Below the pieces are notes generated by a model. That model searched no databases. It saw only the letters and a list, made by a program, of their open reading frames with translations, and had not been told where the DNA came from. Positions 1 to 64,000 of a DNA stretch of 64,000 nt are shown here, in pieces. The first letter of the stretch is position 1. Each line of letters begins with the position of its first letter. The translations under genes were made by a program, and so were the position numbers. This DNA comes from Nitrospirota bacterium (GTDB lineage Bacteria; Nitrospirota; UBA9217): positions 96,001-160,000 of the forward strand of contig CAWFSF010000005.1 of assembly GCA_963818475.1 (NCBI GenBank), given 5' to 3'.

Positions 1-89
1 GAGAGCGTCTTGCGCTCAGCGACCTGGCCGCCACCAACGACCACGCAGCGCCGATCACGGAGGTCGAGGTTCACGGGATAGTATCTCAT
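1..89 (-). CDS. Precorrin-2 dehydrogenase/sirohydrochlorin ferrochelatase (CysG-N/SirC-like), 5' part only
   Basis: Manual translation MRYYPVNLDLRDRRCVVVGGGQVAERKTLS; Rossmann VVGGG motif; ATGA overlap with bamD stop; truncated by window edge. Confidence 0.8.
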   Translation of the reverse strand, partial: MRYYPVNLDLRDRRCVVVGGGQVAERKTL

Positions 90-814
90 TTTGACGTGAG
101 CGTGCTGATGAGGGGGCCGACGGTATCCTGCATGGAGGGATACTTTTTTACGAGCAGTTCGAACATCCGAAGCGCATCGTCACGCCTGCCCAGTTCCTTA
201 TAGGACAATCCGGCGTAGTAGAGAGCGTCCTTGTCCGCCGTCGATCCCGGATAATCCTGCAGCAGCTGCTCAAGCCGCGCCGCGGCAGCCGGGTACGAGC
301 CTTTTTTGTGGTAGAACCGTCCGACATAGAGCTCGTATGCAGCGAGCCTGTCCCTGCAGAGCGCAAGATAGCGGATCGCCTGCTCTTCATAGGCGCTCTT
401 CGGGTATCTGCTCTTCAGGGTTTCGAATTCTTTTACCGCCGTGTGCACGGGCTCGGGATCGCGGTCGATGGTGGTGAGCTGGCTGTAACTGCACATGGCG
501 ACCTGGAACTGCGCGTAGGCCGCATCCTTGTTCACCGGGTGATAGTTGAGGAAGGCCTGATACTCGACACGGGCTTCGTCGTATTTTTCTTCTCCGAAGT
601 AGGTGTCGGCGATGCGCAGCATCAGGGCCGGATCATAGCTCCGGTCCGGTGCCTTTTCCTGTATTTCCTGATAGTCCTTGCGCGCTTTTTCGAAGGAACC
701 CTTGACCATGTTCTCTTCAGCCTGTTTGAACAGAACCGTCGGGTCGAAGACTTCCTGTTTTTCCGCACAGCCGGCAAGAACAACGAGCAGCAGGAGGGAA
801 AGCGGTTTTTTCAT
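86..814 (-). CDS. bamD: Outer membrane protein assembly factor BamD (TPR lipoprotein)
   Basis: Lipobox LAGC; TPR repeats; IDRDPEP and LAAYELYVGRFY motifs typical of BamD. Confidence 0.9.
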   Translation of the reverse strand: MKKPLSLLLLVVLAGCAEKQEVFDPTVLFKQAEENMVKGSFEKARKDYQEIQEKAPDRSYDPALMLRIADTYFGEEKYDEARVEYQAFLNYHPVNKDAAYAQFQVAMCSYSQLTTIDRDPEPVHTAVKEFETLKSRYPKSAYEEQAIRYLALCRDRLAAYELYVGRFYHKKGSYPAAAARLEQLLQDYPGSTADKDALYYAGLSYKELGRRDDALRMFELLVKKYPSMQDTVGPLISTLTSK

Positions 815-834
815 GAGGAGGATCACTTTCTGGA

Positions 835-848
835 ATGGTGCCGAAGGG
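835..848 (-). repeat. 14-bp direct repeat of tRNA-Leu 3' end (candidate att site)
   Basis: atggtgccgaaggg at 835-848 is identical to 28750-28763, same orientation. Confidence 0.55.
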
Positions 849-893
849 AAGGCACCTATGCGAGGTACACGGCTTCAGAGCGACAACGGTGGT

Positions 894-923
894 ACTATAG
901 CATAGCGGTTTTCCCTTTGTCAA
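894..923 (-). promoter_or_regulatory. Sigma70-like promoter for bamD
   Basis: TTGACA (923-918), 18 nt spacer, TATAGT (899-894) on minus strand. Confidence 0.55.
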
Positions 924-978
924 TGATTGCTTGATTCAGCCTGATTGCCTGATTCAGCGATGCAAATACCATCCTAAT

Positions 979-1680
979 CTAATGCCGACTATTGTCCCCC
1001 CGTGCCTCACATGCCGTATGGCGAATGACCTTCCCCTTGACCATATACACGACCATTTCCGCGATATTGGTCGCGTGGTCTGCTATGCGCTCCAGATACT
1101 TGGTGATGTAGGTGAGGCGCACGGCCCGTGAGATGTTCTTGGGGTCCTTCAGCATATAGACAAGCAATTCGTTGAAGATCTGCTGGTTCAGGTTGTCGAC
1201 AAAATCGTCGGCCGCGCACACGTTCAACGCGAGATCGGCATCCCTGGCCACAAAGGCGTCGAGGCTGTCCTTGAGCATCTTCTGGGCCGCCTCGGCCATG
1301 CGCGGGATATCGATGTAGGGTTTGAGCGGCGGCTCGTCGTTCAGCTCGATCGCGCGCTCGCAGATGTCCACGGCCAGATCGCCCATGCGTTCGAGGTCGG
1401 TGATGATCTTGATGGCGGTGGTAATGAAGCGGAGATTGCTGCCCGTGGGCTGCCAGATGGCGAGGAAACGGATGCACTCCTCCTCGATCTCGACGTCGAA
1501 ATTGTTGACGATGGCGTCGCCGTCGATGACCTCGATCGCCAGGTTCCGGTCGCGTTCAACCAGTGCGGTGACGGATTTTCTGATCGACTCTTCGACAAAG
1601 CCGCCCATTTTGAGCACCCGTTCCTTGAGCGCTTCGAGGTCCTGTTCTTTCTGTCTGGCCATGTGGTCTCCCTCTTTCAA
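979..1680 (-). CDS. phoU: Phosphate signaling complex protein PhoU
   Basis: Two PhoU repeats (ITDLERMGD, KYLERIADHATNIAE); downstream of pstB. Confidence 0.95.
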   Translation of the reverse strand: MKEGDHMARQKEQDLEALKERVLKMGGFVEESIRKSVTALVERDRNLAIEVIDGDAIVNNFDVEIEEECIRFLAIWQPTGSNLRFITTAIKIITDLERMGDLAVDICERAIELNDEPPLKPYIDIPRMAEAAQKMLKDSLDAFVARDADLALNVCAADDFVDNLNQQIFNELLVYMLKDPKNISRAVRLTYITKYLERIADHATNIAEMVVYMVKGKVIRHTACEARGDNSRH

Positions 1681-1793
1681 TTGCGGATTTCGGATTGCGG
1701 ATTACGGATTGAACAGGATCTCGGAATGCCGATGGTGAATTGAAGCGAAGGACCTGAGGTTTTACTCCGCAATCCGAAATCCGCAATCCGCAA
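1678..1793. repeat. Inverted arrays of 7-bp ATTGCGG/CCGCAAT units (intergenic palindromic element)
   Basis: ttgcggatttcggattgcggatt ... ccgcaatccgaaatccgcaatccgcaat; same element at 31671-31757. Confidence 0.75.
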
Positions 1794-1798
1794 TAGCT

Positions 1799-2563
1799 TC
1801 ACCCAAACCTTCCCGTAATATAATCGTCGGTCTGTTTATTGTCCGGATTCGTGAAGATCTTTTCCGTTGTCCCGTATTCGATCAGCTCGCCCATGTACAG
1901 GAAGCCCGTCATGTCCGAGACGCGTGCGGCCTGCTGCATGTTATGGGTGACGATAATGATCGTAACGTCCTTTTTCAGGGAAACGACGAGCTCCTCGATC
2001 TTGGCCGTCGAAATAGGGTCGAGCGCCGAGGTGGGCTCGTCAAAGAGCAGGACCTCGGGCTCAACGGCCAGTGCCCGCGCAATGACCAGCCGCTGCTGCT
2101 GTCCTCCGGACAGATCGTAGGCGCTCGCGTTCAGCTTGTCCCTGACCTCTTTCCAGAGCGCGGCATGCTTGAGCGCCTCCTCGATCCGTCCCACCAGTTC
2201 CGACTTGTTCTTGATGCCCTTCAGTCTGAGGCCGTAGGCGATATTTTCAGCGATGCTCATGGGAAAGGGCGTGGGTTTCTGGAACACCATGCCGATGCGG
2301 CTGCGCAGATTGATAAGGTCGATGTCGTTCGCCAGGATATTCTTATCCTGAAAAAGGATCTCCCCTTCATACCGGTGCTTCGGATAGAGGTCGTGCATCC
2401 GGTTGAAACATCGGAGCAGCGTGGTCTTGCCGCAGCCGGACGGACCGATCAGGGCGGTAACCTTGTTCTTGTAGATCGGCAGCGATATTTTCTGCAGGGC
2501 GTGAATAGTGCCGTTATAGTAAAAATCCAGGCTTTTGACCTCGATTTCGGTCGGTGGTGTCAC
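1799..2563 (-). CDS. pstB: Phosphate ABC transporter ATP-binding protein
   Basis: Walker [35 protein letters not shown]-terminus; GTG start overlaps pstA stop. Confidence 0.95.
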
Positions 2564-3405
2564 TGCTTGTACCTCCACTTTAATATCAGTCTTCCGGCAA
2601 TGGTCAGCATGAGAATGAAAAGAGTTATGACCAGGGCCGCGCCCCATGCCTGGGAATGCCAGTTCTCATAAGGCCCCATGGCATACTGGAAGATCGTGAC
2701 CGTCAGCGATGCGATCGGTCGGTTCATGTCCGTTGAGAAAAAGTTGTTGTTGAACGACGTGAACAGGAGCGGGGCTGTCTCGCCCGCAACACGGGCGATC
2801 GACAGCAGGACGCCGGTCAGAATGCCCGTGGCCGCGCCCCGGTACACGATCTGGATGATCACCTTGTAATACGGTGCGCCCAGCGCGAACGCCGCTTCCC
2901 GCAGGGTCCAGGGCACCAGTGACAGCATGTCCTCCGTGGTCCTCGAGCACCACCGGGATCATGATGATCGAAAGGGCGAACGCCCCTGCCCAGCCGCTGA
3001 AATGATGGAGCGGCCTGACAAGGATCGCATAGACGAACGCGCCGATAACGATGGACGGAACGCTTACCATGATGTCGGAAATAATGCTGATGATCCGTGC
3101 GATCGCTTTTCCCCGCGCATACTCGGCCAGGAAGGTCCCGCCCAGAACGCCCGACGGGGACGCCGATCAGCGTGGCTGCAAGGGTGATCATCAACTGTCC
3201 GACGAAAGCGTTTCTCAGGCCTCCGCCTTCAACGCCGGCGGCCGCGGGGTCATTGAAGAACAGGCTGATATGCAAAGCGCCCAGGCCATGGATAAGAACA
3301 TCGGCCAGGATATACACGAGCCAGAAGAGGCCTATTGCTGCGGCCAGGCCGCTCAGGGTGAGCGCGACGATGACTTTCTATTTTTCGTTTTTGTTCTATG
3401 TTCAT
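2560..3405 (-). CDS. pstA: Phosphate ABC transporter permease PstA (split by indels)
   Basis: Fragments 2859-3317, 2666-3070 and 2560-2928 give [17 protein letters not shown] and [13 protein letters not shown]. Confidence 0.9.
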
Positions 3406-3537
3406 AGTTTATTAACCCAAGATTACGAAAATCAGCAAATACTGAAGATCACAAATAAGCTACAATGATCAATATCCTAATTCTAAACGTTCGTCATAAC
3501 ACTTGCGTGCCTTCGGAATCTTGCCAAATTCTGTTTC

Positions 3538-4479
3538 TTACCTTGAGTACTTCTTCTCCGCTTTCAGCAGAAAGAACTTGGCTATCGCCAGAATAATAAA
3601 GCTCATCACGAACAGCACGAGCGCCAGATAATAGAGCGAGGAAAGATAGATGTCGCTGTCCGCTTCGGTAAATTCGTTCGCCAGGCTGACGGTGATCGTG
3701 GAGGCAGCGTCGAGCAGCGATGTGGCGATCTTATGGTTGTTCCCGAGCACGAAGGCGACCGCCATGGTCTCGCCCAGCGCCCTCCCCAGGGACAAGGCAA
3801 CGCCCCCGAACACGCCCAGTTTGGAGTACGGGAGCACCACGTTCTTGACCACTTCCCACTTCGTCGCCCCGATGGCATAGGCCGATTCCTTGACCACAGC
3901 GGGGGTCAGATTGAAGGAGTCGCGCGCGATGCTTGCCGTGAACGGGATGATCATGATGGCGAGGATGACGCTTGCCGTCAGCAGATCGATGCCCATGGGA
4001 GTGCCCTCAAACAGGATGCCGACGAGAGGCAGTTTTCCGATGGTGCTCTGAAGCGCAGGCTCGATATACTTCGACATGATGGGCGCCAGGGTGAACAGTC
4101 CCCACATGCCGTAGATGATGCTCGGGATGGCGGCCAGCAGTTCTATGGCAATGCCGATGGGGCCTTTCAAAAAATTCGGGGCGATCTCGGTGACGAAGAT
4201 CGCGATGCCGATGGCAGTGGGAATGGCGAAGAGCAGGGCAAGGCCGGTCGTGAGGAACGTGCCGTAAATAGTGGTTGCCGCGCCGAACATCCCGGTCACG
4301 GGGTTCCATGCCGTCGAGGTCAGAAAACCGATCACCCCGAACTTCCCTATTGCGAGCGAGGACTCCTTCAAAAGTACTGCGATGATGCCAATGATAAAAA
4401 TGATGACGGTAAAGGACGCGACTGCGGTAAGGGAGAAAAAAAGCAGTTCAGGAAGATTTTTCTTGGGAGATATTGCCAC
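3538..4479 (-). CDS. pstC: Phosphate ABC transporter permease PstC
   Basis: ELLAAIPSIIYGMWG and LGRALGETMAV motifs. Confidence 0.95.
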   Translation of the reverse strand: MAISPKKNLPELLFFSLTAVASFTVIIFIIGIIAVLLKESSLAIGKFGVIGFLTSTAWNPVTGMFGAATTIYGTFLTTGLALLFAIPTAIGIAIFVTEIAPNFLKGPIGIAIELLAAIPSIIYGMWGLFTLAPIMSKYIEPALQSTIGKLPLVGILFEGTPMGIDLLTASVILAIMIIPFTASIARDSFNLTPAVVKESAYAIGATKWEVVKNVVLPYSKLGVFGGVALSLGRALGETMAVAFVLGNNHKIATSLLDAASTITVSLANEFTEADSDIYLSSLYYLALVLFVMSFIILAIAKFFLLKAEKKYSR

Positions 4480-4607
4480 TGCAGGACCTTTCTGCTCTAT
4501 CGAACGATGAAGGAAAATGAAACGGGTCAGGTATCATCAGTATATATACCTGACCCGCAGATGTCAATGTGCGTACATTTCCTTGTGCGTACATTTCCTG
4601 GTAAATC

Positions 4608-5619
4608 CTACTGAATGCCGTTCGCCTTCCAGTATGCCTGCACTTTCGCCTTCAGCGATTTCGGGAGCGGAACATACACCAGTTCCTTGGCCTTCGCATC
4701 GCCGTTCTTGAAGGCCCAGTCAAAGAACTTGACGACCTTCACATTGGAATCCTTTTTCTCTTTGCCGAGAAGGATGAACGTCGCCCCTGCGATCGGCCAG
4801 GACTTTTTGCCCGGCGCATCGTTCAGCCAAAGGTAGAAATCTTTTTTCGGGTCGAAGTTGGCTGTTGCTGCAGCGTCCTCGAAGCTCTCGAAGCTCGGTT
4901 CCACGAACGTACCGGCGTGGTTCTTCAGGACCGTATGGGTGAGGTTGTTCTGTTTGGCATAGGCGAATTCCACGTAGCCGATGGAGTTCGCCTGCTGCTG
5001 GACATAATTGGCCACGCCCTCGTTCCCCTTCCCGCCGATGCCCGCGGGCCAGCTTACGGACGTGCCGGCGCCGACCTTTTCCTTCCAGGCAGGGCAAACG
5101 TCGCTCAAATAATCCGTAAAGATGGCTGTCGTACCCGAACCATCGGAGCGGTGGACCACCGTGATAGTATTGTCCGGGAGGTTCAGCTTGGGGTTCATTC
5201 CCTTGATCTTCGGATCATTCCAGGTCTTGATCTCTCCCATGTAGATCTTACATACGGATTCCGGAGTCGAGCCGCAATTCTCCGGCCTTGATGCCGGCAA
5301 TATTCACCACCGGCACGACACCGCCGATCACTGCCGGGAACTGGAGCAGGTTGTCCTTGGCAAGCTCTTCCGGTTTGAGCGGCTTGTCCGATGCGCCGAA
5401 ATCGACCGTCCGCTCGGTGATCTGCTTGATGCCGCCGCCCGAACCGATGGACTGATAGTTCAGCTTCATGCCGGTTATCTTGTTGTATTCATTGGCCCAT
5501 GCCGAATAAACGGGATAGGGGAACGTGGCGCCCGCGCCGTTCAGCATCTCTTCCGCCTGCGCCTGGTTGACCGACAGCATTCCGATCAACAGTAACGCGG
5601 TTGTCAAAATTCGTTTCAT
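4608..5619 (-). CDS. pstS: Phosphate-binding periplasmic protein PstS (frameshifted near 5270)
   Basis: GAGATFPYPVY, YQSIGSGGGI, RSDGSGTT and GKGNEGVA motifs across two ORFs. Confidence 0.93.
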
Positions 5620-5653
5620 CTCTTTTCTCCTTGTCATATTTTTATGTTAGCAC

Positions 5654-5707
5654 GTTATACCACAGAATTGTTACAGGATTGTTACAAGTTGATTAAGCTT
5701 TTGTTAA
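5654..5707 (-). promoter_or_regulatory. Pho-box promoter (pstS)
   Basis: Half-sites (+ strand text) gttac 5670, gttac 5681, attaa 5692, gttaa 5703; TATAAC 10 nt downstream on minus strand. Confidence 0.85.
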
Positions 5708-5764
5708 ATAGTCTACCTCATTCACCTCCTTTATTACGGCTTTTTTAACCGTGCCATCGGTTTT

Positions 5765-6142
5765 TTATGCCTGCAATTTGAGCTGCAGATTGACCTTGCT
5801 TCGCAGGTCGGCGATATTGCCTTTGCAGATGTATCCCCGGACCCCATGAGTTTTAACGAGCTCTCTCAGACTATCTTCGTCATTGGATGAATGAAAAAAG
5901 ATCGGCGTGCGGCGGGCATCGCAGTAGGGCTTAACGATCTCCGAGAGCTTATCGCCTGAGAGCCCGGGCATATTGACGTCGAGCAGCACCATATCAGGCT
6001 GGAACTCTCTTACGCGATTCGTCGCGCCTAACCAGTTCTTGTGCGTACCGACCTCGATCAGGTCATTCTGCAGGAGCTCCTTCGTGGTATAAAGATGCAT
6101 TTCATCATCATCGATCACGAGCACTTTTTTCTTATTCTGCAT
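5765..6142 (-). CDS. Single-domain response regulator
   Basis: VLVIDDD, LLDVNMPG and YICK receiver motifs. Confidence 0.85.
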   Translation of the reverse strand: MQNKKKVLVIDDDEMHLYTTKELLQNDLIEVGTHKNWLGATNRVREFQPDMVLLDVNMPGLSGDKLSEIVKPYCDARRTPIFFHSSNDEDSLRELVKTHGVRGYICKGNIADLRSKVNLQLKLQA

Positions 6143-7337
6143 TGTAAAGCCCTCCTCGTCGTTCCATATTTTGTAGCGGTAAAGACACGATGAACGTCGT
6201 GCCTTTACCATAGATGCTGTCAATCGAGATCGTACCGCCGATCAGCTCCGTCAGATTCTTGCTGATCGTCAAACCGAGCCCGGTGCCTTCATGTTTTTTT
6301 GTTTTGGCGTCCTCGATCTGGCTGAAGGCGGTAAAGAGTTTATGGAGGTCCTCTTCTTTTATCCCTATGCCGGTGTCGCTCATGGCGATCGCCAGACTGC
6401 TTCCGTGGATGGAGAGCGTTAATTCGATCGTGCCGGATTCGGTAAATTTCGCCGCATTGCTCGCAAGGTTCATGAGGACCTGCCTGAGCTTAATGGGGTC
6501 GGTGGTTATCATCACGGCCATGGCAGGCGCATTCACCTGAACCACTACCGGTTTTTTCCCGAGAAGGATACGGGTGGTTTCCGCTATTTCAGCAAGGAGC
6601 GAAACGGCATCAACATTCTGGTGCGCCACTTCCATCTTGCCTGCTTCTATCTTCGAGAGATCGAGGATGTTCGTGATGACGGTCCTGAGGTTCGTCGCGC
6701 TGGAGATCATAAAGGAGAGGCGTTCCTTGATCTGTTCGATCGAGCCTTTGTCCGCCGACATGCGCAGCAGTTCGGCAAGTCCGATGATGGCGTTCACCGG
6801 GGACCGGAGTTCATGGGTTACGTTCGCCAGGAACTGGGACTTCACCTGATTGATCTTTTCCAGCTCCTGCGCCCGCGCGCTGGCCATTTCCTTCTGAAGC
6901 ACGCTGTTCGCCAGGGCATTGCTTTGCTGGATCACGAGCTGCTTGACCGACAGGAGACCTTTGTAGGTGCCTGCGGGGGTTACTACGATGATCTCGTCAT
7001 AGATGTCCTGCGGTGTCCGCTCCAGGGCCTTGTCAATGACCACGTCAAGCCGCTCGTTCTCGGGCACGATGAGCGGGGTCGTGTCGGTTATGGCGATGAT
7101 AGGGTGCTTTCCGTAAAGTTCGAAGCCGAATCTGCGGAACAGCGTAAAGAGCAGCTTCGTCCGCGTAACAAGGCCCACAGGCTCTTGATCCTCGACCACC
7201 GCGATCGCATCCAGGTCGGTCGTGCTGAAGAACCGCTCCGCCACCTTGTTCACGGTGGTCTGCGGCGGGATCTGTTCGTTCGATATAATGAGTTCTCCTA
7301 CGGGAAGCACTGAATCCTGTACCGTTATCGTCTGCAT
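6132..7337 (-). CDS. Cytoplasmic CBS-domain sensor histidine kinase
   Basis: N-terminal CBS pair (PVGLVTR..GFELYGKHPI); HisKA THELRSP; HATPase NAAKF, DTGIG, GTGLGL; no TM segments seen. Confidence 0.85.
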   Translation of the reverse strand: MQTITVQDSVLPVGELIISNEQIPPQTTVNKVAERFFSTTDLDAIAVVEDQEPVGLVTRTKLLFTLFRRFGFELYGKHPIIAITDTTPLIVPENERLDVVIDKALERTPQDIYDEIIVVTPAGTYKGLLSVKQLVIQQSNALANSVLQKEMASARAQELEKINQVKSQFLANVTHELRSPVNAIIGLAELLRMSADKGSIEQIKERLSFMISSATNLRTVITNILDLSKIEAGKMEVAHQNVDAVSLLAEIAETTRILLGKKPVVVQVNAPAMAVMITTDPIKLRQVLMNLASNAAKFTESGTIELTLSIHGSSLAIAMSDTGIGIKEEDLHKLFTAFSQIEDAKTKKHEGTGLGLTISKNLTELIGGTISIDSIYGKGTTFIVSLPLQNMERRGGLYNAE

Positions 7338-8524
7338 ACAACCTCCTCTTGATCTTTATATTTCTGTTTTGTTGGGTGATATTTTCCAGGGGTTGTAGGG
7401 GCGGGTTTAAAACCCGCCCTCGGCACCTGCGTCACGCCAAGCCCTGTCCCGAGTAAAGGCGTGGCGGCGTCTACCTTCACAAATGTCACGGTAAAGGTGC
7501 TGCCGGTCCCCGGCTTGCTCACGACCGAGACCTTGCCGCCCATGGCCTCCGCAAGATGCTTTACAATATAGAGTCCGAGGCCGGCACCTTTTACCCGCTC
7601 ACTTCCGGTGGCACGATAGAACTTATCGAAAATGCGGCCGATCTCGGCCTGCCCTATGCCGTCCCCGTCATCTTGTATGGAAATGTTCACCCGGTCATCA
7701 TTGTTGTCGAAGGAGATCCGGATTGTTCCGCCTTCGCGGTTATATTTGATTGCATTTGACAGGAGGTTGATCATGACCTGTTTGATCGCCGTTCTGTTGC
7801 CATGGACCAGGGATGAACTGCTGTTCACCGAGGTTATTTCGATATGCTTTTTTTTCGCGGTGTCCCGAAGGAGCTCAATCGTCTCATCGACCAGGAGACC
7901 GATAGCAACAGGCTGAGCGGTCAGGACCTCCTTCCCCAGCTCGAGCCGGGACAGGAGCGATGCGTCCTGCAGCAGACTTTCGGCATGGGAGGCCGCCATG
8001 TTGATGGTCTTCATATATTTATTCGATTCTCCCTTCCGCAGAGCAAGAGAAGAAAACCCGCCGATGGCGCTCAGTGCGTTCTGGAGTTCATGGACCATAT
8101 ACCGCACTGAGGTGTCCTGCTCCCGTTCCCGGGTTTGGAGCTGGTTGATCGTCTGCTGCCGGTAGATATGTTTCTTTATCTTCAGGAGCAGTTCCTTCAT
8201 AGAATAGGGTTTGGAAAGGTAATCATCGGCGCCGTGGCTGAGGCCTTTGACCCGCTCGTCCTCGTTTGACAGCGCGGTAAGCATGATGATCGGCAGCGAT
8301 TTTCCTTTTGCACCCTCCCGCAGGATACGGCAGGTCTCCCAGCCATTGAGCTCGGGCATCATGATATCCAGCAGGACCGCATCCGGCGTATGGCGCTGTA
8401 CCGCTTCTATGGCCTCTTTCCCATTACGGGCGATCTCAGTTTCATAGTTCTCTTTTTGAAGATGATAGCGGAGAAGCTCGGCACAGTCATTTTCATCATC
8501 AACAATAAGAATTTGTTGTTTCAT
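7325..8524 (-). CDS. Hybrid receiver-histidine kinase
   Basis: N-terminal REC (LDIMMP), HisKA VHELQN, HATPase NAIKY/GAGLGL. Confidence 0.88.
   Translation of the reverse strand: MKQQILIVDDENDCAELLRYHLQKENYETEIARNGKEAIEAVQRHTPDAVLLDIMMPELNGWETCRILREGAKGKSLPIIMLTALSNEDERVKGLSHGADDYLSKPYSMKELLLKIKKHIYRQQTINQLQTREREQDTSVRYMVHELQNALSAIGGFSSLALRKGESNKYMKTINMAASHAESLLQDASLLSRLELGKEVLTAQPVAIGLLVDETIELLRDTAKKKHIEITSVNSSSSLVHGNRTAIKQVMINLLSNAIKYNREGGTIRISFDNNDDRVNISIQDDGDGIGQAEIGRIFDKFYRATGSERVKGAGLGLYIVKHLAEAMGGKVSVVSKPGTGSTFTVTFVKVDAATPLLGTGLGVTQVPRAGFKPAPTTPGKYHPTKQKYKDQEEVVCRR
7395..7420 (+). repeat. REP-like palindrome inside the kinase 3' end
   Basis: gtaggggcgggtttaaaacccgccct; GTAG-led hairpin; reads RAGFKPAPT in the protein. 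Confidence 0.7.
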
Positions 8525-8564
8525 AAAGCTTATGCCCTGATCCTTGCAAGAAGTTGCGATATGT

Positions 8565-8618
8565 ACTATACCCACACTCTGTTACAGGAGTATGAAGCCT
8601 GGGTTAAATGTTGGTTAC
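8565..8618 (-). promoter_or_regulatory. Pho-box promoter (kinase operon)
   Basis: gttac 8581, atgaa 8592, gttaa 8603, gttac 8614; TATAGT 10 nt downstream. Confidence 0.8.
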
Positions 8619-8649
8619 GGACGGACATGTATAAGGAGGCCGATTTCCG

Positions 8650-9892
8650 TTAAGCAACGCGGGTGCGAATGCTGTCCGTGATACGATAGCTCCAAGACCA
8701 GATACCGGTCTCCGGGCAGGGTGACAACCGGGAATCCTGCCCGATCACATACCGGTTCCCCCGCCAGACCACGGTCGAGCTCAAAAGCGGCACGAACCAC
8801 AGCGCTCCGATGATCAGGTCCTTGACCGGCACCAGGAAATACCGGAGGGGCGATTGCCGGTGAGCACAGGTGCGTCCTGCTGCCGATTCGATCATGCTCC
8901 CGAGAAGGAGGTCGCCCAGGACCTTGATGAGTCCGATGACCAGCCGCGAAAGAAAGCGTTTCGCGCGACGGGCCCGTGAGCAGGACCGGCAATGCAGCCA
9001 TGAACACCGGGTTCACGAGCAGTTCGGATATATATTTCGCTCCGCCGATCTTCCACCTGAGCTTGCCCCATCGGGTGTGGCGGTTCATGAACCGCTTGAT
9101 GTCCCAGTACTCGTTGACGTTGCTGATCAAATGGTTCGACAGCACGACCTTTTTGCCGCTCTTGTTCATTTCCCTGCCGATGATGAAATCCTCGGCCAGA
9201 ATGTCCTTGAAAGCGGAAAGGCCTCCCAGCGCCTCAAGATCCGTCTTTTTCATGAGCATTGACTTCCCGATAACGCAGGGCATGCCCAGGGCCTGGTCGA
9301 GGAAACTGACGCTTCCCATGATGAAAGAATTGAGATGGAGGTTTTCCAGCGTGGCGCCGAGGCTCCGTCCGCCAACCCCGTGGATGAGGTTGCTGACCAG
9401 TCCGACCGAGGGGTCCGCTGTCTGCCGCACAATCTCACGCAAATAGCTCTTGCCTACTATCACATTGCTGTCGCTGATGAGGATGTAAGGATGCTGGGCT
9501 TTCTGGTAGGCCGGTATGAGGTTGTTCACTTTCGGGTTGTGTCCGGCATGACACTTCTCGACAACGAGGGAGATGTTCCGGTCTGAGTACTTCTCCTGTA
9601 CCTTTTTTGCTACTTTGTAGGCCGGATCGTTGAGGTCCTGCAGGCAGAAAATAACTTCGTAGGTCGGGTAATCCTGGGTGCAGAAGCTTGCGAGGTTGTC
9701 GAACAAGTTGTCGTCAAGTCCCTTGAGGGGTTTCAGGATCGACACCGGCGGGGTATGGTCCATTGTATACGCTGTTGTCCGGGCTTCCGGTTTCGCCTTC
9801 TTTCTCAAAAGTGCATAGGTTGCTCCAACCTGGAGCAGGTAGAGAATGATCCCTATCATTGAGATCGCAGCACATATGAGAAATATGGTCAT
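8650..9892 (-). CDS. Ceramide glucosyltransferase/HpnI-like glycosyltransferase (GT21), frameshifted near 8945
   Basis: SILKPLKG, NPKVNNL, ISDSN, LAEDF and RHTRW motifs; C-terminal VVWRG in ORF 8650-8895. Confidence 0.85.
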
Positions 9893-9939
9893 GTGTCTCC
9901 TCCTTGAGAATTCTTATTGGTCGTTATATTCTTCATCGT

Positions 9940-10641
9940 TCAATTCCTGAAGAGCGTGATCGCGACACCCTTGTTGTGGCGAATGCAGTTCTTTACGGAT
10001 TCAACGTTCTTATCGCAGTTCAACAGTGTTTTCCATGAGTACAGGTGTCGTGCCTTGTGAAAATCGCTGTTGGCAATGTAGGGATATTTTTTCAGGCTGA
10101 TCACGTTGAACACGTCGTCCCTGTTCGCGATCTCCCAGGCATCGATGTATTTTGCGTATTTGTCACGGTTGTTCCAGAGATAGAGCGTATCCTTGTTTAC
10201 GAGTCCCGGTGTATGGTGAGGGTGGCAGGCAACGGTCAGGACATCCTGGCGCTTTGCTTCGAGAAAAATGTCCTCGTAACTCATGCAGGCGGGAATAAAC
10301 TCCTTGATATCGAGGAGCAGGAGATGAGCTGACTCGTCTTTCGATATATAATTTTTGCTGATTTCAACTCCGGGGATTACGAGCATGCCGTATTTTTCCC
10401 AGGCCCGAGCGGACTCCTGCCTGAGCGTATCGAGGTACTCGTCAAAGTTGTCCCCCCGGACCGAGAGATTGAACTGGCGGGCGAACTTGCCCATCGTGTT
10501 GTCGCCGTTGACGACATGGTCCGTGATCGCGATCGCGTCAAACCCGGCCTGGCCGAAGAGATCGATCGTTTTTCCCATTTCCAGCGAGCCGTCCGAAAAC
10601 GTAGTGTGAATATGGAAGTCGCATAACATCATGGTCGGCAT
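9940..10641 (-). CDS. PHP-domain phosphoesterase
   Basis: DFHIHT..SDG, ITDH, GVE, CHPH and NSDFH metal motifs; true start may be Met at 10632/10629. Confidence 0.88.
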   Translation of the reverse strand: MPTMMLCDFHIHTTFSDGSLEMGKTIDLFGQAGFDAIAITDHVVNGDNTMGKFARQFNLSVRGDNFDEYLDTLRQESARAWEKYGMLVIPGVEISKNYISKDESAHLLLLDIKEFIPACMSYEDIFLEAKRQDVLTVACHPHHTPGLVNKDTLYLWNNRDKYAKYIDAWEIANRDDVFNVISLKKYPYIANSDFHKARHLYSWKTLLNCDKNVESVKNCIRHNKGVAITLFRN

Positions 10642-10693
10642 GGTACCGGATAATTGTTACCCCAGCATTACAATGTCGTGAAGTTTGCGTTAA
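10640..10693 (-). promoter_or_regulatory. Pho-box promoter (PHP-GT21 operon)
   Basis: gttac 10656, attac 10667, gtgaa 10678, gttaa 10689; TACCAT 10 nt downstream. Confidence 0.8.
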
Positions 10694-10714
10694 TTCTTCC
10701 CTGGTCGGGATCGC

Positions 10715-10990
10715 TCATGCGGCCTCCTGAGCGGCGGCTATCCTTCTCCCGGACACCAGCCTGTCTTGCGGACGTTTGCATTCGAGCACCAGCTTTTTAA
10801 CGATCTGATCTATGTCCTCGGGCCTGACGCGCTGCTCGGGAGTCATGGAAAAGACCGCTTTTTTCATTCGAGTCTCGTACGTTTCGCCGCCCTCGATAAC
10901 GTCGTGATCGACGATGGTTACGTTGACCGGTTCGGTAAAATAGATATCAGCAACGACGCCGCTTTCGATCTTGATGATGATGTGGTTCAT
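10715..10990 (-). CDS. Hypothetical 91-aa protein, copy A
   Basis: RBS GGAGG; 61/91 identical by hand alignment to 21529-21804. Confidence 0.85.
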   Translation of the reverse strand: MNHIIIKIESGVVADIYFTEPVNVTIVDHDVIEGGETYETRMKKAVFSMTPEQRVRPEDIDQIVKKLVLECKRPQDRLVSGRRIAAAQEAA

Positions 10991-11083
10991 TTCTGCCTCC
11001 TGGGCCGCCTATTTCGCCACTCCACCGCTCTTCCTTACGGGACATCCCATGGTGGTGCAGAAGCGTTTATCCGTTATTGAGCG

Positions 11084-11137
11084 ATGATACAGGAGAGGTA
11101 TTACAGGAGCGTGAAATAACCGTAAAAGTTCGGTTAA
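11084..11137 (-). promoter_or_regulatory. Pho-box promoter (91-aa copy A)
   Basis: attac 11100, gtgaa 11111, gtaaa 11122, gttaa 11133; TATCAT 10 nt downstream. Confidence 0.78.
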
Positions 11138-11240
11138 GTTATCGACCGGATCCGGATCAAACAGGCTGCTCCGTTGCAACGCTTGGGAGGCAGGCGAAGA
11201 GGTTGCAACGACAGGGAGCGCTACTTCGGGACCGGCGTAT

Positions 11241-11339
11241 TTACGTTCCATGAATGATAAGAACAATAAAACCGATCGCGAGGACCAGCCCTGCTGCAGT
11301 CAGTCCGTATTCTATTGTTTTCAGGATCTTCTTATTCAT
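11241..11339 (-). CDS. 32-aa small membrane protein (not in ORF track)
   Basis: GGAGG RBS; MNKKILKTIEYGLTAAGLVLAIGFIVLIIHGT; paralog at 21413-21493. Confidence 0.7.
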   Translation of the reverse strand: MNKKILKTIEYGLTAAGLVLAIGFIVLIIHGT

Positions 11340-11422
11340 GCGGCATTTCCTCCACACCTTCATCGCTTTTCTGCGCCTTCCCTCATCGTGGGGCCGTGCA
11401 GCATAGTGCAGGCCACACGGTA

Positions 11423-11653
11423 TCAGCGCTTTTGCGTCAAACGTTCCTTAACACACTTGCTCACCAGAATGGGAAGGAAGGACTTCACTGTGCAGTCCTT
11501 TCCCAGTTCTTCCAGGAGTTCCCGGTACATTCTGTTGACCTCTTCCGCCGAAATGCCGAGTTCGTGCACGAGTCTGTCTATGGCGCGGACGTGAAGATCG
11601 TTGTCCTTGTCGTAGCTGTACCGTGCAGGGTCCGTTAGTGTGTGGTTCGCCAT
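11423..11653 (-). CDS. DUF3562-like small helical protein
   Basis: AIDRLVHELGIS.EEV...CTVKSFLPILV pattern; RBS AAGGAGG. Confidence 0.7.
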   Translation of the reverse strand: MANHTLTDPARYSYDKDNDLHVRAIDRLVHELGISAEEVNRMYRELLEELGKDCTVKSFLPILVSKCVKERLTQKR

Positions 11654-11708
11654 GGCAGTACCTCCTTCATGCTTTATAACGGGCCGCGAATACGCGCGTA
11701 GTGAGTCG

Positions 11709-11762
11709 ATACTACATGCCGGCCGTTACAGGAACATGACGATCTGGTGAAGTTTCTATTAA
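11709..11762 (-). promoter_or_regulatory. Pho-box promoter (DUF3562-sORF unit)
   Basis: gttac 11725, atgac 11736, gtgaa 11747, attaa 11758; TAGTAT 10 nt downstream. Confidence 0.8.
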
Positions 11763-11778
11763 ATTTGCATGTTCCCTT

Positions 11779-12023
11779 CAGGACCCGCGCCCTTAAAAGA
11801 AAGTCCGGGTGCTCCGCCAGAAGGGCCTCGTACTTCTCCACCGTGATCTTGTCGCCCGCATTGGCGTACCGGATCGCCTGATATGCCGCGAAGGCCTTCT
11901 CCTGCGGCGTCAGTTGCGCAAGAAAGGCCGGTTTCTGCCGGTAATAGGGGCCTGCCGGGGGTCTGCATAATCATCGAGGAATATACGGTTCCATGTGATC
12001 GCCTTCTTGAGATCGACGAGTTT
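11779..12023 (-). pseudogene. Internal fragment of a second copy of the TPR-like membrane protein gene
   Basis: Translates (one frameshift) LVDLKKAITWNRIFLDDYADPRQ..PQEKAFAAYQAIRYANAGDKITVEKYEALLAEHPDFLL, matching LVDLKKAMKWY..PQEQAFADYQAIRFSNAGDKAVVERYEALLARRPDFLL in 15242-16147; no start or C-terminus. Confidence 0.85.
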
Positions 12024-12079
12024 GATTTCGGGGGGATGCCAAAGCAGTGCCAGGACAAGCAACGGAATGAACTTAAACG

Positions 12080-13099
12080 TTACCATGACGCCTTCCTCGG
12101 AGGGGCGGTTGCCGGATTAGCCAGGTAATTGGCGGTGAAAATATACTCACACAAGGCCTGCTTGAACGTCCCCCCTTCGCTCGTTCGCCCGGCAGCCTGA
12201 TCTGAAAGATATTTATTGAGCGCGGCAAGGAAGTTCTGATCGTTTATGCCGCCTTGAATTTTTACCAACGGCGCAACGACAAGGGGAAAATCGACCATCT
12301 CCTTTCCCGTCCCGAGTGCCAATCTCGCCTCCCATGCCCCTTCGCCCGGCAACACCGTGATGACCCAGCTTTTTTCGTCTACCTTCTGCACCGAAACGAG
12401 TTTCGCGTCCAACAGTGCGATATCGGGTGAATGATTCCCCTCGGCCTGCAGTTGCAGCCTGATCACGACCGGAGTTTTCCCGTCGGAAAGGGCAATGGCC
12501 GGATCCTGCGCTATCCTCTTCCCGTCATTGCGTTTAAAAAGGGCGGAAAAAGTCTGCAATCCCTTCTCTCCCTTGAATTCCCTGAATCGCTGCAGAACGC
12601 TCTTTTCCCGCTCATCGAAACTGATCAGCTTTGCCGCACCCGGCACTCTCGAGGCCGGTTCACCGCGGGGCTCGTCCGACGGGCCCGGCGGCGGGGAGTA
12701 GGTCAGGGCAGGGACGGGGAAGCTTTTCCCCGTTGTGTCCCTGACGGTTGCAGTTACCTGATTGATGACCCCGGGCAAATCTCCTTTTTTTTCGAACCTC
12801 AGATCGAGCTCGAAGGCCGCATCGGGATTTTCCCGGAACACATTGACAAGCAGCGTCCCCGGAGTATTTGCGTAAACATTAGTGAGGGTGCCTCCGTTCG
12901 CCGTCACCCGGGGATGCGCCAGGGAAGTCGTGTCGTAATCGATCGTTATGTCCATGGCTTCCACGCCGATGATATTATCACCCTCGATAAAAAACGCACC
13001 ATCGCCGTTGGGCGTGACAAGCATCTGCATCGCGGCAAAAGACCCGGCCGGGCAGAGAAGGACGAGCAACAGACCCATGATGCACACGGTGTTTCTCAT
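12080..13099 (-). CDS. Secreted protein with cohesin-like N-terminal domain
   Basis: Signal peptide; GVEAMDITIDYD cohesin-like strand; Pro-rich linker; YIFTANYL C-terminus, recalled from Geobacter-type cohesin proteins. Confidence 0.55.
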   Translation of the reverse strand: MRNTVCIMGLLLVLLCPAGSFAAMQMLVTPNGDGAFFIEGDNIIGVEAMDITIDYDTTSLAHPRVTANGGTLTNVYANTPGTLLVNVFRENPDAAFELDLRFEKKGDLPGVINQVTATVRDTTGKSFPVPALTYSPPPGPSDEPRGEPASRVPGAAKLISFDEREKSVLQRFREFKGEKGLQTFSALFKRNDGKRIAQDPAIALSDGKTPVVIRLQLQAEGNHSPDIALLDAKLVSVQKVDEKSWVITVLPGEGAWEARLALGTGKEMVDFPLVVAPLVKIQGGINDQNFLAALNKYLSDQAAGRTSEGGTFKQALCEYIFTANYLANPATAPPRKASW

Positions 13100-13152
13100 C
13101 GCCTTTTCCCCTCGTTCATGACCCCAAAATGAATATGCTGCACGGGAGCGCG

Positions 13153-13767
13153 TCAGGGCTCGATTGCCGGTTTACTGTTGCTTTCACCCGGCAATGATAC
13201 GAGCCCTGCTTCCTTTGACATCAGGAACACCATCAACCCAAAGATTATGAAGAGAAAGCTCAGCAGGGTGATCGGCGGCAGCCCGCCGTTCCATTTCCGG
13301 ACCTGCAACCAGCCGTCCCAGCCCATGGCGAAAAGATGGCCTGCGACCAGGGCGTACACAGCGGCTGTCGTGGTTCTCCATTCCGCCGGCTTCAGGACGC
13401 AGGCATTCAGGCGCCAGATGCAATAAGCCGCCATCGCCCCGAAGAGGACCGTCGCCTCTCCAGTCAGGCTCATCTTGCCATTGTCGAAGAATTTATCAAA
13501 ATAGCTTTTTGAAAGAATCGAAAGCGATAAAAGGACATGAACGAAGACCAGGTTCGTGCAAGCTCGGCTCCAGAAAGCGGTAACTTCCCGCCGGCTGCGC
13601 AGGAGAGACATGGCTGCAATGAGCAGCGATACCGCCGCCGTCATGGAGAGGGCCTTGTTCAGAACATAAACCGGCACATGGATGAGTGAAACACCGCCGA
13701 ACCCGCAATATCGTACAACGGCATACATCGTTGTGGAAAACGCTACCAGTAATAATTGATTTACCAT
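13153..13767 (-). CDS. Membrane protein, ferric-reductase/STEAP-like heme-b transmembrane domain
   Basis: ~6 hydrophobic helices; LNKALS, VFVHVLLSL, VAGHLFAMGWDGW and GLPP; two intramembrane His. Confidence 0.55.
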   Translation of the reverse strand: MVNQLLLVAFSTTMYAVVRYCGFGGVSLIHVPVYVLNKALSMTAAVSLLIAAMSLLRSRREVTAFWSRACTNLVFVHVLLSLSILSKSYFDKFFDNGKMSLTGEATVLFGAMAAYCIWRLNACVLKPAEWRTTTAAVYALVAGHLFAMGWDGWLQVRKWNGGLPPITLLSFLFIIFGLMVFLMSKEAGLVSLPGESNSKPAIEP

Positions 13768-13821
13768 ACGTTATCGTTCCTTCTCTTCTCGCCCATTTAT
13801 CGGGTAGTTTTTCAATTTATT

Positions 13822-14967
13822 TCAAATCCCCCCGAACGGGCACTCCGGATCGGAAGCGGAGAAGTCGCCTCCCACGAACCCGGCCACGGCGCGGCACCCC
13901 CCCTTGCAGATTTCGAGATAGTCGCACGATCGGCAGGGCTCCGGCGCACGGTCAGTCCAGGTACGCAAGCGCGAAAGATGTTCCGAGCTGCTCCAGAGTC
14001 GGGGCAGCTCGAAAACGCTCTCCTCACCGGACAAGAAGGAGCAGCCCGCAAACCTGCCGTCCGAGCGGACCCCCAGAAGGACGTTGCCGGCCTCGCAGCC
14101 GTATACCGAGAACTGCTCCATCATCTTCTTGTCCGGCCGGTGCCAGCAGAACATCGGGACAAAGGAACAGTCGATTTTGGCCGGGACCCCGCAATCTAGG
14201 GAGAGGCGTCTGAGCATCGGATAGAATTCCCGGTTCTGGGCCGGAGTCAATCGCCGTTCGAAATAATTCTGTCTCCCCCTGCCCGAGGGTTTGAGGCGCA
14301 GAAGCTCCACATCGGAGAGCCCCCGTTCCCGGGCAAAGGTGAACAACTCGTGAAGGTGAGCGAAGCTCTGCCTGGTCACGACGCAGTTCAGGCCGACGTT
14401 GACGCCCGCCTCCAGAAGCATATCCACTCCGCGCATTGCCGCTGCGAAAGAAGCGGGACTCCGGCCGGCTTTCCCGTCACCCGCCGTGGCGTCGATGCTG
14501 ACGTTTACCTGGCCGAACATGCGGCATTGTGCGGCATATTCTCTGGACATCAAGACGCCGTTCGTGGTCAGGTTGGGGACGATGCCGCGGCTGCGCACAT
14601 AGGCGGCCAGTTCAAAGAAATCGGAGCGCTCCAGCGCCTCTCCGCCGCCCAGGGCCATATGGAACACCCCCATGCCGGCCAGCAGATCGACGGCCTTGCG
14701 AAACTCTTCAGCCGTCAGCTCGCCCGTGTCCGTTTTTCCCGAATCCATATAGCAGTGGCCGCATTGCTGGGAACAGGCGTTGGTCACTGAAAAATGGACC
14801 TCCAGCGGGGCGGAAAGAACACGGGTTTCCGGCCCTTCCCACAGCGGGCTGTGCTCGTGGCCCAGGCTCCGCATGAATTCCCGGTCCACGTGCACCAGCG
14901 TCGGGGGATTTTCCAATGACAGTATCCCCCCGAACGTCTCTAAGCGATGTTTCATGACGCCCATCAT
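13822..14967 (-). CDS. Radical SAM protein with SPASM domain
   Basis: CSQQCGHC motif, GGGEAL; SPASM CEAG...GC...CRSCDYLEICKGGC...DPEC. Confidence 0.93.
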   Translation of the reverse strand: MMGVMKHRLETFGGILSLENPPTLVHVDREFMRSLGHEHSPLWEGPETRVLSAPLEVHFSVTNACSQQCGHCYMDSGKTDTGELTAEEFRKAVDLLAGMGVFHMALGGGEALERSDFFELAAYVRSRGIVPNLTTNGVLMSREYAAQCRMFGQVNVSIDATAGDGKAGRSPASFAAAMRGVDMLLEAGVNVGLNCVVTRQSFAHLHELFTFARERGLSDVELLRLKPSGRGRQNYFERRLTPAQNREFYPMLRRLSLDCGVPAKIDCSFVPMFCWHRPDKKMMEQFSVYGCEAGNVLLGVRSDGRFAGCSFLSGEESVFELPRLWSSSEHLSRLRTWTDRAPEPCRSCDYLEICKGGCRAVAGFVGGDFSASDPECPFGGI

Positions 14968-14991
14968 TGCTCCTTCTGGCCATGTATCCGA

Positions 14992-15189
14992 TCATCGGCC
15001 GTTCACTTTTTTTTGCGCCTCTTCCAGTCGCCCGTCCTCTTGAGCTTTGGCCGCAACGGCAATCGCCGCGACAGTGTTAAAGAGGACCGTGGCTGCCGCT
15101 CCCGCGGTGAAGAAGACGATTATATCTGCGCCGACGCTGCTGGAGTTCGGATTGTAGCCGGTTTTGATCTTCAGGATGCGTCCTCTCAT
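14992..15189 (-). CDS. 65-aa peptide with GYNPNSSS motif, candidate rSAM substrate
   Basis: MRGRILKIKTGYNPNSSSVG followed by a hydrophobic helix and a charged tail; 25 bp upstream of rSAM; purine-rich RBS. Confidence 0.75.
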   Translation of the reverse strand: MRGRILKIKTGYNPNSSSVGADIIVFFTAGAAATVLFNTVAAIAVAAKAQEDGRLEEAQKKVNGR

Positions 15190-15241
15190 TTTTCTTGCCT
15201 TCCTTGTCCGGATTTATTGCGCGCTGCCCCGGCTCTCACGT

Positions 15242-16365
15242 TCAATTGATCTTTTCACCTGACACGGGTTTCTGGACTGCTTGCGGATTTTGTCCTGTTT
15301 CGAACCAGCCGCGGTACTTGACGGCAAAATCGTCCATGATCTTGGGGCCGTTCGGCTGGTATATAAAGAACAGGTAGAGCACCGCCGTCGTCATCAACAC
15401 AGTAAGGAGAGGACTGAGCCAAAGCAGCGCGCGCCGCCGTGTCTGCCAGAAGTTCCCACTGGTCAAAAGCAGCAGCCAGAAGAGGACCGGCAGGTTGATG
15501 ACGGCCGCGATGTAGACCACGGAGTCCGGAAAGCGAAATTGATCGGCTGAACTGTCGATGGCATAGAAGGACGGTATTCTTGAGGCGGCCAGGAGGAGCC
15601 AAAGACAACTGACTATCATGAAGGTTTTGAGCGAGGCCCGGGTCATCCCCTCCCAGGGCTTCATCAAAAGGGCCGCGGCCCAAAGGACCGCGACGACTCC
15701 CCAGGCAACGCCTGCCCAGACCGTTGTCATCCGCCAGTGGCGGCGGGCCTTCGCATGAGCCAGCCGATCGCTTTCGGTCACGTCTTTACCGCCGCGTTGA
15801 ACAAGGTACTGAAAGGCGAGATAGCTTTGCCCGCGCTTGTCCAGGCGGTCATAGGCCTGGCCCAGCTCCCGTTGGACCTCGGCCTTCAAAAGAAAATCGG
15901 GGCGCCTGGCCAGCAGCGCCTCGTACCTTTCCACAACAGCCTTGTCTCCCGCATTGGAGAACCGGATGGCCTGGTAGTCCGCGAAGGCCTGCTCCTGGGG
16001 CAGGAGTGCCGCGAGCAGGGAAATTTTGTCTCGGTAGACAATCGCCTGACGCGCGTCGGCATATTCATCCCTGTATACCCCGTACCATTTCATGGCCTTC
16101 TTGAGGTCGACAAGGTTGTTTTCATAAAGGTTCCCCAGCATCTGCACGGCATACCGGCGCGCGTTGCTTCCCCGGTGCTTGTCGCTATTTCCAGATTGAC
16201 GGTTTCGGCGTCGGCATAGCGGCCTTGGACAAAGTCCTGTTGGGCTTTCTTCTGCAAATCATCCGCCAAGGTACTCGCCGGTGATGCCGGGGCGACGAGG
16301 GGCAGACAAAGCAGACCAGCGAAAAATGCCAAGACGAGCAGAGGAGTGTATTTTAGTTTCGGCAT
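15242..16365 (-). CDS. Exported TPR-like protein with C-terminal transmembrane helices (frameshift near 16160)
   Basis: Signal peptide in ORF 16090-16383; TPR-like helices; ~4 TM helices at the C-terminus. Confidence 0.7.
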
Positions 16366-16399
16366 GTCATTCAGGGGTATCATCTTTATCCTCGCCGGA

Positions 16400-16453
16400 A
16401 TATTACTCTATTTCTGTTACGGGGATATTACGTCGATATTATATTTGTGTTAA
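16400..16453 (-). promoter_or_regulatory. Pho-box promoter (rSAM operon)
   Basis: gttac 16416, attac 16427, attat 16438, gttaa 16449; TAATAT 10 nt downstream. Confidence 0.8.
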
Positions 16454-16507
16454 AGCTGTTTTCACGCACGAAGCCGGTTGGCAAAACGATGAGGTGGCTT
16501 CATCCGG

Positions 16508-17867
16508 CTAAGACGAGATCAGCCGCAAGTTGAACAACCGCTCGATTAGCCATGTAAAGCCCAGCATGAAAATAGCCAGCGACACTCCAAAGGTCACTTT
16601 TCTGAATTCCATTTTACTTTTAAGCAGGTACAGGACCGGCAACAGTACCAGGAAAATCATCAGTTGTCCGACTTCCACACCCAGGTTGAAGGAGACTACC
16701 GATACCAGCAGGTTCGATTTTCCGACGATCAACTCCTGGAGAACGCTTGCGAAACCGAAGCCGTGGATCAGCCCGAAACCGAACGTCACGAGCCAGCGGT
16801 AATTAACTTTTTTCTTGAACAGGTTTTCAAGCGCGACAAAGCAAATGGAAAAGGCTATGACCGATTCCACAATCCGGGAATTCAAGCTGACGACCTGCAT
16901 CGCCGCCAGGAGCAGGGTAATGCTGTGCGCTACCGTAAATGCGGTGATTATCTTCAAGACTTCCTTGATTGACAGCCCGATCACGATGAGCGCCAGGAGA
17001 AATGCCATGTGGTCGTAGCCGGTCAGAATATGTTCGATGCCGAGCAGGATGAATTGACCGATAGAGGTCCACACCGGATGGCCCGCCGGACTGCGCCGGA
17101 CACTTTGTTGTGCAACAGGCGCGCCGGGGTTGTTCAGGACCTGCTTGATGCGCTCCGGATCGGTGCGTACTGCCTCTTTTCCTTGAGCGGCTGCGCTCAT
17201 TGGCTTCCCGGCTGTTGCGTGTACGGCCGCACTATCCTTTCGATTTTGCGTTGCCCGCTCTTCGTCGTCTTCGGCCCCGGGACTGCCGGCCACAGGGCCC
17301 TGAATGGTAAATTCCCAGACACGGACAGTGTTCTCGAAAAAGGTACTGTCGTTCAGGCTGCGAAAAATCCAGGACCTTTTGAAGGTCCGCACCGACGGCA
17401 TCCGTCAAATAGAAAAACGCAAGGTTGACGTGCTGGTTGTCCGTTTCATCGAACAGCATGCGATACTCGATTTTGACCTGGTTTGGGCTGTTGTGGAAGC
17501 CGATGTTTTCCGCCGCAAGCCATATTTGAAAATAGTTATTCTCATTTCTGGTAAGTTTCGTGACTTTTAGGGGATATGTCGTCCCGTTGACGGAGAGGGA
17601 CAGTTTGTCATTCACACAGGGCTGAAGCGCGGAAGCGGCGATGTTTGGGAGCTGTTCAGGGGAAAGAGCTTCGGGATTGTAACCAGCTTCCTTGACCCCT
17701 TTGATGTCGCCGAATAAAAGCGGGTTGAACTCCATGATGGCGGTGAGGCTGTTTTTTCCGAAACACCACCGGGAGCCCCCCATGGGCATGTTGTGAGCGG
17801 ACACCGGGACAGCTATGAAAAGAAACAGGATCAGGAAGATGAATGATAAAGGTTTTCTGAATGGCAT
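16508..17867 (-). CDS. HupE/UreJ family protein with periplasmic N-terminal domain (frameshift near 17345)
   Basis: Signal ending SAH; GIEHILTGYDH, FTVAHSITL, GLIHGFGFA and FNLGVEVGQ motifs. Confidence 0.88.
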
Positions 17868-17912
17868 AATCGTCAAAACCCCCCGGCTGCCTTTTGATGA
17901 ATGCAAAGGAAA

Positions 17913-17958
17913 CCCTCACCTTTGTCCGTTCCCCATCGAGGAGAGACAAAGGTGAGGG
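17913..17958. terminator. 14-bp inverted repeat, probable terminator or stabilising hairpin after the phosphatase gene
   Basis: ccctcacctttgtc ... gacaaaggtgaggg. Confidence 0.6.
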
Positions 17959-18010
17959 AATAACAGTATGTCCTTGCCACTGCAGTTTATGCTGCTCTGA
18001 TACGATCGAC

Positions 18011-20759
18011 CTACTGGTACGTTATAACAAGCTTCGGCGCTTTGGTCGCCGACACGTCGTACGCCCTGGCGGTCCGCTTGCCGGTGCCGGTGACGATGAA
18101 GGCCATGGCGTTGTTCTGCGCCCAGCCCGTACGGTTCACGATTTCCTGGACGATCGTCTTCAGGTCCGGGGTCCGCTGGTCCGCGCCCGCGGCGTCCACG
18201 GTGTTCCAGGCAACCGGGCTCCAGGCTACGGAGGCGGTCGTTTTGGCACGGGAGGAGACGTTGTAGGCCGCCGTGGTGAAGGTGGCCGCATTGTCCGCGG
18301 CCTGGCCCTTGATGGTCAGGCTCGTGGCGGTGGAGCCGGTCTCGTCCACGGTGAACTGGATGTAGGCATTGGTGATGGTCTTGCCCTTCGGCACGTTCAC
18401 ATTGGTGAAGCGCATGCCGACGTACTGGTTGCCGGTCGTGGAGGAGTCATAGACCAGTTCCAGGTCGCTGCTGTTGTTGTACATCGTGCCGCCGGTCTGG
18501 CGCTCTTCCACGTCGTCATTGCTTGTGTTCACCTGGGAGTTTACGGTGACGGGCGTGGAAGCGCTGGGCGTGGCGGACGCCTGGTTGGAGTTGCCGCTTT
18601 CACCGTTGGCGTTCACGGCGGACACGACATAGTAATAGGTCGTACCGTTGGTCAGGCCGGTGTTGACATAGGTCACGGCGGTCACGCCGGTGGCCACGGT
18701 CGTGTAAGGTCCGCCGCTCACGGTGGCGCGCTTGACGCTGTAGCTCGTTGCGCCGGAGGACGCGGTCCAGGAAAGGCTGACCTGTCCGTTGCCCGCGGTC
18801 GCGGCGAGGCCCGTGGGGGCAACCGGTGGGGCAGGCGCGGTCGGCGTGGCCGAGGCCTGGTTGGAGTTGCCGCTCTCGCCGTTGGCGTTCACGGCGGTCA
18901 CGACGTAGTAATAGGTCGTGCCGTTCGTGAGGCCCGTGTTCGTGACGTTCGTCGAGGTCACGCCCGCCGCCACGGTCGTGTACGGCCCGCCGCTCACGGT
19001 GCTGCGTTTTACGTTGTAGCTCGTTGCGCCGAAGGAGGCAGTTCCAGGAAAGGTTCACCTGGGCATTGCCCGCAGTCGCGGTGAGGCCCGTGGGAGCCGC
19101 GGGAACGGACGCGCCGTGGGTCACGGTAATCGTATCGACCACCGTGCCGTCGGTCTTTTTGGCTTTCATGGTCATGGTGTTGCCGTTGATGTCGAAGGAG
19201 CAATAGCTCAATCCGCTGTAGCCCGCAACAACGTTGGGCTGCCCCATATCGACGGCATAGAGCGGCGCGCCGCCGCCGCCGTCGGTGATGTGCGGAATAT
19301 TATTTACCATGGCGCGGACATAGTTGTGGTTGTGGCCCGTCAGGACCATATCGACCCCGTACTGGAGAACGAGGGGCTGGATGACGTTCTGGACCGTGGT
19401 GTTGTTGGCGTGGGTGCCCGCGGCCCAGCCCGGCTCGTGGATCAGGATGATCTTCCAGGGCTTGGTCGTCGTGGCGAGATCGTTGACGAGCCAGTTGTAC
19501 TGCGCGGTGCCGGAGGTGTAGCCGCCGCCCGTGTACTGGTCTACCACGCTCACGTGGAGCGGGCCGTAATCAAAGGACCAATAGGCGCCTGCCGTATACG
19601 GGTAAGGATAGTACTTCGCATAGTAGGTGCCGGTGCCCTCGTGGTTGCCCTTGACCCCGTTGATGGGGGTCTCGGCCAAAAGTGCGCGGGTCTGCGGGTT
19701 CGCGTTGAACCACTCAGACGTCCAGGCGGATTCGGCGTCGCTCGAGACCCAGTCCCCGACCTGCAGGGTCAGGCTCTGGAACGCGGGGTCCGTTGCGTAT
19801 TCCGCGCGCATCCGGTTAATGACCTGTTCCATGCTCGCCGGGTTGGACCGGGTGTCGCCGAAGGCGAGGAACTTCACCGCCGTTGCGCTTGCGGCCGGCG
19901 CGGCCACGAACGAGCCCGTGCCGTAGACGGTCCCGCCCGCGGTGGCTGATACCTGGTAGTAATACTTGGTGGAAGGCGTTAAGCCCGTGATGGCGTACTT
20001 GTGCTGGTGGCTGGAGCCGTACTCCGCCACGTTGGCGCTGCCCATGGTGTAATTCGTGTCCTGGTCCACCACGGTGAAGTGGACCGGGCCGTAGTCAAAG
20101 GACCAGTAGAAGTTGGCTGCATAGGGATAGGGATAGTACTTCTTATAATATGTGCCGGTCCCTTCGTGGTTGCCCTTGACGCCGTTGATGGGGGTTTCGG
20201 CAAACAGAGCACGCGTCTGCGGGTTCGCATTGAACCACTCCGCGGTCCAGGCGGATTCGGCGTCACTCGAAACCCAGTCTCCGGCCTGCAGGACAAGGCC
20301 CTGGTATGCGGGGTCCGAAGCGTATTCCGCGCGCATCTTCGTGACCACTTTTTCCATGTCCGACGGTGTGGAGCGGGTATCCCCGAAGGCGAGGAACTTC
20401 ACAGCCGTGGCCGTGGCTGCCGGAGCGGTAACAAACGACCCGGAGCCGTACACGGTCCCGCCTGCGGTGGAGATAACCTGGTAATAATACTTGGTATCCG
20501 GCTGTAGGCCGGTGATGGCGTACTTGTGCTGGTTGCTGGTGCCGTACTCCGCGACGTTCGCGCTTCCCAGGCTGTAGCTGGTGTCCGTGCCCCACTTGAT
20601 CACGTTCGTTTCCGTCGCGTTGTCCTGCCAGAGCACGGTCATTGCCGCGTTCGTGTTTTCATAGATCAGGTAAGGCACTTTGGTTATGCCGGCAAAGGCC
20701 GCCGTAGTGCATAACAAAAAGACCAGTAAAACTCCGATGCTTCTTTTTAGTACATTCAT
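18011..20759 (-). CDS. Secreted calcineurin-like/purple-acid-phosphatase-type metallophosphoesterase with a duplicated module, two FN3 repeats and a C-terminal beta domain (frameshift near 19040)
   Basis: Signal peptide; GDTR, GDWV and GNHE each twice; IHEP and GHNH once; two APTGL.ATAGN.QV.LSW FN3 repeats; SNDDVEE..SSDLEL domain. Confidence 0.88.
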
Positions 20760-20913
20760 AATTCCTCCTTTTTCAGGTCGTTGCGACCCGGAATGAGAGA
20801 AGTTGCATGCAGCGACCTCTCCTGCTTCAAAATCTGACTGCAAAGAAATGTGAGAAGCACCTCCTTTTCTGGCCATCCGATTTCGCCGACGCGTGGCTGC
20901 GTTATTCATGATT

Positions 20914-21200
20914 GTGTGCGACGCTTCGCTTTTGGTCGGACCATTCGGGGCCGTTCGGCTTCTTATGGCAGTCTGATTCAGCTCTTGCGGGCTTAGTCCT
21001 CGCCAAGCCCTGGACCCTGCCGGGATATTCTTGTAGCAGGCTGTGCAATCGGTCTTGACTTCATGCACGTGATGAGCGTGATAAAAGACTACCTTGCCGT
21101 TTTTGGCGGGAACTCCCTGTGATCACCGGCAGCTTCAGCAAAGAAAGCGCCCGAAAATGTCGCTATGCCGCGATCACCACAATAAATCCGGGAAGCACTA
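20914..21200 (-). pseudogene. Decayed triheme cytochrome c7 (PpcA-like) gene
   Basis: Multi-frame translation gives signal peptide, FPAKNGKVVFYHAHH, DCTACY, GED*ARKS*IDCHKK and GPTKSEASH; in-frame stops and heme-motif substitutions. Confidence 0.7.
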
Positions 21201-21237
21201 TTATGCTTGCGCGAATGGTTCTTTAGCCTTGAGTCGG

Positions 21238-21291
21238 AGGATACAGGAGAATTGTTACTGGAGTATGAAGGAAAAATGAAATTACCATTAA
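21238..21291 (-). promoter_or_regulatory. Pho-box promoter (c7 remnant/phosphatase/HupE unit)
   Basis: gttac 21254, atgaa 21265, atgaa 21276, attaa 21287; TATCCT 10 nt downstream. Confidence 0.78.
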
Positions 21292-21412
21292 ACTTTCGCC
21301 GGGAGCTGAGGGATAGTAATCCACGGTGGCTGAACGTGTAGGGTCAATCGCTGCGGCAGAGAATCCCCCGGCTCCCACCGGGGAGGCCTGCAAGTAGTCG
21401 CGGGCGGCTGCG

Positions 21413-21493
21413 TTATGGGAGGGGGTCGAGGCCTATGAGCAGTCCCGCCGCGGTCAGGAGATATTCAATTGCTTTTAGGATCGTCTTGCTCAT
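21413..21493 (-). CDS. 26-aa small protein, paralog of 11241-11339 (possibly truncated)
   Basis: MSKTILKAIEYLLTAAGLLIGLDPLP; GAGG RBS. Confidence 0.6.
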   Translation of the reverse strand: MSKTILKAIEYLLTAAGLLIGLDPLP

Positions 21494-21528
21494 GTGAGTT
21501 CCTCTTTGAGATGAGCGGGCACTGCGCC

Positions 21529-21804
21529 TCAGGCGGCCGCCCCGACCTGCATCATGGTCCTTCCAGGCAGTTTCCTGTCCGCCGGGCGGCGGCATTCGAG
21601 CACAAGCGTTTTGACCGCCTGCTCGATCTCGTCCGGCCGGAGCTGCCGCTCCGGCGTCATTTTTAATACCGATTTTTTCATGCGCTCTTCGAACGTTTCT
21701 CCGCCCTCGATGGTGTCATGGTCCACGATCGTCACGTAGAGCGGCTCGGTGTAATACACGTCGGCTACGACGCCGCTTTCAATCTTGATTATGATATGGT
21801 TCAT
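21529..21804 (-). CDS. Hypothetical 91-aa protein, copy B
   Basis: Paralog of 10715-10990; RBS AGGAGG. Confidence 0.85.
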   Translation of the reverse strand: MNHIIIKIESGVVADVYYTEPLYVTIVDHDTIEGGETFEERMKKSVLKMTPERQLRPDEIEQAVKTLVLECRRPADRKLPGRTMMQVGAAA

Positions 21805-21848
21805 GATCTCCTCCTTTGATTTCCTGATGCCTGTCTACTATGTTCTCC

Positions 21849-21902
21849 AGTGTACAGGAAGAGTATGACCCCAGTATGAAGAAGGGATGAAGTTTTTATT
21901 AA
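21849..21902 (-). promoter_or_regulatory. Pho-box promoter (91-aa copy B)
   Basis: atgac 21865, atgaa 21876, atgaa 21887, attaa 21898; TACACT 10 nt downstream. Confidence 0.75.
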
Positions 21903-23194
21903 ATCTTCGATCTGCTCTGGATCAGGTAGGCATAGTAGGTCGCGGCGCTCGTCGGGTAACGCTTGAGCGTTTTGAAATCGACCTTGTAGAGGCCGAACCG
22001 GGAATCGAGCCCCTGGAGCCATTCGTAGTTGTCGATGAGGGTCCAGTAGAAATATCCCCGGACGTCAAGTCCCTCTTTCAGGCAGCGCTCTATGACATCC
22101 ACGTGCTGCTTCATGTACCTGACCTTCATTTCGGTATCATGCGTCGCAATGCCGTTCTCGGTGATGATGAGCGGCAGATTGAGTCGTGAGGCGTAGCGGA
22201 GCACCTTGGCCAGGCCGCGGGGATGCACTTCCCACCCGATATTGGTAAGACCGTGACCGTCGATGTCCCGATGCCGGAGTTCAACGCCCATTTTTTTCAA
22301 AGGATTGAACCGGAGATGGATGCGCGTATAGTAGTTCACGCCGAAAAAGTCGAGCTTGTCCTTGATCGGGACCTCGATCTCCACTGCGCGGGAAAAAGGG
22401 AATTTGATAATGAAGACGCCGGTCTGAAATGCGTTGATGATCGAATGATTGTAGAAGAAGTTCGCCGACTTCTTCAGGAGCCGGTCGAGGGGGTTCCATT
22501 TTTTCCAGGGAGCGAACACGGACATGTTATGCGCGATACTAACCTGTGCCTCGGGGACGTAACGGTGGATGATGTCATAGGCCTTGCCGTGGCAGGTGAA
22601 TATATTTTTAAGCGCGACCAGGGAGCGGGGAACGTCCCGCAGACCCGGCGGTGTGCATCCGTCAAGGTACCCGCCGATCAGGATGACATAGGGCTCGTTG
22701 AACGTGATCCAGTATTTTACGCTCCTGAGCGTTGAGACCATCTTCTCGGTGAAGCGCAAGAATTTTTCAATCGATGCGGTCCGATGCCAGGGACTTCGCT
22801 CCTGGAACCATCTGGGGTGCGTAAAATGATGGAGCGTGACCATGGGTTCGATGTTGTAGCTTCGCAGGATGTCGATGATCTCCTGGTAATGCGCGATGGC
22901 CTCTTCATCCCAGGTGTCCGGCCGCGGCTGGATCCTGCTCCATTCGATGGAGAAGCGATAGGAATTTACGCCTAATTCCTTCAGGAGCTTGAGGTCCTCC
23001 CTGAAAACGGCATAGTGGTTCGTTATTTCCGGGACATCGCTTAATACCGGGTCCCAGGTTGACCAGTCAGCGTTCCGAGAGCCTTCGAGCTGAAAGGCGG
23101 ATGTCGCAACTCCCCACTGAAAGTTTTCCGGAAAAGCCGGTTTCCTCGTTATCACAGGCATCTCGATGCCCCTGTCTCCCCCGGTTATTGCCAA
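21899..23194 (-). CDS. Glycoside hydrolase family 1 (beta-glucosidase-like)
   Basis: WGVATSAFQLEG, catalytic TFNEP and ITENG, DNYEW. Confidence 0.93.
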   Translation of the reverse strand: MAITGGDRGIEMPVITRKPAFPENFQWGVATSAFQLEGSRNADWSTWDPVLSDVPEITNHYAVFREDLKLLKELGVNSYRFSIEWSRIQPRPDTWDEEAIAHYQEIIDILRSYNIEPMVTLHHFTHPRWFQERSPWHRTASIEKFLRFTEKMVSTLRSVKYWITFNEPYVILIGGYLDGCTPPGLRDVPRSLVALKNIFTCHGKAYDIIHRYVPEAQVSIAHNMSVFAPWKKWNPLDRLLKKSANFFYNHSIINAFQTGVFIIKFPFSRAVEIEVPIKDKLDFFGVNYYTRIHLRFNPLKKMGVELRHRDIDGHGLTNIGWEVHPRGLAKVLRYASRLNLPLIITENGIATHDTEMKVRYMKQHVDVIERCLKEGLDVRGYFYWTLIDNYEWLQGLDSRFGLYKVDFKTLKRYPTSAATYYAYLIQSRSKI

Positions 23195-23281
23195 TAAAGG
23201 ACCATGAGCAGAAGTCCTGCCAGGGAAGCTGCGAAAATGAGAATTTCCTCGATTCTTTCAGGAAGCTGCTTCTGTATATTG

Positions 23282-23707
23282 TTATGCATGGGTCACCTCT
23301 TTGGTATCACTGCATTTTTCCGGTGAAAATACTACCGCAAGCGTCCGGATACCGCCGATCACCAGGATCAGGGCCGCGAGCGCCATGATCATGCCCGCCT
23401 CCAGCTTGTGCTGATAGAGCCCGACCATGATCTCGCGCAGGACAAAGACCAGCGCCGCGTCGGTGATGAAGGTGATCTTGAGCCGGTGCACGGTGAAGTA
23501 TTCTATGAGGCTCCTGAGCAGTTCTATCACGATGAACATGGAAAGAATATTCGTTACGATCATGTCAAAAGCGGCAGCCAATGTCTGACTTCCAAACACC
23601 GCACGAAGGTCGAGAATGACCCGGGCGATGCCCATCAAAAGAGCAAGGATCACGATCGGGATCATGAATTTGATCATGCTGTCGACGATCTTGCTAAAGT
23701 ATTTCAT
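23282..23707 (-). CDS. Phosphate-starvation-inducible PsiE family membrane protein
   Basis: 4 TM helices; IELLRSL.EY and ALVFVLREIMV motifs. Confidence 0.85.
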   Translation of the reverse strand: MKYFSKIVDSMIKFMIPIVILALLMGIARVILDLRAVFGSQTLAAAFDMIVTNILSMFIVIELLRSLIEYFTVHRLKITFITDAALVFVLREIMVGLYQHKLEAGMIMALAALILVIGGIRTLAVVFSPEKCSDTKEVTHA

Positions 23708-23732
23708 GGGTTTTGTCCTTTTCAAAAAGTGT

Positions 23733-23757
23733 GGGACGGGCTGATAAGGCCCGTCCC
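23733..23757. terminator. Hairpin between porin and psiE
   Basis: gggacgggc-tgataag-gcccgtccc. Confidence 0.55.
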
Positions 23758-23800
23758 CAGGAGGTGGGACGATGAAGCCGGATACGCTGCTGTGATGGCG

Positions 23801-24969
23801 TTAGAAGCTGTAATTGACGCCGAACGGAGAGTACCGCCGGGTCTAAACCGGCAGCCGGCGCATACGCTCCACCAGCGCCGCCCTGACCCAGACCGTAGGT
23901 GGCACCAGCGTCGTTTTTCGTGGCTGCGTACAGAATATATGCAGACGGTGCGCTTGGTAGAAGGCATGGTCCACTCCGACAGCCATGAACGTTGCGGCTC
24001 GTTTCTGCGACCGAATCGCCGTCGTCGGCGATGCCGAATGCGAGCTTGATGGTTTCCTTACCGAGTTTCTGGCTCACCGCAAGGTACATGGCGTCGCGGG
24101 TGATCGCTGAAGCAGCGGTGTCATCTTTGAGGGTCTCGAAGACGAACCCTATCTTCGTGCCGAAACCGATGGTGTAGCCCGCACCGAGTCTGGCGCCCGT
24201 AACCTCTTTACCAGCGACGTCCCAGGTGGCTACGCCGTTCTTGTGACTTTCAGCCGCCAGAGCGATTGCCAGGGCGCCTGCTTTAAAGACAGCCGAGGCG
24301 GAAACGAGGCGCGCGTCCGCGGTGGTGTTTGCAGTTTCCGATCCGGACTGTGACGTGGCCGCGCTGATCTGCAAGCCTCCCCAGGAGGGAGAAGAATAGG
24401 CGATCACGTCCTTGGGCCGAAGTTCGAAGTTCGATGCTCCGTTGACGTTGCCGATGATCGCATTGTAGTCGGCCATGGAATCGCCGAAGGGATCGAACTG
24501 GCCGGTCGCCGTCTTGTAAGGAGTGTCATGGGTGCCGAGGATCAGCATGCCCAAGCTCATCCGATTTCAGGCCGACATAGCTGTTGCGCAGCCCGATGCT
24601 GTTCACGCTCGTCGTGCTGACCGCGCCGGTCGTCGTATTGGTTACGCCCGTTGCTACGGTCGTGGTCGTGCCGTCCACGTTGACGCCCAGTTCCAGCTGG
24701 TACACGGCGGAAAATCCATCGTTCAGTTCCTCCGCACCCTTGAAGCCTAAGCGCGACGAGTTGCTGGAGACCCTGCTCAGGCTGGTGTCCGCCCCCGCCG
24801 CTTTGCTGCCGGTGTCTATCAGGTCGACGGACAGCTTGGCCGCGCCGTAAACCTGTAGGGTGCCGGTTGGAGACGCTTTTTCAACATCCACTATTTCGTG
24901 CGCCGCAAAAACCGGGGAACCGAAACTGCTTACCGCTACTACCGCTAACGCTGCTAAAACCTTTTTCAT
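23801..24969 (-). CDS. Gram-negative porin (several frameshifts)
   Basis: SNSSRLGFKGAEELNDG, RNSYVGL, HDTPYK and C-terminal GVNYSF. Confidence 0.85.
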
Positions 24970-25068
24970 TTTGTACCCTCCGTGATCTATGATTATTCCG
25001 TTTAATACGGAAGTGCTCCCCTGCGAACGCGACCACCATACGACACGTCGCGCTTTTGCATGGAGGGT

Positions 25069-25122
25069 AACTTACTCTCTCTGTGTTACATCAGTATGTC
25101 GACTTGGTTAAACCTTCGTGAA
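25069..25122 (-). promoter_or_regulatory. Pho-box promoter (porin-psiE-GH1)
   Basis: gttac 25085, atgtc 25096, gttaa 25107, gtgaa 25118; TAAGTT 10 nt downstream. Confidence 0.78.
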
Positions 25123-25325
25123 ATATTATCAAGAGCGATTCAGAAACGGAGAAGGATATTTAGCGGTCTTTAAAGTAGCGAAGCTTTTTCGGAGGCGTAG
25201 CATGGAATCCATATGAGAGAATCGCATGAACTGTTGTTTCAAACAGGAGAGGGAAGGTTTCGGAATCTAGGCCAAAGGTCAGCTTTTGCTATATGTCTAA
25301 TGCGGTATCCTGCGCAATCCCTCGG

Positions 25326-26042
25326 CTATCTGCCTTCTTTCAGTCTTTCAGCAAAATAGACCGGCAAACCGCTGCCAGTTATTGCCGCGGCGACTTTTTC
25401 GACATCGTAGGCAACGCGGATGAAGTCCACCTTCACTCCTGCCGGTGTTATCTCTATGAGCGTAAAGCATGCTCTCGGATCGCCATCCTTCGGTTTTCCG
25501 ACGCTCCCGGCATTGATAAATGTTTTCCCAATGAACTCTTTTTTGTAAGGCTTATGGGTATGGCCGTAGATCAGAATGTCCGCGTCCGTTTTTGACGCCA
25601 TCTCAAGAAAGAACTTCTCCGGCCTATCCTCAAACCAGTAGAGGTTGTTCTTACGCGGCGTTGCATGAAACAACAGTATCTTCCTGCCTTCGGCGCTGAA
25701 CTGTATCTCCGCCGGCAAATTTTTCATATAGTCCCTGCTTTTCGGTGATGCGTGGTTCTTCGTCCAGACAAAGGACAGGTGCGCCATCTCCTCCTGCACA
25801 GGCTCCTCGGCTTTGCAGCCGCAATGTTCCCGATCGTGCGCCACTGCCTCGTCGTAATTGCCCTGAACGCCTTCGATGCCGTGCTCGATCATGAAATCAA
25901 CGACGTCATTCACAAAAGGCGCGTAACCGCCGAGATCGCCGAGATGATACAATCTGTCAACGTGTATCGCCTTTGCCGAATCATAGACGGCTTTGAGCGC
26001 CTCTATATTTCCATGAACATCGCCGAGTATCCCGATTATCAT
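25326..26042 (-). CDS. Metallophosphoesterase (MJ0936/YfcE-like) with CGC motif
   Basis: GDVHGN, GDLGG, GNYD, GHTH and NAGSVGKP motifs. Confidence 0.9.
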   Translation of the reverse strand: MIIGILGDVHGNIEALKAVYDSAKAIHVDRLYHLGDLGGYAPFVNDVVDFMIEHGIEGVQGNYDEAVAHDREHCGCKAEEPVQEEMAHLSFVWTKNHASPKSRDYMKNLPAEIQFSAEGRKILLFHATPRKNNLYWFEDRPEKFFLEMASKTDADILIYGHTHKPYKKEFIGKTFINAGSVGKPKDGDPRACFTLIEITPAGVKVDFIRVAYDVEKVAAAITGSGLPVYFAERLKEGR

Positions 26043-26068
26043 ACCTCTTCACCCTTACCATTCACGCT

Positions 26069-27806
26069 TCAACCTTCAACCTTGATTTTTACCTTCGTGC
26101 CCTTTTCCGGCCAGCTCTCGATCTGCATCTCCCAGGCGTGGGCCTTTACCAGGTGCTTGACGATGGCCAGGCCGAGGCCGGTGCCGCCCATCTTCCGTGA
26201 TCGTGCTGTATCCACGCGGTAAAACCGTTCCCCAATGCGCGGCAGATGTTTTTCCGGGATCCCGACGCCGCTGTCTTCGACGTACAGACAGGGTTTGCCG
26301 TTCTCTATGCGAAAGCCGATCGTCACGCCGCCTGTTTCCGTGAATTTTATTGCATTATCGACGAGGTTCGTGAGTATCTGGATCAGCTTGTCCCGATCAG
26401 CAAAGAGCTTGATATGTTCCGCGGGGAAATCGGTTTTCAGATACAGCTTCTTTTCAGCAGCCTTGGGCCTCAGCAGCACGAGAACATGTTCGGTCGCATC
26501 GGAGAGATCCACCTCAGTTCGCTCTATTCTGGCGACGCCGAGTTCGATCTTGGAGATCGTCATCAGGTCGTCCACCAGGCTGTTGATCCGTTCGCTGTTC
26601 GCCTTGATGATCTTCAGGAATTTCTCGGCGTGCTCCGTATCATGCAAGGCGCCTTCCAGCAGGGTTTCGGAAAACCCCTTGATCGCGGTTATGGGCGTCT
26701 TTATCTCGTGCGATATGTTCGCCACAAAATCCTTGCGGGTCTGCTCCAGCTTCTTGAGCTGCGTGATGTCATGCAAGATGACGACAAAACCGGACAGGTC
26801 CTTTTCCACGTCGGTGAGCGGCGAAACCCTCGCGGAAAAATATCGTTCCTCCGGATGATCAAGCCGCAGTTCGCCGACGCCGGGCGTAAGGTTCTTGCGC
26901 GCTTCTTCCATGAGCGAGAGGAATAAGGGGTTACGGATGACCTCGAACACCTGTTTCCCCATCACTTCGCCGAAATAATGCCGTGATGCGGAGCTTGCCA
27001 GCTGGATCGCGCCGTTCGATTCGAGTATCATAAGAACATCGGGAATGCTTCGCAGGATCTCGTTGAGCCGTTTTCTTTCTCCTTCGTTCACAGCAATACT
27101 GTTTTGCAGCTCCGCCGACATCGTATTCAGACTTTCGGCTATCTCGTCAAACTCCCCGGCACGGTCAAGATACAGTTTCTTCCCGATCAGGCCGCCCGCA
27201 AGAGAACGCGAGAAATCCCCGATCTGCTTCGTCAGTCTTCTGATGCGCTCCAGCTGTCCGATTGAGAACAGGCCCGTCGCAAGCAGGATCGCGATGACGA
27301 CCGCGATGATCTTGAACCTGAGGGCGTTGATCGAGGCATTTACCTGTTTAAGCTGCATGCTGAGCCGGACAATTCCAACGGGAAGGCCTGCACGCGTTAT
27401 CCGCTTCGCAACATAGAGCAGGTCGTCGTGCAGGGTATCGCTGTAGCGGGTAGACATGCCCGTGCCGTACAGGAGGGACTGCTGGATCTCAGGGCGGGCC
27501 GCGTGATTGTCCATAAGGGATGATTCCGTGTCTGAGTCCCCGAGAACCCGTCCGTCGAGGTCGATTACGGTCACCCGGAGACCGGTCTGCTCCTTGAATT
27601 GCTTTGCAGAGACTGTCGAGAGGGGGTTGGGCATCGAACGGTATGTCATTGGAAATGAGTGTTGCCTGAGAAAGGAGGTGCTCCCGAAGATCATTGATAT
27701 GGCTGCTTCGCACGGTATCGGTAATAAAGAATTCGACAAGCACGATCGTAACAAGCATCATGACAGCATACAGTATGACGATCCGCCCGAAGAGGTGTTG
27801 TTTCAT
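26069..27806 (-). CDS. phoR: Phosphate regulon sensor kinase (frameshift near 27620)
   Basis: TM-MDNH..RPE periplasmic domain-HAMP-PAS; RKDFVANISHEIKTP; ERFYRVDTARSRKMGGTGLGL. Confidence 0.9.
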
Positions 27807-28498
27807 ACGTCTCCATCCACATAGTACCCTACTCCTCGACGGGTCTTTATGTAGACCGGATCGGAAGGATCGTCTTCGATCTGGGTCCGGAGTCTCCGGA
27901 TGTGGACATCGACGGTCCTAGGTTCGATGAAGGCCTCCCCCTTCCAGACGGCATCGACCAGCTGTTCACGACTGAACACCTTGCCTTTTCTAATAACCAG
28001 ATATACCAGCAGTTTGAACTCGGTCGCGCTAAGCTCCAGCGGGGTTTTGCCCTTGATAACGCCGTGGGTCTCGAGGTTGATGAGCAAATTGCCGATGCTG
28101 ATTGATTTTTCCGTTGTTGGTTTTTCTCCTGTCCTTCTTAAAACGGCTTTTATGCGCGCAATAAGCTCTCTCGAACTGAACGGCTTTGTCATATAATCAT
28201 CGGCGCCGCTTTCCAGTCCTATGACCCTGTCCACCTCTTCGCCTTTCGCGGTAAGCATGATAATGGGAGTATTGGCAGTTTTGGCATCGTTCCTGATGAT
28301 ACGGCACAGTTCCACCCCCTGTATGCCGGGGAGCATGAGATCGAGGACCACGAGATCGAACCGGTCCTTTCTGATCTTATGGAGAGCTGCTTCGCCGTCG
28401 GTTGCCGTCGTGACCCTGAAGCCGTCCTTTTTCAGATTGTACGACACGAGGTCAACAATATCCGGTTCATCGTCAACGATCAGTATTTTATCATTCAT
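27803..28498 (-). CDS. phoB: Phosphate regulon response regulator
   Basis: OmpR family REC plus wHTH (RTVDVHIRRLR); coupled to phoR; pst context. Confidence 0.9.
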   Translation of the reverse strand: MNDKILIVDDEPDIVDLVSYNLKKDGFRVTTATDGEAALHKIRKDRFDLVVLDLMLPGIQGVELCRIIRNDAKTANTPIIMLTAKGEEVDRVIGLESGADDYMTKPFSSRELIARIKAVLRRTGEKPTTEKSISIGNLLINLETHGVIKGKTPLELSATEFKLLVYLVIRKGKVFSREQLVDAVWKGEAFIEPRTVDVHIRRLRTQIEDDPSDPVYIKTRRGVGYYVDGDV

Positions 28499-28750
28499 GG
28501 GCGTAGTTATACCATTTACCATTACGAGAATTCAAGAGGAGCGAAAAGATTTAACAGAACCGTAACATTCGTCAAAATGGGGATTTTGCCGGAGCGTATA
28601 GGACTGCCAGGGTACTGTAGGGATAGGAGCGAGGGCTGACGAGAAAAACATGATTGGGCGGTGTTACGTTTATGTCACGCCGAGACCGGAGGAACGATGT
28701 AAAAAAGCTTCCATGCAGTTCACTTGGAAGTTGTGCGGTTATTGTTAATA

Positions 28751-28837
28751 TGGTGCCGAAGGGGGGAATCGAACCCCCATGGGATTGCTCCCACTGCGCC
28801 CTGAACGCAGCGCGTCTACCAGTTCCACCACTTCGGC
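28751..28837 (-). tRNA. tRNA-Leu(CAG)
   Basis: GCCGAAG acceptor stem, CTGCG-TTCAGGG-CGCAG anticodon arm, long variable arm, GGTTCGATTCC, encoded CCA. Confidence 0.97.
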
Positions 28838-28846
28838 ATGGCGTGT

Positions 28847-28875
28847 AATATAAAGACAATGCGGTGGATTGTCAA
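28847..28875 (-). promoter_or_regulatory. Sigma70 promoter of tRNA-Leu
   Basis: TTGACA-N17-TATATT. Confidence 0.8.
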
Positions 28876-28891
28876 GGATGTTTTTACAGGA

Positions 28892-30300
28892 TGTCAACCC
28901 AAAGTAGAAATGTCCTACTCTTACCAAGATAGAAATGTCCGCTTTTAGGAAGCAATTGGAAATTGTACATTTGCTCTGCGGAGTCTCTTCCATGGATGAT
29001 CTGATGGTTGATACCGACTTGTCGGTTTCTTATTGACTGCCGGTGTTTTAGGGTTTTCTTTCGCTGGCCGTGTTTTGATCTCCCGATATGTTAATTCCAA
29101 GCCCCTGTGAGTGATATGCAGAGATCCATCGAGTCGTTCTTCCACTGCGACCTTTTGAGCTTTATAGCGTCTTTGATCTGGTACAGTTTGCCATTATACG
29201 CAATGGTGAAATCGTTCCGTAGCGTACGCTCCTCTCGAATGCAGAAGATCTTGTCGAGTTCCCTTATGGATAGCGCGCGTTGGTGTACATCGGCTGCAGA
29301 AACGGGTTTTACCTTGAATTTCGCATTGTATATTGGATGATACTTTATCAGGAATTCGTTTGCCTGCACAACACTGTTTACCCTGGCAAGCCTCATCTCT
29401 TTAACCAATCGATCCTGGAGCGTTCGAAAACTTCTTTCTATCCTGCCTTTTGCCTGGGGTGAATTCGCATGGATGACCGTTACTCCGAGTTCGGTTAGAC
29501 TCCTTTCGAACTGGCTCATGGGTTTTCTATCTTCCAACTCATCCTCGATGCTCTGCTTGGCATTGGATTTATACGTTGAGTGCTTGTCCAAATAGACACT
29601 CTGTGGAATGCCGTAGCGCTTGATATACCGCTTGAAGCTATCCATGGCTGGCATGGTCCCCTCATAATCATAAAAGCGCCCATACACCGTTCCTGTGGCA
29701 TCATCGATATATCCCATTAATACGCTCTCAGGACCCCGGCCTTCGAACCAGGCATGATGGGAGCCATCCATCTGGAGCATTTCACCAAAATGATGCTTCC
29801 TCTCGCGCCATTGCCGGTGCTTTCTACCCTTGCGCTTCTCATAAGGGATGCTTTCCTGATTAAGCCATAGACGGAGGGTTTCGTCGCTTAGCTTGATTTC
29901 ATGAACATCAAGAAGCTTTTCGCAGGCAAAGGTGGGGCCAAAATCACTGTATTTCTCCCGATACAGCTTGAGTGCCTTGTCTTTTACCTTCTGAGGGAAT
30001 CGACGATTCGAGGTTTTGCCGCGGGATCGGTGACTGATGCCGTCGTCTCCCTCCTTCCGTACTCGTTTGAGTATCCGTCGAATCTGCCTGCTGCTCAAGC
30101 CTACAAGTTCAGCAGCTGTCTTCTGCGTGATCCTTTTATCCAATGCTTGGTGGATAATGTGCAGTCTTTTTGTTTCTCTCCTGCTCATAGTGATCATGTC
30201 CATTTCTGTCACAGTACCCTCCAATTACATCAGGGTATTGTAACTTAGAATAGGACATTTCTACTTTGGGAGAATAGGACATTATCATTTTGGGAGTACA
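28892..30300 (-). mobile_element. IS1202/ISNCY-type insertion sequence
   Basis: TGT...ACA ends; imperfect IRs with repeated aaatgtcc motifs; 16-bp flanking duplication ggatgtttttacagga (28876-28891 and 30301-30316). Confidence 0.88.
28945..30224 (-). CDS. DDE transposase (frameshift near 29150)
   Basis: HTH plus GEMLQMDGSHH.WFE, IDDATG and SPQAKGRIER motifs. Confidence 0.92.
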
Positions 30301-30353
30301 GGATGTTTTTACAGGATGTCTTTTACAGGATGTTTTTACAGGATGTTTTTACA
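30301..30353. repeat. Tandem array, 4 x ggatgtttttaca
   Basis: Units at 30301, 30314 (+1 C), 30328 and 30341; a fifth unit at 28876. Confidence 0.9.
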
Positions 30354-30471
30354 TCTGGCGATGTTTATCCGAAGCCGCTGCGCTTTATTGACAGGCACTC
30401 TGCCATCTGCTACCATGGGCCGCATCAATGCACATGAGCCTGAGCAACGAACGACCGCCAAGGAGAATGAA

Positions 30472-30891
30472 ATGGTTGAAGCAAAAGTGACACTGGTCAA
30501 CGGGATGCAATTTTCAGGGACTGCCACGTCAGGCCATACGCTGACCATGGACGCTGATGAGGCCGTAGGCGGCGGCAACACCGGGTTCCGCCCCACGGAA
30601 CTGCTTCTGGTGGGCTTCGGCGGCTGCTCGGGCATGGACGTGATCTCCATTCTCAGGAAGAAACGGCAGCAGGTGACCGGCCTCGAGATCAATGTCAAGG
30701 GAGAGAAGTCGGACACCGCCCCGAAGATCTACAAGGAAGTCCACATCGAATACGTAGTGACCGGCAAGGGTGTGGAGCAGCAGGCGGTAGAGCGGGCGAT
30801 CATGCTCTCTTTGGAGAAGTATTGCTCGGTAGGTGCGACGCTGGCCAAGGCCGGCACGATAACGCACAGCTTCAGGATCGTGGAAGGTTAA
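30472..30891 (+). CDS. OsmC family protein (YhfA-like)
   Basis: GFRPTELLL..GGCSGMDV and SLEKYCSV motifs. Confidence 0.9.
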   Translation: MVEAKVTLVNGMQFSGTATSGHTLTMDADEAVGGGNTGFRPTELLLVGFGGCSGMDVISILRKKRQQVTGLEINVKGEKSDTAPKIYKEVHIEYVVTGKGVEQQAVERAIMLSLEKYCSVGATLAKAGTITHSFRIVEG

Positions 30892-31006
30892 CTACTGACA
30901 ACGGCAGTTGGACGGATCTGAGCGCCGATAGGGCCGGCCTTCAGATGGAAAGAATTTTCATCAGTATCCGCGTTCATCAGATTTTATCCGCGTCCAGATG
31001 CCCTTT

Positions 31007-31663
31007 TCATGCCCTTCTCTTCATCTCTTCCAGTTCCTTTTTCAGAACATCGATCTGCACTTGCATGTCGATAAACCGGTCCGCAATGGGGTCGGGAATG
31101 TGAATGTGGTCCATGAGGGCCTCATCGGCGACCCGTTCGTCCTTGATCCTCACGATCTTGCCGGGAATGCCGACCACCGTGGAATGGTCGGGCACGTCCT
31201 GGAGCACCACGGCATTGGCCCCGACCTTGACGTAGTCCCCTATCGTGATCGGACCGAGCACCTTCGCGCCGGCGCCCACGACCACATGGCTGCCGAGCGT
31301 GGGATGCCGTTTGCCCCGCTGCTTGCCGGTGCCCCCCAGCGTCACCCCCTGGAAAAGCGTCACGTTGTTCCCGACCTCGCTGGTCTCGCCGATAACGACG
31401 CCCATGCCGTGGTCGATGAACATGCCCGAACCGATGGTCGCGCCGGGATGGATCTCGATGCCGGTAAAAAACCGCGCAAGCTGCGACAGGGCACGGGGCA
31501 CAAAGGGAATACGCCGCTTCCATAGCCAGTGCCCAAGCCGGTAGGACAACAGCGCATGGAACCCCGCGTAGGTCAGGACGACCTCAAGCCTGCTCGTCGC
31601 CGCGGGGTCCATGGAAAGCGCCGCGTGAAAATCTTTTTTTATTTTATCGAACGTCTCGCGCAT
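31007..31663 (-). CDS. cysE: Serine O-acetyltransferase
   Basis: [25 protein letters not shown] and GKRHPT motifs. Confidence 0.95.
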
Positions 31664-31670
31664 AATTCAA

Positions 31671-31757
31671 TTTCGCATTGCGGATTGCGGATTTCGGAAT
31701 AACTGCATGTCGGCGTTTTTGTTTTTAATCCGCAATCTGCAATCCGAAATCCGCAAT
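31671..31757. repeat. Inverted 7-bp ATTGCGG/CCGCAAT arrays
   Basis: Same element as 1678-1793. Confidence 0.75.
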
Positions 31758-31759
31758 CA

Positions 31760-32374
31760 TCACTCCCTCAGCCACCCCGGCGGGACACCGGCCTTTCGCG
31801 CCTCGTCAGGAAGAACAACTTCGACCATATGCCTGGCCTCGTCGATCTCTGCCTGGGTGTCCTTCAGGGCTTGTTCCACCTGGACGAACTCTGCGACCGT
31901 CGGGGGCGGGGCCAGGGACAGCGACCCCCATGGCGCCAGCAGGTCCGTCCGCCGCTGCTGCAGGGACTGATAACGTTGTTCCGCTTGCCGCAGTTTATCC
32001 TTCCATTCCAGATATCGCTGCCGCCATTCATCCATGCGCCGGCGCTCTTCGAGATCCTGGTCCGAAGTCACTGTTGTCTTCGGTGCAGATCTGACCGTTT
32101 TTTCTTGAGGTTTTTCCGCGCCCTCTTCCTTGCGGGGTTCGGCCCTCTTTTTCAGACTGCTGCCCCGGTATTTCTGCGGCACCTGGCCCGGATCGTCGGT
32201 CAGGTGGACCACACCTTTGTCATCGGTCCACTCATAAACGAACCGCTCCCGCACGGGCTGCTGTTCCGGAGCCGGCGCCGGCTCCAACTCCTGCTCCGGC
32301 TCCGTCTGGGCCGGGGCAAGGTTCGGCAGGGCGAGGACGAGGAACAGGAACGCCATGACGTTTTTCATGTTCAT
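31760..32374 (-). CDS. DUF4124-domain secreted protein with coiled coil
   Basis: Signal peptide; VYEWTDDKGVVHLTDDP; ARKAGVPPGWLR tail. Confidence 0.8.
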   Translation of the reverse strand: MNMKNVMAFLFLVLALPNLAPAQTEPEQELEPAPAPEQQPVRERFVYEWTDDKGVVHLTDDPGQVPQKYRGSSLKKRAEPRKEEGAEKPQEKTVRSAPKTTVTSDQDLEERRRMDEWRQRYLEWKDKLRQAEQRYQSLQQRRTDLLAPWGSLSLAPPPTVAEFVQVEQALKDTQAEIDEARHMVEVVLPDEARKAGVPPGWLRE

Positions 32375-32386
32375 GGGACGCCTCCT

Positions 32387-32866
32387 TTAAACCTCTGGCA
32401 CGATCGTGCAGGCGGCGTACGCGGCGATTCCTTCACCCCTGCCTGCAAAACCGAGCCCTTCGGTCGTGGTCGCCTTGACGTTGACGGCCGCTTGTTCCAC
32501 CTGGATCGCCGATGCAATGTTCGCGACCATGACAGGAATGTGGTCTGCCATTTTCGGTCGCTCGGCAACGATGGTCGCATCGACGTTGTTCACGCGATAC
32601 CCCTTCCGGCTAAGAAGGCCGCGAACCTCAGCAAGCAGCAGAAGGCTTGAGATGCCTTTGTACTGAACAGCACTGTCGGGAAAATGCTTTCCGATGTCGC
32701 CAAGCCCGGCGGCACCGAGCAGGGCATCGCAGACGGCATGGAGCAGCACGTCGGCGTCGGAATGTCCCAGCAGGCCTTTTTCATGAGGAATATCCACGCC
32801 GCCGATGATGAGCTTCCGCCCCTCGACCAGGCGATGGACATCATAGCCGGTGCCGATCCTCATCAC
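32387..32866 (-). CDS. ispF: 2-C-methyl-D-erythritol 2,4-cyclodiphosphate synthase
   Basis: [16 protein letters not shown] and KATTTEGLG motifs. Confidence 0.96.
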
Positions 32867-33561
32867 TGCCGCCCCTTCAGTATTTCCTCGGCCAGGATCA
32901 GGTCCTCCGGCGTGGTTATTTTGATGTTCTCGTAGCTTCCCATGATCACGCGGACCTTGCCGCCTGCCCGTTCGACCAGCATGGCGTCATCGGTGCCGAA
33001 GGCATTATGCCGGGACGACTCTTCATAAGCATGCTTCAGTATCTTGGCGGGAAAGGCCTGCGGCGTCTGGATGGCCCAGAGCCTGCTCCGGTCCAGCGTC
33101 TGGCGGACCATGCCCTGGTCGTCCACTTCCTTGACCGTGTCCTTGAGCGGCACGCCGACGGTGACGCATTCGCCCTTCCGGGCGTGCTCGACGACCTCGC
33201 GGATCATCTCCTGCGTCACAAAGGGACGCACCCCGTCATGGACGAGCACGATGGAGGCGTCCTTATCCAGCTTCTGCAGGCCGTGCGATACGGATTCCTG
33301 GCGCTCTTTGCCGCCCACGACCAGCGTTTTCACCTTGGTGATATGGTAGCGTTCGATGATCTCCCGGAGGCAGCTTTCCATGTCCTCTTCGGAGAGGATC
33401 GGGATGATCTCGTCGATCTCGGATGCCCGCTGGAAGGCGAGCAGGGTGTGCGCCAGCATGGGTTTGTCGCCGAGCGGCAGGAACTGCTTTGCCACTGCCT
33501 TCCCCATCCGCTTGCCCATGCCCGCTGCGGGAATGAGCACGGTTACCTTCGACATGTTCAC
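32863..33561 (-). CDS. ispD: 2-C-methyl-D-erythritol 4-phosphate cytidylyltransferase
   Basis: [22 protein letters not shown] and [10 protein letters not shown] motifs. Confidence 0.96.
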
Positions 33562-33676
33562 CTCCAGGGAGCCGGACCATGGTGCAGGCGGCCGGCCGGT
33601 GAAGCCGGCCTGCTTTCACAAGGCCCTCACGCAGACAGCTGGTGTCAGGAGCGGCAGGGACCGATGCCGCAGAACA

Positions 33677-34588
33677 TCACTTTTTGACGTTCTTCACGAA
33701 GACCTTAAACCGCTTCGCCAGCGGAGCATCCATGTCGATGGTAACGCGGAGCTGGAACTGGTCTTCCTTGCCGTTGGTCACCACCTCAAAAGGAAGGATG
33801 ATCTGGCTGTCCTCCATGTGCGGCTGTCCCAGGTGCACATTCATGCCTGCTTCGACAGCCTCGTCCAGCGCCGCCATGGCCGGCCGTGCTTCCGCCAGGG
33901 CCGCACCCGCCATCGACGGTTCAGGCTGCGTCCGGTCCAGCGGCGCCGCGCTCGCTGTATCCCCCCGCGATACGATATCGCCGATCGAGAAGTTGTGCCG
34001 CTCCGGGTGCTTCTGCATGTCCTGCAGCACCTGCTTGGAAACAGCCGTGAAGGTCTTAAGCACGCCCTCGCCGGTCATGGCAACCGCCTCGTAAAAGGGG
34101 ACCGCGCGCGGATTCAGCGCCGCGTTCATCTCCTCGACGGAAAGCACGTCGGGCAGATCGCGTTTGTTGTACTGAAGCACCATGGGAAAATCAGTCAGAT
34201 CGATGCCCATATCGGCAAAATTGTCGCGTAAATTGGAGAGGCTTTCGAGGTTCGCATCGAGCATGGCACGCTGGGAATCAGCAACAAAGATGACGCCGTC
34301 AGCGCCCTTGAGCACCAGTTTGCGCGTGGCGTTGTAGAACACCTGGCCCGGCACCGTGTAGAGATGGAAGCGCACCTTGTAGTTCTTGATCGTGCCGAGT
34401 TCGACCGGAAGGAAGTCGAAGAAGAGCGTCCGGTCGGTTTCCGTGGCGAGCGAGATGAGTTTGCCTCGCTGCGTCGGCGCGATGCGGTGATAGATCAGGT
34501 GAATGTTCGTGGTCTTGCCGCAGAGTCCCGGCCCGTAATACACGATCTTCGCGTTGATTTCCCTGGTCGTGTGGTTAACTAATGCCAT
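33677..34588 (-). CDS. mglA: MglA-family small GTPase with C-terminal extension
   Basis: KIVYYGPGLCGKTTN, TETDRTLFFDF, TVPGQVFY and NKRD; start MALVN at 34588. Confidence 0.88.
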   Translation of the reverse strand: MALVNHTTREINAKIVYYGPGLCGKTTNIHLIYHRIAPTQRGKLISLATETDRTLFFDFLPVELGTIKNYKVRFHLYTVPGQVFYNATRKLVLKGADGVIFVADSQRAMLDANLESLSNLRDNFADMGIDLTDFPMVLQYNKRDLPDVLSVEEMNAALNPRAVPFYEAVAMTGEGVLKTFTAVSKQVLQDMQKHPERHNFSIGDIVSRGDTASAAPLDRTQPEPSMAGAALAEARPAMAALDEAVEAGMNVHLGQPHMEDSQIILPFEVVTNGKEDQFQLRVTIDMDAPLAKRFKVFVKNVKK

Positions 34589-34674
34589 ATGCTCATAATT
34601 ACATAAATCACAAAGTATGTCAATACTGCGGCTTGGAATCCCGTGGCTCCGGGCGGGGGCTCCACTCCCGCGGC

Positions 34675-35494
34675 TCACCGCTTCTGCGCGGTGAGCGTGT
34701 TCAACGCCATGATATGCGTAGCATCGTTCTTGCTGGCGAGCAGCGGCACCGTCCGCTCCAGTCCGACGACGATATGGTCGAGCGAGGTGCCCTCCAGGTC
34801 GGTGATCACGCCGTCGGCCTCTTCGAGGATCAGCATGCCGGCGGCATAGTCGAAGGCGCGCGAGGCCGTGGCCGTCGCAAAGACACTGAGGGCGCCCGAG
34901 GCAAGGTAGGCGAGGTCGAGTGCCGTCGACCCGAAGCACCGCGTGCGCTGCGCCTGGCCGAGGAGCGGCATGAGCCGCGGGATGTCGGCTCTTCGGCGAT
35001 GAGGCTTCGAAGGCCACGATGGAAATGCCCTGCAGCGGAGAGGTCGTGATGCGTGCGCCGTTCTTGTACGCGCCGCTGCCGCGCACAGCCCAGAACTCGT
35101 CGCCCACGGCGAGGTTGATGACATATCCCACGGCCAGCGTGGAGAGCGTTTCGCCGTTCAGAAGCGCCAGGGAGGTGGAGAAGAACGGGATGCCGCTCTT
35201 GGCGTTGTTGCTCCCGTCAATGGGGTCCACGAGCACGATCTTCTCGCCGTCGCCGAACTTCCTGACGCCCAGTTCCTCGGAGATCAGCGTGAAAGATTCG
35301 CCTTCCCTGTGCGCCTTCTCGAGCGCGGCAATGACGATGTCCTCCGCCCACTTGTCCACCGGGAAGGTCTTGTCCCCGCCCGCGCCTTTGCCGAGCGGGA
35401 TCGTGCCGCCCTCCTGCGCGAGGATCACGGACAGTCCGTCGCGCATCTTTTTGCCGATGTTCTTGAATAATTCCAGCCATTGTTCGTTGGTCAT
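34675..35494 (-). CDS. Inositol monophosphatase/FBPase family protein (frameshift near 34990)
   Basis: SEE, VDPIDGSNN, RCFGSTALDL and FDYAAG motifs. Confidence 0.88.
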
Positions 35495-35573
35495 GATAGC
35501 TCCTTCAATAAATGTAGTAAGGGTCAAGTAACAAGTAGCATGGAACGGCATAATGGCGACGATGAATCCCTTG

Positions 35574-37407
35574 CTACTTGCTACTTGCGACTCGGAAGAA
35601 GTTAGCTACTTCCCCCGCCGCCTTCTTCGACATTCCCTTAACCGCCGCCAGCTCCTCGACCGTCGCCTGCTTCATCTTCTCGAGGCTGCCGAAATGCCGG
35701 AGCAGCGCCTTTTTCCTCGTTTCGCCGATGCCGGGGATGTCGTCGAGCTCGGACCTGATGGCGCGCTTCTCGCGCAGTTTCCGGTGATAGGTGATGGCAA
35801 AGCGGTGCGCTTCGTCCCGCACCCGCGCGACCAGGTGCGTGATCGAGCTCGTCGGCTCCAGGATGATCGGCTCCTCGACACCCGGGAGGAAGACCCGCTC
35901 GAATTCCCGTATCGTTCCTTCTTCGCCGCTCCGCGCCTTCGCCAGGCCGATCACGTCCGGGCCGTCAATGCCGAGCTCCATCAGCACGTCAAGCGCGGCG
36001 TTCAGCTGCCCCTTGCCGCCGTCGATCAGGATCAGGTCCGGGAGTATACCCTCTTCCTTTGCCTTTGTATACCGCCGCCTGATGACCTCGGCCATGCTCG
36101 CGAAATCATCGGGCCCCACGACCGTCCGGATCTTGTACCGTTTGTAGTTGCGTTTGTCAGGCAGATTATTCTCGAAGCTCACCAGGCTCGCCACCGATTC
36201 CGTGCCCTGGATGTTCGATATGTCGAAGGCCTCGATCCTGCGCGGCAGGTTCCGAAGCCCCAGCTCCTCCTGCAGCCGCAGCAGGATGCGCTCCTTGCTC
36301 TTGCGTGACAGCAGGTGTTCCTTGAGCGATTGGGCCGCGTTGTCCGAGGCCATCTGCACGAGCTCCCGTTTCCTGCCGCGCTGCGGGACCTGGACGTCCA
36401 CGCTGGCGCTGCGCTTTTCAATGAGCCAGGCCTCGAACACCGGGCGGTCCGGCATCTCCATCGGCAGCAGCACCTCGTGTGGCACGATCAGCTCCTTGGC
36501 ATAGAACTGATGCAGCACATCGGCAAGGACCTCCTCATCTGCCATGCCCTGGACATCAGCGATATAAAAATCCTTCCTGCCCAAAAGCATGCCGTTCCTG
36601 ATGAACAGCATCTGGATGTCCGCGTGGCCGCCTTCGGTCGCCATGCCGATCACATCCTGGTTCTCGAAGCCCGGGGAGATGATCTTCTGCTTCTCGAAAG
36701 GCCCCTTCGATCTTCGCGATCCGGTCCCGGAGCTCGGCCGCGCGCTCGTAATCCTGATGTTCCGACGCCTCTTCCATGCGCTGCTTCAGCATGTCGACGA
36801 GGTCGCGGTTCTTGCCTTCGATGAACAGCCGCACCTGGCCGACCATGTCCTGGTAGGCTTCCTTGTCCGCGCCTGCCGAGCAGGGCGCCATGCACCGGCC
36901 GATCTGGTGCTGTACGCAGGGCCGCTCGGGCTTGTCCTCCTTGAATTCTTTTTTGCAGGTGGCAAGCGGGAAGGTGCGGCGGATGAGCGACAAAAGCTCC
37001 CACATGCCGCCGGCCGGCACATAAGGGCCGTAGTAGACTGCGCCGTCCTTCTTCAGTCCCCGGACCACATCAAGGCGGGGATACTCGGCCTTGAGATCGA
37101 ACCGGAGGTAGGGATAGTTCTTGTCGTCGCGGAGAACGATGTTGAAGCGGGGGTGGTGCTTCTTGATGAGATTGGCTTCAAGGATCAGGGCCTCAAGCTC
37201 CGTGTGGGTCACGATGGTCTCAAGGTCCGCGATCAAACGCACCATGATCTCGGTTTTCTCGCCCTTGGAGCCCTTCTGGAAATAGGAACGCACCCGGTTC
37301 TTGAGCGACAGGGCCTTGCCGATGTAGATGATGTGCCCCGCGTGGTCCTTCATGATGTAGACCCCGGGGGAATCCGGGAGGTTCTGGAGTTTTTCTTCGA
37401 GTGTCAT
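35574..37407 (-). CDS. uvrC: Excinuclease ABC subunit C (frameshift near 36700)
   Basis: GIY-YIG (PGVYIM..IYIGKA), RIEAFDISN, DGGKGQ, RDEAHRFA and HhH motifs. Confidence 0.95.
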
Positions 37408-37576
37408 GGCGTATCATTTTACCACGGATCGGGGCCTGGGAAGAAGGGAAGAATGATTGGCCGCGGAGAGGCAGGAATTCCATGAATCGTCCGATACACG
37501 ATTGAATTTGAGCACAACTGGTGCTTTACTTGAGGTATAAGGGAACACCGAACGTGCGGTTCCGTGAGGGCGCACC

Positions 37577-38821
37577 ATGCCGCGAATGAAGGAAAAGATC
37601 TGGAAAACATACAATGTTGCGCTCATGCTTCCCATCATACTCGTGATGTCGGGTCTGTTCCTTTTCATTTTCGTGAACAGCCAAAAGGCGATCGAGGCGG
37701 AACTGCAGAGCAAGGCCAGGGCACTATTCGAGAGCATAGTCCTGATGCGAAGCTGGAACGCCCATCACGACGGCGTCTACGTCGAGAAAGTGCCGGGGGT
37801 CGTGTCCAATCCCTACCTGAAAGACCCTGACATAACAACGGTCACGGGCAAACACTATACTAAAAAGAACCCTGCTCTCATGACGCGGGAGATCTCCGAA
37901 CTCGCCGAACAGCGGGGCGCATTCCAGTTTCACATCACCAGTCTCCGTCCCCTGAACCCCGACAATGCGCCGGACGCGGCGGAGCGAAAAGCCCTGGCAG
38001 CGTTTGAAAAAGGGGAGAAGGAAGTGTTCCTCAAAGAGCGGACCGACGATGCCGTGTACTTTCGCTACATGGGGCCGCTTTATACCGAAAAGCAATGCCT
38101 GGGATGCCACGGCGACCTGGGGTATAAGGTCGGCGACGTACGCGGCGGGATCAGCATCAGATTCAACATAACGAAAGCCGAACAAACACTGTCGCTGAAT
38201 AGAATGATCACGGCAGCCTTGTTCGTGGTCACTTCAGCATCGATGCTGATGCTGGTCTACTTGCTGACGCATCGTCTCCACGGCAAACTGGCGTCTGCCG
38301 AGCAGCGGATACGCGAGATGGCGATCACCGACGAACTGACAGGCCTTCGGAACAGGCGGAACCTGTTCCAGCGTCTCGCAGAGGAGGCGGACCGGTCACT
38401 CCGTTACGTCCATACGACCTGCCTCATCCTGTTCGATCTCGATCATTTCAAGAAGATCAACGACGATCACGGGCATCCGGCAGGCGATGCGGTGCTGCGG
38501 GTCGTAGGCGACGTCCTCCGCCAATACTGCCGCCATTCCGACATCGCGGCGCGCTACGGCGGCGAAGAATTTGCGCTCCTCCTGCCGGAAACCCGCCCCG
38601 CGGAGGCCTCGGCCGTGGCTGAAAAACTGAGGGCGGCGATCCAGGCGAGGACCGTCACGCTTGAAAATGGGGTTGAACTGCGCGTTACGGCCAGTTTTGG
38701 CGTGGCATGTTACCAGCAGGGCAAGGAAGGGGTCACGCATTTAATCGAGCAGGCAGACCAAGCGCTCTATCGGGCAAAAGACAAGGGCCGCAACCGTGTA
38801 GAACGCGCGGAAGGGTTGTAG
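37577..38821 (+). CDS. Diguanylate cyclase with periplasmic DUF3365 (heme c) sensor
   Basis: TM-NPALMTRE..TSLRPLNPDN..CLGCH-TM; GGEEF with RxxD I-site. Confidence 0.88.
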   Translation: MPRMKEKIWKTYNVALMLPIILVMSGLFLFIFVNSQKAIEAELQSKARALFESIVLMRSWNAHHDGVYVEKVPGVVSNPYLKDPDITTVTGKHYTKKNPALMTREISELAEQRGAFQFHITSLRPLNPDNAPDAAERKALAAFEKGEKEVFLKERTDDAVYFRYMGPLYTEKQCLGCHGDLGYKVGDVRGGISIRFNITKAEQTLSLNRMITAALFVVTSASMLMLVYLLTHRLHGKLASAEQRIREMAITDELTGLRNRRNLFQRLAEEADRSLRYVHTTCLILFDLDHFKKINDDHGHPAGDAVLRVVGDVLRQYCRHSDIAARYGGEEFALLLPETRPAEASAVAEKLRAAIQARTVTLENGVELRVTASFGVACYQQGKEGVTHLIEQADQALYRAKDKGRNRVERAEGL

Positions 38822-38857
38822 CTCTCATGTGAATTACGTCTGGAGGATCTTGAGGAT

Positions 38858-39121
38858 TCACGGAGCGGTATCGTTCGAAAGCCCTCCGGTTATCAGGAAC
38901 CGCTCCCGGATGATCCTCCGGAACCGCGGCGTGTAGATAAGCTCGAAGACATCATCCTTGCCCGGGAAAAGGTTCCGCGCAGCCTGCCGCGTGCTCTTCA
39001 GGATCTCGAAGGCCTCCGGCAGCGTCAGGTCCGCCTGCTGCATGAGTATTGCCTGGTTGAGGTCCACGACAAACCGCAGCATCCGCAGTCTTCTTTCTTC
39101 TTCCTGCAATGCCTCGTTCAT
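38858..39121 (-). CDS. Hypothetical protein
   Basis: 87-aa ORF with RBS; LFPGKDDVFELIYTPRFRR motif. Confidence 0.7.
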   Translation of the reverse strand: MNEALQEEERRLRMLRFVVDLNQAILMQQADLTLPEAFEILKSTRQAARNLFPGKDDVFELIYTPRFRRIIRERFLITGGLSNDTAP

Positions 39122-39265
39122 ATGCCATCCTTGAAAATGCCGTATCCGTCTGGGGTATGATACGTCTGTGGTATTCTTTTTTCAAGAGCTGAGGCAGCAA
39201 ATAAAGAAGGAGAGATCCGGTGCGCAGTGGATTGTCAGGCCGCACGGCATGCCGCAAGGTCCTTG

Positions 39266-40181
39266 CTAGAGTTCGACGATCCTCGTGCTGATCTCGATCG
39301 CCGCTTCGGCGCCCTGACCTGCGGAGATGATCGCCTGGGAGTGGCCGTGGCGGAGAGCGCCCAGGACAAAGAGGCCGGGGATGCTCGACTCGCCGGAGCC
39401 CTTGGTCACGATCTTGAACCCCTCGGCGTCGCGCTCCAGGGGGAGGCCATCGAGGTACTCGTCGTTGAGGGAGATCCCGCCCCACCCCAGGATGACCTCG
39501 CAGGGGATGATGCGGCCGTCGCTGAGCCGCACCCCCTCGAGAGTCTTCTCGCCGAGCAGCTCTTCCGGCCGTCCCTCGACCAGGCCGATCCCCTCCTCCT
39601 CGAGGAGCGCGGCGTATCGCGGCGCCAGGGAGAAGCCGTGGGCGAGGAAGGTCACGTCGTTGGTGAACATCCGCTTCATGCCGATGCTCGTGCGCACCCC
39701 GTTTACGGTGCGGTCGATGACGAGCAGCTTCCTGCCGGTGGTGCGGTAGCCATCGCAGATCATGCAGGTGTAGTAGGAGATGCCGAAGAAGCGATAAAGG
39801 TTCTTGAAGGGGGCGAGGGTCTCCTTGGCGCCGGAGGCGGCGATGACGAAGCGGGTAGCGGTAGGTCTTTCCCCCGGCCAGCACCTCGAAGTGCCCCTCC
39901 CTGCCCGAGACTCGCTCCACCCTGGCGTTCTCGACAGCAACGCCGAAGCTTTTTGCCTGGGCAAGGCCGGTTTCCAGGAGATCCGGGCCTGAGACGACAG
40001 GAAGGCCGAGGTAGTTCTCGATGTGTTTCGCGTGGTAGGTCCGCCCCCCGGGGGTGTGGAACAGCAGGACGCGGAAGTTGTACCGGCCGAGGTGGATGCA
40101 GGCCTGCAGGCCTCCCGGGCCCGCGCCGATGACGATACAGTCAAGACGTGTCTCGCCGCCTAAGCCGCCCGTTTGCTCCAT
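39266..40181 (-). CDS. Thioredoxin reductase-like FAD oxidoreductase (frameshift near 39860)
   Basis: IGAGPGG and CMICDG; paralog of 54378-55325. Confidence 0.85.
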
Positions 40182-40451
40182 CGCCTATCCCCCTGTAACC
40201 TGAGGAAAATCATAACAGGTAAGATTTTAAGGTCTTTAAGGTTTATATCCGCCTAAGAACTCAAGATCTGACTGCTGTTATAATAGCTCAGCGCGAAATG
40301 TTTGGCAATCGCCCGCCGGATATAAACTGGAGTACGGAGCTGCCCGAAGGGGACAAAGAGCGCCGGGATCGAGGTCCCTACCCCTCGCCCAAGTCCGAGG
40401 TCGCGGTGCATAAGGTCGTCAAGACGATCATGTTTTAACGCTGTCGGTTAT

Positions 40452-41984
40452 CTAATTTCTGGAGGCGGTAAGCATCGGCGCGGCCAAATGCGCACCACGT
40501 GTTGTACCGTCGCCACTGCCCTTTTTTTGTTCATCTATTTTAAAAAACAAGACGGTTGACTGAAGGTGGGCAGCCTGAGACGAAAGGCTTTCCGCCGTCG
40601 ATGCCATCTCCTCAGAAGCGCCGGCATTTTGTTGAATCACCTTGTCGAGCTCCTGAACCGTCTTGTTGATCTGCTCCGCGCCGGAATTTTGTTCAGCGCT
40701 TGCACTGCTGATCTCCGTTACCATCTCCGCTGTCTTTTGGATATCGGATACGATCGTGTCAAGCAATTGACCTGCGTGCTCGGCTACGCTGACACTGGTC
40801 AGAGAAAGGTTGTTGATTTCACCGGCAGCAGCCTGGCTTCGCTCCGCGAGCTTCCTGACTTCCGCTGCCACCACGGCAAAACCACGCCCATGCTCTCCGG
40901 CACGCGCGGCCTCGATCGCGGCGTTCAAGGCGAGCAGGTTCGTTTGCCGTGCAATTTCCCCGATAAATGAGACTTTCCCCGCTATTTCCTTCATCGCGAT
41001 GACCGTTTCATGAACGGCCCTGCCACCCTCTTTCGCGTTTTCAGCCGCGATCAAAGCTGTCTTCTCGGTCTGCTGCGCCGTATTCGCATTTCCCCGGATA
41101 TTTGCCACCATCTCCTCCATGGAAGAGGACACCTCTTCAACGGAGGAAGCCTGTTCGGCAGCACCGCGCGACACTACGTCCGAGCCGGACGCAATTTGCT
41201 CTGCGTGTGCTGCAGTTCCCTCGGCACTTTCCCGGATTTTCCCGATCAGGCCCCTGAGATCAATGATCATTTTATTGATCATCCCTCCCAGTTCCCCGAG
41301 TTCATCCCGCGACCGGACGGGAATCTCCTTTGTCAGATCTCCGGCCGCCACCCGTCTTACCACATTCACGGCTGACGCCGCGGGCAGGACCACCATTCTG
41401 CGAACCATGATATAGATCGTTCCCGCCACCAACAGTATGATCCCTGCACTCGTCCCGATAAGCATTCCAATTATTCTGTTCGTTTCCTGATCGACCGCCT
41501 GCCGGGAAAACCCCATGGTGATCGTGCCCAACTTTTTCCCATCCACCTCAACGTCGCTCGTTACGGTCATTACATCACGTGCCTTGGAGACCTTTTCCGC
41601 GAGCATCCGGACATCCTCGCTTTTCTCCGATTTGAGCAGTTCCGCCGTCTCCTTCTCGTTGAAGCTCGCGACTGCGCTCGAGAGTATCTGGCCGGAGGTA
41701 TCTGAGACGTAGGTGAACACCATCTCCCGAGCCGCGGCAGCCTCCGCGATCAGACTGTCTATTGCCATCGCGTCTTTGAACAGCATCGGCTCAGCGAGAT
41801 TCTTCCCGAGAAAGAAGCCGAGCTCATGACCGCGGGCGTCGAGAGTGCGCACCTGCATCTCGTAAAGATTCCGGGCAATATACGTCGAACTGAGGATCAT
41901 AATGATCGTGATGACAAAAGCCATCGCCAGCACAAGCTTATTGCCGATACTTTCCCCGATCTTATCTTCCAGCGATCTTTTCAT
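40452..41984 (-). CDS. Methyl-accepting chemotaxis protein
   Basis: 2 [36 protein letters not shown]. Confidence 0.95.
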
Positions 41985-42074
41985 CAATCCCCTTCCGCGA
42001 AGCATTCAGCCGTTTGCCCCCGTCTTACCTTGCCATACCCACTCCCCACTCGGCCGCTCTCGCCCTGGCGGCGC

Positions 42075-43304
42075 TTAAAACCCCGCCTGAAGCATTGCAG
42101 TAACGGTCTTGAAGTCCTGAGATGCGGCATTTCCCTCATCTTTAAAATCGGTAACGGCATATTGAAGCGTAAGCCTGAGATTCTGACCCTTCATCAAGTA
42201 GTTGAGTCCGCCTGCCATCCAGTCGATGTGCTGGTCATATACATCGCTCAACACGGCAAAATCCCATCGTTCATAACGCACAAAAGGCTGGAGCTGGCCT
42301 GGTCCGATCTTCTCAATGAACAGGTACCCCGCCTTGGCATACCATCCTTTTTTGTCACCGTCAACCCCGAGGCTTTCAGGGTCGGGGTCGCTCCCTTGAT
42401 AAGCGTCATTGAAGCTGGTGCGGACATAAGCGCCGGACAGCGTGACCGAGCCGACATCGCTTACCGGATATTCAAAAAAGGCATCCGCTGTCCAGGCGGA
42501 GTAGTTTTTCTCGCCGGTCTTGTTCGTCACATCGCTGAAGACGGCGCCAGGCTCATATTGGGCAGCGGCGCCGACGGTGAAGATCATCTTATCGCCCAGG
42601 TAGGTGCCGCTGTAGCCGTAGGCATCCTCTGGATCAAGCAAAGCAAGATGCACCCGCCCCGTATAGCGGGGGGAGCTCTCAGGAGCATTCGCCGATTCCT
42701 GACCCTCCTGGACAGCTGCAAAATACTGGAGCTTCGCGTTAGCAAAATTTCCCCAGGCCACGATGCCCGTGTCCCTGGTCCTCGCCACGGGCGTTCCGAT
42801 AAAGACGGAACGGTCAAGCGTCAGGGGGCTGAAACAAGCATCCAATACCTCACGGGTAAAGGGTATCTTGGATTTTCCTACCAGAAGATGAAAAGAATCA
42901 TCAAGATCAGCCGTTATGTATGATTCAAGCACTTCGAAAACGTCTACCGGTTCCTGAGCTACATCCACGGGACCGATACGGCGCGGGCCCGACTGCTCGA
43001 TCTTGAGGGAGTAACCAACTACGTCGGATGCCTGCCCTGTTATGGAAAGACGGTTGCGCCGGAAATAAAAATCTGTTGTCGGTTTCGTGCCGTCCAGGCC
43101 GGACCCCGTATCGCGCCACTCGCCATAGAACTGCGTCTGATAGTTGAGGCGCATGAATGCAATATCACTCAGTTTAATCGTTGCGCCTTCAGGCGGCAGG
43201 CAAGGTTCCTTCGATTCAGCGGCACAGGGCCGCTGCAGCACGAGCAGAAGGAGAATAAAACCGCTGAACACGGTCAGCGTAGTTTTTCGTATTGCGGGTA
43301 TCAT
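42075..43304 (-). CDS. ExtI-like porin (OprO/OprP-related)
   Basis: TDFYFRRNRL, PFTREVLDACF.PLTLDRS and RDTGIVAWGN; adjacent to ExtH-like gene. Confidence 0.75.
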   Translation of the reverse strand: MIPAIRKTTLTVFSGFILLLLVLQRPCAAESKEPCLPPEGATIKLSDIAFMRLNYQTQFYGEWRDTGSGLDGTKPTTDFYFRRNRLSITGQASDVVGYSLKIEQSGPRRIGPVDVAQEPVDVFEVLESYITADLDDSFHLLVGKSKIPFTREVLDACFSPLTLDRSVFIGTPVARTRDTGIVAWGNFANAKLQYFAAVQEGQESANAPESSPRYTGRVHLALLDPEDAYGYSGTYLGDKMIFTVGAAAQYEPGAVFSDVTNKTGEKNYSAWTADAFFEYPVSDVGSVTLSGAYVRTSFNDAYQGSDPDPESLGVDGDKKGWYAKAGYLFIEKIGPGQLQPFVRYERWDFAVLSDVYDQHIDWMAGGLNYLMKGQNLRLTLQYAVTDFKDEGNAASQDFKTVTAMLQAGF

Positions 43305-43360
43305 AATGCCTCCTCATTGCCGGTCAAAAGTGTTATGCTCCGCATTAAATACTAGTTACA

Positions 43361-44959
43361 TCAGCATCCAGCGGGAACTGAATTCGAACCTCCGCCGGAC
43401 CTGCCTCCGCCCGAGTTCATGTACGCCTTATCCTCTATCTCGATCCGGTTTACGTCAGTATCATACGAGTTCGGCGTATTGGTGCAGGAGGTTGTGCCGC
43501 CGTTTGAGTTCGTGGTCAAACCGTTTGCGAGAAATGTTGCTGAACACGCGCTTCCGTCGGTTGTCAGCTGCTCTACAGCCTTTCTCGCGAACGCGGTAAA
43601 GGACCAGGTATCGTTAAGGACATGACCTGTCCCTTCTGCGAACGTAACAGACACTCCATTAGCCAGGGGTTGGGGAACACCAGGCGTTATGGCAACACCT
43701 GTTTTCGATGTGGTCGTCCCACTGATGATCCAGCTGAACGTATCCGGAACCCCTTCCGAATCTATGTTCACAATGAATGTGGAATTTGTGGCGCCTGTGA
43801 ACGTGCCGCTCGTCGTTAAATTCAGGCTAGCGGTAGTAGTGACCGCGCTGAAGGGCACTGATTCGTAGTTATAAACAACCAGGTCGCTTCGGGTCGGCAG
43901 ATCCGTTCTCCACGGTGAATTCGGATTGAGCATGCCTTTCATGTTCGGATTTCCCGACAGTTGACCCCATTGTTGCCAGGAACCGTCATACACGGCAGCA
44001 GGCCAACCGAGAATTCCATCAAGAATAAAAAAAGTTACTGAGCTGGCAGCGCCCTTTACACAGTAAAGGTAGGCCGTTTTTGTGCTGTCCAGACCGATAC
44101 TCGTGTTCGTGAAAGCTGTAATCAGTTCATCAACCGTCTTAAATGTGTTGCTGGATGATGAATAGAGGGTGCTTCCCGCAAGTGCCTTGGCGCCCTTTAT
44201 CCGTCCTTCGAATACCGTGAAGTCTCCGGTTGGATTAAATACACTCGACGTAGAACCGCGAACGCCGGCATAGGATCCGGCTGAAGCAGCACTTCTCACG
44301 TCTATGACAACGGCTTCAGGCGCTCTTCCATCAGTGTAGTCTATCATCTCGGCCAGCGAGACCCTCAGATCATCCCGCAAGACGCCGTTATTTTTTACGC
44401 TGTAAGTAGAGCGGGCGACACCAGTGGGGAATTCGGCGATTAACCCATAATCAGTTTTCCAACCTGTGTTCAAGCCGTCCAGCAGTTTCAGCCGGCTTTT
44501 AGGAAATCCCCAATATCTAAAAGTGGCATAGGCCCGTGTGGGGTGAGTGAGAGAGGTTGATGTAAATACTATTGTCGTATTTCCATCGATGCCGTACTTC
44601 TGAATGAGCTCGTCCATTTTCGATCCATCCAGAACTTCGTAGGTTGATGCCCCGACGCCTTCGTTTCGGTTCTGTCCGATGTCCCCGGAATCGACAAACA
44701 GAGCCCCTGGGATATGGCCCTGGGTGTACGTGCCGTAACTGGTAAGATCGAGAATGACCACTCTGTCATAGCCCGTACTGTTTACCTTTCCTTCATCTAT
44801 CCAGGCCTTCAATGTTGACGCAGAGATCAGCGCAGAACCTGTTTGCGTAGTCGATGGTTTTTCATAATCACCGCTGCCGCCGCAACTTACGAAAAAAATC
44901 GCTGCAATGAACACGGCCAGGATAGAGACCGTTATCAATATTTTCCGTTTATTATTCAT
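43361..44959 (-). CDS. ExtH-like multi-rhodanese lipoprotein
   Basis: Lipobox VSC; GHIPGA, FRYWGFPK.RLKLLDG and YDGSWQQWG; C-terminal PAGC. Confidence 0.75.
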   Translation of the reverse strand: MNNKRKILITVSILAVFIAAIFFVSCGGSGDYEKPSTTQTGSALISASTLKAWIDEGKVNSTGYDRVVILDLTSYGTYTQGHIPGALFVDSGDIGQNRNEGVGASTYEVLDGSKMDELIQKYGIDGNTTIVFTSTSLTHPTRAYATFRYWGFPKSRLKLLDGLNTGWKTDYGLIAEFPTGVARSTYSVKNNGVLRDDLRVSLAEMIDYTDGRAPEAVVIDVRSAASAGSYAGVRGSTSSVFNPTGDFTVFEGRIKGAKALAGSTLYSSSSNTFKTVDELITAFTNTSIGLDSTKTAYLYCVKGAASSVTFFILDGILGWPAAVYDGSWQQWGQLSGNPNMKGMLNPNSPWRTDLPTRSDLVVYNYESVPFSAVTTTASLNLTTSGTFTGATNSTFIVNIDSEGVPDTFSWIISGTTTSKTGVAITPGVPQPLANGVSVTFAEGTGHVLNDTWSFTAFARKAVEQLTTDGSACSATFLANGLTTNSNGGTTSCTNTPNSYDTDVNRIEIEDKAYMNSGGGRSGGGSNSVPAGC

Positions 44960-44986
44960 GATCGATGCCTCCCCCCTAGAGCTCAA

Positions 44987-45481
44987 TTACTTCTTTTCGA
45001 GCGGATATCCGGCTTCTTTCCACGCCTTCAGGCCGCCTTTCATATATACGGCATTGGAATAACCGATCTCGTTCATTGATTTTGCTGCGATCGGGGCTTT
45101 TGTATCGAATTCGCAGTACACAATGATCTTGGTCGATTTATTCGGCACCAGCTTATGCAAGTGATGCTCCAGAATACGGGGAGAAAGGCCGACGACACGG
45201 GACATATTCTGTGCGCCCCGGATATGATCCACGGTAAATTCTTTCATGTCTCTGATATCGAGAAGCATGATGTTGTCACTTTTGACATCCCGCTCGGCTA
45301 TTTCTTTTACTTCTTGAATGGAGATGCTTTTAGCCGCTGCTCGTGCCTCTTCCAGGAGCTGATCCGTCGTTTTCTCTGCAGTCCAACCCTTCGCAGCTCC
45401 TGACAACATCAGGATAAGGACAAGTATGATTTTCGAACTTTCCACAATACGCTTCCGGCCCGGTTCGCGATCTAAATGCAT
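44987..45481 (-). CDS. Exported single-domain rhodanese
   Basis: LDIRD, HIRGA, VYCEFD and MKGGLKAW motifs. Confidence 0.85.
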   Translation of the reverse strand: MHLDREPGRKRIVESSKIILVLILMLSGAAKGWTAEKTTDQLLEEARAAAKSISIQEVKEIAERDVKSDNIMLLDIRDMKEFTVDHIRGAQNMSRVVGLSPRILEHHLHKLVPNKSTKIIVYCEFDTKAPIAAKSMNEIGYSNAVYMKGGLKAWKEAGYPLEKK

Positions 45482-45679
45482 GACGTTCCCCCTTTAACTC
45501 AAGCTGATTGAAAATCTTCCAAAATTATATTTACCCGGAAGCTCAAAACTGATCTTCCGAGAGCAGTGTCAAGTGCTCTAGCGTTCCCTTGAGAAATAAA
45601 ACGGTCGTTACCACTAACAAGATACGCCTTATTCCTGCAGGCGATTCGAAAAGAACGGGACAATGCTTCAAAAAAAGCA

Positions 45680-45703
45680 GGGGATCTCCTTGCAGAGATC
45701 CCC
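45680..45703 (-). terminator. Intrinsic terminator-like hairpin
   Basis: ggggatctc-cttgca-gagatcccc followed by a T-run on minus strand. Confidence 0.65.
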
Positions 45704-45715
45704 TTTTGATGGTTT

Positions 45716-46276
45716 TTACTTCTCGAGCGGATATCCTCCGCCATATATTAATTGAGCAGCAGCCTTGCTTGAATAAACCTTCATCGAAGTAGCCCCGTTC
45801 CAGGACATCATCCCGAAACGGAGAGCAAATGCATCATAGCCCAACAGGTTAAGAACAGCGGTGGTCATTGACGCCGTCTGTCCGGTATAGCAAACAGCGA
45901 GAATCGGTTTATCCGTAGGATAGAGGACAAGGTTCTCAGGTTTTGCGATCACCGCGAAGGGAACATTGACGGCACCCGGGATGTGGCCGATGTTATAATC
46001 TGCCGCTGACCGAATATCGAGAACAAAGAAATCGCTCAGGTCATCATAAGGATTTGCGGAATCGTTGATTCCATCCGTAAATGTCGAGGCAAAAATGGTG
46101 CGTCCGGGACCGCTGAAAAAATCATCTGCGCGCTTCGCTGCCATCGCAAATTGTCCCGGCGGTAGCGGTGCAGCTGATGTAACTGCGCTGGCAATCTCGC
46201 CGACTTCTTCATCTGCAAAAACAGGTGCCGCAAAAGCAAACATCGATACGAGTAACAGAGCTGAAATCTTTTTCAT
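45716..46276 (-). CDS. Exported rhodanese, copy A
   Basis: Signal peptide; LDIRS, GHIPGA and VCYTGQTAS. Confidence 0.88.
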   Translation of the reverse strand: MKKISALLLVSMFAFAAPVFADEEVGEIASAVTSAAPLPPGQFAMAAKRADDFFSGPGRTIFASTFTDGINDSANPYDDLSDFFVLDIRSAADYNIGHIPGAVNVPFAVIAKPENLVLYPTDKPILAVCYTGQTASMTTAVLNLLGYDAFALRFGMMSWNGATSMKVYSSKAAAQLIYGGGYPLEK

Positions 46277-46353
46277 GATGTCCCTCCCATTTTTTACGAT
46301 TTTTTTTCGGCCGCTTCTTCCTTACTTAAAACCCTCCTTTCCAAGGGTAAGCA

Positions 46354-46408
46354 TAAAGTACTACAAAAGTATAGTGAAGAGCTTATCTACATTTGTAATT
46401 TTTGTCAA
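46354..46408 (-). promoter_or_regulatory. Promoter plus conserved downstream motif shared with rhodanese copy B
   Basis: TTGACA-N17-TAAGCT then ATACTTTTGTAGTACTTTA; counterpart at 58039-58090. Confidence 0.65.
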
Positions 46409-46865
46409 ATACTTTTTAGTACTCAGGATATCATTGTTATTATTGACATAATTCAGACGTTAGTCGACAGATAGTGTTAGTTATTGTGCTGGCGTGTGGT
46501 CTGGAAGGGCTAGCGTTCAAGGGGAATGAGCGGATAAAAGCATGACATGATCGAGTTCTGCGGCAAGGGAAGGAGAACCAACCTGCTTGGTGGCCTGTGA
46601 CCGTGCCCTGCGGTGTTCGAGCGCTTAATAAACAGCGCGCGATGTCACTGCTGCAACGATCAGTGCCCGTTTCCCGGCGAATACTTTTAGTTGCAGTCAT
46701 GAATTTCTTCTATTTCCAATCCGCTGACCGTGGTGATTCATATCACATCTCATTTGTTGGATTTATGCTTTACTATAATCCTTAGGTCGCAGAATCAGAT
46801 CAGAAAGGAGGTTGGTCGGGCCATACAGGGGAGGTTGTTCTGGAAGGTTACTTTTTATTAATAGG

Positions 46866-46935
46866 GCGGCTATGAAACCACCCGGCCGATATGGGCGCCA
46901 GGGTAGGTGGTGGAGCCAGTGGCGCAACCAGCCGA
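46866..46935 (+). ncRNA. c-di-GMP-II riboswitch
   Basis: GAAAC...TGGGCGCC...TGGAGCCAGTGGCGCAACC; GCGCC/GGCGC pseudoknot; cggct/agccg P1; ends ~26 nt before ATG. Confidence 0.7.
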
Positions 46936-46961
46936 CTTACTACGCAGTAAGGAGGCCGCAA

Positions 46962-47816
46962 ATGAAGAATCCGTTAAAGGTAATCCTGTTAGTTTTTTTC
47001 GTAGCTGCATCACTTGACCCAGTTCCTGCCTTTGCGACCAAGCCTGGTCAAATCGTGAACCCCAATGGATTCCCGTTCGGGGAGCACTATAATCTCAACA
47101 TCATCGCGAAGAAAGACGGGTTTGCCTGCGAACAGCAGGTTGACGAGTATGGGAACCCGGTTTACGGCAACGTTGTTTTCGTGCCGTTGAACGGAAACAA
47201 CATCAAGATCGAGATGCAGTCTGGTACGGGAAAGAAAGCGGCCGATATCACGAATTTGCAAGCGATTGACCCCTGCACGGCAAGCATGGACGGAGACGCT
47301 GCTCTCATCCAGATCCCGAAGAACGATCTCGGGTACCGGGTATACGCCAGGGCGCTGGCAACACCGACGGACGAGCCGTCGATGCAGATCGCGGGCGGTC
47401 TCGTCGCGGCTGTTGACGAATACGGCAACGACCTTGTTTATCTCGGCCTGGTCACCAGCACCGGCTTCGAGACGCCCTATGGTTCGTTCTCAAGAACGAA
47501 GGGGCAGTCGCGCGCACAGGATATTACCGGTTTGTTCGAATGGAGCGGGAGCGTCTGCTACGTCTCCGCGGCCGATTGCACCGACTCGTGCACAACAACG
47601 AACCTGTGCTGCACGCCCGGCGCTGTTGCAGGCACCTATGACAGCTGCGCGCCGAAAGTGGACCTCTGTTCCCTGGGCACCGTCGATGTAACCGCTGCGT
47701 GCAGGACCTACACGCATGAGTGGATCTTCAATATAGCCGATTTTGTCACCTATCTCTGGGATATCGATAACAGCGGAGTAAAAAATCTGCAGGTCCGTTT
47801 CTATCCGAATAAGTAA
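46962..47816 (+). CDS. Secreted Cys-rich hypothetical protein
   Basis: AGGAGG RBS; signal peptide; NGFPFGEHYNLNI; Cys-rich insert; LQVRFYP end. Confidence 0.8.
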   Translation: MKNPLKVILLVFFVAASLDPVPAFATKPGQIVNPNGFPFGEHYNLNIIAKKDGFACEQQVDEYGNPVYGNVVFVPLNGNNIKIEMQSGTGKKAADITNLQAIDPCTASMDGDAALIQIPKNDLGYRVYARALATPTDEPSMQIAGGLVAAVDEYGNDLVYLGLVTSTGFETPYGSFSRTKGQSRAQDITGLFEWSGSVCYVSAADCTDSCTTTNLCCTPGAVAGTYDSCAPKVDLCSLGTVDVTAACRTYTHEWIFNIADFVTYLWDIDNSGVKNLQVRFYPNK

Positions 47817-47826
47817 CGGTCATCCT

Positions 47827-47853
47827 GGGGAGGCGCCTGCGCCTCCCCTTTTT
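47827..47853 (+). terminator. Intrinsic terminator
   Basis: ggggaggcg...cgcctcccc followed by ttttt. Confidence 0.8.
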
Positions 47854-47857
47854 CCAA

Positions 47858-49054
47858 TCAAAAACCTTTAACACGCGATCTGTTAGGCTTCTCCTTACCC
47901 GCATCAGCGTCCTGCCCTTTCATCTCCAGGCGATAGATGCCGCCTCGGGCGTGATCCGCGATGTACAGCTCTCCGTCCTCGTCCTCTCCAAAGGTGGAGA
48001 TCGAAAGTTTCGTGCGCGCAAGCTCCTGCGCAAGCCACTGTTCCCCGCTTCTCTTCATGCCCCAGACCCGTCCGGAGCAATAATCGCCGTAGAGGTAGAT
48101 GCCGTTGAGCAGCGGGAACGTCCTGCCGCGATAGACCATGCCGCCGGTCACGGAACAGCCCGCGTCATGATCGTACTCGGCAACAGGCAGGACCAGGCCG
48201 GAGGTGGCGCAGGTCTTCGCTCTGAAGCAGTGCATGCCTTCCATGATGTTCCATCCGTAGTTCTCGCCGCCTCTGCTCGATGCAGGCTGGACATTCACTT
48301 CCTCGTACGTGTTCTGGCCCACGTCGGCAATAAAGAGATCGCCGGTCTTCCGGTCAAAAGAAAAACGCCAGGGATTCCGCAGGCCGAACGCCCAGATCTC
48401 CGGACGTGCGCCCTTCTTCCCTACGAAGAGATTGGAGGTCGGAACGCCATAGGGCTTCACGTTTGATTCAACGTCGATCCGGAGCAGCTTGCCCAATAAC
48501 GTGTCAAGCTTCTGTCCGTTCCCGTAAGGATCGCCCGCTGACCCGCCGTCGCCCATGCCGATATAGAGGTAGCCGTCCGGGCCGAACGCAAGCTGTCCGC
48601 CGTTGTGATTGGCGAAGGGCTGCTTGACCATCAGGATCACTTCTTCACTCGCTGCATCCGCCCGGTCCGGGTCCTTCGTGGTACGGAACCGTGCGACCAC
48701 GGTGTCTCCCTCCCTGTTCGTATAGTTCACATAGAAGCGGCCTTGCTCCGAATAACCGGGAGGAAAGGCCACGCTCAGCAAGCCCCGTTCTCCGCAGCAC
48801 TTCACGCGCCCGCGGATGTCGAGGAAGGGTCCCTTGAGCTGAACGCCGTCCCGGACGATCACGATCCTTCCGGCCTGCTCGGTGATGAACAGCCTCCTGC
48901 TCCCGTCATTGGCATGGGTGATGGAGGTGGGGTTCTCAACGGATGCGATCTTCTTCCCCGGTGCAAGAGCGGGCCAGGAAAGTGCTGCAGCCAGGGAAAA
49001 AGATGGAACAAAAAGAAGCATAAGAGCGGATGCGACAACGGGATGCCGGCGCAT
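47858..49054 (-). CDS. PQQ-dependent glucose/sorbosone dehydrogenase family protein
   Basis: ERGLLSVAF, NHNGGQLAFGPDG and GLRNPWRFSFD motifs. Confidence 0.92.
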   Translation of the reverse strand: MRRHPVVASALMLLFVPSFSLAAALSWPALAPGKKIASVENPTSITHANDGSRRLFITEQAGRIVIVRDGVQLKGPFLDIRGRVKCCGERGLLSVAFPPGYSEQGRFYVNYTNREGDTVVARFRTTKDPDRADAASEEVILMVKQPFANHNGGQLAFGPDGYLYIGMGDGGSAGDPYGNGQKLDTLLGKLLRIDVESNVKPYGVPTSNLFVGKKGARPEIWAFGLRNPWRFSFDRKTGDLFIADVGQNTYEEVNVQPASSRGGENYGWNIMEGMHCFRAKTCATSGLVLPVAEYDHDAGCSVTGGMVYRGRTFPLLNGIYLYGDYCSGRVWGMKRSGEQWLAQELARTKLSISTFGEDEDGELYIADHARGGIYRLEMKGQDADAGKEKPNRSRVKGF

Positions 49055-49131
49055 AGGAACCTCCATAAGGACTACCTGCTGGTAAGGATAACACGGCGAA
49101 GAACGGTAACGGAGCCCTGCGCTTCGATGCT

Positions 49132-49910
49132 CTAGAGCTTGTTCAGATACGCGATGAGGTCTTCCATCTCGTCCTCTGCGAGATAGGCAAAGGACGGCAT
49201 GCTCCCCATCGGCTGGCGGAGCTGGAAGCGGATGCTCTCGGCAGTGGCCGGATGCCCGCTCTTCGGAAGCGTTGGGTGCTTTCAGCAGGCCTTTGAGCCC
49301 CGGACCCACGATCGTTCGGTGCTCAAGGGATCGTGGCAGGCCGAGCACCGGGCAGCGAAGAGCGTTCCTGCCCCGCGCGATGCTCCGGCGGTCGGTCCTG
49401 ATCGCGGCCGCGCCCGGCACCGCCCATCCGCGCGATCGTCAGGAACGGACGCTCCAGCCGGTAGTAGACGCTCTTGTCCGCGGACCGGTCCTGGCCGAAA
49501 CGGGTCATGGTCAGGAAGTATCCGGCAGAGATGCCGATCATCACGATGCTCATGACCCCGATCACGATGCCGATGGTCTTTGCCTGCGCATAGAACTGGC
49601 GAAAGCGCCGGACGAACAGCACCTTGATGGCGAGGAGCGTCAGGATCGAAAGGGCGAGTACGATATGGACCACTGCGCGGGGAGAAGGTTCTGCCTTTGA
49701 TGCGGCCGCGAAGCCGGCGCACAGGTAGGAAACGAAGAGCAGGATCAGTACATACAGATAGCCGGAAAGCTTATGACGAAGTTTGACGCGCGTGACGTTT
49801 TCGGTAGCCGCACCGCCGAAGACCTGGAACATGCTGTACATGCCGTAGACAGCAGCCGCCAGGAGCAGGAGGGACAGGAGCGATTTTATGAAAAAGATGG
49901 TCATAGTCAT
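49132..49910 (-). CDS. Membrane-anchored c-type cytochrome (4 TM plus CxxCH), several frameshifts
   Basis: TM helices with His; FAARCSACH; VGPGLKG; MPSFAYL..DLIAYLNKL. Confidence 0.75.
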
Positions 49911-50149
49911 TATCCGGAGAAACAGAAGGTGAACCTGCTTCTCGCACCAAAGAGCATGGACCTAAAAACGGCATTTGGACACGGAAGAATCGAAAACATC
50001 TGATTAACGCGGATAAATTCTATAGCAAAACATTCATCTATTGGGTGAACCTCTTATAAAGAAATAATCCGCCGTTATCCGGCTCTTATCCGTGTTTATC
50101 CGTGTCCAAGTGCTTTTTTAAGGATGAAAGGAACTTCAGCATGCTTGTA

Positions 50150-50725
50150 TCACAACGTCCTTTGTCTGTTTATGATCGACATGAATTCCTCTCTTGTCGC
50201 GGGGTTGGACCGGAACACTCCGAGGACCGACGAGGTCACGAACAGGGAGTTCTGTTTTTCCACGCCGCGCATCATCATGCAAAGGTGGCGCGCTTCGATC
50301 ATCACGCCAACGCCGTCGGCATTGATCGAATCCTTGATGGCATAGGCTATCTGCTCGGTCAAACGCTCCTGGATCTGAAGCCGCCTCGCATACATGTCCA
50401 CGAGCCGGGCCAGCTTGCTGATGCCGAAGACCTTCCCCCGGGGAATATACCCGATGTGGCACCGGCCGTAGAACGGCAGCATGTGGTGCTCGCACATGCT
50501 GTAGACCTCGATGTCCTTCACCACGACCATACTGGTCGTCTCTTGTTCGAATATCGCCTGATTGATCAGCCCCTGGACGTCAGCGTCATATCCCGAGGTC
50601 AGGTAGGAAAGGGAGGCGGCGACGCGCCGGGGCGTGGCAGCGAGCCCCTCCCGGTCCGGGTCCTCGCCGAGCTCGACGAGCAATTGTCTGACCAGGGTTT
50701 GGATCCGTTCACTGTTTCCGTCCAT
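50150..50725 (-). CDS. folE: GTP cyclohydrolase I
   Basis: [22 protein letters not shown] and HLCMMMRGV motifs. Confidence 0.96.
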
Positions 50726-51236
50726 GGACTGTCCCCTTTCGGAGCCGCTCTGTATAGTCTTGCAGCGGTTTCATGGCATCCCGCGGCAACGCTGCTGCTA
50801 TGTCGCCTATGCGCAGGTCCGATCCCGGAAGCTGCAGGTCCGGCGCAAGTTCATGGAGCGGAATTGCGAGGAACGGCCTCCGGACGATATCAGGGTCCGG
50901 CAGCGTCAGACCCTCGGTTGCCATTACCAACTGGTCATACAGGACCAGGTCAAGGTCGATCGTCCGCGCAGCATAACGATCGTCGCTCCGAACACGGCCC
51001 AGCTCTTTCTCGATCCTCCGCAATACCTGCTGTTTCAATTCCACGGGCATAACGTCGGTCTCGATCTCCGCGACACAGTTATAGTAAGGCGGCTGCCCGG
51101 ATCTCCCCACGGCTTCTGTCAGGTAGACCGTGGATATTCCCCTGACCTGCACCGCTGTAGAGAGCAGGCGGATAGCCTTTTCAACGTTCTCGGCCGGTTC
51201 GACGTTCGAGCCGATACCCACAAAAGCCCGGGCCAT
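50709..51236 (-). CDS. folK: 6-hydroxymethyl-7,8-dihydropterin pyrophosphokinase
   Basis: GIGSN, IEKELGR and RTIDLDL motifs. Confidence 0.92.
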
Positions 51237-51238
51237 GG

Positions 51239-51595
51239 CTAGGCGCCCCGACTCCGGGTGATCTCGACGCCCACGCTTCGCGCGAAGCGCAACGCAGTCG
51301 GTTTTTCCACCCGCACCCGTGCCTGATAAACCGCCGTGTGTTCGAGGCAGATCTCAGCGATCCTTTCTGCCAGGGCCTCCACGAGAAAGAACTGGGAACC
51401 CTCGGCCATGGCGACGATCTGTTTCTTGAGAGCCGCATAGTCTACCGAGTCCTCGATACGGTCGCTTTTGCCGGCTTTGTGAAGGTCGACGGACAGCGAC
51501 AGGTTGATCAGTACGTCCTGCTTATTCTTTCGTTCGTCGTCGCCAATGCCGATGATGCATCGCACGAGAAGGTCACTGATCAGGATCCGGTCCAT
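51239..51595 (-). CDS. folB: Dihydroneopterin aldolase (FolB/FolX family)
   Basis: IGIGDDER..KQ, SVDY, LVEALAE and VEKP motifs. Confidence 0.85.
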   Translation of the reverse strand: MDRILISDLLVRCIIGIGDDERKNKQDVLINLSLSVDLHKAGKSDRIEDSVDYAALKKQIVAMAEGSQFFLVEALAERIAEICLEHTAVYQARVRVEKPTALRFARSVGVEITRSRGA

Positions 51596-52364
51596 GGCCT
51601 TCCTCCAGAAGGTGCCGGCCGCCGTCAACGTAAATGATCTGGCCGGTCACATAATCGCTTTTGAGCAGATAGATCACCGCGTCTGCGATATCTTGCGGCC
51701 CGCCGTGTTTCCTGAGGGGGACCTTCTCTGCAAGTCGGTCAAGGTAGGCCTCATCCTTTCCCGCGGGCGGGAGGATAAGGCCGGGCGCCACTCCGTTCAC
51801 GGCGAAGGCGGGGGCGAATTCCAGCGCGCATAACCTGGTCAGGGACGCGAGCATCTGCTTGCTCAGAAGGTACGCCATATGCGTCTGGTCACGTCCCGTG
51901 ATGCGGGAATCGAGCAGGTTGATGATCTTGCCGCCGCCCGCAAGCCTGGCAAAATCGCGGGAGAGGACAAAAGGGGCCCAAGCATTCACCTGCACATGCC
52001 GCATGACGTCATTGAACCCTGCATCCTGGACGGTGCTGGGGAGAAAAATGGAGGCATTGTTGATGAGGATGTCAAGGCCCCCGGCTGCCTTCTGTGCCTG
52101 CACGATCAGGGACTCGTATTCTTCAGGCTTCTCCAGATCTGCCATGACCCTCCAGGCCTTTGCTCCGCAGTTTGCTACTTCGTCGCAAACCTTTCTTGTC
52201 TCTGCTTCCTGCGCCTTGCGGTCGTGAGCAACGATGTGCACGCCTTCCTCGGCAAGAGCGATCGCGATGGCCCGTCCTATGCGCTTGCTCGCACCCGTTA
52301 CCAGCGCGACCTTGCCCTTCAGTTTCTGCAAGGTCGCTTTGTCCCCGCTGAGATGCCCGGTCAT
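51573..52364 (-). CDS. Pteridine reductase/FolM-like SDR
   Basis: TGASKRIG, NNASIF, YLLSK and NGVAPGLIL motifs; pterin operon context. Confidence 0.85.
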   Translation of the reverse strand: MTGHLSGDKATLQKLKGKVALVTGASKRIGRAIAIALAEEGVHIVAHDRKAQEAETRKVCDEVANCGAKAWRVMADLEKPEEYESLIVQAQKAAGGLDILINNASIFLPSTVQDAGFNDVMRHVQVNAWAPFVLSRDFARLAGGGKIINLLDSRITGRDQTHMAYLLSKQMLASLTRLCALEFAPAFAVNGVAPGLILPPAGKDEAYLDRLAEKVPLRKHGGPQDIADAVIYLLKSDYVTGQIIYVDGGRHLLEEGHGPDPDQ

Positions 52365-52708
52365 GCGGCGTTCTCGCGCAGCAGGGGGGCCGTCAGCAGG
52401 TCTATTTTCGCAGCAACGATGAAGTCGTTCATCGATAGACCGCCGATCTTGTGTGTTGACAGTTTCAGCAGGACCTTATCATAGGAAATGAACATGTCCG
52501 GATGGTGGTCCTGCTCATTCGCCAGATCCGCGACGCGGTTCACGAAGTCCATGGCCGCGCGAAAATCTTTGAAACGCAGTTCTCTTTCGATCGTCCGTTC
52601 ACCAATCGACCAGAGCGGGATTTGTTGCAGCAGCTCTTTGGCTTCCCGACTCGACAAAGAAACGGTCCCCTTTGCTACGGGCTTTGCGGTCTGTTCCGAG
52701 AGTTTCAT
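52361..52708 (-). CDS. phhB: Pterin-4-alpha-carbinolamine dehydratase
   Basis: EQDHHPD and THKIGGLSMNDF motifs. Confidence 0.9.
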   Translation of the reverse strand: MKLSEQTAKPVAKGTVSLSSREAKELLQQIPLWSIGERTIERELRFKDFRAAMDFVNRVADLANEQDHHPDMFISYDKVLLKLSTHKIGGLSMNDFIVAAKIDLLTAPLLRENAA

Positions 52709-52980
52709 GGGATCATCTCCTTTCTTACGAGCGATCGCCAATCCTGGCGCTCCAAGAAGAACCTTTCAGGAGAAATGGAGAAAAATGGCGAAATGGGGAT
52801 TAATTCTTAATTAAAAGACGCTTACCCCTTTTCTCCCAACTTCCCCCTTTCTCCTCCAAAGAGGTTCTTGCAACGTAAGTATGAATGAACCAAACTTAAA
52901 GATTTCCTTTGCGTGCTTTGCGAGAGACGCCTTTGTTGTTCCGATGTTCTTTTGTGCCTTCTGTGGCCAACCAGCCGGTG

Positions 52981-54187
52981 TCATCGAATCGCCCCGCGCA
53001 GGCTCTCCGGGGTCCATTGTCCGCCCTTGCGGATCAGTTCGCGCGCCGCCTCGACCTTGTCCCACACATTGCACATCATCGCCCCGCGGACCTTGCCCTC
53101 CCTGAGGTAGTAGATCACGCCGGTATCGTTCTCTTTCTGCCAGTCGGCAAAGGTCTCAAGCTGACGCGTCCACCTCTCCCACCGCCTCGTACCCGAACTC
53201 GAAAAGGTCGGAGAAAAAATACGGCATATAGTCGTACGGCTTGTGCGCACCGGCCATGTTCAAGCCCGCCCACTTGCCCTGGTTCAGGGCATTGTCCCAG
53301 TGCTCGACGCGCGTTTGTTTCCCGAGCGCCTGGTAGGGGAAAAACGCGATATCGCCCGCAGCGTAGATGTCGGGGAGCGAGGCCTGAAGATATTCGTCGA
53401 CAATGACCCCGTTGGCGGTTTGCAGCCCCGCGCGTCGCGGAAGATCGAGCGAAGGCGCGATACCGATGCCCACGATCACCATGTCGGATTCGATCTTTTT
53501 CCCGCTCTCCGTGTACGTGAAGAACCGATCCCCCTCCTTGGAAAAAGCAGAAGGCTTCTCATTGGCCAGGACTTTTATCCCGCGAGAAAGGAACTGGTCC
53601 AGGAGCGCACGCCCCAGGTATTCGGGAAAGACCCTGTTCACGAGGTAGCTTTCGGGAAAGATCATGGTCACGTCGATCTTATTCATGGCCATCGCAGCCG
53701 CGATCTCGGAGCCGATGAACCCGCCGCCGATGACGACCGCCTTTTTTCCTTCTGTGGATTCGTTCCGTAACTTCAGGTAGTCGTCCAGCGTGCGAAAGTA
53801 GCAGATCCCCTCAAGGGTGCCGCCGGGGATGGGAAGCGTCCGCGGGACACCGCCTGTGGCAAGGAGAAGTTTTTGATATCGATACTGTTTTCCTGCCTTC
53901 GTCGTGACGGACCTCTGTTTCGGATCGAGCGACGTGATTGTGATGCCCGATGCAACGGTCACCTTATTCTCGTCGTAGAATTTCTGATCGTGGATAAATA
54001 TCTCTTCGACCTTCTTCTTGCCGAACCAGAGCTTTTTCGTCAGCGGCGGGCGGTCATAGGGCAGGTGCTTCTCGGAACTGACGAGCAGGATTGCCCCCTT
54101 CTTGTCGCGCTCCCGAATCCCTTCAACGGCCGAAGCCCCCGCCAGGCCGCCGCCGACAATGATGTATGCATATGCCCGTTCATCCAT
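52981..54187 (-). CDS. FAD-dependent ferredoxin-reductase-like oxidoreductase (frameshift near 53165)
   Basis: GGGLAG, PYDRPPLTK, GGGFIG, RVEHWDNA and PYFFSD motifs. Confidence 0.88.
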
Positions 54188-54377
54188 GGAATGCGACCTC
54201 CTCGCGCATTGTGGATCCATTTTTGCCTGCACTTCAAGTATGATCAAGTCAAAAGAAGTTCTTTTTTTACCGGTGCCTTCCTCCGCACCTCCGCGTCTCG
54301 GCGGTGGACAGTGACTTTTTTACGAATGTATTTAGTATAACACGGGCGAAAACGAGTTGTGTGCGACAGTGGCAGCA

Positions 54378-55325
54378 TCATCCGTGCCATGCGCAGACAG
54401 CAGCCTCCGGGCTGGTTTCCATGTCCGTCTGCAATATGCGGCGATTGATCTCCAGGGCGGCTGTTGCGCCTTCGCCTGCTGCGATGACCACCTGGTCCTG
54501 GCCCGTGTTCAGGGGGCCGACGATATACAGGCCGTCGAGGGAGGACTCTAACTCCCGGGACACGATGTACTTGAAACCATGGGCGTCGCGCTTCAGCTTC
54601 AGTTCCTTCAGGAAATCGTCGTTCAAGGTCACGCCGAAGGATGCCATGATCGCCTCGCAGAAAACCACACTCCCGTCGGCCATCTCGAGCCCTTTTACTG
54701 CGGCTCCACCCTGGATGGCCTTGGGCTCGCCTTTGATGACAGTGATGCTTTCTTCCTCCAGCAGCTCCCGGCTGCTCTCAGGCAAGGTGAAGCGCCAGGG
54801 CAAATAGGAGACATCCGGCGTGAACAGCCGCTTCATGGCCACGGCAAGGTTGACGGACCCCATTTCGTCCCCCATCACCACGAGCTTCCTGCCGTTGGTC
54901 TTATACCCGTCGCAATCGATGCAGGTGTAGTAGCCCTGCCCCAGAAAGCGGGTCACGTTCCCGAGCACCGGCAGCTTGTCATAGACACCGGAGGCCACGA
55001 TCACAAAGCGGGAGAAGTACGATTTGTCCTGGGTCCTGACCAGGAACAGGTCGGCCTTTTCCACGGCCACCACGCGCTCCCGTTCTATCCTGACACCAAA
55101 GCTCTTTGCCTGCTCCATGCCGCGCGTGATGATCTCGCTGCCCGAGATATGCGCGTGCGTCAGCACGTTCTCGATGTGCGGTGCGTGCCACGTGCGTCCG
55201 CCGCTGCGGTCGAGCAGCAGCACGTTCCGGTTATACCGGCCGAGATAGATCGCCGCCTGCAATCCGCCCGGTCCCGCACCGATGATTATGCAGTCGTAGA
55301 CGCGGTCTCCCATGTCCATGTCCAC
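54378..55325 (-). CDS. Thioredoxin reductase-like FAD oxidoreductase
   Basis: IGAGPGG, CIDCDG and QVVIAAGEGA motifs. Confidence 0.88.
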   Translation of the reverse strand: MDMDMGDRVYDCIIIGAGPGGLQAAIYLGRYNRNVLLLDRSGGRTWHAPHIENVLTHAHISGSEIITRGMEQAKSFGVRIERERVVAVEKADLFLVRTQDKSYFSRFVIVASGVYDKLPVLGNVTRFLGQGYYTCIDCDGYKTNGRKLVVMGDEMGSVNLAVAMKRLFTPDVSYLPWRFTLPESSRELLEEESITVIKGEPKAIQGGAAVKGLEMADGSVVFCEAIMASFGVTLNDDFLKELKLKRDAHGFKYIVSRELESSLDGLYIVGPLNTGQDQVVIAAGEGATAALEINRRILQTDMETSPEAAVCAWHG

Positions 55326-55420
55326 CCCCCTTCTGCTGCAAAGCTCCTAGCGGCCCGCGCGCATCTCGTTTCTCATGAGGCGCCTCCGCCTTTCCCGTCT
55401 ACTCCCAATAAACAATATGA

Positions 55421-55912
55421 TCAGTCCGAGGTCCTGACCTGCGCTCCTCCGCCGACAGCGAACCGTTCGACGACTTCAAGGTTTGCAACGCCATTCGCTG
55501 CGAATTCCTGGACATAACGCTGCCGGATGGGCTCTTCCGCGGCCTGCCGTTCGCTGTCGCTCATTTCGTTGAGGTGGGCGATCCCGCCCGCCATCTGCGC
55601 TGCATCACGCGCGGACAATCTGGCTATCAGTTGATCCCAGAAGAGGTGGTCGCCGAATTCGTCGATCACGTCATGGGCCATGCTGTTTTCTTCAAATTCC
55701 GCGGTCGGCACGTACGTATGTTCATGCTCGTTATAGCCGATCAGTTGATCCAGTCCTTCCCGCCCTGCGAGAGCATAGAGTTTCTGGATGAGTGCGCGGT
55801 GTTCCCTGCTGCGCATGATATTTTCTTTACGATGCCCGGACATGACCACATCGGAGATATGGAGAATGTCCAACAGCTCGCGGTATTCTTTTGGTGAAAT
55901 TTCGATAATCAT
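55421..55912 (-). CDS. Hypothetical protein
   Basis: ORF with RBS GGAAAGG; FWDQLIARLSARD motif; no family recognised. Confidence 0.7.
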   Translation of the reverse strand: MIIEISPKEYRELLDILHISDVVMSGHRKENIMRSREHRALIQKLYALAGREGLDQLIGYNEHEHTYVPTAEFEENSMAHDVIDEFGDHLFWDQLIARLSARDAAQMAGGIAHLNEMSDSERQAAEEPIRQRYVQEFAANGVANLEVVERFAVGGGAQVRTSD

Positions 55913-56183
55913 GGTTTTTACCTTTCCGGGTCGATTGCATCGTGACCTCTTCTTCGGTAATATTCCGCTTTTTTTGGCCTCTCTTTTCTGCCGGACCGAC
56001 CGACTAAAGTTGTAGTTGTATAAGACAAATGGCACGTCTGCTTATATAAAGCATAGCAAGATTTTTTGAAGAAAGACCTGCTCTTCGTGCATTCCTTTCA
56101 GCACATTGACAACACAAGAGACAGTGCTATGTTTAAATTGCATTCGCTGCCGCTTTCCGCGCAGCTGCGAGGTTTTTTGGGCG

Positions 56184-56552
56184 ATGGTAAAGATCAAGCG
56201 AGTTTATGACCCGCCTTTGCCGGGCGACGGCAAGCGGATCCTCGTCGACCGTTTATGGCCCCGCGGCGTTAAAAAGATAGAGGCCCACGTCGATGAATGG
56301 CTCAAGGATATAGCGCCGAGCAACGAGCTTCGCGCCTGGTACGGGCATGAGCCCGCCAGATGGCAGGAGTTCAGAAACCGGTATCTGAAGGAATTACGAA
56401 ACAACGCGGAACTGGTCACCCGGCTGAAGCAGGAGGGGAAAAAAGGGACACTGACTCTTCTGTTCTCGGCAAAGGACAGCGAACATTCAAACGCTGCTGT
56501 GCTCAAGGAACTGCTCAGCAGGAAAACAGCTTCATCACAGGAGGCAACGACC
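56184..56552 (+). CDS. DUF488/YeaO family protein (no stop; runs in frame into next gene)
   Basis: KRVYD, RILVDRLWPRG, IAPS.ELR.WYGH and NAAVL motifs. Confidence 0.85.
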
Positions 56553-57200
56553 ATGAAAAGCACAGCTCGTAAAGCAGGAGCATTGTTGTTGGGGATGTTC
56601 GTACTCTTGACCGGCCCCACCGCATTCGCGGCAAAAAAGACGGGCGGCGCTCTGGTGACGCCGAAGGCGCTTGAATTGAAGCTCGCCATGCGGGACCTCT
56701 GGGTCGGCCATATCTTCTGGGTCAGGAACGTGGTCCTGGAGACCAAGGCGGGCAACACTGAAGCGGCCAAGGTAGCCGAGACCAAAGTGGTGGAGGACGC
56801 CAGGGCAATAGCTGACGCTATCGTCCCGATCTACGGAAAGGAGGCCGGGGACAAGCTCTTTGGTCTTCTTGCCGGCCACTACGGGGCGGTCAAAGGCTAC
56901 ATGACCACGGCCTTTGCGGGCGACGAAGGCTCAAAGGGCGCATCCAAGGATAAGATCAAGGCGAATGCCGAAGAGATAGCAACGTTCCTGAATTCCGCCA
57001 ATCCGAAGAACTGGCCCAAGGACGCATTGATGGGTCTGCTCATGGCCCACGGCGTGCATCATGTTGCCCAGATCGACCAGGTCAACAGCAAGGATGTTGC
57101 TGCCGAGGCAAAGACCTGGGATGATATGAAGAACCACATTTATACGATAGCCGATGCCCTGTCAGACGGCATCGTGAAGCAGTTCCCCAAGAAGTTCTAA
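56553..57200 (+). CDS. Exported His-containing helical-bundle protein (MRxLWxxH family)
   Basis: Own AGGAGG RBS and signal peptide; MRDLWVGHIFW, LAGHY and AHGVHH. Confidence 0.75.
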   Translation: MKSTARKAGALLLGMFVLLTGPTAFAAKKTGGALVTPKALELKLAMRDLWVGHIFWVRNVVLETKAGNTEAAKVAETKVVEDARAIADAIVPIYGKEAGDKLFGLLAGHYGAVKGYMTTAFAGDEGSKGASKDKIKANAEEIATFLNSANPKNWPKDALMGLLMAHGVHHVAQIDQVNSKDVAAEAKTWDDMKNHIYTIADALSDGIVKQFPKKF

Positions 57201-57324
57201 GAGCGTGAATTGAGAACTGCCTTCGCGAAACAACAGTCAGGACGATGATCGGGAGAAACGGTGAGAATACGCTTCTCCCGCTGTTGCACCATACCAGGCC
57301 TTTTCCCAAACAGCAACTTGCAAA

Positions 57325-57356
57325 CAAAAAAAGGCCCCCGTTGCCGGGGGCCTTTT
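57325..57356. terminator. Bidirectional terminator
   Basis: aaaaaaaggcccccg-ttgc-cgggggcctttt between convergent genes. Confidence 0.85.
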
Positions 57357-57367
57357 CCAGGACTTTT

Positions 57368-57949
57368 TTATTGCACTGGATAACCGCCGCCGTAGACGAT
57401 CTGTGACTTGGTGGGAATAAATATTTTCTGCGAAGATGAAGCAGTCCAGGACGCCATGCCGAAACGAAGTGTCCAGGTATCATAACCAAGGGTGTTAAGA
57501 ATACCGGTCACGACCGAAGCAGTATGACCCGTGTAGCAAACAACCAGGATCGGTTTATCGGTCGGGTACAGAAGGAGACTTTCAGGCTTGGCTACATCTG
57601 CAAACTGCACGTTGGTGGCGCCTTCAATATGGCCTTTTGCAAAATCAACAGCCGTCCTGATATCGAGAACAAAGAAATCGGACAGGTCATCATAAGGATT
57701 GTCCACATTGTTGACACCATCATTAAAGACCGAAGCAAAAATCGTGCGATGAGGGCCGCCTGCTGCGCTCAGATACAGATCGGCATATTTCGCGATGATC
57801 GCAAATTGCCCTGCCGGGATCGGACCATTCGACTTGATCGCACTTGCAACTTCTCCAACACCTTCACCATCTTGATCTTCCGCAAAAACTACCGGTGACA
57901 CAGCCACGAGAAGCATCAGCACCAGAACGGCAAGAATTTTCTTACTCAT
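57368..57949 (-). CDS. Exported rhodanese, copy B
   Basis: Paralog of 45716-46276 (NPYDDLSDFFVLDIR, YPTDKPIL.VCYTG). Confidence 0.88.
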   Translation of the reverse strand: MSKKILAVLVLMLLVAVSPVVFAEDQDGEGVGEVASAIKSNGPIPAGQFAIIAKYADLYLSAAGGPHRTIFASVFNDGVNNVDNPYDDLSDFFVLDIRTAVDFAKGHIEGATNVQFADVAKPESLLLYPTDKPILVVCYTGHTASVVTGILNTLGYDTWTLRFGMASWTASSSQKIFIPTKSQIVYGGGYPVQ

Positions 57950-58580
57950 GATCCACCTCCATTTGGGATTAACAGATTTGATGTATTGTTTTGTCCGCTT
58001 ATCCCCCTTCACCCCCTTCGGTTACCCCGGCGGACGACTAAAGTATTACAAAAGTATTAAAAGCTTATCACAAGAATTAGTATTTGTAAAATAATTAAGT
58101 AAAAAAATAGTCCTTTAAAATCAATCAATTATAAGAACGGCATACCGCGGGGATGATTTTTTCAGGGCTCTGGATACTCCAGAACGGACGGATCGGTGAG
58201 CAGGATCGTGAAGGGCGAGATAAAAGTCAAGTCGCCAAACCGCAGAAAAAAATCATGGTGCAGTGCGCAAAGAGCTGGACGGAAGATGTTCGGGAGGAAC
58301 AGCAACAAGACCGTTTCTTCCTTTTTTTACAGATAAGCGAATGAGCACCTGGCAGCGTTTCCTGTTATCTGCGCGCTCTCGACCTGCATCAGCATGATGC
58401 AGGCGTCCCCTGAAACGTTCTCCTCATCCGATCCCGCCCAATCGCACCTCCTGGGGGAACAAAGTATCAAAGAAGTGCTATACTTCACCTAGTGGACGGA
58501 TTTATCGGTGAAGCCCATGGCAGAGAAAGTCCATTACCATCGCCAGAGAACGATTCGTCACGCATATCCAGGGAGGCTGT

Positions 58581-58874
58581 ATGAACGGGGATGTATGTTT
58601 ACCCGATAAGTCGCAAATCGCGCGTGAGATCCTGACGTATTTAAATAAACATCCGAATGCACAGGATACGCTGGATGGTATTCTGCAAGTCTGGTTTCTC
58701 GACCGGAAGGACAGGTACAAACCGACAATAGTACAAGAAGTACTAAAAGACCTTGTTCTGGAAGGAACGATCTTAGAAGAAAAAATACCGGGTTCAAATA
58801 CGATCTATCGGCTTAACCCCGCCAAGCGGGATAGAATGAAAAATTTGTCGAAGCACGCTGGGGAAAAAGATTAG
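58581..58874 (+). CDS. Small winged-helix-like hypothetical protein
   Basis: EILTYLNKHPNAQDTLDGI..W motif; GGAGG RBS. Confidence 0.7.
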   Translation: MNGDVCLPDKSQIAREILTYLNKHPNAQDTLDGILQVWFLDRKDRYKPTIVQEVLKDLVLEGTILEEKIPGSNTIYRLNPAKRDRMKNLSKHAGEKD

Positions 58875-59306
58875 CGGTTCACAGAGCTATGATCGGCTGA
58901 AGAGCGGCTCCGGACGTATTGCACGGGAAAGGACGGTTTTCATGTCACTACTTGCCAAAGATACGAGGGATCTCGTTCATTTGAATTTCGTCGGACATTC
59001 TCTGTTCCAGCTGATCAAGAAAGTGCGGGAATATCCGGGGGTCCCGGAGCAGGTTCCCACCTGGCAAGAAGGGTACGATGGAATAGAAATTGGGTATGAG
59101 GCCAGCTGGGCAGGGATCTTTCCGCCTCCGGTGAAATAGCGTCTTCCCCGCAGCGACTTACCATGCCTTGCCCGAAGCTGCGATACTTCCCCTGGTTCAC
59201 CCGGCAACGGTCGCCTAATACTGCAAAAGAAACAATTCACCCTCCTCTGAAAACATCCGATAAGCCCCCTACTCTTGACGTGCAAATAATTTTAGATCGT
59301 CGTGGT

Positions 59307-60056
59307 TCAGGAGCGAGAGAAACTCTCTAACAGAGAGGCCGCTTCATGGTCCACCATCCAGGTAAGATTCCCCCTAGCCGGCTGCACCAGGCCCGCTGGA
59401 TATCCCCTGGGGTTCCCGTCCTCCACGATCTCGTGCAAGACAGCGGCCTTGCTCCGCCCATTGACAAGGAAGATTATATCGCTCGCATTACACAGGACCG
59501 GGAGCGTCAGGGTGACCCGGTTTAACTGGGGAGGCTCGAGATGAACAGGCAGGACCCAGTGTTCGCGTTCGTGAAGCGCTGCTGCGCCCGGGAAGAGCGA
59601 TGCCGTATGTCCGTTCACACCCATACCTAAAAGCTCTACATCGAACCGCGGCAGAACTCCCGCAAAGAAGCTGCGTAGTTCCTGCTCATAGGCCGCGGCT
59701 GCCTTGTCCGGACCGTCCTCTCCGGCCATGCGATGCACCTGTGACGGGGAAAGCGGCAGATAATCCATGAATGCGTCGCGGGCAAGGCGGTAATTGCTAT
59801 CGTTATGGTCGGGAGGGACGCAGCGTTCGTCTACCCAGAAGAGGTGCGTTTTGGACCAGGGCAGCTTCCTGCGCCAGGGATCTGCTGCGAAGAACGAGAA
59901 AAGCTGTTTTGGCGTGAAGCCGCCGGACAGGGCAAGAATGAACCTGCCCCGGGCGTTGAAGCTGGAGAGCGCGCAGTCTAGGACAAGGTTGGCAGCAGCG
60001 CTGCTCAGGGCGTCCAAGTCATTGTACACCTTGACCACTGGTTCAACCGGTTTCAT
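59307..60056 (-). CDS. pgl: 6-phosphogluconolactonase
   Basis: LSGGFTP, WVDERCV, SNY and GHTASLFP motifs. Confidence 0.95.
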
Positions 60057-61624
60057 ACCGATCTCCATGAGCGCCCGTCGCGCTCCATCATTTGCCGAGC
60101 CTCGTCAGGTCCTTCGCTGCCCGCCGGGTAGATCGGGACCGGGACCCGTCCGCCTGACTCGAGGCCCTCAAGCAGCGGGGTGAGCGTGGACCAGGCAAGC
60201 TCCACGCTGTCCTCCCGCATGAACAGCATGTGGTCCCCCAGCATGCAGTCGAGCAGCACCCATTCGTACGCTTCGAGCAGTACGCCGCGCGGGTAGGAAT
60301 AGGTCATCCGGACCGGCTCGAGGCAGACCTTGGTGCCTGGCTGCTTCGTCTGGAAGGTGAGGCTCAGCCCTTCATCAGGCTGGATCCTCATCACCATCGT
60401 GTTCGGCTCGATGGGGCCGCTGATGGAGTCGGGGAACATGGAAAAAGGGACCTCTTTGAAGTGGATCGAGATCTCCGTTTTCCTGTTCGCGACCCGCTTG
60501 CCGGACCGCAGATAGAACGGCACGTCATGCCAGCGCCAGTTGTCCACGAACACCTTCATGGCCGCGTAGGTGGGCGTACGGGAGCTTTTGGACACTCCCT
60601 CCTCCTCGATATAACCGGGCACCTGCCGGCCCATGATGGTCCCCGGTCCGTACTGCCCCAAAACGACATGCTCCCCTATCCGGTCAGACGGGATCCTTCG
60701 TAAGGAACGGAGCACCTTGGCCTTCTCGTCCTGTACCCGGTCGGCGATGAACAGGGCCGGCGGCTCCATGGCTGTCAAGCAGAGCAGTTGGTACATGTGG
60801 TTCTGGAACATGTCGCGGATGATGCCTGCCTGCTCGTAATAGCCTGCCCGGTGCTCCACACCCAGGGTCTCGACAGCCGTGATCTGCACGTGGTCCAGGT
60901 AGCGCCGGTTCCACAGCGGCTCGAAGAGGGAGTTGGCGAACCGGAACATGAGGATATTCTGGACCGTTTCCTTGGCAAGATAATGGTCGATGCGGAAGAT
61001 CTGGCTTTCCTTATAATAAGTATGGACGAGCTGGTTCAGTTTCCGTGCCGAGGCCAGGTCGCGTCCAAAGGGCTTCTCGATGACGATATGGCTGCAGCCC
61101 CGGTCCTCCCGGTTGAGGCCGGCGGTCCCGAGATTATGGATCACTGATTCAAACACCTGCGGCGGAATGGCGAGATAGTACACCCGGTTGCCCCGGGTCT
61201 GGTGCTTCTCTTCGAGGCGGGGCAGGATGTCGACGAGGTCCTTCGTGTAGGAGGAAAGGTCGTCGTACTCGAAGGTCGCGTAGTAAATATGCAGAGCGAA
61301 CTCGTCCCAGTCCGCCTGGTCGAAGTCCAGGGGGAAGGCGTCCCGGACGGAATCACTCATCGCCGAACGGAACTGCTCCGTGGTGAAAGTGATGCGGCTC
61401 GTGCCGAGAATAAAGAATTGCTTCGGCAGCATCCTGTGCTGGAACAGGCGAAAGAGCGAGGGAAAAAGCTTTCTCTTCGTCAGATCGCCCGACGCTCCGA
61501 AGATGATGAGCCCTGCGGGCTGAGGCACCTCGACCTCGCAGTCGGCCACCATATGATATTCCTGCACGAGCTCCGCCCCGGTCCGGGACGTCGTTGCGCT
61601 CTCTTGAACGATGCGGTCCTCCAT
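60053..61624 (-). CDS. zwf: Glucose-6-phosphate 1-dehydrogenase
   Basis: [20 protein letters not shown] and RDMFQNH motifs. Confidence 0.96.
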
Positions 61625-61627
61625 GGC

Positions 61628-62512
61628 CTAGGCTATTTTCCGTTCCTCGATGCGGATCAGGGCGTTCCAGTCTTCCGAGAACCGCTCCATGCCCTTGTCC
61701 GTAAGCGGATGACGGATGTCGTATTCCTGCCAGGGCAGATCCAGGCTGAGGCTTTTATAATGGATCGGCTTCAGCGACCCAGCGGGATAACGGTAGTCGG
61801 GACCGGGCAGCTGCATCCCCTGCTCTCCCCAGGTCTTCAGTATGCGGAAGGGAGCGGTCACGATGTCGGAGCCGAGTCTGAGTGCATACAGAAGATGGTC
61901 GAGCGTGCGCACGCTCGCGGTCAGCACCTCCACGTGCCGGTCTCCACGCTTATAGAGCGCGAGGATGTTGGCGATCAAGTCCATGCCGTTCTCGCCGATG
62001 TCGTCCAGACGGCCGATGAATGGCGAAACGAACACCTGCCCGCGCTTCGCTCCCCGCGTGGCAGCGTACACCGCCGCCGCCTGTTCCAGCGAGAAGCAGA
62101 GGGTCATGTTCACGCGCATTCCTTTCTTCACCGCCTGCTCAGCTGCTTTCAATCCTTCCGTCGATGTGGGGAACTTGATGTGCGCGTTCGGGATCCATTT
62201 ATACATCTCGGCCGCCTGCGTGAGCATGGCAGCAGACGAGGTCCCGGCGTCGGCAAAGACCTCGATCGAGATCGAGCCGTTCGGGATGAGGTCGCCGATG
62301 GTATTGACGACCCTGTGGTAGAACGTAAGGAGCTCGAGCTCCGAGAACTTGTCGCCCGCATCGATGCGCTTGCGGGCTTCAGGATTCTTGGCCACCAGGG
62401 TCGGGTTCGTGGTCTGGCCGTCGAGAAATCCGAGCAGTTGTTTGATCTCCCTGGCCTCCTCCGGGTCTCCCCCGTCGAGGAAGATTCGTGTTCTTAATTT
62501 GTCGGGTTTCAT
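61628..62512 (-). CDS. tal: Transaldolase family protein
   Basis: GQTTNP, IKFP, NMTLCFS and SPFIGR motifs. Confidence 0.92.
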   Translation of the reverse strand: MKPDKLRTRIFLDGGDPEEAREIKQLLGFLDGQTTNPTLVAKNPEARKRIDAGDKFSELELLTFYHRVVNTIGDLIPNGSISIEVFADAGTSSAAMLTQAAEMYKWIPNAHIKFPTSTEGLKAAEQAVKKGMRVNMTLCFSLEQAAAVYAATRGAKRGQVFVSPFIGRLDDIGENGMDLIANILALYKRGDRHVEVLTASVRTLDHLLYALRLGSDIVTAPFRILKTWGEQGMQLPGPDYRYPAGSLKPIHYKSLSLDLPWQEYDIRHPLTDKGMERFSEDWNALIRIEERKIA

Positions 62513-62554
62513 AGGTATCGCCTCCTTGCGGTAAAGACAAACCTAAATCTTTTT

Positions 62555-62722
62555 TTGACACGGATCAAATCGGATAAGAGCCGGATAAAATCGGATTTTT
62601 TTTGAGCGTTACCGCGTCGTTCCGCTCCTCGCAATGACAGTATACGGACTTTTTTAGAGACCGTTTCATTTTCGATTTTATCCGCCCTTATCGGACGTTC
62701 ATCCGCTCCTTCCGTGTCCAAA
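62555..62722. repeat. Intergenic imperfect palindromic element (CGGAT/ATCCG arms)
   Basis: cacggatcaa.cggataagag.cggataa ... atccgcccttatc..ttccgtgtccaa; copies at 63677-63808 and ~49977-50110. Confidence 0.75.
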
Positions 62723-62733
62723 TGTTTTTCGCT

Positions 62734-63633
62734 TCAGCTCTTTTTCTTCAGCTCGTGCCCGCCGAACTCATGGCGCAGCACCGAAACGACCTTTGCGGTA
62801 TAACTCGGGTTCCTGGCCGAGGCCAGCCGGAAATCGAGGGACGCCTGGATCACGGGCACGGACACATCCAGTTCGCGCGCAGCCTCGATGGTCCACATCG
62901 CCTCTCCGCTCTGCGCAGCCGAGCCCGATACCTCCTTCAGGTCCGGCCCGAACTGCTCGTAGCCCTGCCGCAGCCAGTCCACGAGCCGGGACTCGATCAC
63001 GCTCCCGTGCTGATAGAGGTTCGCGATGGCAGCCATGTCGAGGCCGAAGGGGGACGTCTTCAGCACCGTGAACCCCTCCGCCAGCGCCTGCATCATCCCG
63101 TATTCGATGCCGTTATGCACCATCTTGACGAAATGGCCGGAACCTGCGGGGCCGGTATAAACGTACCCGTTCTCCACGGCAAGATCGCGGAACAACGCCT
63201 CGCGGGCACTGAACGTCTCTTCCCGTCCTCCTACCATGATGCAGGCCCCGGTGCGCGCACCGGCCGGGCCGCCGCTGATGCCTGCGTCGAGAAAGTCGAT
63301 GCCGAGGCGCTGCAATTCCGCGGCCCTCCGCATCGAATGTTTGTAAGGCGAATTGCCGCCGTCGATCACCGTGTCTCCCTTTGTCAGAAAGGGCATCAGC
63401 TCCTGGAGAACAGCGTCAACAGCCGCGAAGGGCACCATGATCCAAAACAGGCGCGGAGCCGCAAGACTGCGCGCCATCTCCTCGAGCGCCTTTGCCTGTT
63501 CCGCGCCCTTTGCCGCGATGGCCGAAACAGCCTCTTGGTTAATGTCAAAGACCACGACCTGATGTTTCTTCTCCAGGAGCCGCTCCACCATGTTGTAGCC
63601 CATCTTGCCGAGGCCGATGTATCCCAGTTTCAT
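62734..63633 (-). CDS. gnd: 6-phosphogluconate dehydrogenase (decarboxylating, short form)
   Basis: GLGKMG, IDGGNS and GHFVKMVHNGIEY motifs. Confidence 0.96.
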   Translation of the reverse strand: MKLGYIGLGKMGYNMVERLLEKKHQVVVFDINQEAVSAIAAKGAEQAKALEEMARSLAAPRLFWIMVPFAAVDAVLQELMPFLTKGDTVIDGGNSPYKHSMRRAAELQRLGIDFLDAGISGGPAGARTGACIMVGGREETFSAREALFRDLAVENGYVYTGPAGSGHFVKMVHNGIEYGMMQALAEGFTVLKTSPFGLDMAAIANLYQHGSVIESRLVDWLRQGYEQFGPDLKEVSGSAAQSGEAMWTIEAARELDVSVPVIQASLDFRLASARNPSYTAKVVSVLRHEFGGHELKKKS

Positions 63634-63856
63634 TTTCGATCCTCACACTTTGTATGAACGTGAAAAGTCTTTTTGCCACGGATCAATGCGGATAAGAGTC
63701 GGATAAGTTCGGATTTTTTTCTCAGAAAAAACCCATTCTTTGGAAAAAATACCCGCCTCTGTTCCCATCCGCCCTTATCAGAAGTTCATCCGACACTTCC
63801 GTGTCCAAGGTTTTATTCCCTTTTGTCCAAATTATGATGCGTCCCTTACCCTGACG

Positions 63857-64000
63857 CTAGTGTGCACATTCCTTCTCGATTTCCAATGATTTTGCCGACG
63901 CGTCGGACGTGGCGCTCGGCCTTGGAGAACTTCGCGGCAAGGAACGTGCGCACGACCTCCTTGGCGAGTTCCGGCCCGACCACCCGCGCGCCGAGGCAGA
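63857..64000 (-). CDS. rpiB: Ribose-5-phosphate isomerase B, 3' part only
   Basis: CLGARVVGPELA..FLAAKF..ERHVRRVGKI; truncated by window edge. Confidence 0.85.
   Translation of the reverse strand, partial: SASARGWSGRNSPRRSCARSLPRSSPRPSATSDASAKSLEIEKECAH

What the first reader, a model, noticed from the sequence alone, without database searches (positions are those of the whole stretch)
12080..16453. Pho-regulated radical SAM/SPASM operon with a GYNPNSSS peptide, TPR-like protein, STEAP-like heme protein and cohesin-like protein
Seen: one Pho-box promoter (16400-16453) precedes five closely spaced co-oriented genes. They encode an exported TPR-like membrane protein, a 65-aa peptide (MRGRILKIKTGYNPNSSSVG plus one hydrophobic helix), an rSAM enzyme with complete CxxxCxxC and SPASM cysteines, a ~6-TM protein with two intramembrane His, and a secreted cohesin-like protein. 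Known: SPASM enzymes typically modify an adjacent peptide or protein. The motif recalls the K-I-R-x-G-F-V-S-N-S-S-S N-termini seen near rSAM genes, for which I know of no characterised chemistry. Inference: this is an undescribed post-translational modification system acting on a membrane-anchored peptide during phosphate starvation. No protease or exporter is present, so the product may be a membrane-retained cofactor or modified subunit rather than a secreted RiPP.
Basis: partly seen in the sequence, partly recalled or inferred. Interest (0 to 1): 0.9.

Follow-up and report, generated by a model that had tools for sequence, protein, structure and literature searches.

The report
Phosphate-starvation radical SAM peptide cassette
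A small membrane-anchored peptide with an almost invariant GYNPNSSS motif sits beside an uncharacterised radical SAM enzyme in an operon that carries the same promoter boxes as the phosphate-uptake genes, and this pairing recurs in many bacterial phyla without having been described.

Summary
The operon is real. On the minus strand, 12080-16453, lie a TPR/multi-pass membrane gene (split by one frameshift here), a 65-aa peptide, an rSAM/SPASM enzyme, a STEAP-fold 6-TM protein and a secreted protein.

- **Regulation.** Four 11-bp-spaced hexamers (16415-16453) precede the operon. In the 4.66-Mb genome the only equal match is the pstS promoter, 11 kb away in the same window. The window also holds pstSCAB-phoU and a PhoB/PhoR-like pair.
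- **Peptide.** The family has 541 clusters at 50% identity. L6, K9, G11, N13-P14-N15-S16-S17-S18 and G20 are invariant in 40 diverse members.
- **Co-occurrence.** In 401 genomes of the phylum, the same 8 carry the rSAM ortholog and the peptide; 7 of those 8 pairs are adjacent.
- **Conserved core.** In 49 loci from many phyla the core is peptide + rSAM + TPR-membrane protein + a PAP-type metallophosphoesterase. The STEAP-like and cohesin-like genes are accessory (9 and 6 of 49).
- **Family.** The rSAM is below every NCBIfam cut-off; the nearest are MftC and PqqE.
- **Binding.** A complex model places the peptide's N-terminus in the enzyme's cavity (0.78, best control 0.00).

Verdict: an undescribed, probably Pho-regulated peptide-modifying system. 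The modification itself is not shown and its chemistry is unknown.

The parts
16415..16453 (-). Pho-type box: four hexamers at 11-bp spacing (TTAACA, ATAATA, GTAATA, GTAACA), ending 32 bp before the ATG at 16383. Weaker flanking units extend it to 16404-16464.
   Evidence: One of only 2 sites in the genome scoring 22 of 24 or more; the other is the pstS promoter. Best non-self hit of a pstS-derived pattern. Similar boxes lie 35-70 bp before the TPR gene in 13 related loci.
15242..16383 (-). Gene for a signal/anchor + TPR-like periplasmic domain + 4-helix membrane domain. Split here by a frameshift near 16186-16200.
   Evidence: Intact at 372-375 aa in L013-L015. AF2 model of the ortholog has pLDDT 83.8. 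Residues about 42-226 align to TPR proteins (best E 3.3e-3, Z 10-11). In 35 of 49 loci by clustering.
14992..15189 (-). 65-aa peptide: basic N-terminus, invariant GYNPNSSS-x-G, one hydrophobic helix, variable charged tail.
   Evidence: Third-codon-position bias of differences is 72/70/270. Single copy in the genome.
13822..14967 (-). Radical SAM/SPASM enzyme, 381 aa, with a conserved about 50-aa N-terminal extension.
   Evidence: Pfam PF04055, 8.8e-17. Below all NCBIfam cut-offs shown; best is MftC at 174.2 bits against a cut-off of 265. Invariant C65/C69/C72 and SPASM Cys. Nearest solved structure is PqqE 6c8v, 8.5e-25.
13153..13767 (-). 6-helix membrane protein of STEAP / ferric-reductase fold, probably binding heme b. 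Accessory.
   Evidence: Invariant H30, H77, H144. AF2 pLDDT 79.2. Foldseek: STEAP1 8ucd_B, E 6.3e-4, TM 0.70. No Pfam hit. In 9 of 49 loci.
12080..13099 (-). Secreted 339-aa protein, possibly with a cohesin-like N-terminal domain. Accessory.
   Evidence: Signal-peptide-like N-terminus. Homologs in 6 of 49 loci, all labelled Geobacter-type. Atlas lead to Cohesin. No Pfam, NCBIfam or meaningful PDB match.
11782..12116 (-). Remnant of a second TPR-membrane gene (matches ortholog residues 75-178, with an internal frame change).
   Evidence: tblastn with the L019 ortholog.
16508..17906 (-). Exported unknown domain fused to a HupE_UreJ_2 permease domain. Split here by a frameshift near 17292-17344.
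   Evidence: Pfam PF13795, 6.8e-47, on the intact ortholog. In 28 of 49 loci. In relatives it lies downstream of the 6-TM gene.
18011..21068 (-). PAP-type metallophosphoesterase (Pur_ac_phosph_N + Metallophos, internally duplicated). It continues after a frameshift near 18990 into FN3 domains.
   Evidence: Homolog in 41 of 49 peptide loci. Canonical GDxR / GDW / GNH(D/E) / H / GHxH motifs in the near type. Box-like sites at 21253-21291 and 21864-21902.
5669..5707 (-). pstS promoter box (TTAACA, TTAATC, GTAACA, GTAACA), the reference for the Pho reading.
   Evidence: pstS, pstC/A, pstB and phoU lie at 979-5637.
26069..28522 (-). PhoR/PnpS-like kinase (26069-27754) and the genome's best PhoB-like regulator (27803-28522).
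   Evidence: PhoB model 273.7 bits against a cut-off of 296.2. PnpS 365 against 400.

Best explanation
This is a phosphate-starvation (Pho-type) operon that encodes a peptide-maturation pair.

1. The cytoplasmic rSAM/SPASM enzyme binds the basic N-terminal strand (ILKIK) of a single-pass membrane peptide through its own N-terminal extension.
2. It threads the invariant G-Y-N-P-N-S-S-S segment into its active-site cavity and modifies it by radical chemistry.
3. The product stays in the membrane, because no protease or exporter is present.
4. There it probably acts as a small modified subunit, together with the TPR/multi-pass membrane protein and the exported PAP-type metallophosphoesterase that accompany it in nearly all loci.
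5. Metal import (HupE fusion, TonB-dependent receptors) and periplasm-directed electron conduits serve as accessories. The conduit is the STEAP-fold heme protein here, and CcdA/TlpA-like or c7-type cytochrome modules elsewhere.

Shown: gene content, conservation, co-occurrence and the promoter box shared with pstS. Modelled: binding. Inferred: the modification, its site, membrane retention, and the link to phosphoester hydrolysis.
For: Pho link:
- The box at 16415-16453 and the pstS box are the only 2 sites scoring 22 of 24 or more in the genome; 0 in 5 shuffles.
- With the pstS-only pattern this box ranks first after pstS itself.
- Of 11 positions scoring 20 of 24 or more in the genome, 10 lie in this window, before pstS, a kinase gene, a PHP phosphoesterase, this operon, the metallophosphoesterase and a rhodanese gene. 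Shuffles give 1-3.
- Boxes lie before the TPR gene in 13 related loci and before pstS in L037.
- pstSCAB-phoU and PhoB/PhoR-like genes are in the window.

Pairing:
- rSAM ortholog and peptide occur in the same 4 of 41 relatives.
- They occur in the same 8 of 401 genomes of the phylum. 7 of the 8 pairs lie within 35 bp and 1 lies 4.1 kb apart.
- The rSAM is in 42 of 49 peptide loci.

Peptide:
- 209 clusters at 90% identity and 541 at 50% identity.
- Invariant L6, K9, G11, N13-S18 and G20 in 40 of 40.
- The differences show a coding signature.

Binding model:
- Score 0.78, best of 3 controls 0.00.
- The mark was reached by 58 of 80 solved complexes and by 2 of 110 mismatched pairs. These counts hold only roughly, because my own alignments were used.
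- The runs agree in at least 39% of contacts. The partner's pLDDT is at least 44.
- Peptide residues 4-10 pair with enzyme residues 23-28. Peptide residues 1-26 touch barrel and SPASM residues, many of them invariant.

Enzyme class: complete cysteine sets, and the nearest relatives are the peptide-modifying MftC, PqqE, SkfB and SuiB-type entries.

No protease or exporter is among the conserved families.
Against: - No modification has been observed.
- The complex score is a model's confidence. Solved rSAM-peptide complexes exist (recalled), so the pass may come from likeness. The partner's own fold is uncertain (pLDDT under 50 in two of three runs).
- The conserved part is a short motif plus a membrane helix, unlike the variable cores of most RiPPs.
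- Tyr12, an obvious radical target, is Val in 1 of 40.
- The Pho boxes were found only in the nearer (Nitrospirota / Geobacter / Syntrophobacter-type) loci. In the distant phyla one chance-level site was seen, and no pst genes were seen next to the cassette.
- The TPR, HupE and metallophosphoesterase genes are frameshifted in this assembly, so the system could be inactive here.
- In 2 loci with ample flanks (L053, L063) no rSAM lies nearby.
Confidence: 0.55

Rival explanations
1. The peptide is not a substrate. It is a membrane tether or regulatory subunit that docks the rSAM at the membrane. The enzyme's true substrate is something else: the metallophosphoesterase precursor before export (as anaerobic sulfatase-maturating enzymes treat their hydrolases), a lipid or a small molecule.
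For: The metallophosphoesterase is nearly as constant a neighbour as the rSAM (41 against 42 of 49 loci). The peptide's helix and motif are conserved like those of a structural subunit. anSME is among the solved relatives (7.2e-11). A glycosyltransferase/PHP pair for possible lipid remodelling lies nearby.
Against: The model places the invariant motif inside the catalytic cavity, not on the surface. The enzyme is much closer to MftC and PqqE than to anSME. No (C/S)xPxR-type motif was looked for or seen in the phosphoesterase.
Confidence: 0.2
2. A conventional secreted RiPP natural product: the peptide is cut and exported by unlinked housekeeping functions.
For: rSAM/SPASM next to a short peptide is the usual RiPP layout.
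Against: No protease or ABC exporter is among the conserved neighbours in 49 loci. The motif is N-terminal and followed by a conserved hydrophobic helix. It is invariant across phyla rather than diversified.
Confidence: 0.05
3. The repeated hexamers bind an OmpR-family regulator that answers a signal other than phosphate, for example metal limitation. The operon would then belong to a metal-uptake regulon.
For: HupE-family permease, TonB-dependent receptors and ExbB/ExbD/TonB genes are common neighbours. Two further kinase / response-regulator genes lie at 5765-8575.
Against: The best match to the box in the whole genome is the pstS promoter. In L037 the same box precedes pstS. The neighbours that carry boxes are phosphoesterases and a porin.
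Confidence: 0.1
4. In this particular genome the cassette is decaying: the frameshifts in the TPR, HupE-fusion and metallophosphoesterase genes are real.
For: Three cassette genes are split. A remnant of a second TPR gene and a changed gene order show past rearrangement.
Against: pstS and a porin gene are split in the same way within 25 kb, which suits assembly indels better than five independent pseudogenes. The peptide, rSAM and 6-TM genes are intact.
Confidence: 0.15

Closest known systems
Mycofactocin maturase MftC with MftA (TIGR03962)
   Same: Best-scoring curated family (174.2 bits, E 3.9e-51, aligned over residues 49-379). It is an rSAM/SPASM enzyme acting on a short peptide that contains Tyr to make a retained cofactor rather than an antibiotic (function recalled).
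   Different: The score is below the cut-off of 265. MftC acts on a C-terminal Val-Tyr of a soluble peptide with a separate MftB chaperone (recalled). Here the conserved motif is N-terminal, membrane-anchored, and carries no conserved C-terminus.
PqqE with PqqA (TIGR02109; PDB 6c8v)
   Same: Nearest solved structure by profile (8.5e-25, aligned over profile positions 45-377). It is a SPASM enzyme that cross-links residues of a small peptide on the way to a redox cofactor (recalled).
   Different: 95.9 bits against a cut-off of 381. No PqqB, PqqC or PqqD-type genes are among the neighbours. The peptide motif is unrelated.
QhpD/QhpC of quinohemoprotein amine dehydrogenase (recalled, not tested here)
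   Same: Precedent for an rSAM/SPASM enzyme that modifies a small protein which then serves as a permanent enzyme subunit rather than a free product.
   Different: QhpC is exported with a dedicated peptidase/transporter and cross-linked through cysteines (recalled). This peptide has no conserved Cys, and no such transporter is linked.
STEAP / ferric-reductase-domain heme proteins
   Same: The 6-TM protein superposes on STEAP1, STEAP2 and STEAP4 (E 6.3e-4 to 2.4e-2, TM 0.68-0.71). It has invariant His on helices 3 and 5, the positions of the heme ligands in that fold (recalled).
   Different: No Pfam match at E 0.01 or better. No reductase domain. Present in only 9 of 49 loci.
Pho regulon promoters (PhoB/PhoP boxes)
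   Same: Direct repeats at one-helical-turn spacing just upstream of the -10 region, shared with the pstS promoter of the same genome. TT(A/T/C)ACA-type hexamers resemble the Bacillus PhoP repeat (recalled).
   Different: The regulator has not been tested. The PhoB-like protein scores just under the curated cut-off.

Membership tests
Radical SAM / SPASM superfamily | CxxxCxxC cluster motif in a radical SAM core | tested here: met
   C65, C69 and C72 are invariant in 32 of 32. Pfam PF04055, 62.2 bits against a cut-off of 29.5.
Radical SAM / SPASM superfamily | C-terminal cysteine set for two auxiliary clusters | tested here: met
   C267, C291, C309, C345, C348, C354, C358 and C376 are invariant, and C274 nearly so. 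Full-length alignments to SPASM families.
Mycofactocin maturase MftC (TIGR03962) | Score above the curated cut-off of 265 bits | tested here: not met
   174.2 bits.
PqqE (TIGR02109) | Score above the curated cut-off of 381.35 bits | tested here: not met
   95.9 bits.
GeoRSP system rSAM (TIGR04303) | Score above the curated cut-off of 400 bits | tested here: not met
   125.8 bits.
RiPP-type maturation system | Short peptide gene constantly linked to the modifying enzyme | tested here: met
   The same 8 of 401 genomes hold both. 42 of 49 loci hold both.
RiPP-type maturation system | Enzyme binds the peptide | tested here: inconclusive
   Model only: 0.78, best control 0.00, partner pLDDT at least 44.
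RiPP-type maturation system | Peptide carries a post-translational modification | not testable with these tools
   Needs mass spectrometry.
RiPP-type maturation system | Leader protease and/or exporter in the cluster | tested here: not met
   None among the conserved neighbour families of 49 loci.
Pho regulon | Promoter box of the same type as the pstS promoter of the same genome | tested here: met
Pho regulon | Induction at low phosphate through PhoB | not testable with these tools
   No RNA run holds the stretch.
STEAP / ferric-reductase transmembrane domain | Six-helix fold with His pair on helices 3 and 5 | tested here: met
STEAP / ferric-reductase transmembrane domain | Sequence match to the Pfam family | tested here: not met
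   No Pfam family at E 0.01 or better.
Cohesin domain (PF00963) | Match to the Pfam model | tested here: not met
   No Pfam hit. The only support is an Atlas lead of 0.92 to clusters with Cohesin on 37-50% of members.
TPR proteins | TPR-type helical repeat fold | tested here: met
   Ortholog model residues 42-226: Foldseek probability 1.00 but best E 3.3e-3; VIA Z 10-11, a range that is common for helical repeats. Pfam TPR_2 is below its cut-off in a distant member.
HupE/UreJ_2 (PF13795) | Match to the Pfam model | tested here: met
   159.5 bits on the intact ortholog. The window copy aligns at 63% identity but is frameshifted.

The most novel reading that the evidence does not exclude
The rSAM, whose nearest relatives make mycofactocin and PQQ, converts the invariant G-Y-N-P-N-S-S-S segment into a peptide-derived cofactor. 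That cofactor is never released: it remains on a membrane helix as a subunit of a phosphate-starvation metallophosphoesterase complex. It works with the periplasm-directed electron conduits that recur beside it (STEAP-fold heme protein, CcdA/TlpA-like modules, c7-type cytochrome). This would be a new class of membrane-tethered protein-derived cofactor, and a previously unknown requirement for phosphate scavenging in anaerobes.
Probability: 0.12. Interest if true: 0.95.

Novelty: new variant of a known kind. Interest (0 to 1): 0.78.

Why it matters
rSAM/SPASM enzymes paired with peptides have given PQQ, mycofactocin and many new cross-link chemistries. This is a large family (541 clusters at 50% identity) found in many phyla. 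Its recognition motif is sharply defined and unreported, its substrate is membrane-anchored, and a physiological cue can be named. It gives enzymologists a clean target: an 8-residue invariant core. It also gives microbial physiologists an unexplained component of the phosphate-starvation response of anaerobes (Nitrospirota, Geobacter relatives, Syntrophobacter, Acidobacteriota, Planctomycetota, Bacteroidota), always beside a secreted metallophosphoesterase. One cultured carrier, Geomesophilobacter sediminis Red875 (locus L046), makes the question testable.

Tried and rejected
Tools and searches that gave nothing:
- ESM Atlas on the peptide gave no usable hit.
- NCBIfam at E up to 1 gave only chance-level rows for two distant peptides, the TPR protein, the HupE fusion, the 6-TM protein and F13. 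It gave nothing for the window peptide, the cohesin-like protein or F14.
- A PDB profile search with the cohesin-like family gave only adenovirus fiber rows at E 0.008-0.13, taken as chance.
- Foldseek with the TPR-protein model gave no match at E 0.001 or better. The VIA wide search covered only residues 42-226, so the membrane half remains unmatched and was not folded alone.
- The look-up of sequencing runs listed one DNA run with a share of 0.05 and no RNA holder. I did not lay reads, so the frameshifts were not checked against reads.

- I looked for other NSSS-type N-termini in the whole genome and beside the more distant rSAM homologs (L005-L012). Only the peptide itself was found, plus one stop-interrupted, non-coding match to the looser pattern in L008.

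Readings considered and rejected:
- Membership in MftC, PqqE or GeoRSP was rejected on curated cut-offs.
- A secreted RiPP was considered and ranked low.
- A role of reductants in activating a di-iron purple acid phosphatase was considered. The linked enzyme has GDW in place of the GDxxY motif whose Tyr gives such enzymes their colour (motif meaning recalled), so I keep this as speculation only.

Papers:
- Five full-text searches were run. The motif strings gave 0 papers. SPASM / phosphate starvation / metallophosphoesterase gave 0. Pho regulon / radical SAM / purple acid phosphatase gave 1, an unrelated Toxoplasma paper. SPASM / precursor peptide / transmembrane helix gave 1, a general RiPP review. 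radical SAM / PhoB / Geobacter gave 0.
- Only the search listings were seen. No paper or supplement was read.

Full report
**What is in the sequence.**
On the minus strand between 16383 and 12080 lie five co-oriented reading units with gaps of 24-54 bp:
- a TPR-like membrane protein (16383-15242)
- a 65-aa peptide (15189-14992)
- an rSAM/SPASM enzyme (14967-13822)
- a 204-aa six-helix membrane protein (13767-13153)
- a 339-aa protein with a signal-peptide-like start (13099-12080)

The first gene is not open in one frame. Two ORFs overlap and the frame changes near 16186-16200. Three relatives have one ORF of 372-375 aa.

The same kind of break is seen in the upstream HupE-fusion gene (near 17292-17344), the metallophosphoesterase gene (near 18990), pstS and a porin gene. 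Five split conserved genes in 25 kb of a 7-contig genome (91% complete, 6.2% contaminated) suit assembly indels better than five pseudogenes. I could not check reads.

A remnant of a second TPR gene lies at 11782-12116.

**The promoter.**
Ahead of the operon, at 16415-16453, are four hexamers at 11-bp spacing: TTAACA, ATAATA, GTAATA, GTAACA.
- The pstS gene, 11 kb away in the same window, is preceded by TTAACA, TTAATC, GTAACA, GTAACA (5669-5707).
- Scanning both strands of all 4.66 Mb for [GT]TAA[CT]A x4 at this spacing, only these two sites reach 22 of 24 or more. Five local shuffles gave 0. That pattern was drawn from both sites.
- I therefore repeated the scan with [GT]TAACA, drawn from pstS alone. 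Three sites reach 20 or more: pstS (22), this operon (21), and a site before a kinase gene at 8580-8618 (20). Shuffles gave 0-1.
- At 20 of 24 or more with the broader pattern, 10 of 11 positions in the genome lie in this window. All are on the minus strand, before pstS, the kinase gene, a PHP phosphoesterase, this operon, the metallophosphoesterase (two sites) and a rhodanese gene. Shuffles gave 1-3.
- Similar boxes lie 35-70 bp before the TPR gene in 13 related loci, and before a PstS gene in L037.
- The window also holds pstB and phoU above their curated cut-offs, the genome's best PhoB-like regulator (273.7 bits against 296.2) and a PhoR/PnpS-like kinase.

The Pho reading is therefore well founded computationally. 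Expression has not been seen.

**The peptide.**
- It has 209 relatives at 90% clustering, every name shown being 'hypothetical protein' apart from one JGI record called ribosomal protein L21, from Geobacter-, Nitrospirota-, Thermodesulfovibrionales- and Syntrophobacter-labelled records.
- It has 541 representatives at 50% clustering (296 at E 1e-10 or better). Of the 150 listed, 149 are 61-135 aa long and one is 331 aa.
- In 32 near members the whole N-terminus and helix are almost fixed.
- In 40 members chosen across phyla, L6, K9, G11, N13, P14, N15, S16, S17, S18 and G20 are invariant. G3 and Y12 are nearly so, with Val replacing Tyr once. The helix and tail diverge.
- Differences from 15 orthologs fall 72/70/270 on codon positions 1/2/3, so the ORF is read as protein.
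- The N-terminal flank is more basic than the tail (+3 against +1 by my count). That suits a cytoplasmic N-terminus within reach of the enzyme.
- No Pfam or NCBIfam model matches, and no paper in the library holds the motif.

**The enzyme.**
- It has the CxxxCxxC motif and a full SPASM cysteine set, invariant in 32 orthologs.
- It scores below the curated cut-off of each of the 25 best NCBIfam families shown, of 60 matched. The best are MftC (174.2 against 265), then NirJ2, AhbD, GeoRSP and PqqE.
- The nearest solved structures by profile are PqqE, SkfB and the 5v1q entry.
- A conserved N-terminal extension of about 50 residues (R8, F12-G14, P21-P22, L24, V27-D28, W43) precedes the core.

**Linkage.**
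- Among 41 relatives, orthologs (E 1e-200 or better) occur in 4 genomes. The next best match in the other genomes is 4e-39. The peptide occurs in the same 4.
- Among 401 genomes of the phylum, the rSAM (E 1e-80 or better) and the peptide (E 1e-3 or better) occur in the same 8. They are within 35 bp in 7 and 4.1 kb apart in 1.
- A scan of one genome per species found 49 peptide loci in records labelled Geobacteraceae, Nitrospirota, Syntrophobacter, Acidobacteriota, Myxococcales, Planctomycetota, Bacteroidota, Kiritimatiellae, Fibrobacterota and Raymondbacteria.
- The rSAM is within the fetched flanks in 42 of the 49. Of the 7 without it, 5 end at or near a contig end, and 2 (L053, L063) have ample flanks.

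**The conserved neighbourhood.**

| Neighbour | Loci of 49 | Source |
|---|---|---|
| PAP-type metallophosphoesterase (Pur_ac_phosph_N + Metallophos) | 41 (39 at E 1e-10 or better) | |
| TPR-membrane protein | 35 (by clustering) | |
| HupE_UreJ_2 fusion | 28 | |
| STEAP-like protein | 9 | |
| Cohesin-like protein | 6 | |

- In the nearer loci the order is: pentapeptide-repeat protein, phosphoesterase, (PEP-CTERM-like protein), TPR, peptide, rSAM, (6-TM), HupE fusion. TonB-dependent receptors and ExbB/ExbD/TonB often follow.
- In the distant phyla the order is: a PAP_N+TPR+membrane protein, an unknown protein, peptide A, a TlpA/redoxin-like protein, a phosphoesterase fused to a CcdA/DsbD-like membrane domain (seen by eye, not scored), peptide B, TPR-membrane protein, rSAM, and an unknown protein.
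- Two loci have a c7-type cytochrome before the phosphoesterase.
- In this window the HupE fusion and the phosphoesterase lie directly upstream of the operon.
- The near-type phosphoesterase keeps the canonical metal-binding motifs. The distant type has GDND in place of GNH(D/E), and a single His in the last motif.

**Structure-based checks.**
- The 6-TM protein (AF2 from 10 sequences, pLDDT 79.2) matches STEAP1, STEAP2 and STEAP4 (E 6.3e-4 to 2.4e-2, TM 0.68-0.71) and then NADPH oxidases. Its invariant H77 and H144 sit on helices 3 and 5. Heme binding is inferred.
- The TPR protein's ortholog (pLDDT 83.8) aligns to TPR proteins over residues 42-226 only. Its alignment has no invariant polar residue in the membrane half, which argues for a scaffold rather than an enzyme.
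- The complex model of rSAM with peptide residues 1-40 scored 0.78, with best control 0.00. The mark was reached by 58 of 80 solved complexes and by 2 of 110 mismatched pairs. The runs agree in at least 39% of contacts, and the partner's pLDDT is at least 44.
- The most confident contacts pair peptide residues 4-10 with enzyme residues 23-28, a strand addition to the N-terminal extension. Peptide residues 1-26 touch residues 55-58, 103-105, 130-134, 151-155, 190-194, 219-223, 262-270 and 309-311, many of them invariant.
- This supports binding but does not show it. Likeness to solved rSAM-peptide complexes (recalled) may help the score.

**How it most likely works.**
Under phosphate limitation the PhoB-like regulator binds the boxes and switches on the operon, along with pst, the phosphoesterases and a porin (inferred from shared boxes). 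The peptide inserts in the membrane with its N-terminus inside. The rSAM captures the ILKIK strand and modifies the NPNSSS segment or the neighbouring Tyr (modelled and inferred). The product remains in the membrane and works with the TPR-membrane protein and the exported phosphoesterase, with metal import and periplasm-directed electron conduits as helpers (inferred from co-occurrence). The chemistry is open. There is no Cys, so a thioether link is excluded. A C-C or ether cross-link, an oxidation of Ser, or an epimerisation all fit known SPASM chemistry (recalled).

**Comparison and novelty.**
The system works like the MftC/MftA and PqqE/PqqA pairs and, as a modified-subunit precedent, QhpD/QhpC (recalled). 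It is a member of none of them. The five literature searches found nothing on it (listings only, no supplements seen). I rate it a new variant of a known kind: a large, sharply defined, unannotated family with an unusual membrane-tethered substrate and a nameable physiological cue.

Noticed in passing
window 979-28522: The first 28 kb form a phosphate island, all on the minus strand. It holds phoU, pstB, pstA/C and pstS, two kinase / response-regulator genes, an HpnI-like glycosyltransferase with a PHP phosphoesterase (a conserved pair, possibly lipid remodelling), the cassette, a metallophosphoesterase, a GH1 glycosidase, a porin, a YfcE-type phosphodiesterase, and PhoR/PhoB-like genes. Box-like repeats precede at least seven of these genes.
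   Followed up: partly
window 4608-5637; 2650-3400; 23694-24969; 16186-16200; 17292-17344; about 18990: Many conserved genes (pstS, probably pstA, the porin, TPR, HupE fusion, phosphoesterase) are split by single frame changes. This suggests indel errors in the assembly rather than decay.
   Followed up: partly
window 18600-21068: The metallophosphoesterase ORF contains an internal tandem duplication: the PAP N-terminal domain plus the first half of the catalytic domain appear twice.
   Followed up: no
window 11782-12116: A fragment of a second TPR-membrane gene lies downstream of the cohesin-like gene. Together with the HupE fusion lying upstream instead of downstream, it shows that the cassette was rearranged relative to G016, G019 and G006.
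   Followed up: partly
L014 (G019) about 9000-13000: In one relative a TonB-dependent receptor with ExbB/ExbD/TonB-like genes is inserted between the peptide and the rSAM. This is the only one of 8 genomes where the pair is not adjacent.
   Followed up: no
L045, L047, L048, L049, L052, L055, L058, L059, L061, L062: Distant phyla carry two peptide paralogs per locus. One lies before the redoxin/phosphoesterase genes (KTGYNPNSSS, helix starting IP.FL) and one before the TPR/rSAM genes (KQGYNPNSSSMGSI). In L058 the second has Val in place of Tyr.
   Followed up: partly
window 16508-17906 and orthologs (L013 5111-6502): The exported domain fused to HupE begins, after the predicted signal peptide, with His (…VSA|HN…). 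A free N-terminal His could be a metal ligand. The domain of about 200 aa has no Pfam match.
   Followed up: no
window 58033-58082: A box-like repeat (20 of 24) lies 21 bp before a rhodanese-domain gene (57368-58012), far from the phosphate island.
   Followed up: no
window 29091-30224: An ISNCY-family transposase gene borders the phosphate island.
   Followed up: no
L025 7988-8647 and family F7 (10 loci): A secreted protein with a PEP-CTERM-like C-terminal sorting signal often sits between the phosphoesterase and the TPR gene.
   Followed up: no
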